A stretch of DNA of 64,000 nucleotides. Origin: Syntrophales bacterium. GTDB taxonomy: Bacteria; Desulfobacterota; Syntrophia; Syntrophales; UBA6807. The DNA is taken from positions 256,001 to 320,000 of the forward strand of contig JAXGPA010000002.1 of NCBI GenBank assembly GCA_040767195.1, read 5' to 3'. The notes beneath the pieces were generated by a model. That model saw only the letters and a program-made list of their open reading frames with translations, did not search any database and was not told the origin of the DNA. Below, piece after piece: positions 1-64,000 of this stretch (positions are counted from its first letter, which is position 1; every line of letters starts with the position of its first letter). The position numbers were made by a program, and so were the translations under genes.

Positions 1-69
1 CCTTTTTCCAGTCCCGTTTCCTGTGTGCTCCATCCTTTCTGTCATGGAACCCGGGGACGCTTTTTCCAT

Positions 70-1068
70 TTACGCCTCATCGGTCCGTGACGCCTTCACT
101 GTCTCCGGGGACGTTTGTTCTCTCTCCGGGCGGTCCAGTTCCAGTTTCCGCACGCGGTAAAGGACCTCCTCAACGAGTTTCCGGTTGAAGGAGATGACGT
201 CACCTACGATTCCCACGACGATGAGCTGGAAACCGATGATGAAGAGGATGGCCGCCAGGATGAGTGACTGGATGTGTCCCGCCTGGTGGCTGATCAGGAA
301 GTTGACGAGAAATCGGATCGACGGGATGAGACCGAGGAAGATGAAGAAGCCTCCCATGAGCGTGAAGACCTTGAGGGGGCGGAACATGGTGTAGGTCCTG
401 ACCATGGTGGCCATCTGGCTCGTGACAAACCCGAAGAGGTGCTTCATGAGACGGGACTCGCGGGTTTTCGGGTTCGTGCCGATGGCCACGGTGGCGATGG
501 CGAGCCCCTTGTTGCCCGCCTGGAGGATCGTCTCCACGGTATAGGAGTAATTGGACAGTATGTTGAGCTGCAGGGCCGCCTCGCGGCTGAAGGCCCGAAA
601 GCCGCTGACGGCGTCGGTGACGTCCGTCCCGGACAGGCGCCGGACGACAAAGCTCCCCAGTCTTTGGAGCATCTTCTTCTTCATGGAGAAATGGGGGATG
701 TCGTTGGTCCTGCGGTCGCCGACGACCATCTCGGCCTTTCCGTCGAGGATCGGCGCGATGAGCCTCGGGATGTCCTCTCCCCGGTACTGGTTATCCCCGT
801 CGGTGTTCACGATGATGTCCGCCCCGAGGCGGAGGGAGGCGTCGAGCCCGACGAGGAAGGTCCTGGCCAGGCCCCGGTTCCGGATGTTCCGGACGATGTG
901 GTGGACCCCCGCTCTCCGGGCGGCCTCCAGGGTGCCGTCGGTGCTCCCGTCGTCGATGACGAGGATCTCCACGGCGTCGATTCCGGCGATGGCCCGGGGA
1001 ATGTCCGCGACGGTCCGGGGAAGGGTCTCTTCCTCGTTGTAGCAGGGAATCTGGACAATCAGTTTCAT
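70..1068 (-). CDS. Glycosyltransferase family 2 (DPM-synthase/GtrB-like) with C-terminal TM helices
   Basis: IPCYNEE, IDDGSTDGT, DGDNQY (DxD) and DAVSGFRAF motifs; two hydrophobic C-terminal segments. Confidence 0.85.
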   Translation of the reverse strand: MKLIVQIPCYNEEETLPRTVADIPRAIAGIDAVEILVIDDGSTDGTLEAARRAGVHHIVRNIRNRGLARTFLVGLDASLRLGADIIVNTDGDNQYRGEDIPRLIAPILDGKAEMVVGDRRTNDIPHFSMKKKMLQRLGSFVVRRLSGTDVTDAVSGFRAFSREAALQLNILSNYSYTVETILQAGNKGLAIATVAIGTNPKTRESRLMKHLFGFVTSQMATMVRTYTMFRPLKVFTLMGGFFIFLGLIPSIRFLVNFLISHQAGHIQSLILAAILFIIGFQLIVVGIVGDVISFNRKLVEEVLYRVRKLELDRPEREQTSPETVKASRTDEA

Positions 1069-1118
1069 CGCACGGTCCTTTCGACGGCCCAGCCTGAAGA
1101 CCGAGAAAAACCAGCCCG

Positions 1119-2945
1119 TCAGGGCTCTTTCGCCGCGTAGGCGGCATCGATGAGATCCCGGTACCGCTCGAAGACGATCCGACGCTTCAATTTCATGGTC
1201 TGGGTCAGCGTCCCGTTCTCGAGGGAGAAATTCTCCTTCAGGAAAATGAATTTCCGGGGGACTTCGTAACCGCCGTATTTCCCCTTCAGAGACAGGAGGA
1301 TCTGCCCGGTCACGTCCTCCCGGACATCGGGCCGGTCGATCCAGTCCTCCGGGTTTCCCGGGAGGTTCTTCGCCCGCCCGTGGGCTTCCAGGACGGCCAT
1401 GTCCAGGATGAGAAGACAGACATTGTAAGGACGGTTTTCCCCGTAAATCATGGCGTTTTCCACCAATGGAACGAGACGGATGTCTTCCTCCAGGGAAGCG
1501 GGAAAGACAAACTTGCCGTTCTCCAGCTTGTACTGCTCCTTGATCCTCCCGGTGATGTAGAGAAACCCGTCTTCGTCGAGCCGGCCCCGGTCCCCTGTCC
1601 GCAACCCGCCGTCCTCCATGAGAACGGCCCGGGTCTCCGCCGGCTTGTTGTGGTATCCCATCATGACATTGGGCCCGTAGACAACGATTTCACCATCGCC
1701 CAGCACCGGGTCGCCGTAGGTCTTGTCGATGACGACCTCGACCTTTTCGATGGCCCGCCCCACCGTTCCGAGACGGAAGGCGGCGGGGGCGTTCATGGTC
1801 ACCGCCGGCGACGTTTCCGTGAGACCGTAACAGTCGAAGACGGGAACGCCGATATCGAAGAAGAACTGGGCGATTTCCGGGTTCATGGCGGCGCTCCCCG
1901 ACAGGGCGGCCTTGAGGCGGCCCCCGAAAGCCTCCCGGATCTTCGCGAAGACGGCCCGGTCCCCGAAGGCGGCCTTCAGCTTCGTCCCAAACGCGGGGGA
2001 GCGCCCTTCGGCTTCCCCGAGCCGCTTCTCCCGGGCCCCCTCCAGGGCCATCAGGAAAAGCTTCTTTTTGAGCCCCCCCTCCCGGTTCATCCGTGCCCAC
2101 AGGCCGTCGTAAATGCGGTTGAACACCCGGGGCACGGCGATGAGAAAGGTGGGCCGGACACTGCGGAAGTCTTCCAGGAGGGTGTTAACGCCTCCCATGA
2201 TGCCGATGGATCCCCCCAGGTAGATCATGGTGTAAAGCTCCGCCGTCTGGCCGTAGGAATGGGCCCAGGGCAGGATGGACAGGCACACGTCCTCTTCCGT
2301 GAGCATGGGGAAATTCTTCCTCCCGGCATGAGAGTTGCTCGTGAAGTTCCCGTGGGTCAGGAGAACGCCCTTGGGGTCCCCCGTCGTCCCGGAGGTGTAG
2401 ATGAGAGCCGCCACGTCCTCCGCGGCGGGATGGAGGGCCGGCGGCGGGTTTTCCGCCCCGGTCCGTTCCAGCTCGGCCATCGTTCCGGGGCCGTCCCCCT
2501 CGATGAGGAGGACATGCTTCAGGCTTTCCATTCCCTGGATCACCGGCGTCAGCTTTTCAAGGATATCGGGGCTCGAAACGAAGAGAACCCGGACATCGGC
2601 ATCCTGGAGAATATACTGCCAGGTCCGGGGAAGCTCGGCCTCGTACATGGGGACGAAGCGGGCCCCGAGACCGTATGCGGCGAAGGCCGCCGCGGCCCAC
2701 TCGGGACGGTTGTTGGCGATGACCCCCACGGCGTCCCCCTTTGTGATCCCCAGCCTCGACAGGCCTCCCCGCAGGTTGTCCACCCGTTTTCCCATTTCCC
2801 CGTATGATATCCACCGGAAGGTCCCGTCCTCCCGGCGGACGCCGAAGAGGGGCCTTTCCGGAAACCGTCTGACGGACCTCTCGAAAAATTCCACCAGGTT
2901 GTCCGGCTTATCCAGGACAAACGACGTCTTCTTGGCTGTTTCCAT
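1119..2945 (-). CDS. Long-chain fatty acid--CoA ligase (AMP-dependent synthetase)
   Basis: YTSGTTGDPKG, YGLTET, TGDRG and TQTMKLKR motifs; start placed at ATG 2945 (METAKK) just after the purQ stop. Confidence 0.85.
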   Translation of the reverse strand: METAKKTSFVLDKPDNLVEFFERSVRRFPERPLFGVRREDGTFRWISYGEMGKRVDNLRGGLSRLGITKGDAVGVIANNRPEWAAAAFAAYGLGARFVPMYEAELPRTWQYILQDADVRVLFVSSPDILEKLTPVIQGMESLKHVLLIEGDGPGTMAELERTGAENPPPALHPAAEDVAALIYTSGTTGDPKGVLLTHGNFTSNSHAGRKNFPMLTEEDVCLSILPWAHSYGQTAELYTMIYLGGSIGIMGGVNTLLEDFRSVRPTFLIAVPRVFNRIYDGLWARMNREGGLKKKLFLMALEGAREKRLGEAEGRSPAFGTKLKAAFGDRAVFAKIREAFGGRLKAALSGSAAMNPEIAQFFFDIGVPVFDCYGLTETSPAVTMNAPAAFRLGTVGRAIEKVEVVIDKTYGDPVLGDGEIVVYGPNVMMGYHNKPAETRAVLMEDGGLRTGDRGRLDEDGFLYITGRIKEQYKLENGKFVFPASLEEDIRLVPLVENAMIYGENRPYNVCLLILDMAVLEAHGRAKNLPGNPEDWIDRPDVREDVTGQILLSLKGKYGGYEVPRKFIFLKENFSLENGTLTQTMKLKRRIVFERYRDLIDAAYAAKEP

Positions 2946-2950
2946 GATGT

Positions 2951-3778
2951 TCAAATTCCTTTCTCTCGAATAAAATCGACGGCATTTCGGAAAAGGGCGA
3001 GCCCCATGCCCTCCTCGGGAAGCGATTCCCGGGTCCACCGGGGATGGTTGGTGCAATGGAGAAAGGCCTCGGGGTGGGGCATGAGGCCGAAAACCCGCCC
3101 CGTCTCGTCGCAGACCCCGGCCACGGCCCGCAGGGATCCGTTGGGGTTTTCCGGGTAGTCCATCACGGCCGCCCGGCCCTCTTCGTCGCTGTACTGGACA
3201 ACAATGTGGCCGTTATTTTCCAGCCGGTCCAGGATGGATTCCTCCCGCACAAAAAACTTGCCCTCGCCGTGCCGAACGGGAAGGTACAGTCTCTCGAGGC
3301 CGCTCGTGAAGACGCAGGGGGAGGCGGTGTTCACCTTCAGGTAGACCCACCGGTCCTCGAACCGCCCCGAATCGTTGAAGGTCAGGGTCGCTTCCTGGCG
3401 GGCGTAGTTTCCATCGAACCCGGGAAGAAGCCCGAGCTTGACCATGAGCTGGAAGCCGTTGCAAACACCGAAAACGAGTTTCCCCGCCCCGATGAACCGG
3501 AGCAGCTGATCGAACAGCCTTTCCCCGCTCTCCCGGACCCGGCCGTGGAGGAAACGATTGGCTCCCGCCTTGGCTGAGCCCAGGTCGTCGCCGTCGACAA
3601 ATCCCCCGGGAAGGTTCAGGAAATCGTAGTCGTCGAGCCGTTTCTTACCCGCCAGCATTTCCCCCGTGTAGACGATGTCCACCCTGTCCGCGCCGGCCAG
3701 GCGGCAGGCGTGGGCCATTTCCATTTCGCAATTCACGCCGTTGCCCGTGAGAACGATGGCTTTGACCTTTCTTCCCAT
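2951..3778 (-). CDS. purQ: Phosphoribosylformylglycinamidine synthase glutaminase subunit
   Basis: G.NCE.E, PGGF..GD, GVCNGFQ (catalytic Cys), HGEG and GLMPHPE motifs. Confidence 0.93.
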   Translation of the reverse strand: MGRKVKAIVLTGNGVNCEMEMAHACRLAGADRVDIVYTGEMLAGKKRLDDYDFLNLPGGFVDGDDLGSAKAGANRFLHGRVRESGERLFDQLLRFIGAGKLVFGVCNGFQLMVKLGLLPGFDGNYARQEATLTFNDSGRFEDRWVYLKVNTASPCVFTSGLERLYLPVRHGEGKFFVREESILDRLENNGHIVVQYSDEEGRAAVMDYPENPNGSLRAVAGVCDETGRVFGLMPHPEAFLHCTNHPRWTRESLPEEGMGLALFRNAVDFIREKGI

Positions 3779-3861
3779 TTTCTCTTTCTCCCTGAAAGGT
3801 TCCTTTTTCCTGCGACATGGGGTGCCGCGGCCCTGTCAACATTCCGGGACCCGCCTTTCCA

Positions 3862-3976
3862 GGCGGCTTTACATAAGGCCGGCGGGGGCCAGGCGTCCCA
3901 AACCGGGGAACCCGCCCGTCCGGGCCGGGTCCCGCTGCCGCCGGAAATGAGGCGCGGGCTTTTCGACCAGGCCGAC
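3862..3976 (+). repeat. Degenerate copy of the intergenic inverted-repeat element
   Basis: ggcggctttacataagg...aggcgtcccaaaccgggga...gggcttttcgaccaggccgac aligns by eye to the copy at 7194-7319. Confidence 0.5.
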
Positions 3977-3978
3977 GA

Positions 3979-6957
3979 TCAGAAGGCCAGGGGCTTCTGC
4001 CAGGTGTCGGTCAGCTCTTCGATACGCTCTTCGACGATCACGTTTCTTCCGAGACCCTTGATGCGAAACACCCCGTCGGCCATGACGGCGCCCACGGCGG
4101 CGAACGTGTTTCCTTCCAGGATTTTTTCAAACCCTTTCCGGTGACGGGGGGCGACGGTAACGACAAAACGGCTCTGGGACTCGGAAAACAGAAGATGGTC
4201 GTCCCGATCGATCCCCTCGGCGGGAATCCAGCTGAGGTCCACCGTCATGCCGAAGCCCCCCGCGAAGGCCGACTCGGCCAGGGCGACGGCGAGGCCCCCG
4301 TCGGAGCAGTCGTGGCAGGAGGCGACGAGGCCCGACCGGATGGCCGACGAAAGGGCCCGGTACAGCCGCCTGGCGCTTTCACCGTTTACTTTAGGCACTG
4401 AATTTCCGACTTTTCCATGGTGGGCATACCACTCCGACCCTCCCAGCTCGGGCCGGGTCATTCCCAGGACATAGACCATGTCCCCCGCTCTCTTGGCATC
4501 CATGGTTACGGTCTTTCTCACATCTTCCACCCGCCCGATGACGGAGAACAGGAGGGTGGGGGGAATGGATATTTTCGTCTCCCCGATGATGTAATCGTTC
4601 TTCATGCTGTCCTTCCCGGAGATGCACGGGACACCCAGGATCTTCGTGTAGTCATAGAGGGCCCGGTTGGCCCGGACGAGCTGGGCGAGCTTGTACCGGC
4701 CGTCGGGGGTCTTCTCGGACGCCACGGGGTCACACCAGCAGAAGTTGTCCAGGCCTGCCAGGTGGTCCAGGGTGGCGCCCACGGCGATGGCGTTCCGGAC
4801 GGCCTCGTCGATGGCCGCGGCGGCCATGTGATAGGTGTCGATGTCGCCGTACCGGGGGCAGATCCCGTGGGCCACCACCACCCCCTCCAGGGACTCGAGG
4901 ACCGGGCGGATGACGGCGCCGTCGGAGGGACCGTCATTGGCGGCCCCGACCAGGGGCTTGATGACGCTCCCGCCCTGGACCTCGTGGTCGTACTGGCGGA
5001 CCACCGATTCCTTGCTGCAGATGTTGAGCCGGGCGAGCATCTCCTTCAGGGCCCGGCCGTAATCCTCCGGCGGGGGGATCTCCGGTTCCTCGTGCCTCGG
5101 CGCCGTCCACCGGGCCTCCAGGCGCATCTGGGGCACCCCGTCGTGCAGAAAGCCCATGTCCAGGCAGGCCACGGTCCTTTCGCCGTAGCGGATGTGAAAT
5201 TTCCCCGTGTCGGTGAACCGGCCGAGGACGGTGGCCTCCACATCCATTTCTTCGGCCAGGTCGAGGAAAGTCTCTATTTTCTCCGGGGGAACGGCCAGGC
5301 TCATCCGTTCCTGGGCCTCGGAGATCAGGATTTCCCAGGGCATCAGGCCCGGATACTTGAGCGGGGCCTTCTCGAGATCCATCTCGCAGCCCCCGGACAG
5401 GGTGGCCATCTCCCCTACGGACGAGGATAGGCCGCCCGCCCCGTTGTCCGTGATGGCCCGGTAAAGACCCCGGTCCCGGGCGAGGAGAAGAAAGTCGGTC
5501 ATCTTCTTCTGGGTGATGGGGTCACCGATCTGGACGGCCGTGACGGGGGACCCTTCGTGAAGTTCTTCGGACGAGAAGGTGGCCCCGTGAATGCCGTCCT
5601 TGCCGATGCGGCCGCCCGTCATGACCACCAGGTCACCCGGTTCGATCTCCTTCACATGGCTCGGCTCCCCGAGGATCCGGGCGGGCATGATCCCCGCCGT
5701 CCCGCAGTAGACCAGCGGCTTTCCGAGGAACCGGTCGTCGAAGACGATGGACCCGTTCACCGTGGGGATGCCGCTCTTGTTGCCGCCGTGCTCCACCCCC
5801 TCCCGGACGCCTTCGTAGATCCGCCGGGGGTGGAGAATCCGCGGGGGAAGGGGCCTGTCGTAATAGGGCGACGCAAAACAGAACACGTCGGTGTTGAAGA
5901 TGAGCCGCGCCCCCTTGCCCGTGCCGAAGGGGTCCCGGTTCACCCCGACGATCCCCGTCAGGGCCCCGCCGTAGGGGTCCAGGGCGGACGGCGAGTTGTG
6001 GGTTTCCACCTTGAAGACCAGGTTGTACCGGTCGTTGAAACGGATCACCCCGGCGTTGTCCACGAAGACGGAAAGGCAGAAATCATCCTCCCCTTTCGCC
6101 TCCCGGATCTCCCGGGTCGACCCCTTGATGCAGGTCTTGAAAAGAGAGTCGATGATCTCCCGTGTTCCCTGCTCATCCTCGTAGGTGATCAGGCTGTTGA
6201 AGATCTTGTGCTTGCAGTGCTCCGACCAGGTCTGGGCGAGGACCTCGAGCTCCACGTCGGTGATTTTCGCGCCCAGGCCCGCTTCCGTCCTTTTCTTCAG
6301 GACCGCCGGGTCCTTCAGGTAACGCTGGATCACCTTCATCTCTTCCACGGTCAGGGCGAGGACCCGGGAGGCGCTGATCTTCCCGAGGGCCTCGTCGGAA
6401 ACGTCCAGGTCGATTTCCTCCACCACCGGGTCCTCTTCGATGTGGACCTTTGGAACATAGGGTGTTATGCCTTTCCGGGAATCCCAGGTGCGGCCGTCGT
6501 GGATTTCGTAATGCTGGATGAGATCGTTCGCCAGGAGCCCCGAGGCGATTTTTTCCGCGTCGTCTTTCGTCATGTCGCCGTTGAAGAGATACTGCCGGGA
6601 CGTGAAGACCTGGAGGGACCGTCCGCCTGGCGTTCCGAAGAGGAGACCCAGGGCTTCCCCCGCTGTCCGGCCCACGTTGTCCGTCACCCCCGGCCGGAAT
6701 CCCACCTCGATGAGCCAGTCGAAATCGGAGGACAGGGGGCGGTCAACGGCAAAATCCTGGATGACGGGATCGGAAAGGGGCCCCCGGGCGGCTTTTTCCA
6801 GGTCCGCCGGGGAGAGGTCCCCCTCGATGGTGTAAACCTCCACCGTCCGGACCTGCTGGACCTGGATGCCCAGGTTCTCGGTGATCTTTTTCCCGGTCTT
6901 CTCACCGAGGGCATCCCGGACGCCTTCCCTGAAACCGACTTCGATACGATGTACCAT
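3979..6957 (-). CDS. purL: FGAM synthase PurL with N-terminal tandem PurS-like domains
   Basis: WSEHCKHKIF, KVETHNSPS, DNGAGGL, SEAQERM, CHDCSDGG motifs; two IEVGFR.GV.D repeats at the N-terminus; start at ATG 6957. Confidence 0.92.
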   Translation of the reverse strand: MVHRIEVGFREGVRDALGEKTGKKITENLGIQVQQVRTVEVYTIEGDLSPADLEKAARGPLSDPVIQDFAVDRPLSSDFDWLIEVGFRPGVTDNVGRTAGEALGLLFGTPGGRSLQVFTSRQYLFNGDMTKDDAEKIASGLLANDLIQHYEIHDGRTWDSRKGITPYVPKVHIEEDPVVEEIDLDVSDEALGKISASRVLALTVEEMKVIQRYLKDPAVLKKRTEAGLGAKITDVELEVLAQTWSEHCKHKIFNSLITYEDEQGTREIIDSLFKTCIKGSTREIREAKGEDDFCLSVFVDNAGVIRFNDRYNLVFKVETHNSPSALDPYGGALTGIVGVNRDPFGTGKGARLIFNTDVFCFASPYYDRPLPPRILHPRRIYEGVREGVEHGGNKSGIPTVNGSIVFDDRFLGKPLVYCGTAGIMPARILGEPSHVKEIEPGDLVVMTGGRIGKDGIHGATFSSEELHEGSPVTAVQIGDPITQKKMTDFLLLARDRGLYRAITDNGAGGLSSSVGEMATLSGGCEMDLEKAPLKYPGLMPWEILISEAQERMSLAVPPEKIETFLDLAEEMDVEATVLGRFTDTGKFHIRYGERTVACLDMGFLHDGVPQMRLEARWTAPRHEEPEIPPPEDYGRALKEMLARLNICSKESVVRQYDHEVQGGSVIKPLVGAANDGPSDGAVIRPVLESLEGVVVAHGICPRYGDIDTYHMAAAAIDEAVRNAIAVGATLDHLAGLDNFCWCDPVASEKTPDGRYKLAQLVRANRALYDYTKILGVPCISGKDSMKNDYIIGETKISIPPTLLFSVIGRVEDVRKTVTMDAKRAGDMVYVLGMTRPELGGSEWYAHHGKVGNSVPKVNGESARRLYRALSSAIRSGLVASCHDCSDGGLAVALAESAFAGGFGMTVDLSWIPAEGIDRDDHLLFSESQSRFVVTVAPRHRKGFEKILEGNTFAAVGAVMADGVFRIKGLGRNVIVEERIEELTDTWQKPLAF

Positions 6958-7024
6958 GGGTTTTTTCGGCCTTTCTTCCCCTGATCTCGACACTCTCGAA
7001 TACGTCTGAAAACGGCCTGTTCCT

Positions 7025-7150
7025 GACGGTCCGCCGAACAGCCCCGGAAGGCCCGGCGCCCCGAATCGGGGAAACGGATCCTTCGCCCCGCAAGCTCCCC
7101 GTGACAGGAAACGGCAGGCAAGGCCACGCAGGGACTTTTACGAACCGGTC
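7025..7150 (+). repeat. Degenerate tandem copy of the intergenic inverted-repeat element
   Basis: Begins gacgg and ends gggacttttacgaaccggtc; same 126-bp length as the adjacent copy, with shared internal ggcgcccc.aatc and gcaa segments. Confidence 0.5.
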
Positions 7151-7193
7151 ATTCTTGAAGAACTCGTAAAAACTCGAAAAATCTTCAGTTACC

Positions 7194-7319
7194 GACGGCT
7201 TTGTAAAAAGATCCAGAGGCAAGGCGCCCAAATCCCGAGGAATGAGACGTACTTATTGGTACGTCGCAATGACGAGGGATGAAGGGCAACGCAGCATATG
7301 GACTTTTTACAAAGTCGTC
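7194..7319 (+). repeat. MITE/REP-like element with terminal inverted repeats and a central hairpin
   Basis: gacggctttgtaaaaag ... ctttttacaaagtcgtc (16/17 match); central gacgtac-ttattg-gtacgtc hairpin. Confidence 0.75.
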
Positions 7320-8709
7320 ACTCTTCCGAACCGGATTTGCGAAGGCTGTACCGGATCATCTTGAGCTGGAGCCCTTTCCGGCTCAAGCCGAGCTGCTGGG
7401 CCGCCCGGCTCACGTTTCCCCCGCATTCCTCGAGGACCCGGACGATCATGTCCTTCTCGATTTCCTCCGTCCTTTTCCGGAGCACCTCCTTGAAGCTCCC
7501 GGGGCCCTCCAGGGCCGGTGGTTGTTCGTGAAACCGCCTCTCGGCAAAGCGGACCTCCTGGGGAAGGTCCTCTTCGGTGATCACGTCCCCCTTGGCAAAG
7601 AGGACAAGGCGTTCCAGGAGGTTCTCCAGCTCCCGGATATTTCCGGGCCAGTCGCAGCGGTTCACGAAAATGTCCCGGACGGAAGGGGACACGGCCCGGA
7701 CGTTTCGGCCCAGTTTGGCGTTGAATTTCCCGATGAAGTGTTCCACCAAAGCCTCGATGTCCTCCTTCCGCTCCCGAAGGGGGGGCAGGTGGATGGGCAC
7801 CACGTTGAGCCGGTAAAAAAGATCCTCCCGGAACTTGCCGTCTTTCACGGCCTGGGACAGGTTTCGGTTCGTCGCCGCGATGAGGCGGACATCCACCCGG
7901 ATCGTCCGGAGCCCGCCCACCCGCTCGAACTCCTGGTCCTGGATGACCCGGAGGAGCTTGACCTGCATGTCCTTGGGGAGATCCCCCACCTCGTCGAGAA
8001 AGAGCGTTCCCTGGTGGGCCAGCTCGAACCGGCCCGGTTTGCGGTGGACCGCCCCGGTGAAGGCGCCTTTTTCGTAGCCGAAAAGTTCGCTTTCCAGGAG
8101 GGTCTCCGCGATGGCGGCGCAATTGATCTTGATGAAAGGCTCATCCATTCTCGGGCTGTTCCGGTGTATGGCCTGGGCGATGAGCTCTTTCCCCGTTCCC
8201 GTCTCGCCGGTGATCAGGATGGTCGTCGTGGTCCTGGCGACCTTGGCGATGACATCGTAGATCCGGAGCATCTCCGCGCTGGTCCCGATGATGTTCAGAT
8301 GCTCGATGTCCCCACCCTCGGGAATGATCTCGGCCTCGGAAAGGATTCGTGTCCGCCACGCTTTCTGGATCACGTTCAGCAGGTCTTCCCGGTCGAAGGG
8401 TTTCGTGACGTAGTCGAAGGCCCCTTTTTTCAGGGCTTCAACGGCCGTGGAAACGGTGCCGTGGGCGGTGATGATGATGACGGGGATGCCGGGCCAGGCG
8501 TCCGTCACCCGGTCCAGGAGACCGAGCCCGTCGAGACCCGGCATTTTCAGGTCCGTCACGACGACGGCGATGTCCTCGTCCTTCTCGAGGACCTGGAGGG
8601 CCTCCAGCCCGTCCGCCGCCTTGAGGACGGAAAACCCCTCCTTCCGGAGCATGGCTTCCAGAACGAGGAGCATGTTGATTTCATCATCGACGATGAGGAT
8701 TTTTTTCAT
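7318..8709 (-). CDS. Sigma54-dependent response regulator (NtrC family: REC-AAA+-HTH)
   Basis: ILIVDDE, TDLKMP (phospho-Asp), GETGTGKE, GAFTGA, WPGNIREL, C-terminal Fis HTH; start at ATG 8709. Confidence 0.95.
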   Translation of the reverse strand: MKKILIVDDEINMLLVLEAMLRKEGFSVLKAADGLEALQVLEKDEDIAVVVTDLKMPGLDGLGLLDRVTDAWPGIPVIIITAHGTVSTAVEALKKGAFDYVTKPFDREDLLNVIQKAWRTRILSEAEIIPEGGDIEHLNIIGTSAEMLRIYDVIAKVARTTTTILITGETGTGKELIAQAIHRNSPRMDEPFIKINCAAIAETLLESELFGYEKGAFTGAVHRKPGRFELAHQGTLFLDEVGDLPKDMQVKLLRVIQDQEFERVGGLRTIRVDVRLIAATNRNLSQAVKDGKFREDLFYRLNVVPIHLPPLRERKEDIEALVEHFIGKFNAKLGRNVRAVSPSVRDIFVNRCDWPGNIRELENLLERLVLFAKGDVITEEDLPQEVRFAERRFHEQPPALEGPGSFKEVLRKRTEEIEKDMIVRVLEECGGNVSRAAQQLGLSRKGLQLKMIRYSLRKSGSEE

Positions 8710-8761
8710 GCCGCGGTGGGGTGGCCGTTCACACGGGTCCGTGTATTTTTTGTCGCCCCTC

Positions 8762-8790
8762 ACCCTATTATGGGAAGAAAGGGCTGTCAA
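8762..8790 (-). promoter_or_regulatory. Putative sigma70 promoter for the response regulator
   Basis: TTGACA-17 nt-TAGGGT on the minus strand in the kinase/regulator spacer. Confidence 0.4.
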
Positions 8791-8831
8791 GGGGATTCCG
8801 CCCGAGACCTCGCCGGGAGATGGACAGGGGA

Positions 8832-10340
8832 TCACAGGCGAACCCGAAAAGCCGTTCCCTTTCCCCGTTCCGTTTCCACCAGGATCTCGCCGCCGTTGTT
8901 CCGAACGATCCGCTCACAGATGGAAAGGCCGAGTCCCGTCCCCCCCCTCTTGGTGGTGAAGAAAGGCTTGAAGATGTCCGCCATGGCTTCTTCGGGGATC
9001 CCTTCCCCGGTGTCCCTGACGATGAGTTCGACGGATTCCTTCTTCCCCGTCCTGGAGCGCGCCGTTTCGAAGGTGAGTTCACCCCCCCGGGGCATGGCGT
9101 CCAGGGCGTTCAACCCCAGGTTGAGGAGCACCTGGATCATCTGTTCGCCGTCCACTCGAGCGGTTGGAAGGCCCTCGTCGAGTTCCGTGCGGATCGTCAC
9201 CCCCCGGGGCAGGCCCATGGTTTTGAGGAGGGAAACGACCTTTTCCACGATCCCGTTCAGGTTCTGCTTTTCCGGCCGGCCCGACTGGGGCCGGGCGTAG
9301 TTGAGGAACTGGGACACGACGGTGTTCAGGCGGTTCGTCTCCTCGACGATGACATCCAGGAGTTTCCGGCTCTCGCCGGCGTCGGCGTCGAGACGGAGAT
9401 ACTCGGCGGCCCCCTTGATGGATCCCAGGGGGTTCCGGATTTCATGGGCCAGCCCCGTGGCCATCTCTTCGAGGAGAAGGGCCCGCTCCCGCTCGATGTC
9501 CTCCAGGCGGAAGGAGCGGAAGATTTTTTTCCCCGCCGGGAAGAAACGCCGCAGAAGCCGCCGGAGAAGACCCCGGACGGGATTCATGAAAACGACGACA
9601 AGCCAGGCCAGGGCGAACACGGCGGGAAGAGGGATCGGGGACACGTTTCCCGAGAGGAAGGTGACCCCGTAATAGACGGTCATGACGAAGATCATGAGCC
9701 CGAAAGAGTAAAAAACCCGAAGGATGGCCTCGTTGAGCGCCGGAAGGCGGGGGTGGCGGAGGGAGAGGTACAGGAGATAAAGAAGAACCGCCTCCACGAG
9801 ATCGGAGAGGTGAAGGACGTCCTGCCGGCCCCGGAGGAGCCCCGTGTCAACGACGGTGAGCACAAAGGCGAGGGTGGCGACGGCGAGAAGGTAGGCCGCC
9901 TTCTTCTTTTCCACGGAGGGGACGTCACTGCGGATATAGACCAGAAGAGCCGCCAGGCAAAGGAGAAAAACGATTCCCCCGTAGCCCTGGTAAATGAGGA
10001 ACAGGTGGGGCCACCGTTCAGGGGGCAGGACAAGAAAGAGAAGCAGAAAAAGACTGATCCCCGCTGAAAGGAGGATTTCACGGTAGGAGATGAAGGTGCG
10101 TCCCCTGAGGTAGGCGCGGGTGAGAAAAAGCACCGAGGGCGGCAGGGTCAGGGTCGCGGCGGACCAAGCGGTTTTCCAGGCCGTCAGGGGGAAGACGCCG
10201 TCCAGGATGAGGCTCGTTTTCTGAACGAAAACGGCGACACAGACCAGGATAAAAGCGCTGACGAGCCGGTCCCTCTTTCCCTCGAAAAGGAGAAGGACGG
10301 CAAAAGAGAGGCTTGCCAGCGCGACGATAAGACGTTCCAT
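8832..10340 (-). CDS. Sensor histidine kinase with multi-TM N-terminal domain
   Basis: AHEIRNPLGSI H-box, NLGLNALDAM N-box, DTGEGI, FFTTK, GTGLGL; about 7 hydrophobic segments in the N-terminal half. Confidence 0.92.
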   Translation of the reverse strand: MERLIVALASLSFAVLLLFEGKRDRLVSAFILVCVAVFVQKTSLILDGVFPLTAWKTAWSAATLTLPPSVLFLTRAYLRGRTFISYREILLSAGISLFLLLFLVLPPERWPHLFLIYQGYGGIVFLLCLAALLVYIRSDVPSVEKKKAAYLLAVATLAFVLTVVDTGLLRGRQDVLHLSDLVEAVLLYLLYLSLRHPRLPALNEAILRVFYSFGLMIFVMTVYYGVTFLSGNVSPIPLPAVFALAWLVVVFMNPVRGLLRRLLRRFFPAGKKIFRSFRLEDIERERALLLEEMATGLAHEIRNPLGSIKGAAEYLRLDADAGESRKLLDVIVEETNRLNTVVSQFLNYARPQSGRPEKQNLNGIVEKVVSLLKTMGLPRGVTIRTELDEGLPTARVDGEQMIQVLLNLGLNALDAMPRGGELTFETARSRTGKKESVELIVRDTGEGIPEEAMADIFKPFFTTKRGGTGLGLSICERIVRNNGGEILVETERGKGTAFRVRL

Positions 10341-10391
10341 CAAGGGTGTCCCTTTTCCCTGCCTGTCTCTTCGTATTCCTTGCCCGGCAAA

Positions 10392-11741
10392 TCAGGAAAG
10401 GGCCTTCCGGACGGCCTGGGAGATTTTCCGGCAGTGACGGATGGTTTCCTCCTCCGTCGGGGCCTCCACCATGACCCGGCAAAGATTCTGGGTGCCCGAG
10501 TACCGGACGAGGACCCGTCCCCTTTCTCCCAGTTTCCGCTCCGCTTCACGGATCGCCGTCATGACGGCGGGAACGGTCTCGAGCTCCGGTTTCTCCCGGA
10601 CCTCGACGTTTACGAGCCTCTGGGGATAGACGGTCATGACGGCGGCCAGCCGCGACAGGGCGCTTTTCTCCCGGACTATGACGGCGGCCAGCTGAAGGGC
10701 CGTGACGATCCCGTCACCCGTGGTCTGGTGGTTCAGGAAAATGAGATGGCCCGAATCCTCGCCCCCCAGGATGGCACCGGTGGCCCGCATCCTTTCCAGG
10801 ACGTACCGGTCTCCCACGTCGGCGATTTCCACGTCGATGCCCATTTCTTTCATGGCCCGGTGAAAGCCGAGGTTGCTCATGACGGTGCTCACGACCCGGT
10901 TGTTCCAGAGAACGCCCTCTTCCTTCATGCGCCGGGCACAGATAGCCATCATGGGGTCCCCGGTGACGATGTTTCCCTTTTCGTCCACGGCGATGCATCG
11001 GTCGCCGTCCCCGTCAAAGGCGAAACCGGCATGGGCCTTTTCCCGGATCACCCGGGCCGCCAGGTGGGCCGTGTGCTGGGAGCCGCAGCCGTCGTTGATG
11101 TTGACGCCGTTCGGTTCCGCGAAGAGGGTGACCACCGTGGCACCGAGCTCGGAAAAGGCCTCCGGCGCCACCCGGGACGTCGCCCCGTTGGAACAGTCGA
11201 GAACGACCCGCAGGCCTTCCAGGGTGAGGGCCTTGGGAAAGGTGCTCTTTAGAAAAACGATGTACCGGCCCCGGGCGTCCTTGATGTAGGAGATCTTCCC
11301 CACGTCGGCGGGCAATGTCGCCAGGTTTTCCGGGTCGTCGGAAAGGATCCGTTTTTCTATTTCTTCTTCCGTTTCATCGGGAAGCTTGAAGCCCCCGCCG
11401 GAAAAAATCTTTATTCCGTTGTCCCTGTAGGGGTTGTGGGAAGCGGAAACGACGATGCCCGCGTCGGCCCGCATGCTCCCCGTGAGGAAGGCGATGCCGG
11501 GCGTCGGAAGGACCCCGACCCGAAGAACATCGGCCCCCATGGAGCAGATCCCCGAAACGAGGGCGCTCTCGATCATGTCGCCGGAGAGCCGGGTATCCTT
11601 CCCCACGACGATCCGGGTGTTGTGGCCTTTCCGCTTGAACAGGCGGGCCGTGGCCCGGCCGACCCGGAGGGCCATCTCCGCCGTCATGGGGTATTCGTTG
11701 GCCCTGCCGCGGATGCCGTCGGTACCGAAGAGCTTTCCCAT
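10392..11741 (-). CDS. glmM: Phosphoglucosamine mutase
   Basis: FGTDGIRG, SASHNP, DGDGDR, VGDRYV, RYSGT; start at ATG 11741. Confidence 0.95.
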   Translation of the reverse strand: MGKLFGTDGIRGRANEYPMTAEMALRVGRATARLFKRKGHNTRIVVGKDTRLSGDMIESALVSGICSMGADVLRVGVLPTPGIAFLTGSMRADAGIVVSASHNPYRDNGIKIFSGGGFKLPDETEEEIEKRILSDDPENLATLPADVGKISYIKDARGRYIVFLKSTFPKALTLEGLRVVLDCSNGATSRVAPEAFSELGATVVTLFAEPNGVNINDGCGSQHTAHLAARVIREKAHAGFAFDGDGDRCIAVDEKGNIVTGDPMMAICARRMKEEGVLWNNRVVSTVMSNLGFHRAMKEMGIDVEIADVGDRYVLERMRATGAILGGEDSGHLIFLNHQTTGDGIVTALQLAAVIVREKSALSRLAAVMTVYPQRLVNVEVREKPELETVPAVMTAIREAERKLGERGRVLVRYSGTQNLCRVMVEAPTEEETIRHCRKISQAVRKALS

Positions 11742-11933
11742 ATGAACCTTTCTTCGAGAGCGGGCAGGCTCCCGAACTCGGCATGGATTCATCTGCAATG
11801 TGCAATGGGAGGGTTTTTATCCCATTTGGTCCCCTTTTGCAATCCCGGCCTGCGTAATCGTTTTCCCGATGCGAAGGGGAATACCCTGAAAATTGTATGT
11901 CCCGGTCCTGGAAAACCACCCAGCAGGGAACAA

Positions 11934-11968
11934 TATATATTAATGAAATCATATAGATGTAATATATA
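11934..11968. promoter_or_regulatory. AT-rich inverted repeat containing an IHF-like site
   Basis: tatatatta-17 nt-taatatata perfect 9-bp IR; internal AATCAT-ATAG-ATG has 2 mismatches to WATCAANNNNTTR. Confidence 0.4.
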
Positions 11969-11986
11969 AACGAAACAGGGGCTCTC

Positions 11987-12002
11987 TGGCATAATATCTG
12001 CT
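11987..12002 (+). promoter_or_regulatory. Putative sigma54 (-24/-12) promoter of the fab cluster
   Basis: TGGCATAATATCTGCT: GG-N10-GC with TGGCA and TGCT flanks, 40 nt upstream of fabD. Confidence 0.6.
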
Positions 12003-12041
12003 CTCTCATGAAACGCCGCAAAAAGATTAAGAGGTGTCTTC

Positions 12042-12986
12042 TTGAACAATTCGAATATCGCCGTTGTTTTCCCAGGCCAGGGGGTCCAGCGGGCCGGCAT
12101 GGGGAAGGATTTTTTCGACCATATCCCGGAAAGCCGGCGGGTCTTCGAGGAAGCATCGGATGCTCTCGGGTGGGACGCGGCCGCCCTGTGCTTCGGGGAA
12201 GACAAGCGGCTCGACCTGACGGAATACGCCCAGCCCTGCATCCTGGCGACGGAAATCGCCATGCTCCGCGGCATCGAGAGCCGCTTCGATTTCAGGCCCC
12301 GATGGTTCGGCGGTCACAGCCTCGGCGAGTACACGGCCCTCATCGCCGCCGGCGCCCTGCCTTTTGCGGAGACTGTTAAAATCGTGCACACCCGGGGCCA
12401 TCTCATGCAGGAAGCGGCCCCCCTGGGAACGGGAACCATGGCGGCGGTCATCTCTCCCCGCCTGGACCTCGGCGTGGTGGAGCGGGCCATTGGGAATCTT
12501 CCCATCGATGTGGCCAACGACAACTCGGCCCAGCAGGCGGTCATCAGCGGGGACAGGAGGGCCATGCCCGAGGCGGAGGAACGGCTTGCCGGAGCACTGG
12601 CGGGAGAGGGGTTTTTCCGTTTCGTGACCCTCAACGTGAGCGCCCCCTTTCACAGCCGCTTCATGGCCACCATCCAGGATGTTTTCCGGGAAGCCCTGGA
12701 ATTTCTCCGGCGGTTCCTTTCGCCCGCCAACGCGGGCACCGTCACGTCCAACTTCACCGGGCACTTCCACTCGGAAAACATGAACCGGATCATCGAACAT
12801 CTCACCCTGCAGCTGAGCCACACCGTCCGGTGGCGGGACAACATGAAGACCCTGGCGGAAAGGGCTGAAACGATTTATGAAATCGGCCCCGGCCGGCCTC
12901 TCCGGGACTTCTTCCGGACCCTCGATCTGGCCTGCCAGTCCGTGACCACCCTGTCCTCGGCGGAGAGACTTTTCAGAGCGAATTGA
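12042..12986 (+). CDS. fabD: Malonyl-CoA:ACP transacylase
   Basis: FPGQG, AQPCI, GHSLGE, RG..MQ, VSAPFHS, TVRW; TTG start after AAGAGG. Confidence 0.9.
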   Translation: MNNSNIAVVFPGQGVQRAGMGKDFFDHIPESRRVFEEASDALGWDAAALCFGEDKRLDLTEYAQPCILATEIAMLRGIESRFDFRPRWFGGHSLGEYTALIAAGALPFAETVKIVHTRGHLMQEAAPLGTGTMAAVISPRLDLGVVERAIGNLPIDVANDNSAQQAVISGDRRAMPEAEERLAGALAGEGFFRFVTLNVSAPFHSRFMATIQDVFREALEFLRRFLSPANAGTVTSNFTGHFHSENMNRIIEHLTLQLSHTVRWRDNMKTLAERAETIYEIGPGRPLRDFFRTLDLACQSVTTLSSAERLFRAN

Positions 12987-13010
12987 TCCCCTGCGCACAT
13001 CCCGCGGTCA

Positions 13011-13042
13011 TCCCCTCTCCCCCCGGGGCGGGGAATTTTTTT
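13011..13042 (+). terminator. Putative intrinsic terminator between fabD and the acyl-CoA dehydrogenase gene
   Basis: tcccctctcc-cccc-ggggcgggga GC hairpin followed by attttttt. Confidence 0.4.
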
Positions 13043-13058
13043 GGTAAAGGACTCGACC

Positions 13059-14258
13059 ATGAATTTTGAATTGTCGGAAGAGCAGAAAACTTACACGGAA
13101 ACGGTTGGGAAGTTCGTCCGAAAGGAGATCCTCCCGGATGTGCTGGCCCTTGAACAGGCCCACGGGTTCCCGTGGGCCGTCGTCACGAAAGCCTGGGAGC
13201 TCGGATTTCTCAATCTTTCCGTCCCCGAATCCGTCCGGGGGTACGCCGTCGACGCCGTCTCCACGGCCCTCATTGTCCGGGAGCTTTCCTACGGCGACAC
13301 GGGCATCTCCACCTCCGCCATGTGCAACGACCTGGCCAACGTGGTCATCGCCCGGCACGGCACCCCGGAACAGCGGGAACGGTTCCTCCGCCCCTTCGTG
13401 GACGCCCCCCTCCTGGCTTCCTTCTGCCTCACCGAACCGGGTGCGGGCTCGGACAACGCGGCCATGACCACCTTCATCCAGAAGAAGGAAGGCGGCCGGT
13501 ACGTCCTGAACGGCGAAAAGTGCTTCATCACCAACGGGTCCTTCGCCTCCCAGTTCACCGTTTTCTGCAAGGTGGGGAACCCGAAGGGCCTCATGATGGC
13601 CTGCGTCATCGTCCCCCAGGACATCGTGTCCCGGGGGGAGACGGTGGAACACCCCAACGGGTCCCGGGAGATCCGCCTTCCCGGCGGCGGGACGATCCGC
13701 ACGGGGAAACCGGAAGACAAGCTCGGACAGAAGCTCTCCAACACCGCCACGGTGACCTTCGAGGACGTTCCCGTCGACGACGGCCAGATCATCGGCGACC
13801 GCAGGAGAGGCTTCCAGTACGTCGTGGACGTCCTGGATTTCGCCAGGCCCATGGTGGCCGCCATCGGCGTGGGCCTCGCCCGGCGGGCCTTCGATGTCAC
13901 CCTGGACTATACCCGGACCAGGAAACAATTCGGGCAGAGGATCTGCGACCTCCCCGTCGCCCGGGACATGCTCGTCAAGATGTGGAAAAAGGTCGCGCTT
14001 TCCGAGCTGGCCCTCATGCAGGCGGCGTGGAAGGTGGAAACGGGCGCGGAGGACCGGGGAATCTACGCCTCCCTGGCGAAGAACGCCGCCGCCGAGGCCG
14101 CCCTTTTCTGCGCCAACGAGGGACTCCATCTTCACGGCGGCTACGGGTTCATGTCCGAGTACGAGATTTCCAAGCTGGCCCGGGACGCCCACATCATCGA
14201 CATCTACGAGGGCGTCCGGGAGGTCCAGGACATGATCATCGGCCGGGAAATCGTTTAG
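13059..14258 (+). CDS. Acyl-CoA/acyl-ACP dehydrogenase family protein
   Basis: FCLTEPGAGSD, LNGEKCFITNG, KLG, RKQFG, HGGYGF, IYEG (catalytic Glu); start at ATG 13059. Confidence 0.9.
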   Translation: MNFELSEEQKTYTETVGKFVRKEILPDVLALEQAHGFPWAVVTKAWELGFLNLSVPESVRGYAVDAVSTALIVRELSYGDTGISTSAMCNDLANVVIARHGTPEQRERFLRPFVDAPLLASFCLTEPGAGSDNAAMTTFIQKKEGGRYVLNGEKCFITNGSFASQFTVFCKVGNPKGLMMACVIVPQDIVSRGETVEHPNGSREIRLPGGGTIRTGKPEDKLGQKLSNTATVTFEDVPVDDGQIIGDRRRGFQYVVDVLDFARPMVAAIGVGLARRAFDVTLDYTRTRKQFGQRICDLPVARDMLVKMWKKVALSELALMQAAWKVETGAEDRGIYASLAKNAAAEAALFCANEGLHLHGGYGFMSEYEISKLARDAHIIDIYEGVREVQDMIIGREIV

Positions 14259-14271
14259 GGGACGGCGGATC

Positions 14272-15261
14272 ATGCTCTACATACACGGCATGGGGCACTT
14301 CCACCCCGAAAACGTCATCACGAACCGGTTCATCGAGGATCTGGACATCGGGAGCAGCGAGGAATGGATCCAGGAGCGGGTGGGAATTCACGCCCGGCGG
14401 ACCGCCCTCGACCTCGACTACATCCGGACGACGAAAAACCGGGATCCCCGGGCGGCCGCCGCGGCAAGCCACTACACCAACGCCAGGACGGGAGCCCTGG
14501 CCGCGGAAATGGCCCTGGACCGGGCCGGGCTCACGCCCGGAGACATCGGCCTCGTCCTTTCCGGCAGCTCCGCCCCGGACCACCTGACGCCGGCGGAGGC
14601 GGCCACCGTCGCCGGGGAACTGGGAATCGAGGCGCCCTCCCTGGACCTGAATTCCGCCTGCAGCACCTTCGCCATGCAGGCGGCCTGGCTCAGCTGGATG
14701 CGGCCGGAGAAGCTGCCCCCCTTCATTCTCCTGGTCCAGCCGGAAAACCTGACCCGGAGCGTCGATTACAGCGACCGGCGGGTGGCCCCCCTGTTCGGGG
14801 ACGGGTCGAGCGCCGCCGTGGTGTCGGCGACGGTCCCCTCGAAAATCCGCATCCTCGACGCCTTCTGCGGCTCCACCCCCTCCCAGTGGGACAAGGTCTG
14901 CATTCCCCGGTTCTCCCATTTTTACCAGAACGGAAATGCCGTCCAGGGCTTTGCCATCCGCCGGAGCACCGATTCCCTGAAACAGCTCGAGGACAAATAC
15001 GGAAAGGGAAAGGGGCCCTTTGTATTCATCGGCCACCAGGCCAATTACGGCATGCTCCGGACAGTGTGCGAGCGGAGCGGCATCCCCGACGAAAACCACT
15101 GGTACAACGTGGTGGATTACGGCAACACGGGCTGCTCCAGCGGTCCCGCCGTTCTGAGCCAGCGGTGGGAGCGGCTGAACCCGGGGGACCGTATCGCCAT
15201 GGTCCTCGTGGGGTCGGGGCTTTCCTGGGCCAGCCTCATGATCGCGGTGGCCAGGGCGTAA
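14272..15261 (+). CDS. 3-oxoacyl-ACP synthase III (FabH-like)
   Basis: Cys-His-Asn triad: SACS, HQAN, GNT; LFGDG motif. Confidence 0.85.
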   Translation: MLYIHGMGHFHPENVITNRFIEDLDIGSSEEWIQERVGIHARRTALDLDYIRTTKNRDPRAAAAASHYTNARTGALAAEMALDRAGLTPGDIGLVLSGSSAPDHLTPAEAATVAGELGIEAPSLDLNSACSTFAMQAAWLSWMRPEKLPPFILLVQPENLTRSVDYSDRRVAPLFGDGSSAAVVSATVPSKIRILDAFCGSTPSQWDKVCIPRFSHFYQNGNAVQGFAIRRSTDSLKQLEDKYGKGKGPFVFIGHQANYGMLRTVCERSGIPDENHWYNVVDYGNTGCSSGPAVLSQRWERLNPGDRIAMVLVGSGLSWASLMIAVARA

Positions 15262-15301
15262 TCGAAAAAATGGCTATTTTCAAAATGCTTAAGGGATCAG
15301 G

Positions 15302-15895
15302 ATGACATACGAAGAATTCAACGGGAAATCGTCTTTCACCCAGGAGGAACTCCTGGCCTTCTCTTACGGCCGGCTCGTGGACAACCCGCCGGCGGCTTTC
15401 GACGCCCGGCTTCCGGCTCCGCCCTTTCTCATGATCGACCGGATCACGGAAATCAACGCCGACGGGAAAAGAGGGGAAATCCGGGCGGAGCAGGACGTGC
15501 GCCTCGACGCCTGGTATTTTCAGTGCCACATGCCCGGGGACCCCGTCCAGCCGGGGTGCCTGTGCGTCGACGCCATCTGGCAGCTTCTGGGCTTCTACTG
15601 CGTGTGGCGGGGCGGCCAGGGCGCCGGAAGGGCTCTGGGCTGCGAGGAAGTCCAGTTTTCCGGGCAGATTCGTCCCCGGAATCGAATCGTCACCTATCAC
15701 GTGGAAATCCGGCGCTTCGCCATCCTGAAGGACTCGGGAAGCTCCATCACCATCGGGGACGGTCACATCGCCGTGGACGGCGAATCCATCATGACCGTCC
15801 GGAACGCCAAATCGGGAACGTTCCAGGGAATCACCTATCCCGATTACCCGCTGGCCACCCCGCTCAGCCGGGGGGGGCTGATGAGCAAGGAATGA
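15302..15895 (+). CDS. fabA: 3-hydroxydecanoyl-ACP dehydratase/isomerase (FabA type)
   Basis: LPAPPFLMIDRI, WYFQCHMPGDPVQPGCLCVDAIWQLLGF (His/Asp dyad), GRALG..EV.FSGQ. Confidence 0.8.
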   Translation: MTYEEFNGKSSFTQEELLAFSYGRLVDNPPAAFDARLPAPPFLMIDRITEINADGKRGEIRAEQDVRLDAWYFQCHMPGDPVQPGCLCVDAIWQLLGFYCVWRGGQGAGRALGCEEVQFSGQIRPRNRIVTYHVEIRRFAILKDSGSSITIGDGHIAVDGESIMTVRNAKSGTFQGITYPDYPLATPLSRGGLMSKE

Positions 15896-15958
15896 TGACG
15901 GCTTTTTAGAAAGCCGCCCGAAGAAAACGTTTCAGGAGTGCTTGTGAGCAAAGGAATA

Positions 15959-16687
15959 ATGGAAGAAAAAAAAGTCGCCGTCGTCACCGGAGCCTCCGGC
16001 GGGATCGGAAGCGCCTGCTGCCGCGCCCTGGCGGAAGAGGGATTTCGTGTGGGCATTCACTACCGGACGGGAAAGGAAGCGGCGGAAAGACTGTCCAAGA
16101 AACTTTCCGGGAGTTTCCTCCTTCACGCCGATCTGGGAGACCCCGAAGGGATCGACCGGATGGTGGAGGAGATCCGGAAAGGGGCCGGACGGGTCGATGT
16201 CCTCGTCAACAACGCGGGCCTTTCGATCAACCGGGACATCCACACCATGAAGATGGAGGAATTCGACGCCCAGCGGCAGATGGCCCGGGGCGCCTGGTAT
16301 CTCACAAAACGGGTTCTCCGGCTCTTCATGCTCCGAAGAAACGAAGGGCGGATCATCACCATCTCCAGTGTCGTCGGCCACACGGGGAACGCCGGGCAGA
16401 TCCCCTACACCATGGAGAAGGCGGCCATGGACGCCATGACCCGCTCCCTGGCCCGGGAACTCGCCGGACGGAACATTCTCGTCAACGCCGTCGCGCCGGG
16501 CTTCATCGAGACGGCCATGACGGCGGTTCTTCCGGAAGAGATCCAGGCAGGCATCGTGAAGGACATTCCCCTCGGGCGGATCGGCCGCCCCGAGGAAGTC
16601 GCCGAGGTGGTCGCCTTCCTCGCCACCAAAGGGAGCTACATCACGGGCACGGTCATTCACGTGAACGGAGGGCTCTATGGCGGCTGA
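15959..16687 (+). CDS. fabG: 3-oxoacyl-ACP reductase (SDR)
   Basis: TGASGGIG, VNNAG, SSVVG..GNAGQ, Y...K, APGFIET.MT, VNGG. Confidence 0.82.
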   Translation: MEEKKVAVVTGASGGIGSACCRALAEEGFRVGIHYRTGKEAAERLSKKLSGSFLLHADLGDPEGIDRMVEEIRKGAGRVDVLVNNAGLSINRDIHTMKMEEFDAQRQMARGAWYLTKRVLRLFMLRRNEGRIITISSVVGHTGNAGQIPYTMEKAAMDAMTRSLARELAGRNILVNAVAPGFIETAMTAVLPEEIQAGIVKDIPLGRIGRPEEVAEVVAFLATKGSYITGTVIHVNGGLYGG

Positions 16688-17153
16688 CGCGACGACGCGA
16701 AGGGACATCCTCGAGAGAGTTCCCCAGAAACCCCCGTTTCGTTTCATCGACCACATCCTGGAACTGGACGATCACCACGTGGTGGGGTCCTATCGATTCC
16801 GGGAGGACGAGTTTTTTTACCGGGGACATTTCCCGGGCTATCCCGTGACACCGGGAGTGATTCTCGTGGAGACCATGGCCCAGACCGGCGTCGTCGCCTT
16901 CGGTCTCTATCTCCTGGAGCGGCAGGGGATCTCCCCCGGCGACATGGACCGCATGGTAACCCTCTTCACCCTCATGGATAACGTGGAGTTTTATGAAATC
17001 GTCAAGCCCGGGGACCGTGTCCTGGTTCACGGTGAAAAGGTGTACTTCCGCAGAGGAAGCCTGAAAACGTCCGTCCGCATGACCCTGGAGACGGGGCGAC
17101 TCGTCTCCTCGGGAACGCTGGCGGGAATGGGAGTCAAAAAAAATGAAGCGTAG
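16677..17153 (+). CDS. 3-hydroxyacyl-ACP dehydratase (FabZ-like)
   Basis: PF.FID, GHFPGYPVTPGVILVETMAQ (His/Glu dyad), VKPGD. Confidence 0.82.
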   Translation: MAADATTRRDILERVPQKPPFRFIDHILELDDHHVVGSYRFREDEFFYRGHFPGYPVTPGVILVETMAQTGVVAFGLYLLERQGISPGDMDRMVTLFTLMDNVEFYEIVKPGDRVLVHGEKVYFRRGSLKTSVRMTLETGRLVSSGTLAGMGVKKNEA

Positions 17154-18435
17154 AGTCGTTATAACGGGCATGGGGGTCGCCGCCCCGAACGGCCACGGCC
17201 TCGAGGCCTTTGAAAAGGCCCTCCGGGAGGGCCGGTCGGGCATCCGTTTCGTCCCGCAGCTGAAGGAACTGAACTTCGGCTGCCAGATCGGCGGCATCCC
17301 CGAAAATTTCGAGGAAATCAGGAAAAGCTACTTCGACTTCGAGAAGCTCATGTCCATCAACGACAACATCGGGTTCTGCTCCGTGTCGGCGGTGGACGCC
17401 TGGAAGGACGCCGGGTTCGATCTTCCCGATCCGGACGACGACGAGACGGTGGACTGGGACACCGGGGCCATCCTCGGCTGCGGCATCGGCGGCATGGACA
17501 CCATCGCCGAAAAGGTCGTTCCCACGGTGAAGGACGGGAGAGTGCGGCGCATGGGCAGCCGCATCGTGGAGCAGGTCATGAACAGCGGGACGAGCGCCCG
17601 GGTGGGAGGCCTTCTCGGCCTCGGGAACCAGGTCACGTCCAATTCCGCCGCCTGCAGCACCGGGACGGAGGCCATCGCCGACTCCGCCTGGCGGATCCGC
17701 CACGGCCTGGCGAAACGGATGCTTGCCGGGAGTTCCGAAGGGGCGTCGCCTTTCATCTGGGCGGGGTTCGACGCCATGCGGGTCATCGCCCGGAAGTTCA
17801 ACGACACCCCCGAGACGGGGTCCCGTCCCATGAGCGCCACTGCCAACGGGTTCGTTCCCGGTTCGGGCGGCGCGGTCCTGGTCCTGGAGGACCTGGAAAC
17901 GGCCCTCCAGAGAAACGCCCGGATATACGCCGAGATCGCCGGCATGGCCGTGAACTGCGGCGGCCAGCGCAAGGGCGGTTCCATGACGGCCCCCAATCCC
18001 GAGGGCGTCCGGCGCTGCATCCTGGGGGCTCTCGCCGACGGCGGCATCGCCCCCGGCGAAATCGACGCCATCAACGGTCATCTGACGGCCACCTTCGCCG
18101 ACCCATACGAGGTCAAAAACTGGTCCGACGCCCTGAAAAGGGACCCGGACGATTTTCCCTGGATCAACTCCACCAAATCCATGATCGGCCACTGCCTGGG
18201 GGCGGCGGGGTCCATCGAGTCCGTGGCGGCGGTCCTTCAACTTTACAGGGGTTTCCTCCACCCCTCCATCAACTGCGAGGACATTCACCCTGACATCGAG
18301 GCGTTCACCGAGAGAATACCCAGAAAGGTCCTGGATTTTCCCGACATGAGGATACTCGCCAAGGCCTCTTTCGGATTCGGCGACGTGAACAGCTGCATTA
18401 TTTTCAAAAAATGGGAAAACGGAAAGGAGACATAA
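17143..18435 (+). CDS. Beta-ketoacyl-ACP synthase (FabF/FabB family)
   Basis: RRVVITG, SAACSTG (Cys), INGHLTAT (His), KSMIGHCLGAAG (His), SFGFG. Confidence 0.9.
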   Translation: MKRRVVITGMGVAAPNGHGLEAFEKALREGRSGIRFVPQLKELNFGCQIGGIPENFEEIRKSYFDFEKLMSINDNIGFCSVSAVDAWKDAGFDLPDPDDDETVDWDTGAILGCGIGGMDTIAEKVVPTVKDGRVRRMGSRIVEQVMNSGTSARVGGLLGLGNQVTSNSAACSTGTEAIADSAWRIRHGLAKRMLAGSSEGASPFIWAGFDAMRVIARKFNDTPETGSRPMSATANGFVPGSGGAVLVLEDLETALQRNARIYAEIAGMAVNCGGQRKGGSMTAPNPEGVRRCILGALADGGIAPGEIDAINGHLTATFADPYEVKNWSDALKRDPDDFPWINSTKSMIGHCLGAAGSIESVAAVLQLYRGFLHPSINCEDIHPDIEAFTERIPRKVLDFPDMRILAKASFGFGDVNSCIIFKKWENGKET

Positions 18436-18438
18436 AAA

Positions 18439-18687
18439 ATGGACGAAAACAAGATATTGGAAGAAATAAAGAACATCCTGCGACCCTATGTGAAAGACGG
18501 GGCCCTGCTCGACCAGGCGACGACGGAAACACACATCCTGGACGATCTGAAAGTGAACTCGGCCCGTCTCGTCGATGTCATCATCAAGTGCGAGGACATC
18601 TTCGGCCTCACCATCGAGGACGACGAGGCGGACAGGATCCGGACCATCGGCGACGCCGTGAAGCTGATCCAGGAGAAGCTTTCCTGA
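18439..18687 (+). CDS. Acyl carrier protein (divergent)
   Basis: 82 aa acidic protein; DDLKVNSARLVD with the attachment Ser; EDIFGLTIED and IRTIGDAV. Confidence 0.85.
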   Translation: MDENKILEEIKNILRPYVKDGALLDQATTETHILDDLKVNSARLVDVIIKCEDIFGLTIEDDEADRIRTIGDAVKLIQEKLS

Positions 18688-18691
18688 CGAA

Positions 18692-19435
18692 ATGATGGAA
18701 GGGAAAATCGAAAAGCGGGTCCGGCGCCAGATCCTGGTGGGCCGGCTAGCCGTTTTTTTAACGGCCTTCCTGACTTTTCTGGCCATCCGGCTGTTGCGGT
18801 ACCGCGTCAGGAACCTCAAGGCGTTCCGGGAGCAGATAAAAGGGTTTTGGCGGGAACATGACGGGCCATGGCTCATCTGTCCCAATCACCTGACCATGAT
18901 CGACTCGGTTGTCGTGGCCTGGGCCCTTGCGCCTCTCCGGGAATACCTCGTTCATTTTCACAGGCTCGCCTGGAATCTCCCCGAAAGGGACAACTTCCAG
19001 AAAAACCCGGTCCTCGCCGTCCTGTGTTATTTGACCAAGTGCCTGCCCGTCCACCGGAGGGGAAGCCGGGAAGAGGTCCGGGAAACCCTGGACACATGCG
19101 CCTTCCTCCTCAACCGGGGGGAGAGCATCGTCATTTTTCCCGAGGGGGGGCGGTCCCGGACAGGCCGGGTGGACCGGGAACGGGTTTCCTACGGTGTGGG
19201 CCGCCTTTACACGCAAAATGAAAATTGCCGTATCCTGTGTCTCCATATCCGGGGCGACGGACAAAAAACGTGGAGCGACATCCCGAAGCCTGGGGAGCGT
19301 TTCACCGCCGCGGCGGCGGTTTTACGGCCAGACCCGGGGAACCGGGGACTCCGGGCCCAGCGGGCCTGCGCCGAAGAGATCATGGAAAAGCTCATCCAAA
19401 TGGAGGAGGCCTGGTTCCTTGGCCCTGGGAAATGA
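18692..19435 (+). CDS. Lysophospholipid (1-acyl-sn-glycerol-3-phosphate) acyltransferase family
   Basis: NHLTMID (HX4D), PVHR, IFPEGGRS; N-terminal hydrophobic helix. Confidence 0.85.
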   Translation: MMEGKIEKRVRRQILVGRLAVFLTAFLTFLAIRLLRYRVRNLKAFREQIKGFWREHDGPWLICPNHLTMIDSVVVAWALAPLREYLVHFHRLAWNLPERDNFQKNPVLAVLCYLTKCLPVHRRGSREEVRETLDTCAFLLNRGESIVIFPEGGRSRTGRVDRERVSYGVGRLYTQNENCRILCLHIRGDGQKTWSDIPKPGERFTAAAAVLRPDPGNRGLRAQRACAEEIMEKLIQMEEAWFLGPGK

Positions 19436-20060
19436 TATCGTCGACCTGAAAGACCCCTTCGCCCGGGAAAAGGGCCGGTGCCGGCGCTACGCCGACCGGG
19501 TCCTGGGTTCACGGGAAATCTCATGGTGGGAAAAAGACGGCGATCCCGCCCGTTTCCTGTGGGCCTGCTGGTCCGTCAAGGAGGCAGCCTACAAGGCCTT
19601 CCGGAAAGCCGCCGGCCCGATTCCCTTCCTGCCCCGAAACATCGAAACGACGGACCTTACGGGGGAGGAAAGGGGAAAATTTCGGGGAACCGTGTGGACC
19701 CCCTGGGGGAACGCGTGCTTCCGCTTATTCTTGGAGGAAGATTACGTGCATGCCCTTTGCGCGCCGTCAGGAGACGCCGTTCTGGACAGGGCGCGATGGC
19801 ATGTCGAAGAAATGCCTCCCCCCGGGGGAAAGGCGATGTCCCGGGAGATCGCCGACCCCTCCCGGGAAGTCCGCAAGGCGACGGTCCGCGTTCTCGCCTC
19901 CCTTCTCGGCATTCACGAAAAGAGCCTCCGGATCCTTCGGAACCGCGAAAACACGGGGTCCCCCGTCCCGAGGCTTTTCATCGGCGAAAGGGAGTCGCCG
20001 GCGGACCTGACCCTCAGCCACGACGGCCGTTACGGGGCCTTCGCTTTTGCCATGGATTGA
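19419..20060 (+). CDS. 4'-phosphopantetheinyl transferase
   Basis: GNDIVD, WSVKEAAYKA, LSHDG; TTG start at 19419 behind GGAGGAGG. Confidence 0.82.
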   Translation: MALGNDIVDLKDPFAREKGRCRRYADRVLGSREISWWEKDGDPARFLWACWSVKEAAYKAFRKAAGPIPFLPRNIETTDLTGEERGKFRGTVWTPWGNACFRLFLEEDYVHALCAPSGDAVLDRARWHVEEMPPPGGKAMSREIADPSREVRKATVRVLASLLGIHEKSLRILRNRENTGSPVPRLFIGERESPADLTLSHDGRYGAFAFAMD

Positions 20061-20124
20061 AACCCTTTTATGAGACACCCCGGGAAATGATCGAAAACCC
20101 GCCTGAACCCGGCTTGTCCGGCCG

Positions 20125-20922
20125 TCACTTTTTTCCGACGGCCTTGAAGAAGGTGTAGCAGAACACACCGTCCCGCTCCGCCGTCCGGTACAGGTCGGCA
20201 ATCCCCTGATTGAAAACCTCCTGGCCGATGATTCCCGCCGCCAGGGCGGCTTCGCGAACCCCCTCGATCATGGCGGTGAAGGTCTTTTTCGTGAAGCCGT
20301 CGACCAGGCCGGGTCGGCTGGAATCGACATAGACCATTCGCGGGGACACGTGAACGCCCTCGAAGCCCGCCCGGCAAAGAAGGGGATAAAGCTCTCTCCC
20401 AATCATGGCATTCCCGCCGGCCTGACGCTGCAGCTCGACCTGGCATCGAATCGCCCGGCGGGCCGCCTCGCTGTCCGGGTGAAAATACGCCGACCCGTGA
20501 TCCCCCTCGATGACCGTGATGGTGCCGCCTTTCTTCACATGGCGCTTCAGGGCCACCAGGGCCTCAAGGGGCCGGGCAAGATGCTCCAGGACGAAACAGA
20601 CGAAAACGTGGTCGAAAAAACCGGGCTCGAAAGGCAAATGGAAAATGTCCGCCCGCTGAAACCGGACGTTTCCCAAACCTTCCTCTGCGACCTTTCGTTC
20701 CGCTTCGGCCAGGGAGATTTCTGAAATGTCAACGGATGTTATGAGCGCTCCCGGGCTGTTTCTCGCCAGGGTGACCGTCTGCGCCCCGACACCGCAGCCT
20801 GCCTCGAGGACATGGCTTCCCCCCGGGTAAAAGGTATCCGCGTGGAGCAGTTCCGTCAGCGTGGAGGCCTGGTCCTGGAGCCGGATGTTTTCACGATCAC
20901 CGTAGCCGTGAACGTATTTCAC
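20125..20922 (-). CDS. Class I SAM-dependent methyltransferase
   Basis: VLEAGCGVG motif I, VDIS, FDHVF..FVLEHL, GG.I; GTG start after AGAGGAG. Confidence 0.85.
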   Translation of the reverse strand: MKYVHGYGDRENIRLQDQASTLTELLHADTFYPGGSHVLEAGCGVGAQTVTLARNSPGALITSVDISEISLAEAERKVAEEGLGNVRFQRADIFHLPFEPGFFDHVFVCFVLEHLARPLEALVALKRHVKKGGTITVIEGDHGSAYFHPDSEAARRAIRCQVELQRQAGGNAMIGRELYPLLCRAGFEGVHVSPRMVYVDSSRPGLVDGFTKKTFTAMIEGVREAALAAGIIGQEVFNQGIADLYRTAERDGVFCYTFFKAVGKK

Positions 20923-21165
20923 GCATCGATCTCCTCTGTCATTCCTGTCGTCTCTCCTTTTCTTTGCCCTGGCCGTCCCCCCGGGATCAGGATGGCAATG
21001 AAACGATATCTTTCTTTCCGGGCACAGGATGAAAGGAAGAGGTCAGGTAGTGCTTAAACCTCGCTTTTCCGCCTTGAAAACAGCCTTCTAAGGCTGAAAT
21101 TAAAGCAAAAATAGGCATATTATTATACGATTCAGAATACTTGCCTTGGTCCGACCCCCTGACAT

Positions 21166-21855
21166 TCATTTTCTGGCAATGCCGATCATGATGTAACGCC
21201 ATGCCTCGGGTACAAGCCTGTCCGCGACGAGCCTGTCCATACTCCCCAGAACGGTCCTCTGGAACGGCGTCCTTCCGAAACCGCCGAGAAAGCCCGCCGT
21301 GGTGAAATCGACCTCGGAAAAGACGGAGAGATACGCCAGCATTTCCCGGACGGTCACGTATCGCCAGGTTTTGCCCCACGGGACGAACCGGCTTCTGAAA
21401 AACCGATGAAAGGGGGAAGCCGCCAGATTTTCCGCAAACCACAACTCGCCCCCTCTTTTGAGGGCCTTGTGGATTTCATGGACGGCCTTCACCTGATTCT
21501 CCCGGTTATTCCCCCGGCCGACACCCCCCAGAACCGACTTGAACAGAATCACGTCGAATTCCTGACGGAAGGGAATGTCGAGGGCGTTGAGCGCCCCGTA
21601 TCGGATCCGGTCCGCGACCCCGTAGCGCCCGTGTTTCTCCCGGGCCTCCCGGGACGGGCCTTCAAGATCGGTGCACAGGACCTCCATGCCCGTGGAGGCG
21701 GCCCACAGGGAAAGCCCGCCGTGCCCGCACCCGATCTCCAGCGCCCGGAGGGGCACGGTATTCAAATGGGTGTGTTCGCGCCAGTATTTCAAGGAAACCG
21801 CCCAATTCGGTACATCCCATTCAATGACGTCTTCAAGGGGGGGAATCGGTCTCAT
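21166..21855 (-). CDS. Class I SAM-dependent methyltransferase
   Basis: ALEIGCGHGG, TDL, FDVI, LKRGG.L.F.E. Confidence 0.8.
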   Translation of the reverse strand: MRPIPPLEDVIEWDVPNWAVSLKYWREHTHLNTVPLRALEIGCGHGGLSLWAASTGMEVLCTDLEGPSREAREKHGRYGVADRIRYGALNALDIPFRQEFDVILFKSVLGGVGRGNNRENQVKAVHEIHKALKRGGELWFAENLAASPFHRFFRSRFVPWGKTWRYVTVREMLAYLSVFSEVDFTTAGFLGGFGRTPFQRTVLGSMDRLVADRLVPEAWRYIMIGIARK

Positions 21856-21973
21856 TTTCTGTTACCTTTTCTGCACATCCCGTCTCCGGACCCGTCCCCC
21901 GGTCCCGGTATGCCGTTTCCGAACGAACCGGGATTCCGAATCATCCGGTCCGTCCCACCGTATTCGGATGCCC

Positions 21974-23491
21974 CTACATGATGAAGAGATTCTTGGTCGG
22001 GAAATTGGGGTCGCTCGTGAGATTGACGCCCAGGCGGCGAAGCCCCGCTTCGTCCCCCGGCGTGGGGATGTGGGTCATGTGAACCTCGCAGCCATGAAGG
22101 TCCTTCAGTTTCTCCATGGCCAGCTGGGCCGCCGAGTTCGTCGTGGCGCTGACGCTGAGCGCGATGAGGGTCTCCTCCAGGTCCATGCTCACCGTCTTCT
22201 CGTGGAGCATCTCCGTCTTGAGATGGCGGATGGAATCGGTGATGTAGGCCGGAAGAAGCTTGATTTTCGGCGGGATGTCCGCCAGGTGCTTGATGGCGTG
22301 GAGCACCAGGCTGGAGGCGGCGTGCATGAGGGGTGAATTGTTTCCCGTGATGATGGTTCCGTCCCGCAGTTCGATGGCGGCGCCGCAGTAAATTCCCTCG
22401 TTTCCCTTTTCCCGTTCCCGGGCTTCCAGGGCGGCCTGCCGGGCCGGTTCGACCACGTTCCGATATTCCTGCTCCAGGTTGAAATCCTTGATGAAGAGCT
22501 CCACCCGCTGGACCGTGTCCCGCCCGGTGAACCCCATGGCGTATTCGCACCGGTAACGGAAGTACCGGCGGATGATTTCCTGCTTGGCCGCCTCCCGGGT
22601 CACCCCGTCGTCGGTGATGGCGAAGCCGCACCGGTTCACGCCCATGTCCGTGGGCGACCGGTAAAAGGACGGGCCCCCCGTTATTTTTTCGATGATTCTT
22701 TTCAGGAGAGGGAAGGCCTCCACGTCCCGGTTGTAGTTCACCGCCTTCTGGTCGTAGGCCTCCAGGTGAAAGGGGTCGATGAGATTGAAATCCTTGATGT
22801 CCGCCGTCGCCGCCTCGTAGGCCACGTTGACGGGATGCTTCAGGGGGAGGTTCCAGATGGGAAAGGTCTCGAACTTGGCATACCCCGACCGCGTCCCCCT
22901 TCGATAGTCATGGTAGAACTGGGAAAGGCAGGTGGCGAGCTTGCCGCTTCCCGGGCCGGGCCCCGTGACGATGACCAGGGGCTTGTCCGTCTCGATGTAG
23001 GTATTGGCCCCGTAACCCTCGTCGCTCACGATGAGATCCACGTCCGTGGGGTATCCCTTGGTGTACCGATGGGTGTAGACGGGGATGTTTCTTCTCTCGA
23101 GCTTGTTCTTGAACACCATGGCGGCGGGCTGATTTTCGAAACGGGTGATGACGACGCCGAGGACGTGGATGTCCCAGTCCCGAAGGTCGTCGATGAGCTT
23201 CAGGGCGTCCGCATCATAGGTGATCCCGAAATCCGCCCGGATCTTTTTCCGCTCGATGTCGCCTGCGTAAATGCAAAGAAGGATGTCCGCCTTGTCCTTG
23301 AGGCCCTGGAGAAGCCTCATTTTCACGTTGGGGTCGTAACCGGGCAGGACCCGGGCGGCGTGGTAGTCGTAGAGAAGCTTGCCGCCGAACTCGAGGTACA
23401 GCTTGTTGTCGAACCGTTCGACCCGCTTCAGGATTTCCCGGGTCTGTTCCGCGATGTATTTTTCGTTGTCAAAACCGACTTTTTTCGCCAT
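21974..23491 (-). CDS. DUF1846 (UPF0371) family protein
   Basis: GFDNEKY, KLYLEFGGKL..DYHA.RVLPG, GPGPGSGKLATCLSQ, YAKFETFPIWN, SPTDMGVN; start at ATG 23491. Confidence 0.85.
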   Translation of the reverse strand: MAKKVGFDNEKYIAEQTREILKRVERFDNKLYLEFGGKLLYDYHAARVLPGYDPNVKMRLLQGLKDKADILLCIYAGDIERKKIRADFGITYDADALKLIDDLRDWDIHVLGVVITRFENQPAAMVFKNKLERRNIPVYTHRYTKGYPTDVDLIVSDEGYGANTYIETDKPLVIVTGPGPGSGKLATCLSQFYHDYRRGTRSGYAKFETFPIWNLPLKHPVNVAYEAATADIKDFNLIDPFHLEAYDQKAVNYNRDVEAFPLLKRIIEKITGGPSFYRSPTDMGVNRCGFAITDDGVTREAAKQEIIRRYFRYRCEYAMGFTGRDTVQRVELFIKDFNLEQEYRNVVEPARQAALEAREREKGNEGIYCGAAIELRDGTIITGNNSPLMHAASSLVLHAIKHLADIPPKIKLLPAYITDSIRHLKTEMLHEKTVSMDLEETLIALSVSATTNSAAQLAMEKLKDLHGCEVHMTHIPTPGDEAGLRRLGVNLTSDPNFPTKNLFIM

Positions 23492-23608
23492 CCCTTCCCC
23501 TTTTTTCACGCCGTACTGTCACACCGGCAGGAGAATAGACGGAAAGCCGGCAAAGATCAAGGACCGGGAGAATAATTTTTGTCCCGCCGGCGAAATGCCA
23601 CGCCGGTC

Positions 23609-24523
23609 TCAGGATCGCTCGATGACCCGGATGATCCGAAAGAGTGTTTCGTTCACCGGTGTCGGAATGCCGTACGTTTTTCCCAGCTCGATCATTTTTC
23701 CCCCGAACATTTCCACTTCCGTCTTCCTCTTCGCCTCGATGTCCTGGAGCATGGAGGTTTTCCCCGCCGGTGAGAGCCGGGCCATGAAACCATACCAGTT
23801 TTCGATATCCTCCCCAGTGATGTTGACGGAGGCGGCGGCGGCGACGGCCGTCACCTCCCTCATGGCCGAGTCCATGAGTTCCCGGGCCTCCGGCGACGTC
23901 TGGAAGACCCCGTAAGGCGCCCGGAGCACCGCCGACACCTGGTTGATGCCCACGTTGATCATGTATTTCCACCAGAGGATGCGGAGCATGTCTTCCGGCG
24001 TTTCGTAAACGATGCCCGCCCGGTCGAAGAGGGCCTGGAGGCGCCTCACCCGCTCGGAAAGCACCCGGTTCTCCTTTTCACCGAAAAAGAGCTTTCCCTG
24101 GGTGGTATACGTCATGGCGTTCCCTTCCCGGAGGGCGTCGATCCCCACGGCCACCGCGTAGAGGACCTTCCCGGCGCCGAAGGCCGCGCCGAGGCGCTCC
24201 TCGCTGTCAATGCCGTTCATGACGGACAGGAACAGGGTACCGTCCCCGACAAAGGGCCTCATCTCCCCGATGGCCGCCTCCAGGTGGTGGTGCTTTACCG
24301 CGACGATGACGAGATCGGCGGGCCCCGCCTCTTTTTCCGGCGACAGCACGGGCAGCCGATAGGCTTTACCGTTCACCGTGAACCCCCGGTTTTTCAGCCG
24401 GTCATATCTTTCCCCGGCGGCGATGAGAAAGACGCTCCCCGGTTCGCTGTCCGCCAGCTTGCTCGCATAAAAGGACCCCATGGCGCCGGCGCCGACGACG
24501 GCGATCCGCTTGAACGATGTCAT
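23609..24523 (-). CDS. Ketopantoate reductase family (PanE/ApbA)
   Basis: GAGAMG, VAVK, NG, W.K...N, SMLQD....RKTE. Confidence 0.85.
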   Translation of the reverse strand: MTSFKRIAVVGAGAMGSFYASKLADSEPGSVFLIAAGERYDRLKNRGFTVNGKAYRLPVLSPEKEAGPADLVIVAVKHHHLEAAIGEMRPFVGDGTLFLSVMNGIDSEERLGAAFGAGKVLYAVAVGIDALREGNAMTYTTQGKLFFGEKENRVLSERVRRLQALFDRAGIVYETPEDMLRILWWKYMINVGINQVSAVLRAPYGVFQTSPEARELMDSAMREVTAVAAAASVNITGEDIENWYGFMARLSPAGKTSMLQDIEAKRKTEVEMFGGKMIELGKTYGIPTPVNETLFRIIRVIERS

Positions 24524-24593
24524 GTGATGAACCTCCCTTCAGTCCGCCCCGGGGGAAAAGCCCCCCTCCCCCGTCTCGGGCGTCCCGTTGAAA

Positions 24594-25541
24594 TCAGTTT
24601 TTTACATGCAGGGGAACGTCACCCCTTTCGACACGACGGATGTTCTCCGCCACGGCCTCGACGATCCCCCGGACGGAAATGTCCGTGGACCCGGCAATGT
24701 GGGGCGTCGCCAGGACATTGTACCGAAACAGGGGATCATCGGGGTCGGGGGGTTCCTCCCAGTAAACGTCGAGGCCCGCGCCTGCGATTCTCCCCGAGGC
24801 CAGGGCGTCGATGAGGGCCTCCCGCTCGATGAGGCCGCCCCGGGACAGGTTGATGATGAAGGACTCCCGTTTCATCCGTGAAAAGGCCGCCCCATCGATC
24901 ATTCCCCGGCTCTCCTCCGTCATCGGAAGGGCGAGGACGACGTAATCGGACCGGGCCAGGAGACGGGGCAGATCCCCGGGGCCTCCGGCCCACACAAGTC
25001 CCAACTCCTCCATGGCTTTTTCAGGATCGTTCAGCTTGATTCCCATGAGCCGGACGCCGAAGGGCCGGAGCCTGTAAACCAGGGCCCGGCCGATACCGCC
25101 GAGACCGACGATTCCCACGGTTTTTCCCTTCAGGGCACGGCCCTTAGGTTCCCCGACCTTGCGGTCGCGGTGGCTTCGCGCCATGCCCCGGAAATCCCGG
25201 GAAAGACCGATGAGCATGTAGATCCCCAGTTCGGCCACCGAGTCGGCATTCCCGGAAATGTCCGTAGGCACGTTTGCCACCGGGATGTTTTGCTCCCGGG
25301 CCGCCGCCAGGTCCACCCCCTCCAGGCCGGCGCCGCACTGCTGGATCAGCCGCAGGCGATCGGCGCCGCGCAGGACGTCCCTCGTCACCAGGCTCATCGT
25401 GGGAACCAGCACATCGAAACCCTCAAGGGTGCCGATCTCGAACCGGCCGCTGGCCTCGAAGGAATGTTCGGGAAGGGTGCTGCGAATCTTGTGAAAAAAA
25501 CCAGCCCAGGCGTTTTCAGGTGCTGCGAAGAGAATCTTCAT
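24594..25541 (-). CDS. D-2-hydroxyacid dehydrogenase family
   Basis: SVAE, GLGGIG, INLSRG, GAGLDV...EP, TPHIAG; start at ATG 25541. Confidence 0.88.
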   Translation of the reverse strand: MKILFAAPENAWAGFFHKIRSTLPEHSFEASGRFEIGTLEGFDVLVPTMSLVTRDVLRGADRLRLIQQCGAGLEGVDLAAAREQNIPVANVPTDISGNADSVAELGIYMLIGLSRDFRGMARSHRDRKVGEPKGRALKGKTVGIVGLGGIGRALVYRLRPFGVRLMGIKLNDPEKAMEELGLVWAGGPGDLPRLLARSDYVVLALPMTEESRGMIDGAAFSRMKRESFIINLSRGGLIEREALIDALASGRIAGAGLDVYWEEPPDPDDPLFRYNVLATPHIAGSTDISVRGIVEAVAENIRRVERGDVPLHVKN

Positions 25542-25702
25542 GACATTCGCCCTCTCTTTTTCGTTTAAACCGATCAAAATCCTGCTTATTTTATATGGCC
25601 ACCGGCCGTGACGCCACTGTTTTTTCCATTCGTTCTTGACGGAACCCTGCATCGGTTTTATCAATAAGACTGAATTTCACAGAAAAAACGGAGGGAAAAT
25701 CC

Positions 25703-26275
25703 ATGAAAAAGTCTCTGGGTCCCGGCACGATTCTCTATCCCGCCCCGGTCCTCGTAGTGGGAACCTACGACGGGCAGGGGAAACCGAACGTCATGACCGC
25801 CGCCTGGGGCGGGATCTGCTGTTCCGATCCGCCCTGCGTCGCCGTCTCTCTCCGGAAGGCGACCCACACCTACGGCGCCATCGTCGAGCGAAAATGCTTC
25901 ACCGTCAGCATCCCGTCGGAACGGCACGTCGTGGAAGCAGACTGCTTCGGCATCACCACAGGAAGAAAAACGGACAAGTTCGCCCTCACGGGGCTGACAC
26001 CGGTCCGAAGCGGCCTCGTGGACGCCCCCTACGTCGAGGAATTTCCCTTTGTCCTGGAGTGCCGGCTTCTGCAGTCCCTGGAGATCGGCCTCCACACCCA
26101 GTTCATCGGGGAAATCCTCGACCTGAAAGCGGAGGAATCGGTTCTCCCGGAAAAAGGATGGCCGGACATCGAAAAAATCCGGCCCATCGTTTTTGCGCCC
26201 GGAATCGGCTTTTATTTCGGGCTGGGGAAAAAACTGGGAAAAGCCTTCTCCATCGGCCGGCGATTCGGGAAATAG
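25703..26275 (+). CDS. Flavin reductase-like / flavoredoxin family protein
   Basis: [38 protein letters not shown]. Confidence 0.85.
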
Positions 26276-26288
26276 CCCGAAGGGTTTT

Positions 26289-26903
26289 CTATCCCGTCAG
26301 CCATCGCCAGGCCTCGTGAAAAAGGAAAACGGAAAAGCCGGCCAGAACGGCCGCCAGGACGACCATGAGGCCCCGGTAGGCCCTCCCCGTGAAGAACGTC
26401 CGGAACCGCCCCACCGTCAACGCGACGGCCACCTTGGAGCCGACGAGACAGAAGTAGAAAAACCCGATGAAAAGCCAGGGCTCGAGGGAACCGGCCTGCC
26501 CGGCGCGAAAGACGAGGGGGCCGCCGACGGTGATCCAGAAGAGCCAGGGGTGGGGATTCAGAAAGTTTATGAGAGCCCCCTTGCGAAGGGACCGTGCCTC
26601 TCCGGCTCCTTCTTCGGCAGGAACCGGGCCGGATCGCCAGGTTTCCCAGGCCAGCCGGAGAACGTAACAGCCGCCGCCGACAGAGAGGATTCCCAGGAAA
26701 ACGCCCGAGGGCCCGATCTCTCTCAATGCCAGGAGAACGGCCAGGACAATGGGAACATCCGTCAGGAGAGGGGCCGCCGAGACGAGCACCCCCTCCCGGG
26801 GCCCGTGGCGAAGCGTCTGCAGGATGACCAGTGTCAGAAGCGGCCCCGGGGAAAGCCCGGCGGTCAGTCCCAGGATCGCACCGGCCAGAGCAAAAGACAG
26901 CAC
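26289..26903 (-). CDS. LysE family translocator
   Basis: LSPGP, NFLNPH.W.FW, six hydrophobic segments; GTG start after AAGGAGG. Confidence 0.85.
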   Translation of the reverse strand: MLSFALAGAILGLTAGLSPGPLLTLVILQTLRHGPREGVLVSAAPLLTDVPIVLAVLLALREIGPSGVFLGILSVGGGCYVLRLAWETWRSGPVPAEEGAGEARSLRKGALINFLNPHPWLFWITVGGPLVFRAGQAGSLEPWLFIGFFYFCLVGSKVAVALTVGRFRTFFTGRAYRGLMVVLAAVLAGFSVFLFHEAWRWLTG

Positions 26904-27141
26904 AGGATCATTCCTCCTTCAGGACCGCGGCGGGTCCGGCTCCTGCAGGCCGGCCTCCGGGCTTTTTCATCCATTGATTCAGCCCCCGGGGCAGACGGTG
27001 GAAGAGATGCCGCCATCCACGAATCCAGGGCATTTTCGTGAATCATCCCTTGGAGATGGGGATTCATCCTCGCCGCGGTCCGCACGGAACTACAGGGTCA
27101 CCGTGACATGAAAACGGAAAGGGATCAACAAGAAACATCCC

Positions 27142-27170
27142 TTGATCACCCGGGAAAGATGCATTAAATT
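27142..27170 (+). promoter_or_regulatory. Putative sigma70 promoter for the membrane protein/ThiF operon
   Basis: TTGATC-17 nt-TAAATT in an AT-rich patch; aagggat/atccctt IR immediately upstream. Confidence 0.4.
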
Positions 27171-27244
27171 TATAAGTGTAGTTGTTTTTCTACTCCCCGG
27201 GATCGGTGGAACGGATGGAAAAAGTGGAAAAAAAGGAAATGTCC

Positions 27245-27895
27245 ATGAAATGGATTCAGATCCTCATCCGGATTTTCATCGATCCTGAAACGAAGGAAAC
27301 CCTCGAAAAAGCGCCGGAGAAGATGAGGGGATTCCAGGGTGTGGGAAATGTCCTGGCCGGCCACTTCCGAAGACCGACCCTCTTCAATCCCGCCGGCCTT
27401 CTGGCGGCCCTGGTCTTCACCGGGACGCTCTTTCATCCCTGGTGGGTCGCCTTCGTTTACAACAACGAGTACACCATAGGGGCCTACGCCTTCATTCTCA
27501 GTCACAATCTCCCGTCCGAAGGGGTGGTGTACGTCATTGAAACGCCCGTCGCTGCCGTGATTCTCCTGGTTCTTCTTTTGGCGGGATACCTCTTTCTCGC
27601 CTTCTGGGGAAGCACCATGAAGGGGAAAAAAGGGAAGCTCATTCTTTTCTGGACAGGGGTCTTCATGCTTCTGTACACCGCCGGGTTCTATGGGGCCCTC
27701 CTTTTCGCGACCCACCGGGTAGACGTGCCCGTGACAGGATACAGCTACATTGTCCACACCGTTCAGGTGGACATCTACATGGCCTTCACCCGGGCGTATG
27801 TCACCGCCGTCGGGGCCGCCGTCGCCTGTCTCCTGTCTCCCCTTCTCCACGGGCGTCCCGCCATTCCCCTCCACCGCAGGAAGGGAACCCCGTGA
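27245..27895 (+). CDS. Hypothetical integral membrane protein (about 4 TM)
   Basis: Open frame with four hydrophobic segments; its stop overlaps the next start (GTGA); start may be 27215, 27239 or 27245. Confidence 0.7.
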   Translation: MKWIQILIRIFIDPETKETLEKAPEKMRGFQGVGNVLAGHFRRPTLFNPAGLLAALVFTGTLFHPWWVAFVYNNEYTIGAYAFILSHNLPSEGVVYVIETPVAAVILLVLLLAGYLFLAFWGSTMKGKKGKLILFWTGVFMLLYTAGFYGALLFATHRVDVPVTGYSYIVHTVQVDIYMAFTRAYVTAVGAAVACLLSPLLHGRPAIPLHRRKGTP

Positions 27896-29805
27896 ACATC
27901 CCCTACGAGCGGCTCTTCGAACGGAATTACGGAATCTTTTCGTTCCGGGAACAGGAAAGGATCCGGAAAAGCCGGGTTCTCATCGTCGGCTGCGGCGGCA
28001 TCGGGGGGACGGTGGCGGTCATGCTCGCCCGGTCGGGGGTGGCGTCCTTCACCCTTGTCGACTACGACGTCTATTCCCCCTCCAACATGAACCGCCAGGC
28101 CGGGTGCTTCACCGACACCCTGGGAAAACCGAAGGTCCTGATCATCGCCGACATGATACGCCGGATCAACCCGGCGGCCCGGGTCGACTCCCACAACCGT
28201 CTTCTCAGCCACGACGAGATCGCCGACCTGATAGAAGACGCGGACCTCGTCTTTCCCGCGGCGGACGACTTCGCTTTCAGCCTCTTCGTCTTCCGTGACG
28301 CCCGCCGCCTCGGGAAGCCGGCCCTCCTTGTCGTTCCCTCAGGAACATGGGCCCACGTGAGCCTCATCGGGCCTCACGGACCCTCCCCTGAAAGGATCGA
28401 GGGGGTTCCTGCCCTGGACTCGTACGAGTCGCTCCGGGAAACCCTGGAAATCCGGAAATACAAGCTGGGCACTTATTTTTACGTCTTCCAGGGAAACTGG
28501 AGGATCGGCTATTACCGGGATTTCGTGGAGGGAACGGCCCGGCTCGCCCAGGTCTGCCCCACCGTCTGGATCTCTTCCGCCCTGGGCGCCCTGGAAGTCC
28601 TGAAATACCTGAGCGGCCGGTGGCCTCCCGTGGCCTCCCCCTTCTACTGGCATGTGACGGAAAAAAAGATCTCCCTCCGAAAGGTGAACGGCCTGTCTTC
28701 CGACACCCTTCTCGCCTGGCAGCGCCGTGTCATGTGGGCCGTCTTCCATTCCCCCCTGGCCCCCCTTCAGGAAAGCCTTCAGAAAATCTGGTGGAAGGCT
28801 TATCTCCGGTGGGGACGATACCGGGAAAGGGGCGTGGGAAAAGAGGGTCCGGAAGAAACGGCGGACCCCGTCGACGGTTCCTATGAAGCCCTTTTCTGCC
28901 GGAATCTCGGGATCCTCACGGAGAAGGAACAGGAAGCCATCCGCAAGACCCGGGTTCTCATCGTCGGCGATTCGGGCATGGGGGAAACCCTGGCGGTCCT
29001 CCTGGCTCGGTGCGGCTTCGAGAGATTCACCCTTGCCGGCGACGGGATTTACACCGCCGGGGACATGAACCGCCAGATCGGATGTTTCAGCGACACGGTG
29101 GGCCGGCGAAAAGGGGAGGTGACGTCGGAAATGATCCGGTCCGTCAACCCGGCCGCGCGGGTCGAGATCCTGGAAGAAAACCCCGGGGAAGACGCCATGG
29201 ATGCCCTGGTGTCGGCGGCCGACCTCGTCATCCCCGCCGTGGACGACCTTTCATACAGCGTTCTCCTCTTCCGGGCGGCGAAACGGTGCGGCCGGACGGC
29301 CCTCCTTTGCCTTCCCTCCGGTGTCATGGGATGGGTGAGCGTCTTCTTCCCGGAGGGACCTTCCCTGGAAAAAATGCTCGGAATTCCCGACACGGACTAC
29401 CAGGGCCTGGTCAACGTCATGAAAACGAAGGAGTACCAGTGCGCCCAGTACCACTGCATCACCGACGGCGACTGGCGGATGGACTGGTTTTTCGATTATT
29501 TCCGGGGGCGGCGGCCGCTGCCCCTCTTGTGCCCGGCGGAATGGCTTCTCGTGAGCCTGGCGGCTCTTGAGGCCGTGAAGGTCGCCTCGGGCCGGTGGAG
29601 GCCCCTGCGGGCCCCCCGGTGCTGGCTCCTGAAAAACGGCCGGGTGTCCGTCTCCCGGTTCAGCCGTTTCATTTCCTGGCACCGCCGGCTGGGATGGGCC
29701 CTTTTCGGTTCGCCAAGGGGCATCCGGGCCCACCGGCTGACCCACCTCTTCTGGAAGCGGCTCTTCCGCTTCCTCGCGAAAGAGCGGAGAACAGCGGGCG
29801 ATTGA
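27892..29805 (+). CDS. Tandem-duplicated ThiF/MoeB (E1-like) adenylyltransferase
   Basis: Two homologous halves: RN.G....EQ..IRK.RVLIVG, MNRQ, INP/VNP, A.DD; first half has GCGGIG and DYD...SN, second has GDSGMG. Confidence 0.85.
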   Translation: MNIPYERLFERNYGIFSFREQERIRKSRVLIVGCGGIGGTVAVMLARSGVASFTLVDYDVYSPSNMNRQAGCFTDTLGKPKVLIIADMIRRINPAARVDSHNRLLSHDEIADLIEDADLVFPAADDFAFSLFVFRDARRLGKPALLVVPSGTWAHVSLIGPHGPSPERIEGVPALDSYESLRETLEIRKYKLGTYFYVFQGNWRIGYYRDFVEGTARLAQVCPTVWISSALGALEVLKYLSGRWPPVASPFYWHVTEKKISLRKVNGLSSDTLLAWQRRVMWAVFHSPLAPLQESLQKIWWKAYLRWGRYRERGVGKEGPEETADPVDGSYEALFCRNLGILTEKEQEAIRKTRVLIVGDSGMGETLAVLLARCGFERFTLAGDGIYTAGDMNRQIGCFSDTVGRRKGEVTSEMIRSVNPAARVEILEENPGEDAMDALVSAADLVIPAVDDLSYSVLLFRAAKRCGRTALLCLPSGVMGWVSVFFPEGPSLEKMLGIPDTDYQGLVNVMKTKEYQCAQYHCITDGDWRMDWFFDYFRGRRPLPLLCPAEWLLVSLAALEAVKVASGRWRPLRAPRCWLLKNGRVSVSRFSRFISWHRRLGWALFGSPRGIRAHRLTHLFWKRLFRFLAKERRTAGD

Positions 29806-29855
29806 CGCCCTGATGTGCATGAACCCTTAAAGAATCTCACTATTGTTTTTTCCCT

Positions 29856-30003
29856 GCGGCTTCGTAAAAAGCGCCGGATGCAAGGCTCCCGAAGCCCGGG
29901 GAACGAACAACAAAAGGGGACAGATTTGAAATCTGTCCCCTTTTGTTGTTTATAACAAGGCAGGAAGGGCAACGGAGCATACGGGACTTTTTACGGAGCC
30001 GTC
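29856..30003 (+). repeat. Copy of the inverted-repeat element carrying a 45-bp perfect palindrome
   Basis: gcggcttcgtaaaaag ... gactttttacggagccgtc ends; shared gcaaggc and gaagggcaacg.agcata segments; palindrome at 29906-29950. Confidence 0.75.
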
Positions 30004-30011
30004 GCCGCCCT

Positions 30012-31490
30012 TCAGGCAATCTTCCAGGTCGTCCCCTCCGGACCGTCCTTGAGAAGAACGGCCTTTTCCACCAGGAAATCCCGGATTTCGTCGGCCCGTT
30101 TCCAGTTCTTCTCCCGGCGGGCCAGGCTTCTCTCCGCGATGAGTCCCTCGATCTCCGCCGTGTCGAGGCCCCGCTTGGCCGCTTCCCTGTCCCGGTCCGC
30201 CCCGAAGTATTCGTCAGGATCAACGAGAAAGAGGCCCAGGACCTTTCCAAGCTCCCGGATTCTCTTTCTCGCCTCGGAAAGAACGAACCGGGACCGTTCC
30301 GTCGGCTCGAAGCCCTTGTCGGTCATATAGTTGTTCAGGATACGGATGAACTCGAAAAGGCTCCCCAGGGCCCGGGCGGTGTTGAAGTCGTCATCCATGG
30401 CTTCGACGAAGCGCTCGGAGAGGGCTTGAGTCTTTTCATACACGTCCTTGTCCGCGCCGGCGAGGTCATCGGCGGAAAATTCCTTTCCGTCCCCGCCCGG
30501 GAGAAGATCCTTGATCCTTTTCAGGGTTTCGTAGAACCGCTCCATGCCCGCCCGGGATTCGCGGAGGGAATCGTCGGAAAAGTCGATGGGGCTGCGGTAG
30601 TGGCTCTGCAGGATGAAGAAACGGAGCACCTCGGGGTGGAACTGGTTCATGGCGTCCCGGAGATTGAAAATGTTCCCCAGGGATTTGGACATCTTTTCCT
30701 TGTTCACCCGGATGAAGCCGTTGTGCAGCCAGTACCGGGCGAAGGGCTTGTCCCATGCCCCCTCCGATTGGGCGATTTCATTTTCATGATGGGGGAAGAT
30801 GAGATCCTCGCCCCCGCCGTGAATGTCGAAGGTTTCACCCAGGTAGCGCTGGCTCATGACGGAGCACTCGATGTGCCACCCCGGTCTCCCCCTCCCCCAG
30901 GGGCTGTCCCACCAGGGTTCCCCCGGTTTGCTTCCTTTCCAGAGAACGAAATCCATGGGGTTTTGCTTCTTCTCGTCCACGTCGATCCGGGCCCCCGCCA
31001 TCATTTCGTCGATGTTCCGGCCTGACAGTTTTCCGTAACCGGGGAAACGCTCCACGGAGAAGAAAACGTCACCATCCACCACGTAGGCGAGTCCTTTTTC
31101 AATAAGCCTGTCGATCATCCGTATCATCCCCTGGATATTTTCCGTGGCCCGGGGAGTCAGGGAAGGCCGGGCGACGCCAAGCCGGTCCATGTCGTCGTTG
31201 TGTTCCCGGATGTATCGTTCTGAAATCTCGTGGATATCCGTTCCTTCCCGGTTGGCCCTGTCGATGATCTTGTCGTCCACATCGGTGAAGTTCTTGACGT
31301 AGTTCACCTGGAAGCCCCGGTACTTGAGATACCGGGTGATCATGTCGAAGACCACGGCGGAACGGGCATGGCCTACGTGACAGGTGTCGTAGGCCGTGAT
31401 TCCGCAGACATAAATTCCCACTTTCCGGTCCACCAGGGGGATGAAATCCGTCTTCCCTTTCGTCAGGGTGTCATGGAATCTGAGGCCCAT
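30012..31490 (-). CDS. cysS: Cysteine--tRNA ligase
   Basis: YVCG.T.YD..HVGH, GRPGWHIECS, DIHGGG.DL.FPHHENE, KMSKS; start at ATG 31490. Confidence 0.96.
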   Translation of the reverse strand: MGLRFHDTLTKGKTDFIPLVDRKVGIYVCGITAYDTCHVGHARSAVVFDMITRYLKYRGFQVNYVKNFTDVDDKIIDRANREGTDIHEISERYIREHNDDMDRLGVARPSLTPRATENIQGMIRMIDRLIEKGLAYVVDGDVFFSVERFPGYGKLSGRNIDEMMAGARIDVDEKKQNPMDFVLWKGSKPGEPWWDSPWGRGRPGWHIECSVMSQRYLGETFDIHGGGEDLIFPHHENEIAQSEGAWDKPFARYWLHNGFIRVNKEKMSKSLGNIFNLRDAMNQFHPEVLRFFILQSHYRSPIDFSDDSLRESRAGMERFYETLKRIKDLLPGGDGKEFSADDLAGADKDVYEKTQALSERFVEAMDDDFNTARALGSLFEFIRILNNYMTDKGFEPTERSRFVLSEARKRIRELGKVLGLFLVDPDEYFGADRDREAAKRGLDTAEIEGLIAERSLARREKNWKRADEIRDFLVEKAVLLKDGPEGTTWKIA

Positions 31491-31583
31491 GGGTTCCTCC
31501 TTGGCACAAGATATCTCTGATTTAAAAAATCCCGAAAGAAGCCCTGACAAGGGGGCGGGGCTTCCACAGCCCGTGAAACGGCG

Positions 31584-32621
31584 TTACGGAAAGAGGGGAA
31601 CCAGGTCGAGAGCCGTCGTCTCGGGAAGTCCCAGAAGCAGGTTCATGTTCTGAATGGCCTGACCGGCCGCCCCCTTGATCAGGTTGTCGATGACGGAAAC
31701 GATGATGACCCGTCCCGTCTTCTCTTCCACCGCGAGGCCGATGTCGCAGAAATTGGATCCCCGGACCGATGAGATATTGGGGAAAGTCCCTGGTTCACAG
31801 ACCCGGACGAAAGGCTCCTTTTCGTAAAATTTCCAATAGATGTCGTGGAGTTCCGAGGCTGCCAGGGGGCCATAGAGGGTCCCGTAGATGGTGCTCAGGA
31901 TTCCCCGGTTCACGGGAATCAGGTGGGGCACAAAGGAAACGCGGACATCTTTACCCGCCAGGGCGGAAAGTTCCTGCTCGATCTCCGGCGTGTGGCGGTG
32001 GGCGGCCACCTTGTAGGCCTTGAAACCCTCGTTGACCTCGCAGAAAAGGGACCCCAGCTGCAGATCCCGTCCGGCACCGCTGGTCCCCGACTTGGAGTCG
32101 ACGATGATGGAATCGAGGCGGATCTTTCCCTCCCGGAGAAGGGGGGCCAGGCCCAGGATGACGCTCGTGGGATAGCAACCGGGATTGGCCACGAGATCCG
32201 CCGGCACGATCGCCTCCCGGTAAAGTTCCGGCAGGCCGTAAACGGCACGGGAAATCAGGGGGGAAGCGGTGTGCTTCTGATACCATTTTTCATAGATGTC
32301 GACCCGGCGGAGACGGAAGTCGGCACTCAGGTCGATGACCTTGACGCCCCTGTCGAGAAAGACCGGGGCCGATGCCATGGCCTCGCCGTGAGGCACCGCC
32401 AGGAACACAATCTCGCAGAGGGCGGCCACCTCTTCGGGAGAGGCGTCCATGAATGTCTGCCCGGCAATCCCCATAAGCCCCGGATAAATCTGATTTATCC
32501 TCTGTCCCCTGTATTTCCGGGAGGTGAGGGCCGTCACCTCCACACCGGGATGGCGGGAGAGGAGGCGCAGCAGCTCCTGCCCCGTGTAACCGCTTCCCCC
32601 GTATATGCCGACCCGTGCCAT
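31584..32621 (-). CDS. argC: N-acetyl-gamma-glutamyl-phosphate reductase
   Basis: G.SGYTG.EL, DLSADFR, ANPGCYPT, SGAG, HRH.PEI, DNLIKGAAGQA; start at ATG 32621. Confidence 0.95.
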   Translation of the reverse strand: MARVGIYGGSGYTGQELLRLLSRHPGVEVTALTSRKYRGQRINQIYPGLMGIAGQTFMDASPEEVAALCEIVFLAVPHGEAMASAPVFLDRGVKVIDLSADFRLRRVDIYEKWYQKHTASPLISRAVYGLPELYREAIVPADLVANPGCYPTSVILGLAPLLREGKIRLDSIIVDSKSGTSGAGRDLQLGSLFCEVNEGFKAYKVAAHRHTPEIEQELSALAGKDVRVSFVPHLIPVNRGILSTIYGTLYGPLAASELHDIYWKFYEKEPFVRVCEPGTFPNISSVRGSNFCDIGLAVEEKTGRVIIVSVIDNLIKGAAGQAIQNMNLLLGLPETTALDLVPLFP

Positions 32622-32639
32622 GATTGTCCGTTCCCTCAT

Positions 32640-32664
32640 AAAAAAAGGAGGCCGGAGCCTCCTT
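32640..32664 (-). terminator. Intrinsic terminator after rpsI
   Basis: aggaggc-tccg-gcctcct hairpin followed by a T run on the minus strand. Confidence 0.7.
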
Positions 32665-32676
32665 CCTTCCATCTCG

Positions 32677-33069
32677 TTAACGCTTCGAGTACTGGAACCG
32701 TTTCCGCGCTCCCGGCTGCCCGTATTTTTTCCGTTCCTTGATTCGGGCATCCCGGGTGAGGAACCCCGCTTTTTTGAGTACCGATTTCAGGGCTTCGTCG
32801 TATTCCACGAGGGCCTTGGAGATGCCGTGCTTCACAGCACCCGCCTGCCCGGAAATCCCACCGCCGCGGACATTGATGTAAAAGTCGAAAGCATCCCGTT
32901 TTCCGGTCGTTTCCAGCGGCTGGCGGATCAGCCGGACGAGGCTGTCGCTTTGAAAGTATTCCATGAGCCCGCGGTCGTTGACCGCCCAAGAGCCGCTTCC
33001 CGGTTTCATCCAGACGCGGGCCACCGCCGTTTTTCTTTTTCCCGTCGCGTAATACCTGTTTTCAGACAT
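32677..33069 (-). CDS. rpsI: 30S ribosomal protein S9
   Basis: TGKRKTAVARV, GGG.SGQAGA, ERKKYG..GARKRFQYSKR. Confidence 0.97.
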   Translation of the reverse strand: MSENRYYATGKRKTAVARVWMKPGSGSWAVNDRGLMEYFQSDSLVRLIRQPLETTGKRDAFDFYINVRGGGISGQAGAVKHGISKALVEYDEALKSVLKKAGFLTRDARIKERKKYGQPGARKRFQYSKR

Positions 33070-33096
33070 AGGTGATCCCTTTTACCGCCTCCCTCG

Positions 33097-33525
33097 TTAC
33101 AATTCCAGTTTCTCCGGCCGCTGGGCCTCGTGGGGATGACCGTCCCCCGCATACACTTTCAGTTTTCTCAACATCCTTCGTCCCAGGCTGTTTTTCGGGA
33201 GCATCCCTTTCACCGCAAGATGGATGAGCCGTTCCGGTTTTTCGAGGCGCATTTTCCCCGCCGCTTTGGACTTGATTCCGCCGGGATAGCCGGTGTGGTG
33301 ATAATAGATCTTGTCGGTCGCCTTTTTTCCCGTCATGACGACTTTATCGGCGTTAACCACGACAATGAAATCCCCCGTGTCCACATGGGGGGTGTATATG
33401 GCCTTGTGCTTCCCCCGGAGCCTTCTCGCCACTTCGCTGGCCAGCCTCCCGAGGATCTTGCCGTCGGCATCGACGAGAAACCAGGACCGCTTGACGTCCG
33501 AAGCCTTTGCACTGTAAGTTTTCAT
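33097..33525 (-). CDS. rplM: 50S ribosomal protein L13
   Basis: [33 protein letters not shown]; start at ATG 33525. Confidence 0.97.
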
Positions 33526-33561
33526 AAGTACCACCGGTAATTTCTCGAAAATTAAAGCGCC

Positions 33562-33590
33562 AAGCTATTCAATTTCCGCTTCTTTGTCAA
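33562..33590 (-). promoter_or_regulatory. Sigma70 promoter of rplM-rpsI
   Basis: TTGACA-17 nt-TAGCTT, with a T-rich UP-like tract upstream. Confidence 0.65.
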
Positions 33591-33613
33591 GTAAAAAAGA
33601 TCGTGCGCCGGGA

Positions 33614-35806
33614 TCACCAGGAAGCCGACCCTTCCACACCCCCTTCGCCGATTCCAAGAAGTTCCAGGGAGAGCAGATAGAGACGGTCGTCATCCTTCTC
33701 GGAATAACGGAGTTCGATACCCCAGCACTGCCGGCGATACCGGAGCGCGTAGGTGGCCTCCACGGTCCGGTCGTCCAGGCGGTTCTTCTCGAGAATGTAC
33801 CCGATGTCCAGCCGGTCAGTGCATCGCAACCGGAGAGCCAGGTTCAGTTCTTCCACCCGGTCCTGGGTGTAGCGGTACTCGACGGTCACCCGGTCCCCCC
33901 TGCCGTCCTCAGCGGAAAGGAGGCAGTCCGTCTTCTTCCACTCACCGTCCCTGGGATCGAACCGTGTGTCGGCCCACAGGGAGAGACCGTCGAGAGGCCT
34001 GAAGTAGAGTTTCCCCTCGATGGCCCCAAAAGGTCTCTTCTCTCTTTCCGGCATTTCATCTCTTCTCGCCTCCCTGATGTCGTAGGACTGGCTCAGCTCG
34101 AGCCGGAAAAACTCCCAGTAGCGGTCCCGGCCCTGGGAATCCCGGCCCCGGGCCGTGAGAACATTGACCAGGGAATAGGTCACCTTGTTGGTTTCAACGA
34201 CGGGATCCGTGTAGTCCGGCCGGTCTTCCTGGGTGATGGAGGGAATGTAGGTGTATTCCACTTCGGGACGAACGGTGTGCTTGATTTTTTCCACTCTATT
34301 TCCATTTATGTGAAAAACCCGCGAAAATTCCGTCGATCCCTCCAGCTGGGCCGTCAGGAAGGCCATGTCGCCCCGGGTTTCATCCCCGCTGTCATCTCCG
34401 GAATCAGCGTCCCAGCGCACGAATCGAAATCCGACCCGGGGGATGACCTGAAAATATGGACTGTTGCTGAAGGGAAGGGCCAGCTCGGGGTAAAGGTTGA
34501 GGAGATGCCCCCGGGTTCCCTCTTCCCGGTCATAATAATCGTAGGCGCCATCCAGAGAAAAGTGAAAAGGCGTCCCGGAAAGGGGCCTCGTAAATCCGGT
34601 GAGGGTGATTTCCGGGTATTTCTGCAGGGTATTGTCGTTTGAGACTTCCTGAAAATTGTCCGTGTACTGGCCGAGGGCCGTGAGATTGATCCACTCCCAG
34701 TCCTTGACGACCCGTGCCGTGGAATCGAGCGAGGGCAGGGAATCGTCGGCATAATAGTTGATCCTTCGAAAGCGCTCTTCCTGGTTGTCGCCGTATTGGC
34801 GGAGAAAATAATTGTCCGAGGAAAAATCCCTGAAATACCAGGAATCGGAAACCCGCTTGATGTCAACGACACCGTAAAGGCCGGGCTTCAGGGTCACCTG
34901 GTGGTTCCAGTACAGGGACCAGCGGTCCCGGGACTCCGTCCAGGTTCGATTGAGGCGTTCTCTTGTCTCGGAAACCTCTTTTCCGTCGCGAAGAATATCG
35001 CCGTAGAAAACGCCATAGGAATCAGCGCTCTGGCAATAGCGAAATTCCAGTCCTTCCTGAAATCCTCTTTTTTCCATGTATCGCTGGTAGAGGGTGGCGT
35101 CCATGCGGTCGGAAAGGGCGATGAAAAAGGGGATGGAAATGTCCAGGCCGTTTTTATCCCTCGAGTAGGCGAGCCTCGGGAGGAGAAATCCCGTCTGGCG
35201 CGTCTTCTTAACCGGGAAAAGAAAATAGGGGACATAGAAAACGGGGACATCACGAACCCGGAACGCGCCGTGGCGGATCGTTCCGTACCCGTCCACGGTC
35301 ACCCGGATTTCTTTTCCAGTGACGCTCCAGTCCGGGGCCTCCCCGTCGCAGGTGGTCGCCTTCCCATCGACGACCCGATAGGTGGCCTCCCCCTCCTTGT
35401 GAAGTTCCCGCCCCTTGAGAAAGAGGTGGTTTTCGGAAAAAAACACCTCACCGTCGTACAGAACCCCCGTTTTATCCCTGAAATTGAAACGGGCTCTTTC
35501 GCCTTTCAGGACATCGGATCCGCTCTGGAGTTCAACACCGCCACGGGCTTCCGACTCCCCCGTGACCCGGCTGACCCGTACGTCTTCGGCCTTGAGAACC
35601 CCCTCCTCATAACGGATCACGACGTTTCCCGACGCGTCATAGGTGTCGCCGTCCTCATCGTAGTTCAGCCGGTCCGCCTCGACGGTCACCGGCGGCCCGT
35701 CACCCTTGTCCCGCCCCCACCCGGTTCGTGGAAAGACGGCCAGGACCGTCACCAGGAGGAGGAGGGCCAGAACGGCACAAAATCTGTTCAAGAAAGAGAT
35801 CTTCAT
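33614..35806 (-). CDS. lptD: LPS-assembly protein LptD
   Basis: Signal peptide, EAD...Y, A.GNV, TTC....PDW, VPVFY.PY...P....RQTGFLLP, C-terminal QCW beta-barrel signature. Confidence 0.88.
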   Translation of the reverse strand: MKISFLNRFCAVLALLLLVTVLAVFPRTGWGRDKGDGPPVTVEADRLNYDEDGDTYDASGNVVIRYEEGVLKAEDVRVSRVTGESEARGGVELQSGSDVLKGERARFNFRDKTGVLYDGEVFFSENHLFLKGRELHKEGEATYRVVDGKATTCDGEAPDWSVTGKEIRVTVDGYGTIRHGAFRVRDVPVFYVPYFLFPVKKTRQTGFLLPRLAYSRDKNGLDISIPFFIALSDRMDATLYQRYMEKRGFQEGLEFRYCQSADSYGVFYGDILRDGKEVSETRERLNRTWTESRDRWSLYWNHQVTLKPGLYGVVDIKRVSDSWYFRDFSSDNYFLRQYGDNQEERFRRINYYADDSLPSLDSTARVVKDWEWINLTALGQYTDNFQEVSNDNTLQKYPEITLTGFTRPLSGTPFHFSLDGAYDYYDREEGTRGHLLNLYPELALPFSNSPYFQVIPRVGFRFVRWDADSGDDSGDETRGDMAFLTAQLEGSTEFSRVFHINGNRVEKIKHTVRPEVEYTYIPSITQEDRPDYTDPVVETNKVTYSLVNVLTARGRDSQGRDRYWEFFRLELSQSYDIREARRDEMPEREKRPFGAIEGKLYFRPLDGLSLWADTRFDPRDGEWKKTDCLLSAEDGRGDRVTVEYRYTQDRVEELNLALRLRCTDRLDIGYILEKNRLDDRTVEATYALRYRRQCWGIELRYSEKDDDRLYLLSLELLGIGEGGVEGSASW

Positions 35807-37059
35807 GCCGTCTCCCTGGGAAAGGCGGCGTAGGCATCTCCGGCCAGGTACAGAGAACCGGCGACACAGACGAGGTCCTCGGGACCCGCTACTTTCAGAG
35901 CCTCCCGGCAGGCTTCCCGGGGATCCGCGACGACCCGGGCGGGAAAGCCGCCCCGTCGGGCCATGGGGAGTAGAATGTCAGGACTGAGGGCCCGCTCGTT
36001 CCGTGGGCGGGTGAGGATGATCCAGTCGGCGACGGAACGGACACCCTTCATCATGGTCCTGTAATCCTTGTCCTTGAGGACCCCGAAAACAAAACCGAGG
36101 CGACGATACGAAAATTCCTCCTTGAGAGCCACCATGAGGGCGGCAAGAGCGGCCGGGTTGTGAGCGCCGTCGACGACGACGGTGGGATGCCCTCGGAGGA
36201 TCTCGAGACGGCCCGGCCACGACGCACGCTGAAGACCTCTGCGAAGACCTTCCTCGGGGACCGCAAAACCCTTCGTCCCCAGAATTTCCATGACACAGAG
36301 GGCGAGGGCGGCATTCCGTCTCTGATGCCTGCCCCTCAGGGAGAGAGACAGGTCTCGGAGGGTCGTGTTCAAACCCCGGTAAGTAAATGTGCCCGGTGCG
36401 GTGGACCTGACTTGGAAGGCCTGCCCGATCCTGTACAGGCGGCCCCGCCGCTCAAAGCAGATTTTTTCCAGGCAGGCGGCAATGTGCGCCTGGGAAACAC
36501 CGATCACCAGGTCTCCTCCCTGTTTAAGGATTCCAGCCTTCTCCCGGGCGATGTTTTTCAGGTTTCCGGTGAGAAAGCGCTCATGCTCCCGGGCGATATT
36601 GGTAATGACCGTCACCTCCGGATGGAGGACGTTCGTGGCGTCGAGCCGTCCCCCCAGTCCCACTTCGATAACCGCAATATCGACCTTTTTCATGGAAAAG
36701 TAAAGAAAGGCCGCCGCGGTCATGAATTCGAAGTAGGTGGTCCGTTCGGGCATCCGCCTTTCCAGGATCCTGACGCAGTCGGAAAAAGCCCTCCGGCCGA
36801 TGATGCGCCCGTCAACACGAATCCGCTCCCGTTCTTCGACGAGATGGGGAGACGTGTAGAGGCCGACGGTCCACCCGCCTTCCCGGAGCATGGCGGCCGT
36901 GAGGGAGGCCACGGACCCTTTTCCGTTGGTTCCTCCAATGTGAACGGAAGGACAGTCGTTTTGAGGATTCCCCAGGCGCTCCAGAAAAGTCGTCACCGTT
37001 GCGAGCTGGAGATCGAAATCGGTCTCCCTCAATTGATGGAATCTCTTCAGCGCCGCCAC
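35803..37059 (-). CDS. folC: Folylpolyglutamate synthase/dihydrofolate synthase
   Basis: HIGGTNGKGS, YTSPHL, EVGLGGRLDATN, WPGRLE, DGAHN, GSLYLAG; start uncertain. Confidence 0.92.
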   Translation of the reverse strand: MAALKRFHQLRETDFDLQLATVTTFLERLGNPQNDCPSVHIGGTNGKGSVASLTAAMLREGGWTVGLYTSPHLVEERERIRVDGRIIGRRAFSDCVRILERRMPERTTYFEFMTAAAFLYFSMKKVDIAVIEVGLGGRLDATNVLHPEVTVITNIAREHERFLTGNLKNIAREKAGILKQGGDLVIGVSQAHIAACLEKICFERRGRLYRIGQAFQVRSTAPGTFTYRGLNTTLRDLSLSLRGRHQRRNAALALCVMEILGTKGFAVPEEGLRRGLQRASWPGRLEILRGHPTVVVDGAHNPAALAALMVALKEEFSYRRLGFVFGVLKDKDYRTMMKGVRSVADWIILTRPRNERALSPDILLPMARRGGFPARVVADPREACREALKVAGPEDLVCVAGSLYLAGDAYAAFPRETA

Positions 37060-37241
37060 GATCAGCCCGCGTTCCGTCGCAAGAACAACAGGTGAGGACG
37101 GATCCGGTCAAGGGAATCTAAGGCGGGACGGTCCGGTGCGGGGGAGGGGGGGATGCAGAACGGAAGGTCACCGGGACGATGGACGAAAAGCCGGGCGGGA
37201 AGAAAATTCCTTTTTGCGCAATGGGCGGTCATGGGGAACTA

Positions 37242-38012
37242 TTAAAAGCAAAGAACATCCCCGTCCCGAAGAAGGCGGATCGTTCTTTTGGAGGCCAGGG
37301 GGTCGATTTCCCCGGCGATGGTCTCATAGTACTGAGGCTTCAGGTGATACAGGAAAATATCCGGTGAGGCGGATCCCAGTTTTCGCAGCTCCCTCTCCAG
37401 GGAAAAGGGGGTCAGATGGCCGGCCAGGTCGGCCACGGACTGCATTTCATTTGGAAAGGACGTTTCCAGGAAGAGGGCTTTCAAGTTCTTTGCCTGTTTC
37501 GCGATCCGCCAGATTTCCTCCGTCGGTCCCGTGTCTCCGGCGATAAGAATGGACACGTCCCCCGACTCCAGGAGATACGCCACGGTTTCCACCGTGTGGT
37601 TCACCGGTATGGCCGTCACCGAAAGATCCTTCATCGGCAAGCGCGTTCCCGGTTCAAGGGTCTGAAAACGGATTGTCGGGTTATCCAGGGAGGGTATCAC
37701 GGAAAAGTCGGGCCATATGACGTTATTGAAAAGATTGGCGTGGAGAAGGTCAAGAATTCCCTGGGGAGCGAGAACCCTGAGAGAGGTTTCTTTCCTCAGG
37801 CAGATGTTGTCGGCGAGAAAGAGAAGATCCTTAACATGATCCAGGTGGGCGTGACTGATCAGAACGGCTTCGAGCTTCAACTGCTCCTGGAGACTCAGGA
37901 CCGACGTGACCGTTCCCGCGTCGATGAGAATCGACTCATCGAGAAGGAAAGCCGTGGTGTTGTAGCCGGGAAAAAGGGACCCGTGGCACCCGAGAACGCG
38001 AATTTTCATCAT
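37242..38012 (-). CDS. Metallo-beta-lactamase-fold 3',5'-cyclic nucleotide phosphodiesterase (class II-like)
   Basis: VLGCHG, IDAG, SHAHLDH, FNN.IWPDF, GDTGPT, E.SFPN, HLTP. Confidence 0.78.
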   Translation of the reverse strand: MMKIRVLGCHGSLFPGYNTTAFLLDESILIDAGTVTSVLSLQEQLKLEAVLISHAHLDHVKDLLFLADNICLRKETSLRVLAPQGILDLLHANLFNNVIWPDFSVIPSLDNPTIRFQTLEPGTRLPMKDLSVTAIPVNHTVETVAYLLESGDVSILIAGDTGPTEEIWRIAKQAKNLKALFLETSFPNEMQSVADLAGHLTPFSLERELRKLGSASPDIFLYHLKPQYYETIAGEIDPLASKRTIRLLRDGDVLCF

Positions 38013-38110
38013 AGGAGACTTTGTCCCTGTCAAAATACGGCCGCGGCCCTTTTTCCCGTTTCGGGCGCCCCCCGTCCCCGGCGAGGCGTTTCGGGGGGCG
38101 TGGGAAAAAT

Positions 38111-38371
38111 TTATTCGGGAAGCACTTTGAAAACTTCATCTCCGGGACGGACCCGATCGGAGACCTTGATGCCGATGTAATCTCCTTCCACGGCTTTTTC
38201 GACAGGGGCGTTGTTGACTTCCATGGATAGAATCTTCTCTTCCAGGTCCGTGGTGTGACCGGTGATTTTTATCGTGTCACCCACATTCAACTCCCCTGTG
38301 GTCACCTTGACGGCAGCGACACTGGGTTTGGCAAAAAATTTGACGACTTCTCCGATTTTCTCCTCGCTCAT
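38111..38371 (-). CDS. Small stand-alone EF-Tu domain II-like beta-barrel protein
   Basis: IG.V..FF....VAA......L.VGD.I.I.G.TT and G..IGIKV..RVRPGD.V patterns; GGAGG RBS. Confidence 0.7.
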   Translation of the reverse strand: MSEEKIGEVVKFFAKPSVAAVKVTTGELNVGDTIKITGHTTDLEEKILSMEVNNAPVEKAVEGDYIGIKVSDRVRPGDEVFKVLPE

Positions 38372-38401
38372 GGTCATTCCTCCCGTTATGAGTTTTTGCC
38401 C

Positions 38402-38442
38402 TTAACGTTGGAATATTAGCCATCTTCAACGTTAAAAATCAA
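38402..38442 (-). promoter_or_regulatory. Putative promoter overlapped by an inverted-repeat operator
   Basis: ttaacgttg-16 nt-caacgttaa perfect IR; TTGATT-18 nt-TAATAT on the minus strand. Confidence 0.45.
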
Positions 38443-38446
38443 GAAT

Positions 38447-38478
38447 AAAAAAGGCAGGGGGCGCGGCCTCCTGCCTTT
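38447..38478 (-). terminator. Intrinsic terminator closing the ribosomal superoperon
   Basis: aggcaggagg/ccccctgcct hairpin followed by a T run downstream of rplQ. Confidence 0.7.
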
Positions 38479-38503
38479 CCCATGCCTCCTGGCAAGAAAA
38501 ACA

Positions 38504-38899
38504 TCACGATTGCGCTTTTTTCTTCGCCGTTTCCCGGCCATCCTCCGCAGGAATCAATTGTATCATGGACAGGGCCGCGTTGTCTCCCTCCCGGTAGCCC
38601 AGCTTGACAATACGGGTATAACCACCCTGGCGGTTTTCGTATCGTTTCGCCAGATCGTCGAAAAGCTTTTTCGCCGTCGTCCTGTCCCTGATGACTGTCA
38701 TCGCCTGACGCACGGCGTGCAGGTTGCCCTTCTTGCCGATGGTGATCATTTTCTCCGCCAGGCGCCGGAGTTCCTTGGCCTTGGCGTCTGTCGTGACGAT
38801 CTTCTCATACTTAAAAAGGGAGGTGACCATGTTTCTGAACATGGCTTTCCGGTGGCTTGCCGTTCTCCCGAGCTTTTTAACAGCCTTTCGATGGCGCAT
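38504..38899 (-). CDS. rplQ: 50S ribosomal protein L17
   Basis: MRHRK..KKLGR..SHRKAM, GGYTRI.K. Confidence 0.97.
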
Positions 38900-38934
38900 G
38901 GATCAAATTCCTTTCCTCGATCTTCGCGAGTTGA

Positions 38935-39972
38935 CTATTCCTCATCCTCCTCCTGGGGAGTCTCGATTTCCCCGGGTTCCTGCCGGTACCCCTGGTGGGG
39001 CGGAAAGACGACCTTCATGCCCAGGCCCAAACCCATTTCCTGGAGGATTTCCTTGATTTCGTTCAGGGATTTGCGGCCGAAGTTTTTTGTCTTGAGCATC
39101 TCCGCTTCCGTTTTCTGAACAAGTTCTCCGATGCAGTGAATGCCGGCATTTTTCAGGCAGTTCGCCGAGCGGACGGAAAGCTCGAGTTCGTCCACCGTCT
39201 TGTAAAGATTCTCGTTGAAGCCCGGCGGAAGTTCCGGTTCAGCGATGATCACTTCCTCCTTGACTTCCTGCTCTTCGAAGTTGATGAAAATGTCGATCTG
39301 CTCCTTGAGAATCCGCGCGGCGAAGGCAACGGCGTCTTCCGGACGGATACTCCCGTCCGTCCACACCTCGAGGGTCAGCTTGTCATAATCGGTGATCTGC
39401 CCCACCCGGGCGTATGAAATGGTGTACGTCACCTTCCGGATGGGGGAGAAAACGGCGTCGATATTGATGGTCCCTTCCGGCTGTTCGGGGTCCCGCTCCC
39501 TCTTGGCGGCGACGTAACCCTTGCCCATCTCGATGCGCATCTCCGCCTTCAGGGTTCCGTTCCCGGAAAGCGTGGCGATGGGGTGTTCGGGGTTCAGAAC
39601 CTCCACCGTGCCATCGGTCTTGATGTCCGATGCCGTGACAACCCCCTCGCGGCTCACGTTCAGATGAACCACCCGGGGATCTTCCTGGTGGACCTTGAAA
39701 CGCACGCCCTTGAGATTCAAGATGATATCCGTCACGTCCTCCTTGACGCCGGGAATGGTCGTGAACTCGTGGAGAACCCCGTCGAATTTCACCGACGTGA
39801 TGGCGGCCCCGTAGATGGAGGACAGGAGAACCCGGCGAAGCGCATTCCCCAAGGTGATTCCGAAGCCTTTTTCCAGCGGCTGGACGATGAATTCCCCATA
39901 AGTGAGGGTGTGCGACTTTTCGTCGATTTCGATACGCTTCGGTCTGATAAGACTGCGCCAGTTTTTTTGCAT
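38935..39972 (-). CDS. rpoA: RNA polymerase alpha subunit
   Basis: [44 protein letters not shown]. Confidence 0.98.
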
Positions 39973-39999
39973 GTGTTCCTTTCCCCGCTGTCAGAAAAT

Positions 40000-40626
40000 T
40001 TATTTCGAGTAAAGCTCCACGACCAACTGCTCCTGGATGGGCATGGTCAACTCTTCTCGGGTGGGGAATCTCTTGAATGCACCGGCAAAGGCTTCCTGAT
40101 TCATTTCAAGCCAATCGGGGACGCCACGGCGCGCCACGGTTGACACTGCCTCGGCGATTCGGGTGATGGTCCGGCTTTTTTCCTTGACCTGGATCTGGTC
40201 GCCCACATCGACCAGGAAGGACGGAATGTTCACTTTTTTACCGTTCACGAGAAAGTGATTGTGCCGGACGAGCTGGCGCGCCTCGTTCCTCGAGTTGGCG
40301 AACCCGAGACGGTAGACCACGTTGTCCAGCCTCCTTTCAAGGAAAAGAAGCAGGTTGGTTCCCGTAATGCCCTTTTGCTTGTCCGCTTTCTCGAAGTAGC
40401 CGCGAAACTGCCGCTCGAGAATTCCGTACATTCTTTTGAGCTTCTGTTTTTCCCTGAGCTGTACGCTGTAGTCCGTCTGTTTTCTTCTCGACTGGCCGTG
40501 CATACCCGGCGCATAGGCCCTTCTTTCAAAAGCGCACCGGTCGCTGTAGCAGCGGTCTCCCTTCAGAAACAGCTTCAATCCCTCTGCGCGACATAACCTG
40601 CAAACGGATCCTCGATATTTAGCCAA
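40000..40626 (-). CDS. rpsD: 30S ribosomal protein S4 (Zn-motif type)
   Basis: [38 protein letters not shown]. Confidence 0.97.
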
Positions 40627-40662
40627 TGGACGCCTCCATTTCCATGAATTTTCTAAAGGCGG

Positions 40663-41052
40663 CTACACGCGCCTCCGCTTGGGCGGACGGCAGCCATTGT
40701 GGGGGATGGGTGTGACATCCCGAATGAGCGTTATGGTCAACCCCGCCGTCTGGAGGGCCCTGAGGGCCGACTCCCGGCCGGAACCAGGCCCCTTGACAAA
40801 AACCTGAACGGTCTTCACGCCATGCTCTTTTGCCTTTTTCACGGCATCCTCGGCGGCGAGCTGGGCCGCGAAGGGCGTGCCCTTCCTGGACCCCTTGAAC
40901 CCCTGCCCCCCGGACGACGCCCAGGAAATGACGTTGCCGCTGACATCGGTTATCGTCACGATGGTGTTGTTGAAAGTTGACTGAATATGGGCAACACCTT
41001 CGGATATGTTTTTACGCTCTTTCTTCTTTCCGCCTCTTCTCGGTCTCGCCAT
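40663..41052 (-). CDS. rpsK: 30S ribosomal protein S11
   Basis: [31 protein letters not shown]. Confidence 0.98.
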
Positions 41053-41065
41053 GGTTCCTCCGCAC

Positions 41066-41434
41066 CTATTTCTTCCTTCCGCCGATGGCTCTTCGCGGGC
41101 CTTTCCTTGTCCGGGAATTCGTGTGAGTCCTCTGACCCCTCACCGGCAGACCCTTTCGATGCCGGAGACCGCGATACGTCCCGACATCCATGAGCCGCTT
41201 GATGGACAGGGAGATTTCCCGCCTCAAGTCGCCTTCCACCTTGTGATCCTTGTCGATGACGCTTCTCAGGGCCGATACCTGCTCATCCTTGAGATCATCG
41301 GTCTTCGTATCCAGATCGATTCCGACCGCCTGAAGAATTTGCCGCGACTTGGTTTTGCCAATCCCGTAAATGTACGTCAGCGCAATTTCCATGCGCTTGT
41401 TTTTCGGCAGGTCAACTCCCGCAATTCTTGCCAC
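41066..41434 (-). CDS. rpsM: 30S ribosomal protein S13
   Basis: [32 protein letters not shown]. Confidence 0.98.
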
Positions 41435-41451
41435 CGCGAAACCTCCTTGCT

Positions 41452-41565
41452 TTATCCTTGCCGCTGCTTATGCTTGGGATTCTCGCAGATCACCCGAAGC
41501 ACGCCGTGGCGCTTGATGATTTTACACTTGTCGCATATTTTCTTGACCGATGAACGAACCTTCAT
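41452..41565 (-). CDS. rpmJ: 50S ribosomal protein L36 (absent from the ORF track)
   Basis: Translated by hand: [37 protein letters not shown]. Confidence 0.95.
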
Positions 41566-41632
41566 GTCGATCCCTTCCTTCCTTCAAACGCGTGATTCAG
41601 CTGAAGTCTCCTGCCGCTTTTTACACCCGCAT

Positions 41633-41851
41633 TCACTTTGCCCGGTAGATAATCCTCCCCCGGGTCAGGTCATAAGGGGACAGTTCCACCGTCACGGTGT
41701 CACCGGGCAGTATTTTAATGAAATGCATTCTCATTTTTCCCGATATGTGGGCAAGGACCCTGTGGCCGTTGTCAAGCTCCACGCGAAACATGGCGTTGGG
41801 AAGGGGTTCGATGACCTTTCCCTCCACAACGATGGCCTCTTCTTTCGCCAT
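41633..41851 (-). CDS. infA: Translation initiation factor IF-1
   Basis: [28 protein letters not shown]. Confidence 0.97.
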
Positions 41852-41895
41852 AAAGATGACCTCTTCGTCTGCCCCGGTCGGCCCGGAGACAGCGT

Positions 41896-42645
41896 CTACC
41901 CGACGGTGCTCAGTATTTCCGGCCCGTTGTCACGGATGGCCACGGTGTGCTCGAAGTGAGCGGACAGCTTCCCGTCTTTCGTGACCACCGTCCAGCCGTC
42001 ACCGGTAACGGTTACATCGAAGGTCCCTTCGTTCACCATGGGCTCGATGGCGAACACCATGCCTTCCCGCAGGACGATTCCTCGCCCCCGGGTTCCATAG
42101 TTGGGAATCTGCGGGTCCTCGTGAAGGCCTTTGCCGATGCCGTGTCCGACGAAATCCCGGACCACGGAAAACCCCGCCGCCTCAACGTGTTCCTGTACGG
42201 CCGCCGATATGTCCCCAAGTCGGTTTCCCGGCCGGGCTTCATCAATGCCCTTGTAAAGCGACTCCTCCGTAACCCTGATCAGCTTCTTTCCCCTGTCCGG
42301 GACGTCTCCGACCGGTACGGTTATGGCAGCATCCCCATAGTATCCCTTAAAATAGATACCAAAGTCAAGACTGATGATATCCCCCTCCTGCAATTCACGG
42401 CTCGAGGGAATGCCGTGAACCACCTCTGAGTTCAAAGAGGTGCAGACGGAAGCAGGGTATCCCCTGTAACCTTTAAAGGCCGGCCGGGCTTCGTATTTTT
42501 TCGCCATTTCTTCGGCCAGCCCGTCGATGTCCTTCGTCGTAATTCCCGGTGCGATGATTTCCTCAAGCTTTCGAAGAACTTCCGCGACAATGCGGTTGCT
42601 CTCCCTGATCCTTTCAATTTCTTCCTTCGACTTGAGAATGATCAT
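41896..42645 (-). CDS. map: Methionine aminopeptidase type I
   Basis: VVHGIP, D.G...GYYGD, GHGIG..LHE.P, AIEPM, SAHFEHT. Confidence 0.96.
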
Positions 42646-42664
42646 GGTCCCGGTGACGGAGGCT

Positions 42665-43972
42665 TCAGCGTCTCTTGAGCATCCTCCCTTTTTTCAGGAA
42701 TCCCTCGTATTGACGGGTGAGAAGATGGGTTTCAATCTGCCCCGCCGTGTCAATGGCCACGCCCACGACAATGAGAAGCGCCGTGCCGCCGAAGAAAAAA
42801 GGCACATTGAATTTTGCGATGAGGATGCTCGGCAGGACACACACGGCGGACACATAAAGGGCTCCGCTGAAGGTCAGCCGGGTCAGAATCCGGTCGATGT
42901 ACTCAGCCGTCTTTCGGCCCGGCCGAATACCCGGCACGTATCCTCCGTATTTCTTCATGTTGTCGGCAACGTCCACGGGATTGAACTGGACGGCCGTGTA
43001 AAAATAACAGAAAAAAATGATGAAGGCCACATACAGGAGTTCGTAAACAAACCGGCCCGGCATGAGATACTCCGCCGCCGACTTCATCCAGGGGTGGGGC
43101 ACGAAGTTCGCTATGGTCGCCGGGAACATGATGATGGAAGAGGCGAAAATGGGCGGAATGACGCCCGCCGTATTCACCTTCAGGGGCAGGTGGGTCGTCT
43201 GGCCTCCGTAGAGCTTACGTCCCACCACCCGTTTCGCGTATTGCACGGGAATTCTCCGCTGGCCGCTTTCAACGAAGACGATGAACCCGACCACGGCAAT
43301 CATGAAAGCGACGAGAAAAACGGCGAAAAATATGCCCATTTCCCCGGTAGACACGAGACGGAGCGTGTTGTAAACCGCGCTCGGTCCCCGGCAGACGATG
43401 CCGGCGAAAATGATGAGAGAGATCCCGTTTCCGATACCCTTGTCGGTGATCTGCTCTCCGAGCCACATGATGAATGCGGTCCCCGCCGTCAGGGTGATGA
43501 CTGTCATGAGACGAAAGGACCAGCCGGGATCGATGACGATGGAGGCGCCCGTGGGTCCCGCCATGTTCTCGAGCCCGACGGCGATCCCGAACCCCTGGAT
43601 GAGGCTCAAAAGAACCGTACCGTACCGGGTGTACTGCGTAATTTTCCTTCGCCCCGCGTCGCCCTCTTTCTTGAGGTTCTCCAGGTGGGGGACGACCACC
43701 GTCAAGAGTTGGAGGATGATGGACGCGCTGATGTAAGGCATGATGCCCAGCGCGAACACCGACAGGTTGCTCAGGGCCCCGCCGGCGAACATGTCGAAAA
43801 GCCCCAGAAGAGACCCTCTGGCCTGGTCGAAAAACGCCGCCAGGGCCGCCGTGTCGATCCCCGGCGTGGGGACGTGGGCGCCGATGCGGTAGATGAGCAG
43901 GAAAAGAAGGGTATAAAGAATCCTCTTCTGAAGTTCGGGAACCTTGGATATGTTGCGAAATCCGCCGATCAC
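42665..43972 (-). CDS. secY: Preprotein translocase SecY
   Basis: LGIMPYISASII, WLGEQIT..GIGNGISL.IF, PGIRPG..T, GGT.LLIVV. Confidence 0.98.
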   Translation of the reverse strand: MIGGFRNISKVPELQKRILYTLLFLLIYRIGAHVPTPGIDTAALAAFFDQARGSLLGLFDMFAGGALSNLSVFALGIMPYISASIILQLLTVVVPHLENLKKEGDAGRRKITQYTRYGTVLLSLIQGFGIAVGLENMAGPTGASIVIDPGWSFRLMTVITLTAGTAFIMWLGEQITDKGIGNGISLIIFAGIVCRGPSAVYNTLRLVSTGEMGIFFAVFLVAFMIAVVGFIVFVESGQRRIPVQYAKRVVGRKLYGGQTTHLPLKVNTAGVIPPIFASSIIMFPATIANFVPHPWMKSAAEYLMPGRFVYELLYVAFIIFFCYFYTAVQFNPVDVADNMKKYGGYVPGIRPGRKTAEYIDRILTRLTFSGALYVSAVCVLPSILIAKFNVPFFFGGTALLIVVGVAIDTAGQIETHLLTRQYEGFLKKGRMLKRR

Positions 43973-43973
43973 G

Positions 43974-44414
43974 TCAGATTACCTCGACCGTCCCGCCCGA
44001 TGCCTCGATTTTTTCGATCGCCGACCGGCTGGCCTTGTGGACCCGCACTGTCAGGGGATAGCCGATTTCCCCGCGACCGAGAAGCTTGATCCCGTCCCCC
44101 GGATTCTTGACGATTCCTCTTTTCAGAAGCGTCGCCGGATCAATGACGGTCCCTTCCGGGAACACTTTCAGCCGATCGATGTTCACGGCGGTATAGACCT
44201 TGCGAAAGGGGTTCCGGAAACCGCGCTTGGGAAGCCGCCTGGAAAGGGGCATCTGTCCGCCTTCAAAGCCCGGCTTCATCGATCCCCCGGAACGCGCTTT
44301 CTGCCCCTTGTGGCCCTTGCAGGAAGTGCCGCCATGTCCCGACCCTTCTCCCCGGCCCACTCTTTTCCTCTTTTTGCGAGAGCCTTCAGGCGCCTGCAGG
44401 CTGCTTAACTTCAT
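43974..44414 (-). CDS. rplO: 50S ribosomal protein L15
   Basis: [25 protein letters not shown]. Confidence 0.97.
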
Positions 44415-44426
44415 GATTCCCGCACC

Positions 44427-44618
44427 TCACTCTTCCGAAACGGAAACCAGGTGTATGACCTTGTTGATCATGCCCCGGACCTCTTTCGAGTCTTCCAGCA
44501 ACACCGTTTTATTGAGCCGCGTCAGGCCGAGCCCGGCGAGAACCCGCCTTTGTTTCTCCGGCCTGCCGATGACACTTCGAACCTGTTTTATTTTCAACTG
44601 TTTTGCCACGTCCGTCAT
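44427..44618 (-). CDS. rpmD: 50S ribosomal protein L30
   Basis: RS.IG, LGL..L, RGMI.KV.HLV; position in the spc operon. Confidence 0.93.
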   Translation of the reverse strand: MTDVAKQLKIKQVRSVIGRPEKQRRVLAGLGLTRLNKTVLLEDSKEVRGMINKVIHLVSVSEE

Positions 44619-44632
44619 CCTTCCCCCGCCGG

Positions 44633-45127
44633 CTACGCTTCCGCTGTGTCTCTGACCCGCAGCGTCTTTGACTCGTCGGCGCTTTTCAACTGCTTCAGAC
44701 CTTCGATGGTCGCCTTGACCAGGTTATGGGGGTTGTGGGAGCCGAGGCACTTGGTCAGGATATTCTGAACGCCCGCCACTTCGAGGACGGCGCGAACGGC
44801 TCCGCCGGCAATGAGGCCAGTCCCCTCGGAAGCCGGCTTCAAAAGAACTTTGCCCGCACCGAAATGGCCCACCACTTCGTGAGGAATCGTTCGATCGGCG
44901 ATGGCCACCCGGACCATGTTTTTCTTCGCTTTTTCCATGCCCTTTCGAATGGCTTCGGGAACTTCGTGGGCTTTCCCCAGCCCCGTCCCCACGGAACCGT
45001 TACCATCACCGACAACCACGATGGCGCTGAAGCGGAAACGCCTTCCGCCCTTCACGACCTTGGCCGTTCTCTTGATGGTGATGACCTTGTCCAAGTATTC
45101 TCGCTCTTCCATATTCCCTGTCCGCAT
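44633..45127 (-). CDS. rpsE: 30S ribosomal protein S5
   Basis: [27 protein letters not shown]. Confidence 0.97.
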
Positions 45128-45148
45128 CCCGCTTAGATGTCTGCTTTT

Positions 45149-45514
45149 TTAAAACCGAAGCCCGGCTTCGCGGGCCCCCTCCGCCAGGGCCTTGACGCGG
45201 CCGTGATAGAGAAAGGCGCCCCGGTCGAAAACGACGGCCTCAATGCCGCGGGAAAGAAGCTTCTGTGCGATGAGCTTTCCCACTTCCTTGGCCGCCGCGG
45301 CCTTTTTCAGCCCGCCGAGATTCCCTTGAAGTTCCTTGCTCAAGGTGGAGGCCGCCGCGATGGTCCGGCCCTTTTCATCCACCACGGCCTGGGCGTAAAT
45401 ATGCCTGGCACTTCTGAACACGGACAGCCGGGGCCTTTCCTCCGTACCGGTGAATTTTCCCCGCACCCGCTTTACCCGTTTCTCTCTGACCTTATGCAAT
45501 CGTTTCAGCGACAC
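45149..45514 (-). CDS. rplR: 50S ribosomal protein L18
   Basis: [18 protein letters not shown]...YHGRV. Confidence 0.97.
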
Positions 45515-45548
45515 AGGTCTTTACCCCTTCATTTCTTATTCCGCTTGT

Positions 45549-46088
45549 CTACTTGCCGGCAGACTTTCCGACTTTTTTCCGCACCGTCTCCCCGGCATAA
45601 CGAATTCCCTTTCCCTTGTAAGGTTCGGGTTTCTTGTGCTTCCGGATTTCCGCGGCCACGCGGCCCACGAATTCCTTGTCGATCCCCGAGACAATCATGC
45701 TGGTCTGCTTTTCCACCCGCACGGATACACCGGAAGGCACCTGGTAAACCATGGGCGCCGAATATCCGAGAAACATTTTCAGGGAATTCTGATCAAGTTC
45801 GGCCCGGTAGCCGACACCGACGATGTCCAGCGTTTTTTCGAAGCCCTTCTCGACCCCGGTCACCATGTTGGCGATAAGCGTTCGCGTCAGTCCATGAAGG
45901 GACCGGTCTTTCCGGTTATCCGTCCGCCGCCGGACGACAACCTCGCTCTTGGAAATGTCGATGTCCAGCTCTTCCGGTACGGACCGGCTCAATGTTCCCT
46001 TGGGCCCCTTGACGGTAACCTCCCGCCCTGCCATCCTGACCTCGACCCCCGAAGGAACCGGGATGGGTTTTTTTCCTATTCGCGACAT
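45549..46088 (-). CDS. rplF: 50S ribosomal protein L6
   Basis: MSRIGK.PI, GVGYRA, PEPYKGKGIRY. Confidence 0.97.
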   Translation of the reverse strand: MSRIGKKPIPVPSGVEVRMAGREVTVKGPKGTLSRSVPEELDIDISKSEVVVRRRTDNRKDRSLHGLTRTLIANMVTGVEKGFEKTLDIVGVGYRAELDQNSLKMFLGYSAPMVYQVPSGVSVRVEKQTSMIVSGIDKEFVGRVAAEIRKHKKPEPYKGKGIRYAGETVRKKVGKSAGK

Positions 46089-46130
46089 GAGAATTTCTCC
46101 CCTTTTATCCGTTCTCCCAGAGCGCTCCCG

Positions 46131-46535
46131 CTACCAGACGCTGCAGAGGATTTCACCGCCCACGTTAAGAGAACGGGCTTCTTCATCCGTCATGACCCCC
46201 CGCGAGGTGGAGAGGATGGCCGAGCCGAATCCGTTCAGCACCTTGGGAATCCGGTCACTTTTCACGTAGAGCCTTCTGCCGGGCTTGCTCACCCGCTGAA
46301 TGTCCGTCAAGACCCTCTCCCTTCCGTCCACATACCGAAGATAGATCCGGAGATGGGCGATCTTCCTGTCACCGCCCCGCTTGACCTCAAATCCGTTGAT
46401 ATATTTCATTTTCTTTAGATTTTTCGCAATTTCCAGGTTGATCCTGGAAAAGTTGACTTCCACGCTCTTGAATTTCCGGTGGTTCGCATTGCGAATTCTT
46501 GTCAGCATGTCAGCGATAGGATCGGTCATTCCCAT
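46131..46535 (-). CDS. rpsH: 30S ribosomal protein S8
   Basis: DPIADMLTRIRNA, RVSKPG.R.Y, STSRG, GGE. Confidence 0.97.
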   Translation of the reverse strand: MGMTDPIADMLTRIRNANHRKFKSVEVNFSRINLEIAKNLKKMKYINGFEVKRGGDRKIAHLRIYLRYVDGRERVLTDIQRVSKPGRRLYVKSDRIPKVLNGFGSAILSTSRGVMTDEEARSLNVGGEILCSVW

Positions 46536-46547
46536 GGCGGTTCTCCT

Positions 46548-46733
46548 TTACCAGCTCGCCTTGATGACGCCGGGGATCTCCCCCTGAAGGGCAAGCTTTC
46601 TCAGACAAAGTCTGCACATGTCGAACTTTCGATAATAGGCCCTGGGCCTTCCGCACAGGGGGCAGCGGTTGTATTCCCTGACCGAGAATTTTTGCGGCCT
46701 TTTCGCTTTTGCCATCAGTGATTTCTTTGCCAC
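46548..46733 (-). CDS. rpsN: 30S ribosomal protein S14 (short Zn-binding type)
   Basis: 61 aa from GTG 46733; RCPLCGR, CRLC, IPGV.KASW. Confidence 0.95.
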
Positions 46734-46760
46734 GCCTTTTCCTCCGGCACTCAACAGTTT

Positions 46761-47300
46761 CTAATTTCGAAAGGGAACGCCGAACAGTTTCAGCAGCTCC
46801 CTGGCCTCGTCGTCCGTCCCGGCCGTCGTCACAATGGTGATGTTCATTCCCCTGACCGCGTCGATCTTGTCGTAATCGATCTCGGGAAAGATGAACTGTT
46901 CCTTGATCCCCATGGAAAAATTCCCCCTCCCGTCGAAAGACCGGGGGGAGATGCCTCGAAAATCACGAATGCGGGGAATCGCCGCGTTGACGAGCCGGTC
47001 GAGGAACTCGTACATGCGATCGCTTCGAAGGGTCACCACGCAGCCGATGGACATGCCCTTCCGGAGCTTGAAGGTGGCGATGGATTTCTTCGCCTTGGTG
47101 ACGACCGGCTTCTGACCCACGATCATGGACAGATCCTTGGAAGCCGTCTCCAGAGACTTGATGTTCTGAATGGCCTCTCCCAGACCCATGTTGACCGTTA
47201 TCTTTTCGATCCTGGGAACTTCCATGATGTTCCGGTATCCGAACTTTTCCCGGAGAGCAGGAATCACGTCCTTTTTATAAAATTCTTTCAGTCTCGCCAT
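46761..47300 (-). CDS. rplE: 50S ribosomal protein L5
   Basis: [28 protein letters not shown]; start at ATG 47300. Confidence 0.97.
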
Positions 47301-47319
47301 TGCTATTATCCCCGGTATT

Positions 47320-47631
47320 TTAAGAATCCATGGTCTCGTTGCATTTCTTGCAGAACCGGACCTTTTCGCCGTCTTCCAGAACCTTGAAACCCGTCCGGGC
47401 GCCGGAATTGCATTTGCTGCAGAAAAGCGTAACGTTGGAGAGGTGGATGGACCCTTCCTTCTCAACGATCCCGCCCTTCCCCTTGGCGTCAGGCCTCTGG
47501 TGCTTCTTGATGAGGTTCAGCTTTTCAACGACAACGCGGTTCTTTTTTTTCAGGATGTTCAGAACTTTTCCGGTTTTTCCCTTCTCCTTGCCCGTCAAGA
47601 CCTGAACAATGTCGCCTTTCTTGATTCCCAT
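47320..47631 (-). CDS. rplX: 50S ribosomal protein L24
   Basis: IKKGD.V.V..GK.KGK.G KOW motif, GGI..KE..IH.SNV. Confidence 0.96.
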
Positions 47632-47650
47632 GACGTACCTCTTCGCTTCC

Positions 47651-48019
47651 TCAAATGACTTCCGGTGCCAGGGACACGATCTTCATGAACTGTCTCGCCC
47701 GGAGTTCCCTGGCGACGGGGCCGAATATCCGTGTGCCTATGGGCTCCATCTGCTCGGTGATCAGGACCGCCGCGTTCTCGTCGAACTTGAGGTAGGAACC
47801 GTCTTCCCGGCCAACTTCCTTCTTCGTTCTCACGACGACCGCCTTCAGGACGTCGCCCTTTTTCACTTTCGCGTGCGGGATCGCTTCCTTGACGGAAACG
47901 ACGATCACATCGCCCACCGTGGCGTACCGCCGCCGCGTTCCACCAAGAACCCGGATGCAGAATACCCGTTTCGCCCCGGAGTTGTCCGCTACATTGAGCA
48001 TGGTCTGCGTCTGTATCAT
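47651..48019 (-). CDS. rplN: 50S ribosomal protein L14
   Basis: [26 protein letters not shown]. Confidence 0.98.
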
Positions 48020-48068
48020 TGGTCAGTCACCCCGTACAGGAGATCGGGAGGATACCCTGCCATCCCTG

Positions 48069-48326
48069 TTACTTTGCCCTCTCAAGAATTTCCCGAACCC
48101 GCCATCTCTTTTCGCGACTGAGCGGCCGCGATTCGACAATGAGCACACGATCGCCCACGTGGCAGGCGTTATCCTCGTCGTGGGCCTTGTATTTCTTCTG
48201 GAGTCTCACGTACTTCTGAAATACCCGGTGTTTCACCAGCCGTTCGGTCCGAACGACCACCGTCTTGTCCATCTTGTCGCTGATGACGACTCCCTGAATG
48301 GTTCTCTTGCTTCCCCGCTGATCCAT
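48069..48326 (-). CDS. rpsQ: 30S ribosomal protein S17
   Basis: [24 protein letters not shown]. Confidence 0.97.
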
Positions 48327-48329
48327 GGC

Positions 48330-48524
48330 TTACTCCTTATCCTTCCTCTCCCCGAGAACCGTTTTCACACGGGCGATATCCTTGCGGATATTGTTCAACG
48401 CGGCGGGAGAATCGAGTTTCGAAACGCCATGCCTCAGCCGGAGCTTGAAGAGTTCTTCCCGCAGCGACTCTTCCTTACCCTTCAGTTCGTCGAGACTCAG
48501 GTCCCGTATCTCGCTAATCTTCAT
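48330..48524 (-). CDS. rpmC: 50S ribosomal protein L29
   Basis: [14 protein letters not shown]; start at ATG 48524. Confidence 0.94.
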
Positions 48525-48936
48525 CGAATATCTCCCTGGTGAGGAACTTTGTCGCAACGGGAAGCTTGTGGGACGCCAGGCGGAAGGCCTCTCGGGCCAC
48601 ATCCTTGGGAACGCCTTCGATCTCGTAAAGCACCCGGCCCGGTTTCACAACGGCCACCCACTCTTCCGGGGACCCTTTTCCCTTACCCATGCGGGTTTCC
48701 GCCGGTTTTTTCGTCAGAGACTTGTGGGGAAAAATCCGGATCCAGATTTTACCGCCCCTTTTCACGTGCCGTGTCATGGCGATACGGGCGGACTCGATCT
48801 GCCGGGCCGTGACGAACCCGCACTCGGTGGCCTGCAGGCCGTAGGCGCCGAAGTCAATCTTGTCACCGCCCTTACACTTCCCCGACATCCGGCCTTTTTG
48901 AATTTTCCTGTATTTTACCCTCTTGGGAGCCAGCAT
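48514..48936 (-). CDS. rplP: 50S ribosomal protein L16
   Basis: ML.PKR.KYRK, RQIE.AR, RMGKGKG. Confidence 0.98.
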
Positions 48937-48957
48937 GGTTCTTTAACCCTCGTATTA

Positions 48958-49605
48958 TTACTGAACAGCCTTCTTTTTTTCCGGCAGGACTTCGCCGTGG
49001 AAGATGAACACCTTGACCCCGATGATGCCGTAGGTGGTCTTCGCCTCGGTGAATCCGTAGTCGATATCGGCCCTCAGGGTGTGGAGGGGTACCCGCCCCT
49101 CACGATACCACTCGCATCGGGCCATCTCGGCGCCACCGAGGCGTCCCGAACAGATAACCCGGATGCCCTGGGCGCCGAAACGGAGGGCTGATGTGACCGC
49201 CCGTTTCATGGCCCGGCGAAAGGCGACGCGGCGGACGAGCTGCAGGGCCACGTTCTCGGCCACCAACTGGGCGTCCACTTCCGGTTTTCGAACTTCAAGA
49301 ATGTTGATGATCACTTCCCCCGTCATCATCTTTTCGAGTTCACTTTTCAGCTTCTCGATTTCCGACCCTTTCCGGCCGATGATGATTCCCGGGCGCGCCG
49401 CGTGAATGCCGATCTTGGCCTTGTCCGCGGCCCTCTCGATCTCTACCTTCGAAATCCCGGCGTGAAAAAACTTGTCCTTGAGAAACTTCTTGATCTTCAG
49501 GTCCTCATGGAGCAGATTGCTGTAGCTTCGCTCCGAAAACCATCTCGAGTCCCAAGTCTTAATGACGCCGAGTCGAAAACCGACGGGATTGACCTTCTGC
49601 CCCAA
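48958..49605 (-). CDS. rpsC: 30S ribosomal protein S3
   Basis: [30 protein letters not shown]. Confidence 0.98.
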
Positions 49606-49624
49606 GCTCCACCTCCTCCGTGTC

Positions 49625-49957
49625 TCACTGCTCGTCGAGAACGACCGTGATGTGGCTCGTCCTCTTCTTGATGGGCGCCACTCTTCCCTGGGCCCTGGCG
49701 CGCCACCGTTTCAACGTCGGACCCTGGTCCACGAATACTTTTTTGACGAAAAGAATGTTTTCGTCGATGCCGGGATTCTGGGAGGCGTTGGCCACGGCCG
49801 ATTTGAGAACCTTCCCGATGATTCCGGCGGCTTTTTTCTGCGTAAAGGTCAGGATTCTCGTCGCGTCCTCAACCTTTTTCCCCCGGATCAGGTCGGCAAC
49901 GAGCCGTGCCTTCTGGGGCGAGATCCGAATATATTTCCCCTGCGCCTTTGCTTCCAT
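49625..49957 (-). CDS. rplV: 50S ribosomal protein L22
   Basis: [27 protein letters not shown]; start at ATG 49957. Confidence 0.97.
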
Positions 49958-49973
49958 AAATGCCTGCCTTAAC

Positions 49974-50261
49974 TTACTTTCGTCCCTTGATCTTGGATTT
50001 CCGATCGGCGGCGTGGCCGTAAAAGGTCCGGGTCGGCGCGAATTCGCCGAGTTTATGACCCACCATATTTTCCGTGACGAACACGGGAATGAATTTCTTT
50101 CCGTTGTGCACGGCAAAGGTGTGACCGATGAAATCGGGGAGGATGGTCGATCTCCGTGACCATGTCCGGATCACGTTCCGGCTTCCCGATTCCTCGCTCC
50201 TTTTTACCTTGACAAGCAGATGCTCATCGACGAAGGGACCTTTTTTAATCGATCGTGCCAC
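49974..50261 (-). CDS. rpsS: 30S ribosomal protein S19
   Basis: RS.KKGPFVD, TWSRRS, GHKLGEF.PTR. Confidence 0.98.
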
Positions 50262-50264
50262 GGT

Positions 50265-51086
50265 TTAACCTCTTCTCTTGACGATATACTTGTCCGAAGT
50301 TCTGTTTCTCCTCGTTTTGTATCCTTTCGTCGGCTTGCCCCAGGGCGTGCACGGGTGCCGTCCGCCGGAGGATTTCCCTTCGCCGCCCCCCATGGGGTGG
50401 TCTATGGGGTTCATGACGACCCCACGGACAATGGGACGGCGCCCCGCCCAGCGGGTCCGGCCGGCCTTGCCGACGCTGACATTCTCGTGCTCGATGTTTC
50501 CCACCTGCCCGATGGTGGCCTTGCAGGCCATGAGGATCTTCCGCACCTCGCCCGAGGGAAGGCGGACCTGGGCGTAGTCGTCCTCTTTGGCCATGAGCTG
50601 GCCGTAAGCGCCGGCGCTGCGGATAATCTGCCCGCCTTTGCCGATCCGAAGTTCCACGTTGTGAATCAGGGACCCCAGGGGGATGTTCTTGAGCGGCAGG
50701 GTGTTTCCGGGACGGATTTCCACCTTCTCACCGCTCATGACGGTGTGCCCCACCTCGAGACCCACCGGGGCCAGGATGTACCGTTTCTCACCGTCGGCGT
50801 AGTGAAGGAGGGCGATCCGGGCGGAACGGTTCGGGTCGTATTCGATGGTGGCCACCTTCGCCGGGATGTCTGTCTTTTCCCGCCGGAAGTCGATGACCCG
50901 GTATTTTCTCTTGTGTCCCCCCCCGATGTGCCAGGAGGTGATCCGGCCGCGGTTGTTCCGGCCTCCCGTTTTTTTGAGCGGCCGAAGAAGACTCTTCTCC
51001 GGGGTGGTGGACGTGACCTCCTCGAAGGTCATCCCCGTCTGAAAGCGCCTTCCGGGGGATGTGGGTTTATAGGATTTTATGGCCAT
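50265..51086 (-). CDS. rplB: 50S ribosomal protein L2
   Basis: [30 protein letters not shown]. Confidence 0.98.
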
Positions 51087-51112
51087 GACCTTTTTCCTTT
51101 ACCAGATGACTT

Positions 51113-51400
51113 TCAGACTTCACTGAAAATATCGATGGTGTCGCCCGGTGCCAGTTTCACCGTGGCTTTCTTCCAGTTTCTTCGCCTGCCCATGGTCCGG
51201 CCCATGCGCTTCTTTTTTCCCTGCATGTTTACCGTTCGCACGGACAGGACCTTCACCTTGAACAGTTTCTCGACGGCGTTCTGAATCTCGATCTTCGTCG
51301 AACCCGGCGCCACCTCGAAAACATACTGGTTGCTCTGTTCCCGGGAAATCGTCGATTTCTCCGTCAAAAGCGGCCTTCGGATGATCGAATAGAGCTCCAT
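51113..51400 (-). CDS. rplW: 50S ribosomal protein L23
   Basis: P..TEKS, K.EI..AVE.LF.VKV, WKKA.V.L. Confidence 0.97.
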   Translation of the reverse strand: MELYSIIRRPLLTEKSTISREQSNQYVFEVAPGSTKIEIQNAVEKLFKVKVLSVRTVNMQGKKKRMGRTMGRRRNWKKATVKLAPGDTIDIFSEV

Positions 51401-51401
51401 T

Positions 51402-52022
51402 TTACGTCAACGCCCTTTCTATAAGTTTTACGGAAGGTTCCATCAGCACGAGATTTCTGTATTTCATGAGGTCGAACACGTTGATTCCCTCGGAGCGCAT
51501 CATTTTTACATCCTTGATGTTCCTGGATGACTTTTCGAGAATCTCGTTCTTCTTATCCAGGACAATGAGGGCGCTCTTCAACTCAAAGCGGTTCAGGATC
51601 TCCTGGAAATGTTTCGTCTTGATTTCCACCATGGGAATGTCCCGTAGAACCAGGATTTCCTCGTTTTTCATCTTCAGGCTGAGAGCTGACCGAAGGGCCG
51701 CCCGGCGCACCTTTTTAGGCACATTGTAGGAATAGTCCCGCGGCCTGGGCCCGAAAACGACGCCACCCTTGCGCCAGATAGGAGACCGGGTTCGCCCGGC
51801 CCGGGCCCGGCCCGTTCCCTTCTGCCGCCAGGGCTTTCGACCACTGCCACTCACCTCGCTCCGCGTCTTCGTCGATGCCGTTCCCTGCCGCCGGTTGGCG
51901 AGCTGCATCTTCACGACCTCATAGATGACGCCGTCATTCACCGGGACAGCGAAAACCCCGTCGCTGACCTCGATTTCAGACACCTCGTTCTTTTCCACAT
52001 CGTAAACTTTTAGCAGAGCCAT
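51402..52022 (-). CDS. rplD: 50S ribosomal protein L4
   Basis: RQGT...[21 protein letters not shown]. Confidence 0.97.
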
Positions 52023-52051
52023 GGTTCTTTACCGCGTTCCTGGTTGTATGT

Positions 52052-52681
52052 TTATTTCTTTATTGATTCCCGCACCATGACGATCCCGTTTCGATGCCCG
52101 GGAACGGCTCCGTGGACAATGAGAAGGTTCCGTTCCGGCTGGACCCCGAGAACCATGAGATTTTGAACGGTCTTTCGCTCGTTTCCCATGCGGCCGGGCA
52201 GTCGCGTCCCCTTGAACACCCGTGACGGGTAAGCGCTGGCACCGATGGAACCGGGGGCCCGATGAAACATGGACCCGTGGGACGCCCGGCCTCCATGAAA
52301 ACCGTGGCGCTTGACGACGCCTGCGAACCCGCGGCCCTTCGTGGTTCCGATGACATCGACGTACTCGCCGATCTCGAAGATGTCGCTTCTCAATTCCTGG
52401 CCGATCTCGAAACCCTGTGGCTCGTCCACGGGGAATTCCCGGAGCACCCGGAAGTACCCCTGGCCGGCTTTCTTCATGTGACCCCGCCTCGGTTTCGTCA
52501 CCCGCTTTTCCTTTGCCGGCTCGAACCCGATCTGGATAGCGTTGTAACCGTCCTTCTCCCTTGTCTTCCTCTGAATGACAAAGCAGGGGCCGGCCTCGAT
52601 GACCGTCACCGGTATCCGCGATCCGTCCTCCCAGAAGAGCTGGGTCATTCCCAATTTTCTGCCGATTAAGCCTTTATCCAT
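52052..52681 (-). CDS. rplC: 50S ribosomal protein L3
   Basis: G.KLGMTQ, DGY.A.Q, KG.GF.G..KR, HR.PGSIG, GAVPG. Confidence 0.97.
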   Translation of the reverse strand: MDKGLIGRKLGMTQLFWEDGSRIPVTVIEAGPCFVIQRKTREKDGYNAIQIGFEPAKEKRVTKPRRGHMKKAGQGYFRVLREFPVDEPQGFEIGQELRSDIFEIGEYVDVIGTTKGRGFAGVVKRHGFHGGRASHGSMFHRAPGSIGASAYPSRVFKGTRLPGRMGNERKTVQNLMVLGVQPERNLLIVHGAVPGHRNGIVMVRESIKK

Positions 52682-52714
52682 TGTTCACGCAATCTCTTCA
52701 GGCGTTTTAGAACC

Positions 52715-52757
52715 AAAAAAGAGGAGATGGATATTTTGACAAATCCTCCATCTCCCC
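52715..52757 (-). terminator. Terminator/attenuator-like hairpin between rpsJ and rplC
   Basis: ggggagatgga...tccatctcctc stem followed by tttttt on the minus strand. Confidence 0.55.
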
Positions 52758-52771
52758 GTAAACGAGCCGCT

Positions 52772-53080
52772 TTATAACTTGATCTCTACATCTACCCCTG
52801 CGGATAAATCCAGCTTCATCAAGGTGTCAATGGTCGCCTGGGTCGGTTCGATTATGTCGACGATTCGCTTGTGGGTTCGGATCTCAAACTGCTCCCGTGA
52901 CTTCTTGTCCACATGGGGCGACCGGTTGACGCAATAGCGATTGATTCTCGTGGGGAGCGGGATGGGCCCCGCCACCCGGGCACCGGTGCGCCGCGCCGTT
53001 TCTACGATATCCTGGGCCGATCTGTCAAGGAGCTTGTGATCGTAAGCTTTGAGCCTGATGCGAATCTTCTGGTTTTCCAT
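52772..53080 (-). CDS. rpsJ: 30S ribosomal protein S10
   Basis: [30 protein letters not shown]. Confidence 0.98.
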
Positions 53081-53104
53081 CTGCCTATCTACCTGAAACC
53101 GTCA

Positions 53105-54298
53105 CTATTCAATAATCTGACTGACCACGCCGGCGCCGACGGTCCTGCCGCCTTCGCGGATGGCGAACCGGAGCTGCTCTTCCATGGCGATGGGGGTGAT
53201 GAGATCGATGCTCATCTCCAGATTGTCGCCGGGCATGACCATTTCAATGCCCTCGGGAAGCGTCGCGACGCCGGTCACGTCGGTTGTCCTGAAATAAAAC
53301 TGGGGGCGGTAACCGGAAAAGAACGGGGTGTGCCGGCCGCCTTCTTCCTTGGTCAGGACGTAGACCTGTGCCCTGAATTTCGTGTGGGGCGTGATGGACC
53401 CCGGCTTGGCCACGACCTGGCCGCGCTCCACTTCGTCGCGCTTCGTGCCCCGGAGGAGGACGCCGATGTCATCACCCGCCCGCCCCTCGTCGAGGGTCTT
53501 GCGGAACATTTCCACACCGGTGCAGACCGTCTTGAACGTCGGCCGGATTCCGACGACTTCCACTTCCTCGCCGACCTTGATGATACCCCGGTCCACCCGT
53601 CCCGTCACCACGGTGCCGCGGCCGGAGATGGTGAACACGTCGCCGATGGGCATGAGGAAGGGCTTGTCCAGGTCCCGGGCCGGTTCCGGTACGTAATTGT
53701 CCACGGCGTCCATGAGTTCCCAGATGCTCTTGGCGTCTTCCGAGTCGGGGTCATCCGTTTCCAGGGCCTTCAGGGCCGACCCCCGGATGATGGGAATCTC
53801 GTCGCCGGGGAAATTGTACTGGGTCAGGAGTTCCCGGAGTTCCAGCTCGACCAGGTCGAGCAGCTCGGGATCGTCCACAAGATCCACCTTGTTCATATAT
53901 ACGACGATGTAGGGAACCTGAACCTGACGGGCAAGAAGGATGTGCTCCCGGGTCTGGGGCATGGGACCGTCGGAGGCGGCGACGACGAGGATCGTTCCAT
54001 CCATATGAGCGGCGCCTGAAATCATGTTCTTTATGTAGTCCGCATGGCCGGGGCAGTCGACATGGGCATAGTGTCTCTTTTTTGTCTCGTACTCCACGTG
54101 GGCGATATTGATGGTCACGCCGCGCTCCTTCTCTTCCGGAGCGTTGTCGATCTGATCGAAAGCCTTGTACTCGGCGAGACCCCTTTTCGCCAGATGCTTC
54201 GTGATGGCGGCCGTGAGGGTCGTCTTCCCGTGATCGACGTGCCCGATGGTCCCGATATTCAGATGGGGCTTCGTCCTTTCAAATTTTTTCTTGGCCAT
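53105..54298 (-). CDS. tuf: Elongation factor Tu
   Basis: [34 protein letters not shown]. Confidence 0.99.
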
Positions 54299-54363
54299 GT
54301 CCTTTACCTCCTTGGAGTAAAAAGTGGTTCACTAAGGTTCTCTCCGTCCCCGTTCATCGGCTA

Positions 54364-54392
54364 ACTTTACCGAAAGTCCAATGGATTTTCAA
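54364..54392 (-). promoter_or_regulatory. Putative internal sigma70 promoter for tuf
   Basis: TTGAAA-17 nt-TAAAGT in the rpsG-tuf spacer. Confidence 0.55.
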
Positions 54393-54448
54393 CAACTTCT
54401 TTTCTTACGACAGGCACGGGAATGACCGAGGTCCCGATACCCGGGACG

Positions 54449-54919
54449 CTAAAATCGATAATGGGAAAACGCCTTGTTGGCTTCCGCCATCTTATGGGTG
54501 TCTTCTTTTTTCTTGACGGCGGCCCCCCGGCTGTGGGAGGCGTCGATGAATTCCCCGGCCAGCTTCTCGAGCATGGTCTTTTCCGAACGCGACTTGGCGC
54601 TGTTGATGAGCCAACGGATCGCCAGGGAGTTCCTGCGCCTTGCGGGAACCTCCGTGGGAACCTGATAGGTCGCGCCGCCGACACGGCGGGACTTGACTTC
54701 GATGACGGGCTTCACGTTGTCGAAAGCCTTCTCAAAAACTTCCAAAGGGTTTTCCTTGGTCTTCTGCTCTATGAGATCGAAAGCGCCGTACATGATGCCT
54801 TCGGCGGTGCTCTTCTTCCCTTTGCGCAGAAGGCTGTTGATGAACCTCGCCACCTGGACGCTGTTGAACTTCGGATCGGGCAGGATCTCCCTCTTGGTGA
54901 CTTCTCTTCGTCTCGGCAT
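54449..54919 (-). CDS. rpsG: 30S ribosomal protein S7
   Basis: [35 protein letters not shown]. Confidence 0.98.
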
Positions 54920-54932
54920 GGGAAAACCTCAA

Positions 54933-55304
54933 TTATCCTTTCTTCTTCGCGCCGTATTTCGACCGGCTCCGCTTCCGGCCCTGAACGCCGCTGGCATCGA
55001 GGGTGCCCCGGACAATGTGGTACCGGACGCCGGGAAGATCCTTGACGCGGCCCCCCCGGATCAGAACCACCGAGTGCTCCTGGAGATTGTGCCCCACACC
55101 GGGAATGTAAGCCGTCACTTCATAGCCGCTGGTTAAGCGTACCCGGGCCACCTTTCTCAAGGCCGAGTTGGGCTTTTTGGGCGTCGTCGTGTACACCCGG
55201 ACGCAGACGCCCCGCCGTTGCGGGCAGCTGACCAGGGCCGGCGTTTTCTTTTTCTGTTGTATCTTTTCCCGCCCGCTGCGGACGAGCTGATTGATCGTGG
55301 GCAT
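54933..55304 (-). CDS. rpsL: 30S ribosomal protein S12
   Basis: [32 protein letters not shown]. Confidence 0.99.
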
Positions 55305-55353
55305 TCTCTATCTCCGTTTTTTCATGAGCTTGTCGAAAAACTCAAGCTAATTA

Positions 55354-58300
55354 TCAATTCACGGCATCCATGTCAAGCGTTTTCTCATTCTCCTCATCGG
55401 GCAGATCCACGTCGTCAGTGTCTTCCCCGGCCACCCGGATTCCCAGTTTACGGTAGAGGGGAAGGCCCGTCCCCGCGGGCACCAGCCGTCCCATGATGAC
55501 ATTTTCCTTGAGCCCGCGGAGATGATCGATTTTCCCGGCCAGGGCCGCTTCCGTGAGGACCCGTGTCGTCTCCTGGAATGAAGCCGCGGAAATGAAGCTC
55601 TGGGTACTGAGCGAGGCCTTGGTGATTCCCAGGAGGACCGGCTCCGCCGTGGCGGGCACCCCGTCGGCGTTCTTGGACCGTTCATTGGCGTCCTCAAAAC
55701 GGATCCTGTCCACCTGCTCGTCCCGGAGAAGGCCCGTGTCTCCCGGCTCGCTGACCCGCACCTTCTTGAGCATCTGCCGGACGATGATCTCGATGTGCTT
55801 GTCGTTGATCTTGACGCCCTGGAGACGGTAAACTTCCTGGACCTCGTCCACGAGGTACCGGGCCAGTTCCTTTTCCCCTTTGATGTTCAGAATATCGTGG
55901 GGATTCACCGCCCCGTCCATGAGGGACTGGCCGGCGATGACCCGGTCTCCTTCCTGAACGGTCACGTGCTTCCCCTTGGGGATGAGATACTCTTTCGGGT
56001 CCCCTACCTCGGGGGTGATGACGATCCGCCGTTTTCCCTTCAGATCCTTCCCGTAGACCACGATGCCGTCGATTTCCGAAATGACGGCGCATTCCTTGGG
56101 CTTCCGGGCCTCGAAAAGCTCGGCCACCCGGGGAAGGCCTCCGGTGATGTCCTTGGTTTTCGTCGTTTCCCGGGGAATCTTGGCCATGATGTCGCCGGCC
56201 TTGACGGGATCTCCTTCGGACACGACGATGTTCGTTCCGACGGACAGGAGATGCCGGGCGTCGGCATTCGTCCCCGGCGCCTTGGCCGTCTTTCCTTCGG
56301 GGCTCTTGATGGAAATCCGGGGCCTCATGTCGAGATCCCGGTATTCCACGATGACCTTCCGGGAAAGGCCCGTGACTTCGTCCACCTGCTCCTGCATGGT
56401 CTTTCCCTCGATGACGTCACCGAACTTCACGGTGCCGTCGACCTCCGCCAGGATGGGCAGGGAGAAGGGATCCCACTCGGCGAGCCGGTCCCCGCGCTTT
56501 ACCGTGGCGCCTTCATCGATCCGGATGTGGGCGCCGTAGGGCACGGGATACTTGCCGCGGTTGCGGCCCTCCTCGTCCAGCACGTGGATTTCCCCGATGC
56601 GGCTCATGACGACCAGATCGTTCCGGCCTCTTTTAGCCCCGTGGATGTTGACGAACTTCAGGATACCCTCATGGCGGGACTCGAGGGTCGACTGCTCTTC
56701 GAACCGGGCCGTTCCACCGATGTGGAATGTTCTCATGGTGAGCTGCGTCCCCGGTTCCCCAATGGACTGGGCGGCTATGATCCCAACGGCCTCGCCGATA
56801 TTGACGAGGTGGCCGTGGGCGAGATCCCGGCCATAGCACTTGGCGCAGACGCCGTAACGGGACTTGCAGGTCAGAACGGACCGGATGGTTACCTTTTCCA
56901 ATCCAGCACCGTCGATTTTTTCCGCCAGGGCCTCGTCGATCTCCTCGTTGGCGGGCACCAGGACTTCCCCCGTAAAGGGGTCCCGTATGTCGTCCAGGGC
57001 CACCCGGCCCAGGACCCGCTCCCCCGCCGTCTCGATGATCTCACCGCCCTCGATGAGCGCGTAGACATCGATGCCGTCCAGGGTCCCGCAGTCCTCTTCG
57101 GTCACCACCACATCCTGGGCGACATCCACGAGCCGCCGGGTCAGGTACCCCGAGTTAGCCGTCTTGAGGGCCGTGTCGGCGAGCCCCTTCCGGGCGCCGT
57201 GGGTGGAGATGAAGTATTCGAGAACGCTGAGCCCCTCCCGGAAATTGGCGGTGATGGGCGTTTCGATGATCTCGCCGGAGGGCTTGGCCATGAGACCGCG
57301 CATGCCCGCCAGCTGGCGGATCTGGGCGGCGCTCCCCCGGGCCCCGGAATCGGCCATCATGAAGATGGGGTTGAACCGCTCGGCCTTGCGCTTCTTCTCT
57401 TCCGGGGCGTCGACTTCTTCCGATGCGATGTCCCGAAGCATCTCGTCGGCCACCCGCTCTGTCGCCTGGGCCCAGATGTCGATGACCTTGTTGTAGCGCT
57501 CGCCGTCGGTGATGAGCCCGTCCATGTACTGCTTCTGGATTTCCAGGACATCCAGGTTCGCCTTGTTGACGATTTCCGTCTTGTTCTTGGGAACGATCAT
57601 GTCCTTGATGGAAATGGAGATGCCCGACTTGGTGGCATACCGGAAGCCCAGGTCCTTCAGGCGGTCGGCCAGGATGACCGTCGTCTTGGCGCCGCAGGTC
57701 CGGTAGGCGTAGTCGATGAGGTTGGCCAGTTCTTTCTTGTTGAAAACCTTGTTGATCTGGGGGAAGGGGATGTCATCGGGGACGACCTCGTAGAGAAGAA
57801 CCCTTCCCACCGTGGTGTCCACGAGACCGCCGTTCACCCGGACCCGGATATTGGCGTGCAGATCCACCTGTTCGGCATCATAGGCGCTTCGCACCTCGCC
57901 GACATCGGAAAAGGCCATGCCCTCGCCCGTGACGCCGCCCATCCCCTTGGTGAGATAGTATATTCCCAGAACGATGTCCTGGTTGGGAACGATGATGGGC
58001 TTTCCGTGCGCCGGCGAGAGGATGTTGTTCGTCGACATCATGAGGACCCGGGCCTCGATCTGGGCTTCCAGGGATAGGGGGACATGAACGGCCATCTGGT
58101 CTCCGTCGAAATCGGCGTTGAAGGCCGAGCAGACGAGGGGGTGAAGCTGGATGGCCTTCCCCTCGATGAGGACGGGCTCGAAGGCCTGGATCCCGAGCCG
58201 GTGCAGGGTGGGTGCCCGGTTCAGAAGGACCGGGTACTCCCGGACCACCTCCTCGAGGGCGTCCCAGACCTGGGATTCCTCCCGTTCCACCATTTTCTTG

Positions 58301-59493
58301 GCGCTCTTGATGGTCGTGACGAAACCCTGGTCGAGGAGCCTGTAATAAATGAAGGGTTTGAAGAGCTCCAGGGCCATCTTCTTGGGAAGGCCGCACTGGT
58401 GAAGGCGCAGATCGGGACCGACGGTGATGACCGACCGGCCCGAATAGTCCACCCGTTTGCCCAGGAGGTTCTGCCGGAACCGGCCCTGCTTTCCCTTGAG
58501 CATGTCGGAAAGAGAACGAAGGGGCCTCTTGTTCGACCCCGTGATGGCACGGCCGCGCCGGCCGTTGTCGAAAAGGACGTCCACCGCCTCCTGGAGCATC
58601 CTTTTTTCGTTACGGATAATGATCTCCGGGGCGTTCAGTTCCTGCAGCCTTTTCAGCCGGTTGTTCCGGTTGATCACCCGCCGGTAGAGATCGTTCAGGT
58701 CCGACGTGGCGAAACGCCCGCCGTCCAGGGGGACCAGGGGACGGAGGTCGGGGGGAATGACGGGAAGAACCGTCAGAACCATCCACTCGGGACGGTTATT
58801 CGATTTTTTCAGCGATTCGAGTATCTTCAGTCTCTTGACCAGCTTCTTCCTCTTCGTGTCCGAGGTGGCCTCCGCCAGCTCCGCCCGGAGTTCGGCGATG
58901 AGGCCGTCCACATCCACTTCCTCGAGAAGTTCCCGGATGGCTTCGGCGCCGATTCCCGACCGGAAAGCGTCCTCACCGAATTTTTCCCGGGCCTGGAAAA
59001 GTTCCTCTTCCGTGAGAAGCTCCTTTTTCCGAAGCGGGGTGTTCTTCGGGTCGAGCACGATCCATGACTCGAAATACAGGACCTTTTCCAGCTCTTTCAG
59101 GGTCAGGTCCAGGACGTTTCCGATGCGGCTGGGAAGGCTCTTGAGAAACCAGATGTGGGCCACCGGCGAGGCCAGGGTGATGTGTCCCATCCGGTCCCGG
59201 CGGACCTTGGACTGTATGACCTCGACACCGCATTTCTCGCAGACCACGCCGCGGTGCTTCATCCGCTTGTAGCGGCCGCAGAGGCACTCGTAGTCCTTCA
59301 CGGGACCGAAGATCTTGGCGCAGAAAAGGCCGTCCCGCTCGGGCTTGAACGTCCTGTAATTGATTGTTTCAGGCTTCTTGACCTCGCCGTGGGACCACGA
59401 GAGGATCTTTTCCGGCGAGGACAGGGAGACCCGGATCGCGTTGAAACGGATCGGGTCCTTCGGTTTTTCGAAAAACGAATAGATATCTTCCAC
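55354..59493 (-). CDS. rpoC: RNA polymerase beta' subunit
   Basis: [41 protein letters not shown]. Confidence 0.99.
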
Positions 59494-59598
59494 GGGATGA
59501 ACTCCTGTGTTTCTTTTTAGTTTATATATTCAAGGCTTCCGGTTTCACGAAAAGCCCTTCGCAGCACGCTTCTTGAGACGTTGCGGTCACGCCGGGGG

Positions 59599-62500
59599 TC
59601 AGGACTCCTTCTCCTCGGGGTTCTCGACCAGGTCCACGTCAATGGCCAGCCCCTGCAGTTCCTTGACCAGCACGTTGAACGACTCGGGGAGGCCCGGTTC
59701 GAGGCTGTGCTCGCCTTTGACGATGGCCTCGTAAATCCTCGTCCGGCCCGCCACGTCGTCCGACTTGACGGTGAGAAACTCCTGAAGGGAGTGAGCCGCG
59801 CCGTAAGCCTCGATGGCCCAGACCTCCATTTCCCCGAGGCGCTGGCCTCCGAACTGGGCTTTCCCGCCCAGGGGCTGCTGGGTCACCAGGGAGTAAGGCC
59901 CGATGGACCGCGCATGGATCTTGTCGTCCACGAGATGGTGGAGCTTCATCATGTAGATCATGCCGACGGTGATCATCTGATCGAAGGGCTCTCCCGTTCG
60001 GCCGTCGAAAAGGAGGGTCTGCCCCGTCACGGGAAGACGGGCTTCCTGGAGAATGTCCTTGATCTGCTCTTCCTTGGCGCCGTCGAAGACGGGGGAGGCC
60101 ATGGGGATTCCGGTTTTCAGGCGGTCGACGAACCGGCGAAGTTCATCCTCCGTCGCCCCGTCCACAAAGCGGCTGAATTCCCGGGACCCGTAAATCCGTT
60201 TCAGCTCCTTGCGGATGGCGGAAGGGGAATATTTCTGTTCCATGACGGCCTGGATCTTTTCGCCGAGGCCCTTGGCGGCCCAGCCGAGATGGGTCTCGAG
60301 GATCTGTCCCACGTTCATACGGGAGGGGACGCCCAGGGGGTTCAGAATGATGTCCACCGGGGTCCCGTCGATGAAAAAGGGCATGTCCTCCTCGGGGAGT
60401 ATCCGGGAGAGAACCCCCTTGTTACCGTGACGGCCGGCCATCTTGTCCCCCACGGAAAGCTTGCGCTTCACGGCGATGTAGACCTTGACGAGCTTGATAA
60501 CGCCTGGCGGCAGTTCGTCGCCGGCCTTCAGCTTCTCGATCTTCTCGGCGAAAAAGGCCTTGATGAGATCCACTTTCCGGTCGAAATTGGAAAAGAGATG
60601 GGTCAGTTTCTCTTCCGTCGCCTCATCCTCGAGAGCCAGGTCTTTCCAGAGATAAAAGGGAATCCCGTTCAGAATGTCCTCCGTGATTTCCTCGCCCTTC
60701 TTCAGGAGCACCCTCTTCCGGTTCGGGTCGGAGAGTTTCGAGGCCGCCTTTTGCCCGACGACCAGTTCCCGGATCTTGTTACGGACATTGCCCTGAATGA
60801 TCCGGATCTCGTCGTCCCGGTCCTTGAGGATCCGCTCCGTCTCTTCCCGCTCGATCTTTTCCGACCGGGGGTCCTTTTCCGTCCCCTTCCGGTTGAAGAT
60901 CTTGGCATCGATGACGATCCCTTCCTCCCCCGGCGGCACCCGGAGAGAAGTGTCACGGACGTCTCCCGCCTTCTCGCCGAAGATGGCCCGAAGAAGCTTC
61001 TCCTCCGGGGAGAGCTGGGTTTCCCCCTTGGGGGTCACTTTCCCCACCAGGATATCCCCGGCCTTCACAAAGACCCCCCGTCTCACGATCCCGCTTTCAT
61101 CGAGGTTACGGAGAGCCTCGTCCCCCACGTTGGGGATGTCCCGGGTGATTTCCTCCTTGCCCAGCTTCGTGTCCCGGGCCACCGTCTCGAACTCTTCGAT
61201 GTGAATGGAGGTGTAGATGTCTTCCTTGACGATCCGTTCGCTTACGAGAATCGAGTCTTCATAGTTGTACCCGCCCCAGGACATGAAGGCCACCATGACG
61301 TTCTTGCCCAGGGCCAGCTCCCCGTTTTCCGTGGCCGGCCCGTCGGCGATGATTTCGCCACGGTTCACCCAGGTCCCCCGGGTGACGATGGGCTTGTGGT
61401 TGAAACAGGTGTCCTGGTTGGAACGCTGATACTTGGTCAGATTGTAGATGTCCACGCCCGTGTCGATGTCGTCGGCCAGTTCCTCGTTGCACTTGATGAC
61501 AATCCGGGAGGCGTCGACGTCCTCCACCACGCCCGATCGGCGGGCAACGATGACGGCGCCCGAGTCGCGGGCGACGACGGACTCCATTCCCGTCCCCACG
61601 ACAGGCGCGTCGGGCTTCAGCAGGGGAACGGCCTGGCGCTGCATGTTCGATCCCATGAGGGCGCGGTTCGCGTCGTCATGCTCCAGGAAGGGAATCAGCC
61701 CCGCGGCGACGCTGACCAGCTGGTCCGGGGAGACGTCCATGAGGGTGACTTCCCCGGGCTCGACGGTGACATAGTTTCCGCCCTTTTTGGCGATTACCAG
61801 GGGTTCGTCGATCATCCCCTTGTCGTTCAGATGGGTGCTCGCCTGGGCAATCACCTCCGTTTCCTCCTCCGTGGCGGAGAGATAGACGATCTTGTCGGTT
61901 ACCTTGCCGTTTTCCACCACCACCGACGGCGTCTCGATGAACCCGAAATCATTCACCCGGGCATAGGAGCTGAGCGAAACGATGAGGCCGATGTTGGGGC
62001 CTTCCGGGGTTTCAACGGGGCAGATGCGCCCGTAGTGGGTGTTGTGGACGTCCCGGACCTCGAAACCCGCCCGCTCCCGGGTCAGCCCTCCGGGGCCCAG
62101 GGCGGAAAGACGCCGCTTGTGGGTGATCTCCGAAAGGGGGTTCGTCTGGTCCATGAACTGGGAAAGCTGGCTGCTCCCGTAAAATTCGTTGATCACCGCC
62201 GACACGGGCTTGGCGTTCACCAGGTCGTGGGGCATCATGGTCTCCACGTCGAGGAGGCTCATTTTCTCCTTGATGGCCCGCTCCATGCGGACAAGCCCGA
62301 TGCGATACTGGTTCTCGATGAGTTCCCCCACGGAACGGATCCGCCGGTTTCCCAGGTGATCGATGTCATCCACGGTATAGCCGGGAAGCCCGTTCTTCAG
62401 TCTGATCAGGTAGTCCACGGCCTTGAGGATGTCTTCCCGGGTGAGGACCGTCATGTCCGGCGGGGAGCCCATCCGGAGCTTGTAATTGATTTTCCACCTT

Positions 62501-63702
62501 CCCACGTCGGAAAGGTCGTAGGTATTGAGATCGAAGAAAAGGCTGTTGAAAAATTTCCGCGCCGTGTCGAGCGTCGGCGGATTGCTGGGTCGCAGCCGCT
62601 TGTAGATCTCCATGACCGCTTCGTCTTCCTTTTCGAGGCGGTCCAGGAGAAGGGTCTCCCGGATGCAGGCGTTGGCGCCGTCCTCATCGAGACGGATGAA
62701 CCGAAGCGTGTCCACCCCCCGGTCGCGGACCTGATGCAGGCCCTCCGCCGTCAGGATTTCATTGCACGGAATGAGCACTTCCTCCGTATCCGGGTCTTTC
62801 ACGTCCTCCGCCAGGACCTTTTCGAGGAGATCGTCCTGTTCCACCGGAAGGCGGGTGATTCCGGCGTCGACCATCCGCTTCAGGTTTCCCTTGGTGAACT
62901 TACGCCCCTTGCGGACCAGGGTCTCCCCCGTTTTCCCGTCCACAATGTCCTCTTTGGCCTTTTCGCCCATCAGGGCTTCATCGACGGCCATGTAGAAACG
63001 GCCTTCCCGGATCGTCACCGTCTCGATACCGTAGAAGGTTCGCAGGAGTTCCTCCGTCGTGAACCCCATGGCTTTGAGGAGAATCGTCACGGGCATTTTT
63101 TTCCGCCGGTCGATCCGGGCATAGAGGACGTCCTTGGGATCGAATTCGATATCCAGCCACGAGCCCCGGATGGGCATGATCCGGGCGGAATAGATGAGTT
63201 TCCCACTGGAATGGGTCCGGCCCTTGTCGTGCTCGAAAGCGATTCCCGGGGACCGGTGAAGCTGGCTGACGATGACCCGCTCGGTGCCGTTGATGATGAA
63301 GGTTCCCTTGTCGGTCATGAGCGGGATTTCGCCGAAATAAATCTCCTGCTCCTTGATATCCCGGACGGATTTCTGGCCGCTCGCCCGGTCGGTCTCGAAA
63401 ACGACGAGACGGACCACGATCTTAAGCGGGGCGGCGTAGGTCATCCCTTTCTGAATGCACTCCTGCTCGTCGTAACGGGCCTCGCCGATGGCGTAACTGA
63501 CGAATTCGAGAGAGCACTTGGATCCGAAATCCTCGATGGGAAAAACACTCCTGAAAGCGCCCTGGAGACCGAAATTCCCCCGGGAGGAAGAACCCGTCTC
63601 CCGCTGGAGGAACCGGGCGTAGGATTTTTTCTGGATTTCGATAAGGTTCGGGATTTCTACGATTTTTTTGATTCGACCAAAATTCTTTCTGAATGTTGCC
63701 AT
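59599..63702 (-). CDS. rpoB: RNA polymerase beta subunit
   Basis: [37 protein letters not shown]; start placed at ATG 63702. Confidence 0.99.
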
Positions 63703-63722
63703 AGCCTTCCTTTGAATGAATC

Positions 63723-63749
63723 CGCCCCTTCCCACGAAGGGAAGGGGCG
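63723..63749 (-). other. Stable hairpin in the rplL-rpoB spacer
   Basis: cgccccttccc / gggaaggggcg perfect 11-bp stem with no clear U tract. Confidence 0.5.
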
Positions 63750-63756
63750 AACTGTT

Positions 63757-64000
63757 CTACTTTACTTCGACGGTGGCCCCGACCTCCTCGAGCTTCTTTT
63801 TGATATCCTCGGCCTCCGCCTTGGAAACGCCCTCTTTCACCGGTTTGGGCACACCCTCCACGAGGTCTTTCGCTTCTTTCAGCCCCAGGCTCGTAATGGC
63901 CCGGACAACCTTGATGACCTGGATCTTCTCCGCGCCGAAACTCGTCAGGATGACGTTGAACTCCGTCTTTTCCTCTTCCGCCGCCGCCTGAGCCGGGGCA
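63757..64000 (-). CDS. rplL: 50S ribosomal protein L7/L12 (3' part; continues beyond the window)
   Basis: Translated by hand: [10 protein letters not shown]...[24 protein letters not shown]...[11 protein letters not shown]. Confidence 0.96.

Follow-up and report, generated by a model that had tools for sequence, protein, structure and literature searches.

A sigma-54-linked type II fatty acid synthesis operon of Syntrophales with an acyl-CoA dehydrogenase-like flavoprotein as candidate enoyl-ACP reductase

The window analyzed here, a stretch of 64,000 nucleotides from a Syntrophales bacterium, carries ten genes that together resemble a self-contained fatty acid synthase of type II (FAS-II) containing an acyl-CoA dehydrogenase (ACAD). 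The locus raises the question of which enzyme reduces the enoyl-ACP intermediate and whether the operon makes bulk fatty acids or, as proposed in a preliminary description of this DNA, a special, probably unsaturated chain. To our knowledge, no other step of bacterial FAS has been solved by as many non-homologous enzymes as enoyl-ACP reduction, for which numerous genomes of anaerobes have no recognized gene. Known enoyl-ACP reductases have either an SDR fold with a Y-x6-K or Y-x8-K motif or an FMN-binding TIM barrel.

Analysis of the open reading frames confirmed ten genes, all on the + strand between positions 12042 and 20060 (Table 1), with gaps of 3 to 72 bp where they do not overlap (11 bp for fabG/fabZ and for fabZ/KAS, ~17 bp for acyltransferase/PPTase). 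Start codons were refined from the sequence for the ACAD (ATG 13059) and fabG (ATG 15959) genes; for the PPTase gene, a TTG at 19419 with the ribosome site GGAGGAGG ahead of it was retained, and an ORF starting with a GTG at 19194 was rejected. Pfam and NCBIfam backed the family assignment of each gene and, as the preliminary description had stated, revealed no FabI, FabK, FabL, or FabV among the ten proteins. FabA alone passed its curated NCBIfam cutoff (PRK05174, 205.5 versus 124). The nine other proteins are divergent and fall below the cutoffs, including the KAS (285 versus 494 for the FabF model and 234 versus 630 for the FabB model). Active-site motifs are intact across the cassette; the YxxxK of FabG was seen in the translation. 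Discrete FabD, KAS III, KAS I/II, FabG, FabZ/FabA-type dehydratases, and ACP identify a type II FAS similar to that of E. coli with its FabA/FabB branch, and the cassette FabA is a His/Asp dehydratase-isomerase of the type found in the FabA/FabB unsaturation pathway. Unlike canonical FAS-II, the cassette unites all steps in a single operon behind a sigma-54 promoter-like site, which also encodes a dedicated ACP, a PPTase, and an acyltransferase, and an ACAD occupies the reductase slot in place of FabI/K/L/V. Assignment to the aryl-polyene/type II polyene PKSs, the hallmark of which is a KS-CLF heterodimer and no reductive step, was rejected: the single KAS has an intact triad, no second KAS-like family was found among the conserved neighbors, and homologous cassettes hold a reductase-type SDR.

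Table 1. Features of the operon and its upstream region (positions in the window)
Feature	Position	Strand	Supporting observations
NtrC-type sigma-54 activator	7318..8835	-	Pfam: receiver, Sigma54_activat, Fis HTH
Membrane sensor histidine kinase	8832..10343	-	~7 hydrophobic segments; Atlas score 0.90
Sigma-54 -24/-12 promoter-like site, GG-N10-GC	11986..12002	+	Pattern match
FabD-like malonyl-CoA:ACP transacylase	12042..12986	+	GHSLG; in 36/53 related loci
MCAD-like flavoprotein (ACAD), proposed enoyl-ACP reductase	13059..14258	+	Catalytic E384; invariant R248/R249/R387/K171
FabH-like KAS III	14272..15261	+	Cys-His-Asn triad; sole FabH-type gene of the genome
FabA-type dehydratase/isomerase	15302..15895	+	His/Asp; PRK05174 above cutoff; missing in 2/53 related loci
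FabG-like 3-oxoacyl-ACP reductase	15959..16687	+	Pfam, NCBIfam, YxxxK
FabZ-type dehydratase	16677..17153	+	His/Glu; with fabA, the genome's only FabA/Z-family genes
Elongating ketosynthase, KAS I/II type	17143..18435	+	Cys-His-His; no chain-length-factor partner
Cassette ACP, 82 aa	18439..18687	+	Ser41 in NSA motif
HX4D (PlsC/tafazzin-like) glycerolipid acyltransferase	18692..19435	+	One N-terminal hydrophobic segment
4'-Phosphopantetheinyl transferase (PPTase), predicted for cassette ACP	19419..20060	+	Pfam family match

Gene order was surveyed in the best 80 of 446 ACAD loci, 53 of which had sufficient flanking sequence. The set ACAD-fabH-fabG-fabZ-KAS-ACP-acyltransferase-PPTase was present in all 53 flanked loci, fabA in 51, and fabD in 36, and the exact ten-gene order was found in 34. 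Since the gene set recurs in 53/53 loci, the cluster is not due to chance; it is real and conserved across Syntrophales. The preliminary description was upheld in that the cassette is self-contained, supplying a dedicated ACP as well as a PPTase and an acyltransferase, and in that the ACAD and the acyltransferase are tightly linked in relatives. No chain-length factor or tailoring gene was detected among the conserved neighbors in the 80 loci. The ACAD is a single-copy gene in 94 of 101 genomes of the order. In two genomes (G230 and G283), fabD-ACAD is all that remains of the cassette, and the ACAD is missing from three g209 genomes, indicating that the intact cassette is dispensable for some lineages. 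Most of fabH has apparently been lost in another genome (G347), and fabD is absent from both loci examined in G305.

A separate fab locus, sought in the genome (98.83% complete), was found at positions 264594 to 267823 of contig C1, reduced to fabD-fabG-acpP-fabF. The cassette holds the only FabH, FabA, and FabZ, and searches of this genome returned no match to PlsX, FabI, FabV, or a FabL-type enoyl reductase. PF12241 did match in one relative (G139). The genes lpxA, lpxC, and lpxD are all present, with 106 bp and no fabZ between lpxD and lpxA. A separate AcpS (contig C10, 112255 to 112653), PlsB, PlsC, YihG, and a FadD-type ligase are also encoded. Because the genome has no other FabH, FabZ/FabA, FabI, or PlsX, the contig C1 locus is unable to complete a FAS cycle. 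Among 20 canonical loci drawn from 57 matches in relatives, none contained plsX, fabH, fabZ, or fabI; fabD and fabG were both intact in only 6, and one or both were lost in 14. The canonical FabF was not detected in 4 of 61 genomes, all four of which have the cassette. These results do not support the preliminary assignment to an accessory line, as the other locus cannot complete the cycle and is decaying across the order. To judge from gene content, the ten-gene operon looks like the main fatty acid synthesis machinery of Syntrophales rather than a side pathway. A hand count found a more canonical FabH-type domain elsewhere in 28 of 101 genomes of the order, and 36 of 101 have three to four FabA/Z matches.

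The gene preceding fabH was an ACAD gene in 69 and an SDR gene in 10 of 80 metagenome loci (it was unseen in 1), and the two never occurred together. The cassette KAS was found in 14 of 301 genomes of the phylum: the ACAD is present in the 8 belonging to this order, and the remaining 6 encode a FabL-like SDR but no orthologue of the ACAD. This SDR is confined to these 6 of the 301 genomes. The SDR-type cassettes (loci L116 to L121) belong to other Desulfobacterota, and the 90% cluster of the L121 protein contains named Desulfatibacillum proteins. FabL was the best or second-best NCBIfam match of the three SDRs compared, all of which were below the cutoff (106 to 121 versus 328 bits for PRK08063). 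Their Y-x6-K motif lines up with the one in a FabI and was seen in 108 of 119 homologues, and three of four cassette SDRs passed the Pfam cutoff for trans-2-enoyl-CoA reductase. The two types of cassette have in the same slot, between fabD and fabH/fabG, nonhomologous enzymes, the reductase role of the SDR being itself predicted. A quick KAS tree indicated that the exchange corresponds to only 1 to 2 evolutionary events. As related cassettes carry a FabL/FabI-like SDR at this position, the ACAD is the best explanation for the enoyl reductase thought to be missing from the cluster. The slot exchange, together with the genome absences, would point to reduction of trans-2-enoyl-ACP by the ACAD.

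The cassette flavoprotein consists of the N, M, and C domains of ACADs (Pfam) and, with this three-domain fold, an FAD-binding motif, and a catalytic Glu, belongs to the MCAD-type superfamily rather than to a known enoyl-ACP reductase fold. MCAD was the best sequence match (E value, 3e-72; Foldseek TM score, ~0.87 to 0.89; 33 to 35% identity), and the best NCBIfam match was AcrC (247.5 versus a cutoff of 640 bits). FCLTEP-AGSD and YEG, which includes E384 at the position of MCAD E376, are invariant in 31 of 31 aligned sequences. Residues F245, D253, and R388, which we take to be CoA contacts in MCAD, are also retained. The motifs G-[DN]-R-R-x-G-F and YEG-x-R-E were found in 120 of 120 close homologues and in none of 12 other ACADs, and arginines specific to the clade are located close to where the substrate enters. 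The closest sister ACADs, at 41% identity, do not belong to fab clusters, and their genes follow those of TetR-like regulators; the context argues against a role of the cassette enzyme in β-oxidation of CoA thioesters. Compared to MCAD (PDB 3MDD, 1EGE, and 1UKW), the cassette enzyme has retained both the catalytic Glu and the RP-motif Arg but differs by its biosynthetic context, the invariant Arg248, Arg249, and Arg387, a β-domain insertion of 15 to 20 residues, and the proposed operation in reverse on an ACP thioester. Since the Glu is kept, α,β chemistry is expected; oxidation would only remake the product of FabZ/FabA, which favors the reductive direction. ACADs are reported to reduce enoyl-CoA with ETF, and Bcd-EtfAB, CarCDE, and AcrC (4L1F, 5OL2, and 6FAH) reduce α,β double bonds in anaerobes, although their substrates are short CoA esters of catabolic pathways (PMC13126070). 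The cassette ACAD has no adjacent etfAB: no etf family was detected among the conserved neighbors of the 80 ACAD loci, and three EtfAB pairs are encoded elsewhere in this genome. MbtN, FkbI, and LipB are ACADs that oxidize carrier-bound substrates in specialized pathways, and FabX of Helicobacter pylori, from a different family, is also a flavoenzyme oxidizing carrier-tethered thioesters. PigA (5ZW0) and AnaB (4IRN) likewise act on carrier-tethered thioesters but oxidize them in specialized pathways, and both were weaker matches than MCAD (E values, 1e-35 to 1e-28).

Known enoyl reductases were searched for in 101 genomes of the order with models for four types, FabI, FabK, FabV, and FabL-like SDRs. 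FabI-type matches occurred in 9 genomes in scattered contexts; FabV, FabL-like SDRs, and FabK above its cutoff were found in none. FabK-like proteins, all below the cutoff, were found in 83 of the 101 genomes, the copy number ranging from 0 to 10 across the order. Fifteen genomes, including three single-contig genomes, have the ACAD and no match to FabI, FabK-like, FabV, or FabL-like proteins. In the genome under study, the only candidate of these four types for an enoyl reductase outside the cluster, as considered in the preliminary description, was one FabK-like flavoprotein (contig C8, 8715 to 9770; TIGR03151, 254.7 bits versus a cutoff of 453). Its best PDB match is a FabK structure (E value, 3e-61), and its gene adjoins an enoyl-CoA hydratase gene. 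In Enterococcus faecalis, a study of fabI-fabN-fabO shows that an enoyl reductase is required in every cycle and can share an operon with a dehydratase/isomerase (PMC9671860).

The activator and kinase genes upstream of the operon (Table 1) occurred together in 32 of 48 related loci having at least 8 kb of upstream sequence. A strict sigma-54 pattern was found in 35 of 72 related loci versus 0 of 72 reverse-complement controls, and a relaxed pattern in 64 versus 1; none of the 6 SDR-type cassettes, with approximate starts, had the pattern upstream. The NtrC-type protein is the probable regulator of the operon, and a HisKA_7TM-like N terminus of the kinase is a lead only. Housekeeping pathways do not usually have a sigma-54 system of their own. 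In cocultures of Syntrophus aciditrophicus grown on benzoate, the proteome included SYN_01700 (FabD), SYN_01699 (ACAD, 8 peptides), SYN_01697 (FabA), and SYN_01693 (ACP, 82 aa) (PMC8942843, Table S2), SYN_01699 being the presumed orthologue of the cassette ACAD. Growth was ordinary and mid-log, in a medium listing no long-chain fatty acid (PMC8942843). No lipid data for Syntrophales were found in the literature.

Our preferred reading, with a probability of roughly 0.6, is that the operon is the sigma-54-driven main FAS-II of Syntrophales and that its ACAD is an ETF-fed enoyl-ACP reductase, probably of a new kind. The operon would be the working de novo system, having displaced the canonical one. 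The PPTase would prime the cassette ACP, FabD load malonyl groups, the FabH-like enzyme initiate, and the KAS elongate; FabG would reduce and FabZ/FabA dehydrate, while FabA may divert cis-unsaturated chains, so that some cis-unsaturated product is plausible by the ordinary anaerobic route. The MCAD-like flavoprotein would then work as a reductase on trans-2-enoyl-ACP, yielding acyl-ACP and receiving its electrons from an ETF whose genes lie at another locus; we infer both the ACP, rather than CoA, substrate and the ETF donor. Chains would pass to glycerolipids through the HX4D acyltransferase and the genome's PlsB, PlsC, and YihG, and the two-component system probably tunes expression. The leftover fabD-fabG-acpP-fabF locus may have a narrower job, such as supplying (R)-3-hydroxyacyl-ACP for LpxA/LpxD. 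We likewise infer the role of this locus, the identity of the product, and the signal sensed.

An accessory line, delivering a special, probably unsaturated chain to one lipid, with the ACAD desaturating acyl-ACP or the chain left unreduced and bulk fatty acids coming from elsewhere, would fit the dedicated ACP, PPTase, and acyltransferase, the divergent enzymes, the dedicated sigma-54 site, kinase, and regulator, the other PlsB/PlsC/YihG/AcpS genes, and the existence of ACADs oxidizing carrier-bound substrates (prolyl-PCP dehydrogenase structures). We consider it unlikely, as the genome has no other complete FAS, the canonical locus is decaying in relatives, the ACAD slot of homologous cassettes is occupied by an SDR of reductase type, and the near-universal single-copy ACAD is accompanied by no conserved chain-length factor or tailoring gene. 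Equally improbable, in our estimation, is that the cassette is the main FAS served in trans by the FabK-like or another unrecognized reductase, the ACAD acting on CoA esters, e.g., by reducing crotonyl-CoA to provide a primer for the FabH-like enzyme. The prevalence of FabK-like genes, the position of the ACAD gene immediately 5' of fabH, the CoA enzymes as closest solved structures, and the persistence of fabD-ACAD without cassette ACP in G230 and G283 are in its favor. However, it has to accommodate the 15 genomes devoid of any such match, the variable copy number and subthreshold scores of the FabK-like proteins, the hydratase gene next to the contig C8 copy, and invariant basic residues suited to an acidic ACP partner.

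The ACAD might also be the reductase of a conditional backup, switched on through sigma-54 when fatty acids are scarce, with membranes otherwise built from scavenged or CoA-linked chains via FadD and PlsB/PlsC. The FadD-type ligase and PlsB, the survival of cassette-less lineages, and the sigma-54 control are compatible with this scheme, to which we attach the lowest likelihood: the cassette is retained in 94 of 101 genomes, and four putative cassette proteins were present in mid-log benzoate growth (PMC8942843), although that proteome does not separate backup from main FAS because the medium lists no long-chain fatty acid. Counting against the main-FAS reading with a reductive ACAD are the FabK-like flavoprotein, the 1 to 2 exchange events, the lack of an adjacent etf, the kept CoA-contact residues, the predicted status and sub-FabL score of the replacing SDR, the lineages without an intact cassette, the FabH-type (28/101) and additional FabA/Z (36/101) genes elsewhere, and the sigma-54 control.

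We regard as somewhat better than even the odds that an ACAD-fold, ETF-fed enzyme constitutes an additional class of FAS-II enoyl reductase with no structural relationship to the others, recruited from β-oxidation via the acquisition of an arginine ACP-docking patch and closing the main cycle of a whole order, possibly with energy recovered through electron bifurcation or with use of the cellular pool of reduced ETF. If so, ACADs would be added to the enzyme classes for enoyl-ACP reduction, a pathway hole would be filled for an order at the center of methanogenic food webs, and lipid synthesis would be tied to the ETF-based redox economy of cells living near the thermodynamic limit. Cultured S. 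aciditrophicus offers a direct test of the role of the ACAD through the putative orthologue SYN_01699, and the near-universal cassette ACAD may be miscounted as a β-oxidation gene in annotations of Syntrophales.

The ten plus-strand open reading frames of the cassette overlap or lie at most 72 bp apart. Pfam and NCBIfam assigned their products to FabD, an acyl-CoA dehydrogenase-family flavoprotein (ACAD), a FabH-like KAS III, FabA, FabG, a FabZ-like dehydratase, an elongating KAS, an 82-aa ACP, an HX4D acyltransferase and a PPTase, with only FabA passing a curated cut-off. The catalytic motifs were all intact, confirming the fab cluster of the preliminary description, and the GC content was that of the window. 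The linkage of the ACAD to the acyltransferase and the gene order, two points that description had proposed to check, were also conserved. Among the best 80 of 446 ACAD loci (67 to 86% identical; those named to order or family were mostly Syntrophales), ACAD-fabH-fabG-fabZ-KAS-ACP-acyltransferase-PPTase was present in 53/53 loci with enough flanking sequence, with fabA in 51, fabD in 36 and the exact ten-gene order in 34 of the 53. The ACAD was detected in 94 of 101 evenly sampled Syntrophales genomes, as a single match in each. The cassette would work like a type II synthase of fatty acids (FAS-II). An aryl-polyene or polyene PKS identity was ruled out by the single KAS and the lack of a chain-length factor, and an ether-lipid pathway by the attribution of Desulfatibacillum ether bonds to Ger in PMC11150832, the accessible part of which names no such cluster. 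The two downstream methyltransferases are not conserved neighbours of the cassette and were set aside.

Coordinates of the features discussed (G000, genome of the window; other G numbers, genomes of relatives; L numbers, fetched loci; C numbers, contigs)
Feature	Location	Strand
Ten-gene cassette	window 12042..20060	+
ACAD gene (cassette gene 2)	window 13059..14258	+
GC-rich hairpin, then T run, between fabD and ACAD	window 13018-13040	
Two methyltransferases	window 20125-21855	-
ThiF-family protein, 637 aa, two matched stretches	window 27892-29805	
Ordinary rpoB-rpoC, tuf, ribosomal protein, secY, rpoA superoperon	window 38935-63735	-
Canonical fab locus (fabD-fabG-acpP-fabF)	G000 C1:264594-267823	
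Fused biotin carboxylase-carrier protein and PCC/MmdA-type carboxyltransferase	G000 C8:199302-200930, C6:37781-39547	
Acyl-CoA synthetase, EtfBA, membrane FeS oxidoreductase, probable outer-membrane transporter, long-chain acyl-CoA ligase	G000 C6:160585-170700 (L268)	
SDR-type cassette without acyltransferase; PPTase of 663 aa with PPTase-like matches at both ends and an unassigned stretch between them	G037, L121:11093-13081	
Cassette fabG, apparently broken into short pieces	G042, L118:11064-11333	
Separate small FAS-like cluster (FabG-like, FabZ-like, FabI-like)	G078, L132, C4:7843-11583	
fabD-ACAD followed by an unrelated SDR	G230, L156:5577-7743; G283, L157:5517-7675	

The genome (98.83% complete) does contain a separate fab locus, the canonical one, in which fabD, acpP and fabF scored above cut-off. 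The yceD-fabD gap at this locus is only 214 bp. PlsX was not found in this genome (control positive in 9/14), and the cassette holds its only genes of FabH and FabA/Z type. With 106 bp between lpxD and lpxA, no fabZ lies in its usual place; lpxC is present in the genome. Together, the gaps at the canonical locus and the absence of fabH, fabA/Z and plsX elsewhere indicate that the cassette is the only complete-looking FAS in this genome, as it probably is in many relatives. The AccA/AccD motif was not found in this genome by simple patterns; malonyl-CoA may come from the fused biotin carboxylase-carrier protein and the PCC/MmdA-type carboxyltransferase.

Twenty of 57 canonical fabF loci across the order (L273-L292) were surveyed. 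All 20 retained acpP-fabF, and fabD and/or fabG had been lost in 14: intact copies of both were kept in six loci, of one of them in eight and of neither in six. PlsX (no gap larger than about 600 bp), fabH, fabZ and fabI were absent from all 20. Across Syntrophales, the canonical locus is thus undergoing decay. One of these loci, L282, carries a 144-bp fabD remnant. Canonical FabF was not found in 4/61 genomes at a threshold of E 1e-130, and all four have the cassette. Exactly two FabA/Z matches, counted by number and not by position, were found in 54/101 genomes of the order. Three or four such matches in 36/101, and a stronger FabH-type domain elsewhere in 28/101 (hand count), argue against generalising the cassette as the only FAS.

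The cassette flavoprotein is an ACAD-superfamily member that falls in none of the known families of enoyl-ACP reductase. Sequence and predicted fold (pLDDT 88, TM about 0.88) both mark it as MCAD-like, and its catalytic glutamate, E384, is invariant in the alignment, so that alpha,beta chemistry is expected. A reductase role is favoured because oxidation would only remake the trans-2-enoyl thioester already made by two dehydratases in each cycle; oxidation would also be costly for a syntroph, and reduction is the step that is lacking. That ACADs can act as ETF-coupled enoyl-CoA reductases is established (PMC13126070). The motif G-[DN]-R-R-x-G-F and the catalytic-loop motif YEG-x-R-E were both present in 120/120 close homologues (71 to 96% identical and not independent); neither was found in any of 12 other ACADs (nine paralogues and three sisters). 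By MCAD numbering, we take the G-[DN]-R-R-x-G-F loop to lie before MCAD F245 and the basic residues to lie at the thioester entrance, where they would suit an acidic ACP partner. A prediction of the complex formed by two copies of the ACAD with FAD and the cassette's ACP scored 0.01 and was counted neither way. The sister ACADs (41% identity) sit outside fab clusters. Three EtfAB pairs are encoded elsewhere in the genome, none as a conserved cassette neighbour; the L268 cluster may be where the ACAD draws its electrons, and may also offer a route for the uptake of fatty acids.

The cassette KAS was found in 14 of 301 Desulfobacterota genomes. In the six KAS-bearing genomes outside the order, an SDR replaces the ACAD, between fabD and fabH or fabG; in G226, the gene order is otherwise identical to that of the window. 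This SDR was found in exactly those six of the 301 genomes and in 0/101 genomes of the order, and the ACAD orthologue was confined to the ten Syntrophales genomes of the 301. Of 529 metagenome loci retrieved by FabH alignment, the best 80 were read for the gene before fabH, which encoded the ACAD in 69, the SDR in 10 and was off-contig in one; the two never occurred together, and no third kind of slot filler was found. The slot SDR resembles enoyl reductases in sequence: its first or second NCBIfam match is FabL, though below cut-off, its Y-x6-K aligns with that of a FabI (motif in 108/119 homologues), and 3/4 SDRs passed the Pfam trans-2-enoyl-CoA reductase cut-off. In a quick KAS tree (40 of 110 ACAD rows, all 12 SDR rows), two label changes were needed and one was also compatible, indicating that the exchange represents one or two events, not 79 independent ones.

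Upstream of fabD, at a distance of 56 bases, is a sigma-54 -24/-12 promoter-like site. The strict pattern was found in 35/72 related upstream regions versus 0/72 reverse complements, and the relaxed pattern in 64/72 versus 1/72. A membrane kinase and an NtrC-type activator accompany the operon in 32/48 loci with 8 kb upstream, and we infer that this pair regulates it. Sigma-70 and terminator scans gave counts at chance level; the hairpin between fabD and ACAD may serve in attenuation or processing of the transcript. Contigs from four RNA runs looked flat like DNA (two) or covered only short cluster pieces at depth 2-8 (two), and were taken as evidence neither for nor against transcription or co-transcription. 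When Syntrophus aciditrophicus was cultured in mineral medium with benzoate, its proteome included SYN_01700 (FabD), SYN_01697 (FabA), SYN_01693 (ACP, 82 aa) and SYN_01699 (ACAD; 8 peptides, 27 spectra and a 2D-gel spot) (PMC8942843). Their numbering matches the cassette gene order exactly, and we infer orthology from the order, names and lengths of the genes rather than by comparing sequences. SYN_01698, 01696, 01695, 01694 and 01692, and rows worded acpP or fabF, were not found in the accessible content of Tables S1 and S2 of that study. The literature searched, with subscription journals mostly outside it, yielded no description of the operon, of SYN_01699 or of the ACAD as an enoyl-ACP reductase.

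Some lineages manage without an intact cassette. Three g209 genomes have no ACAD; in G230 and G283, fabD-ACAD survives at normal identity, the fetched regions hold none of the other genes of the cassette, and its KAS was not found; fabH of G347 is only a remnant; and G305 has no fabD at either locus examined. Such lineages probably import fatty acids. FadD- and PlsB-type genes exist in the genome of the window.

We favour, with a probability of about 0.6, a sigma-54-driven FAS-II that is now the main Syntrophales synthase, with the ACAD as its putative ETF-fed enoyl-ACP reductase. The preliminary description had proposed a second FAS, dedicated to a special chain. Another fab locus does exist; lacking fabH, fabA/fabZ and plsX, it leaves no other complete-looking FAS here and is decaying across the order, so that an accessory line making a special lipid was not borne out and appears improbable. 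Of the enoyl reductase sought elsewhere in the genome, none of the seven SDRs scored as FabI or FabL, and FabV was found neither here nor in the 101 genomes (control silent in both searches; 1/301 phylum genomes positive). FabI-type matches occurred in 9/101, the seven inspected lying in mobile, pta-ack or separate-cluster contexts. FabK was above cut-off in 0/101; FabK-like flavoproteins occur in 83/101, and that of this genome, whose best structure match is a FabK, is the main counter-argument here to the ACAD as reductase. Action of this enzyme in trans, with the ACAD working at the CoA level, is nonetheless unlikely, given that 15/101 genomes (three single-contig) have the ACAD and no match, at the thresholds used, in a search that covered four types, FabI, FabK-like, FabV and FabL-like SDR. 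We regard a conditional back-up as the most doubtful reading. For the favoured FAS-II with the ACAD as reductase, FabA would permit ordinary cis-unsaturation, and the leftover fabD-fabG-acpP-fabF would have a narrower role, such as supplying 3-hydroxyacyl-ACP for lipid A.
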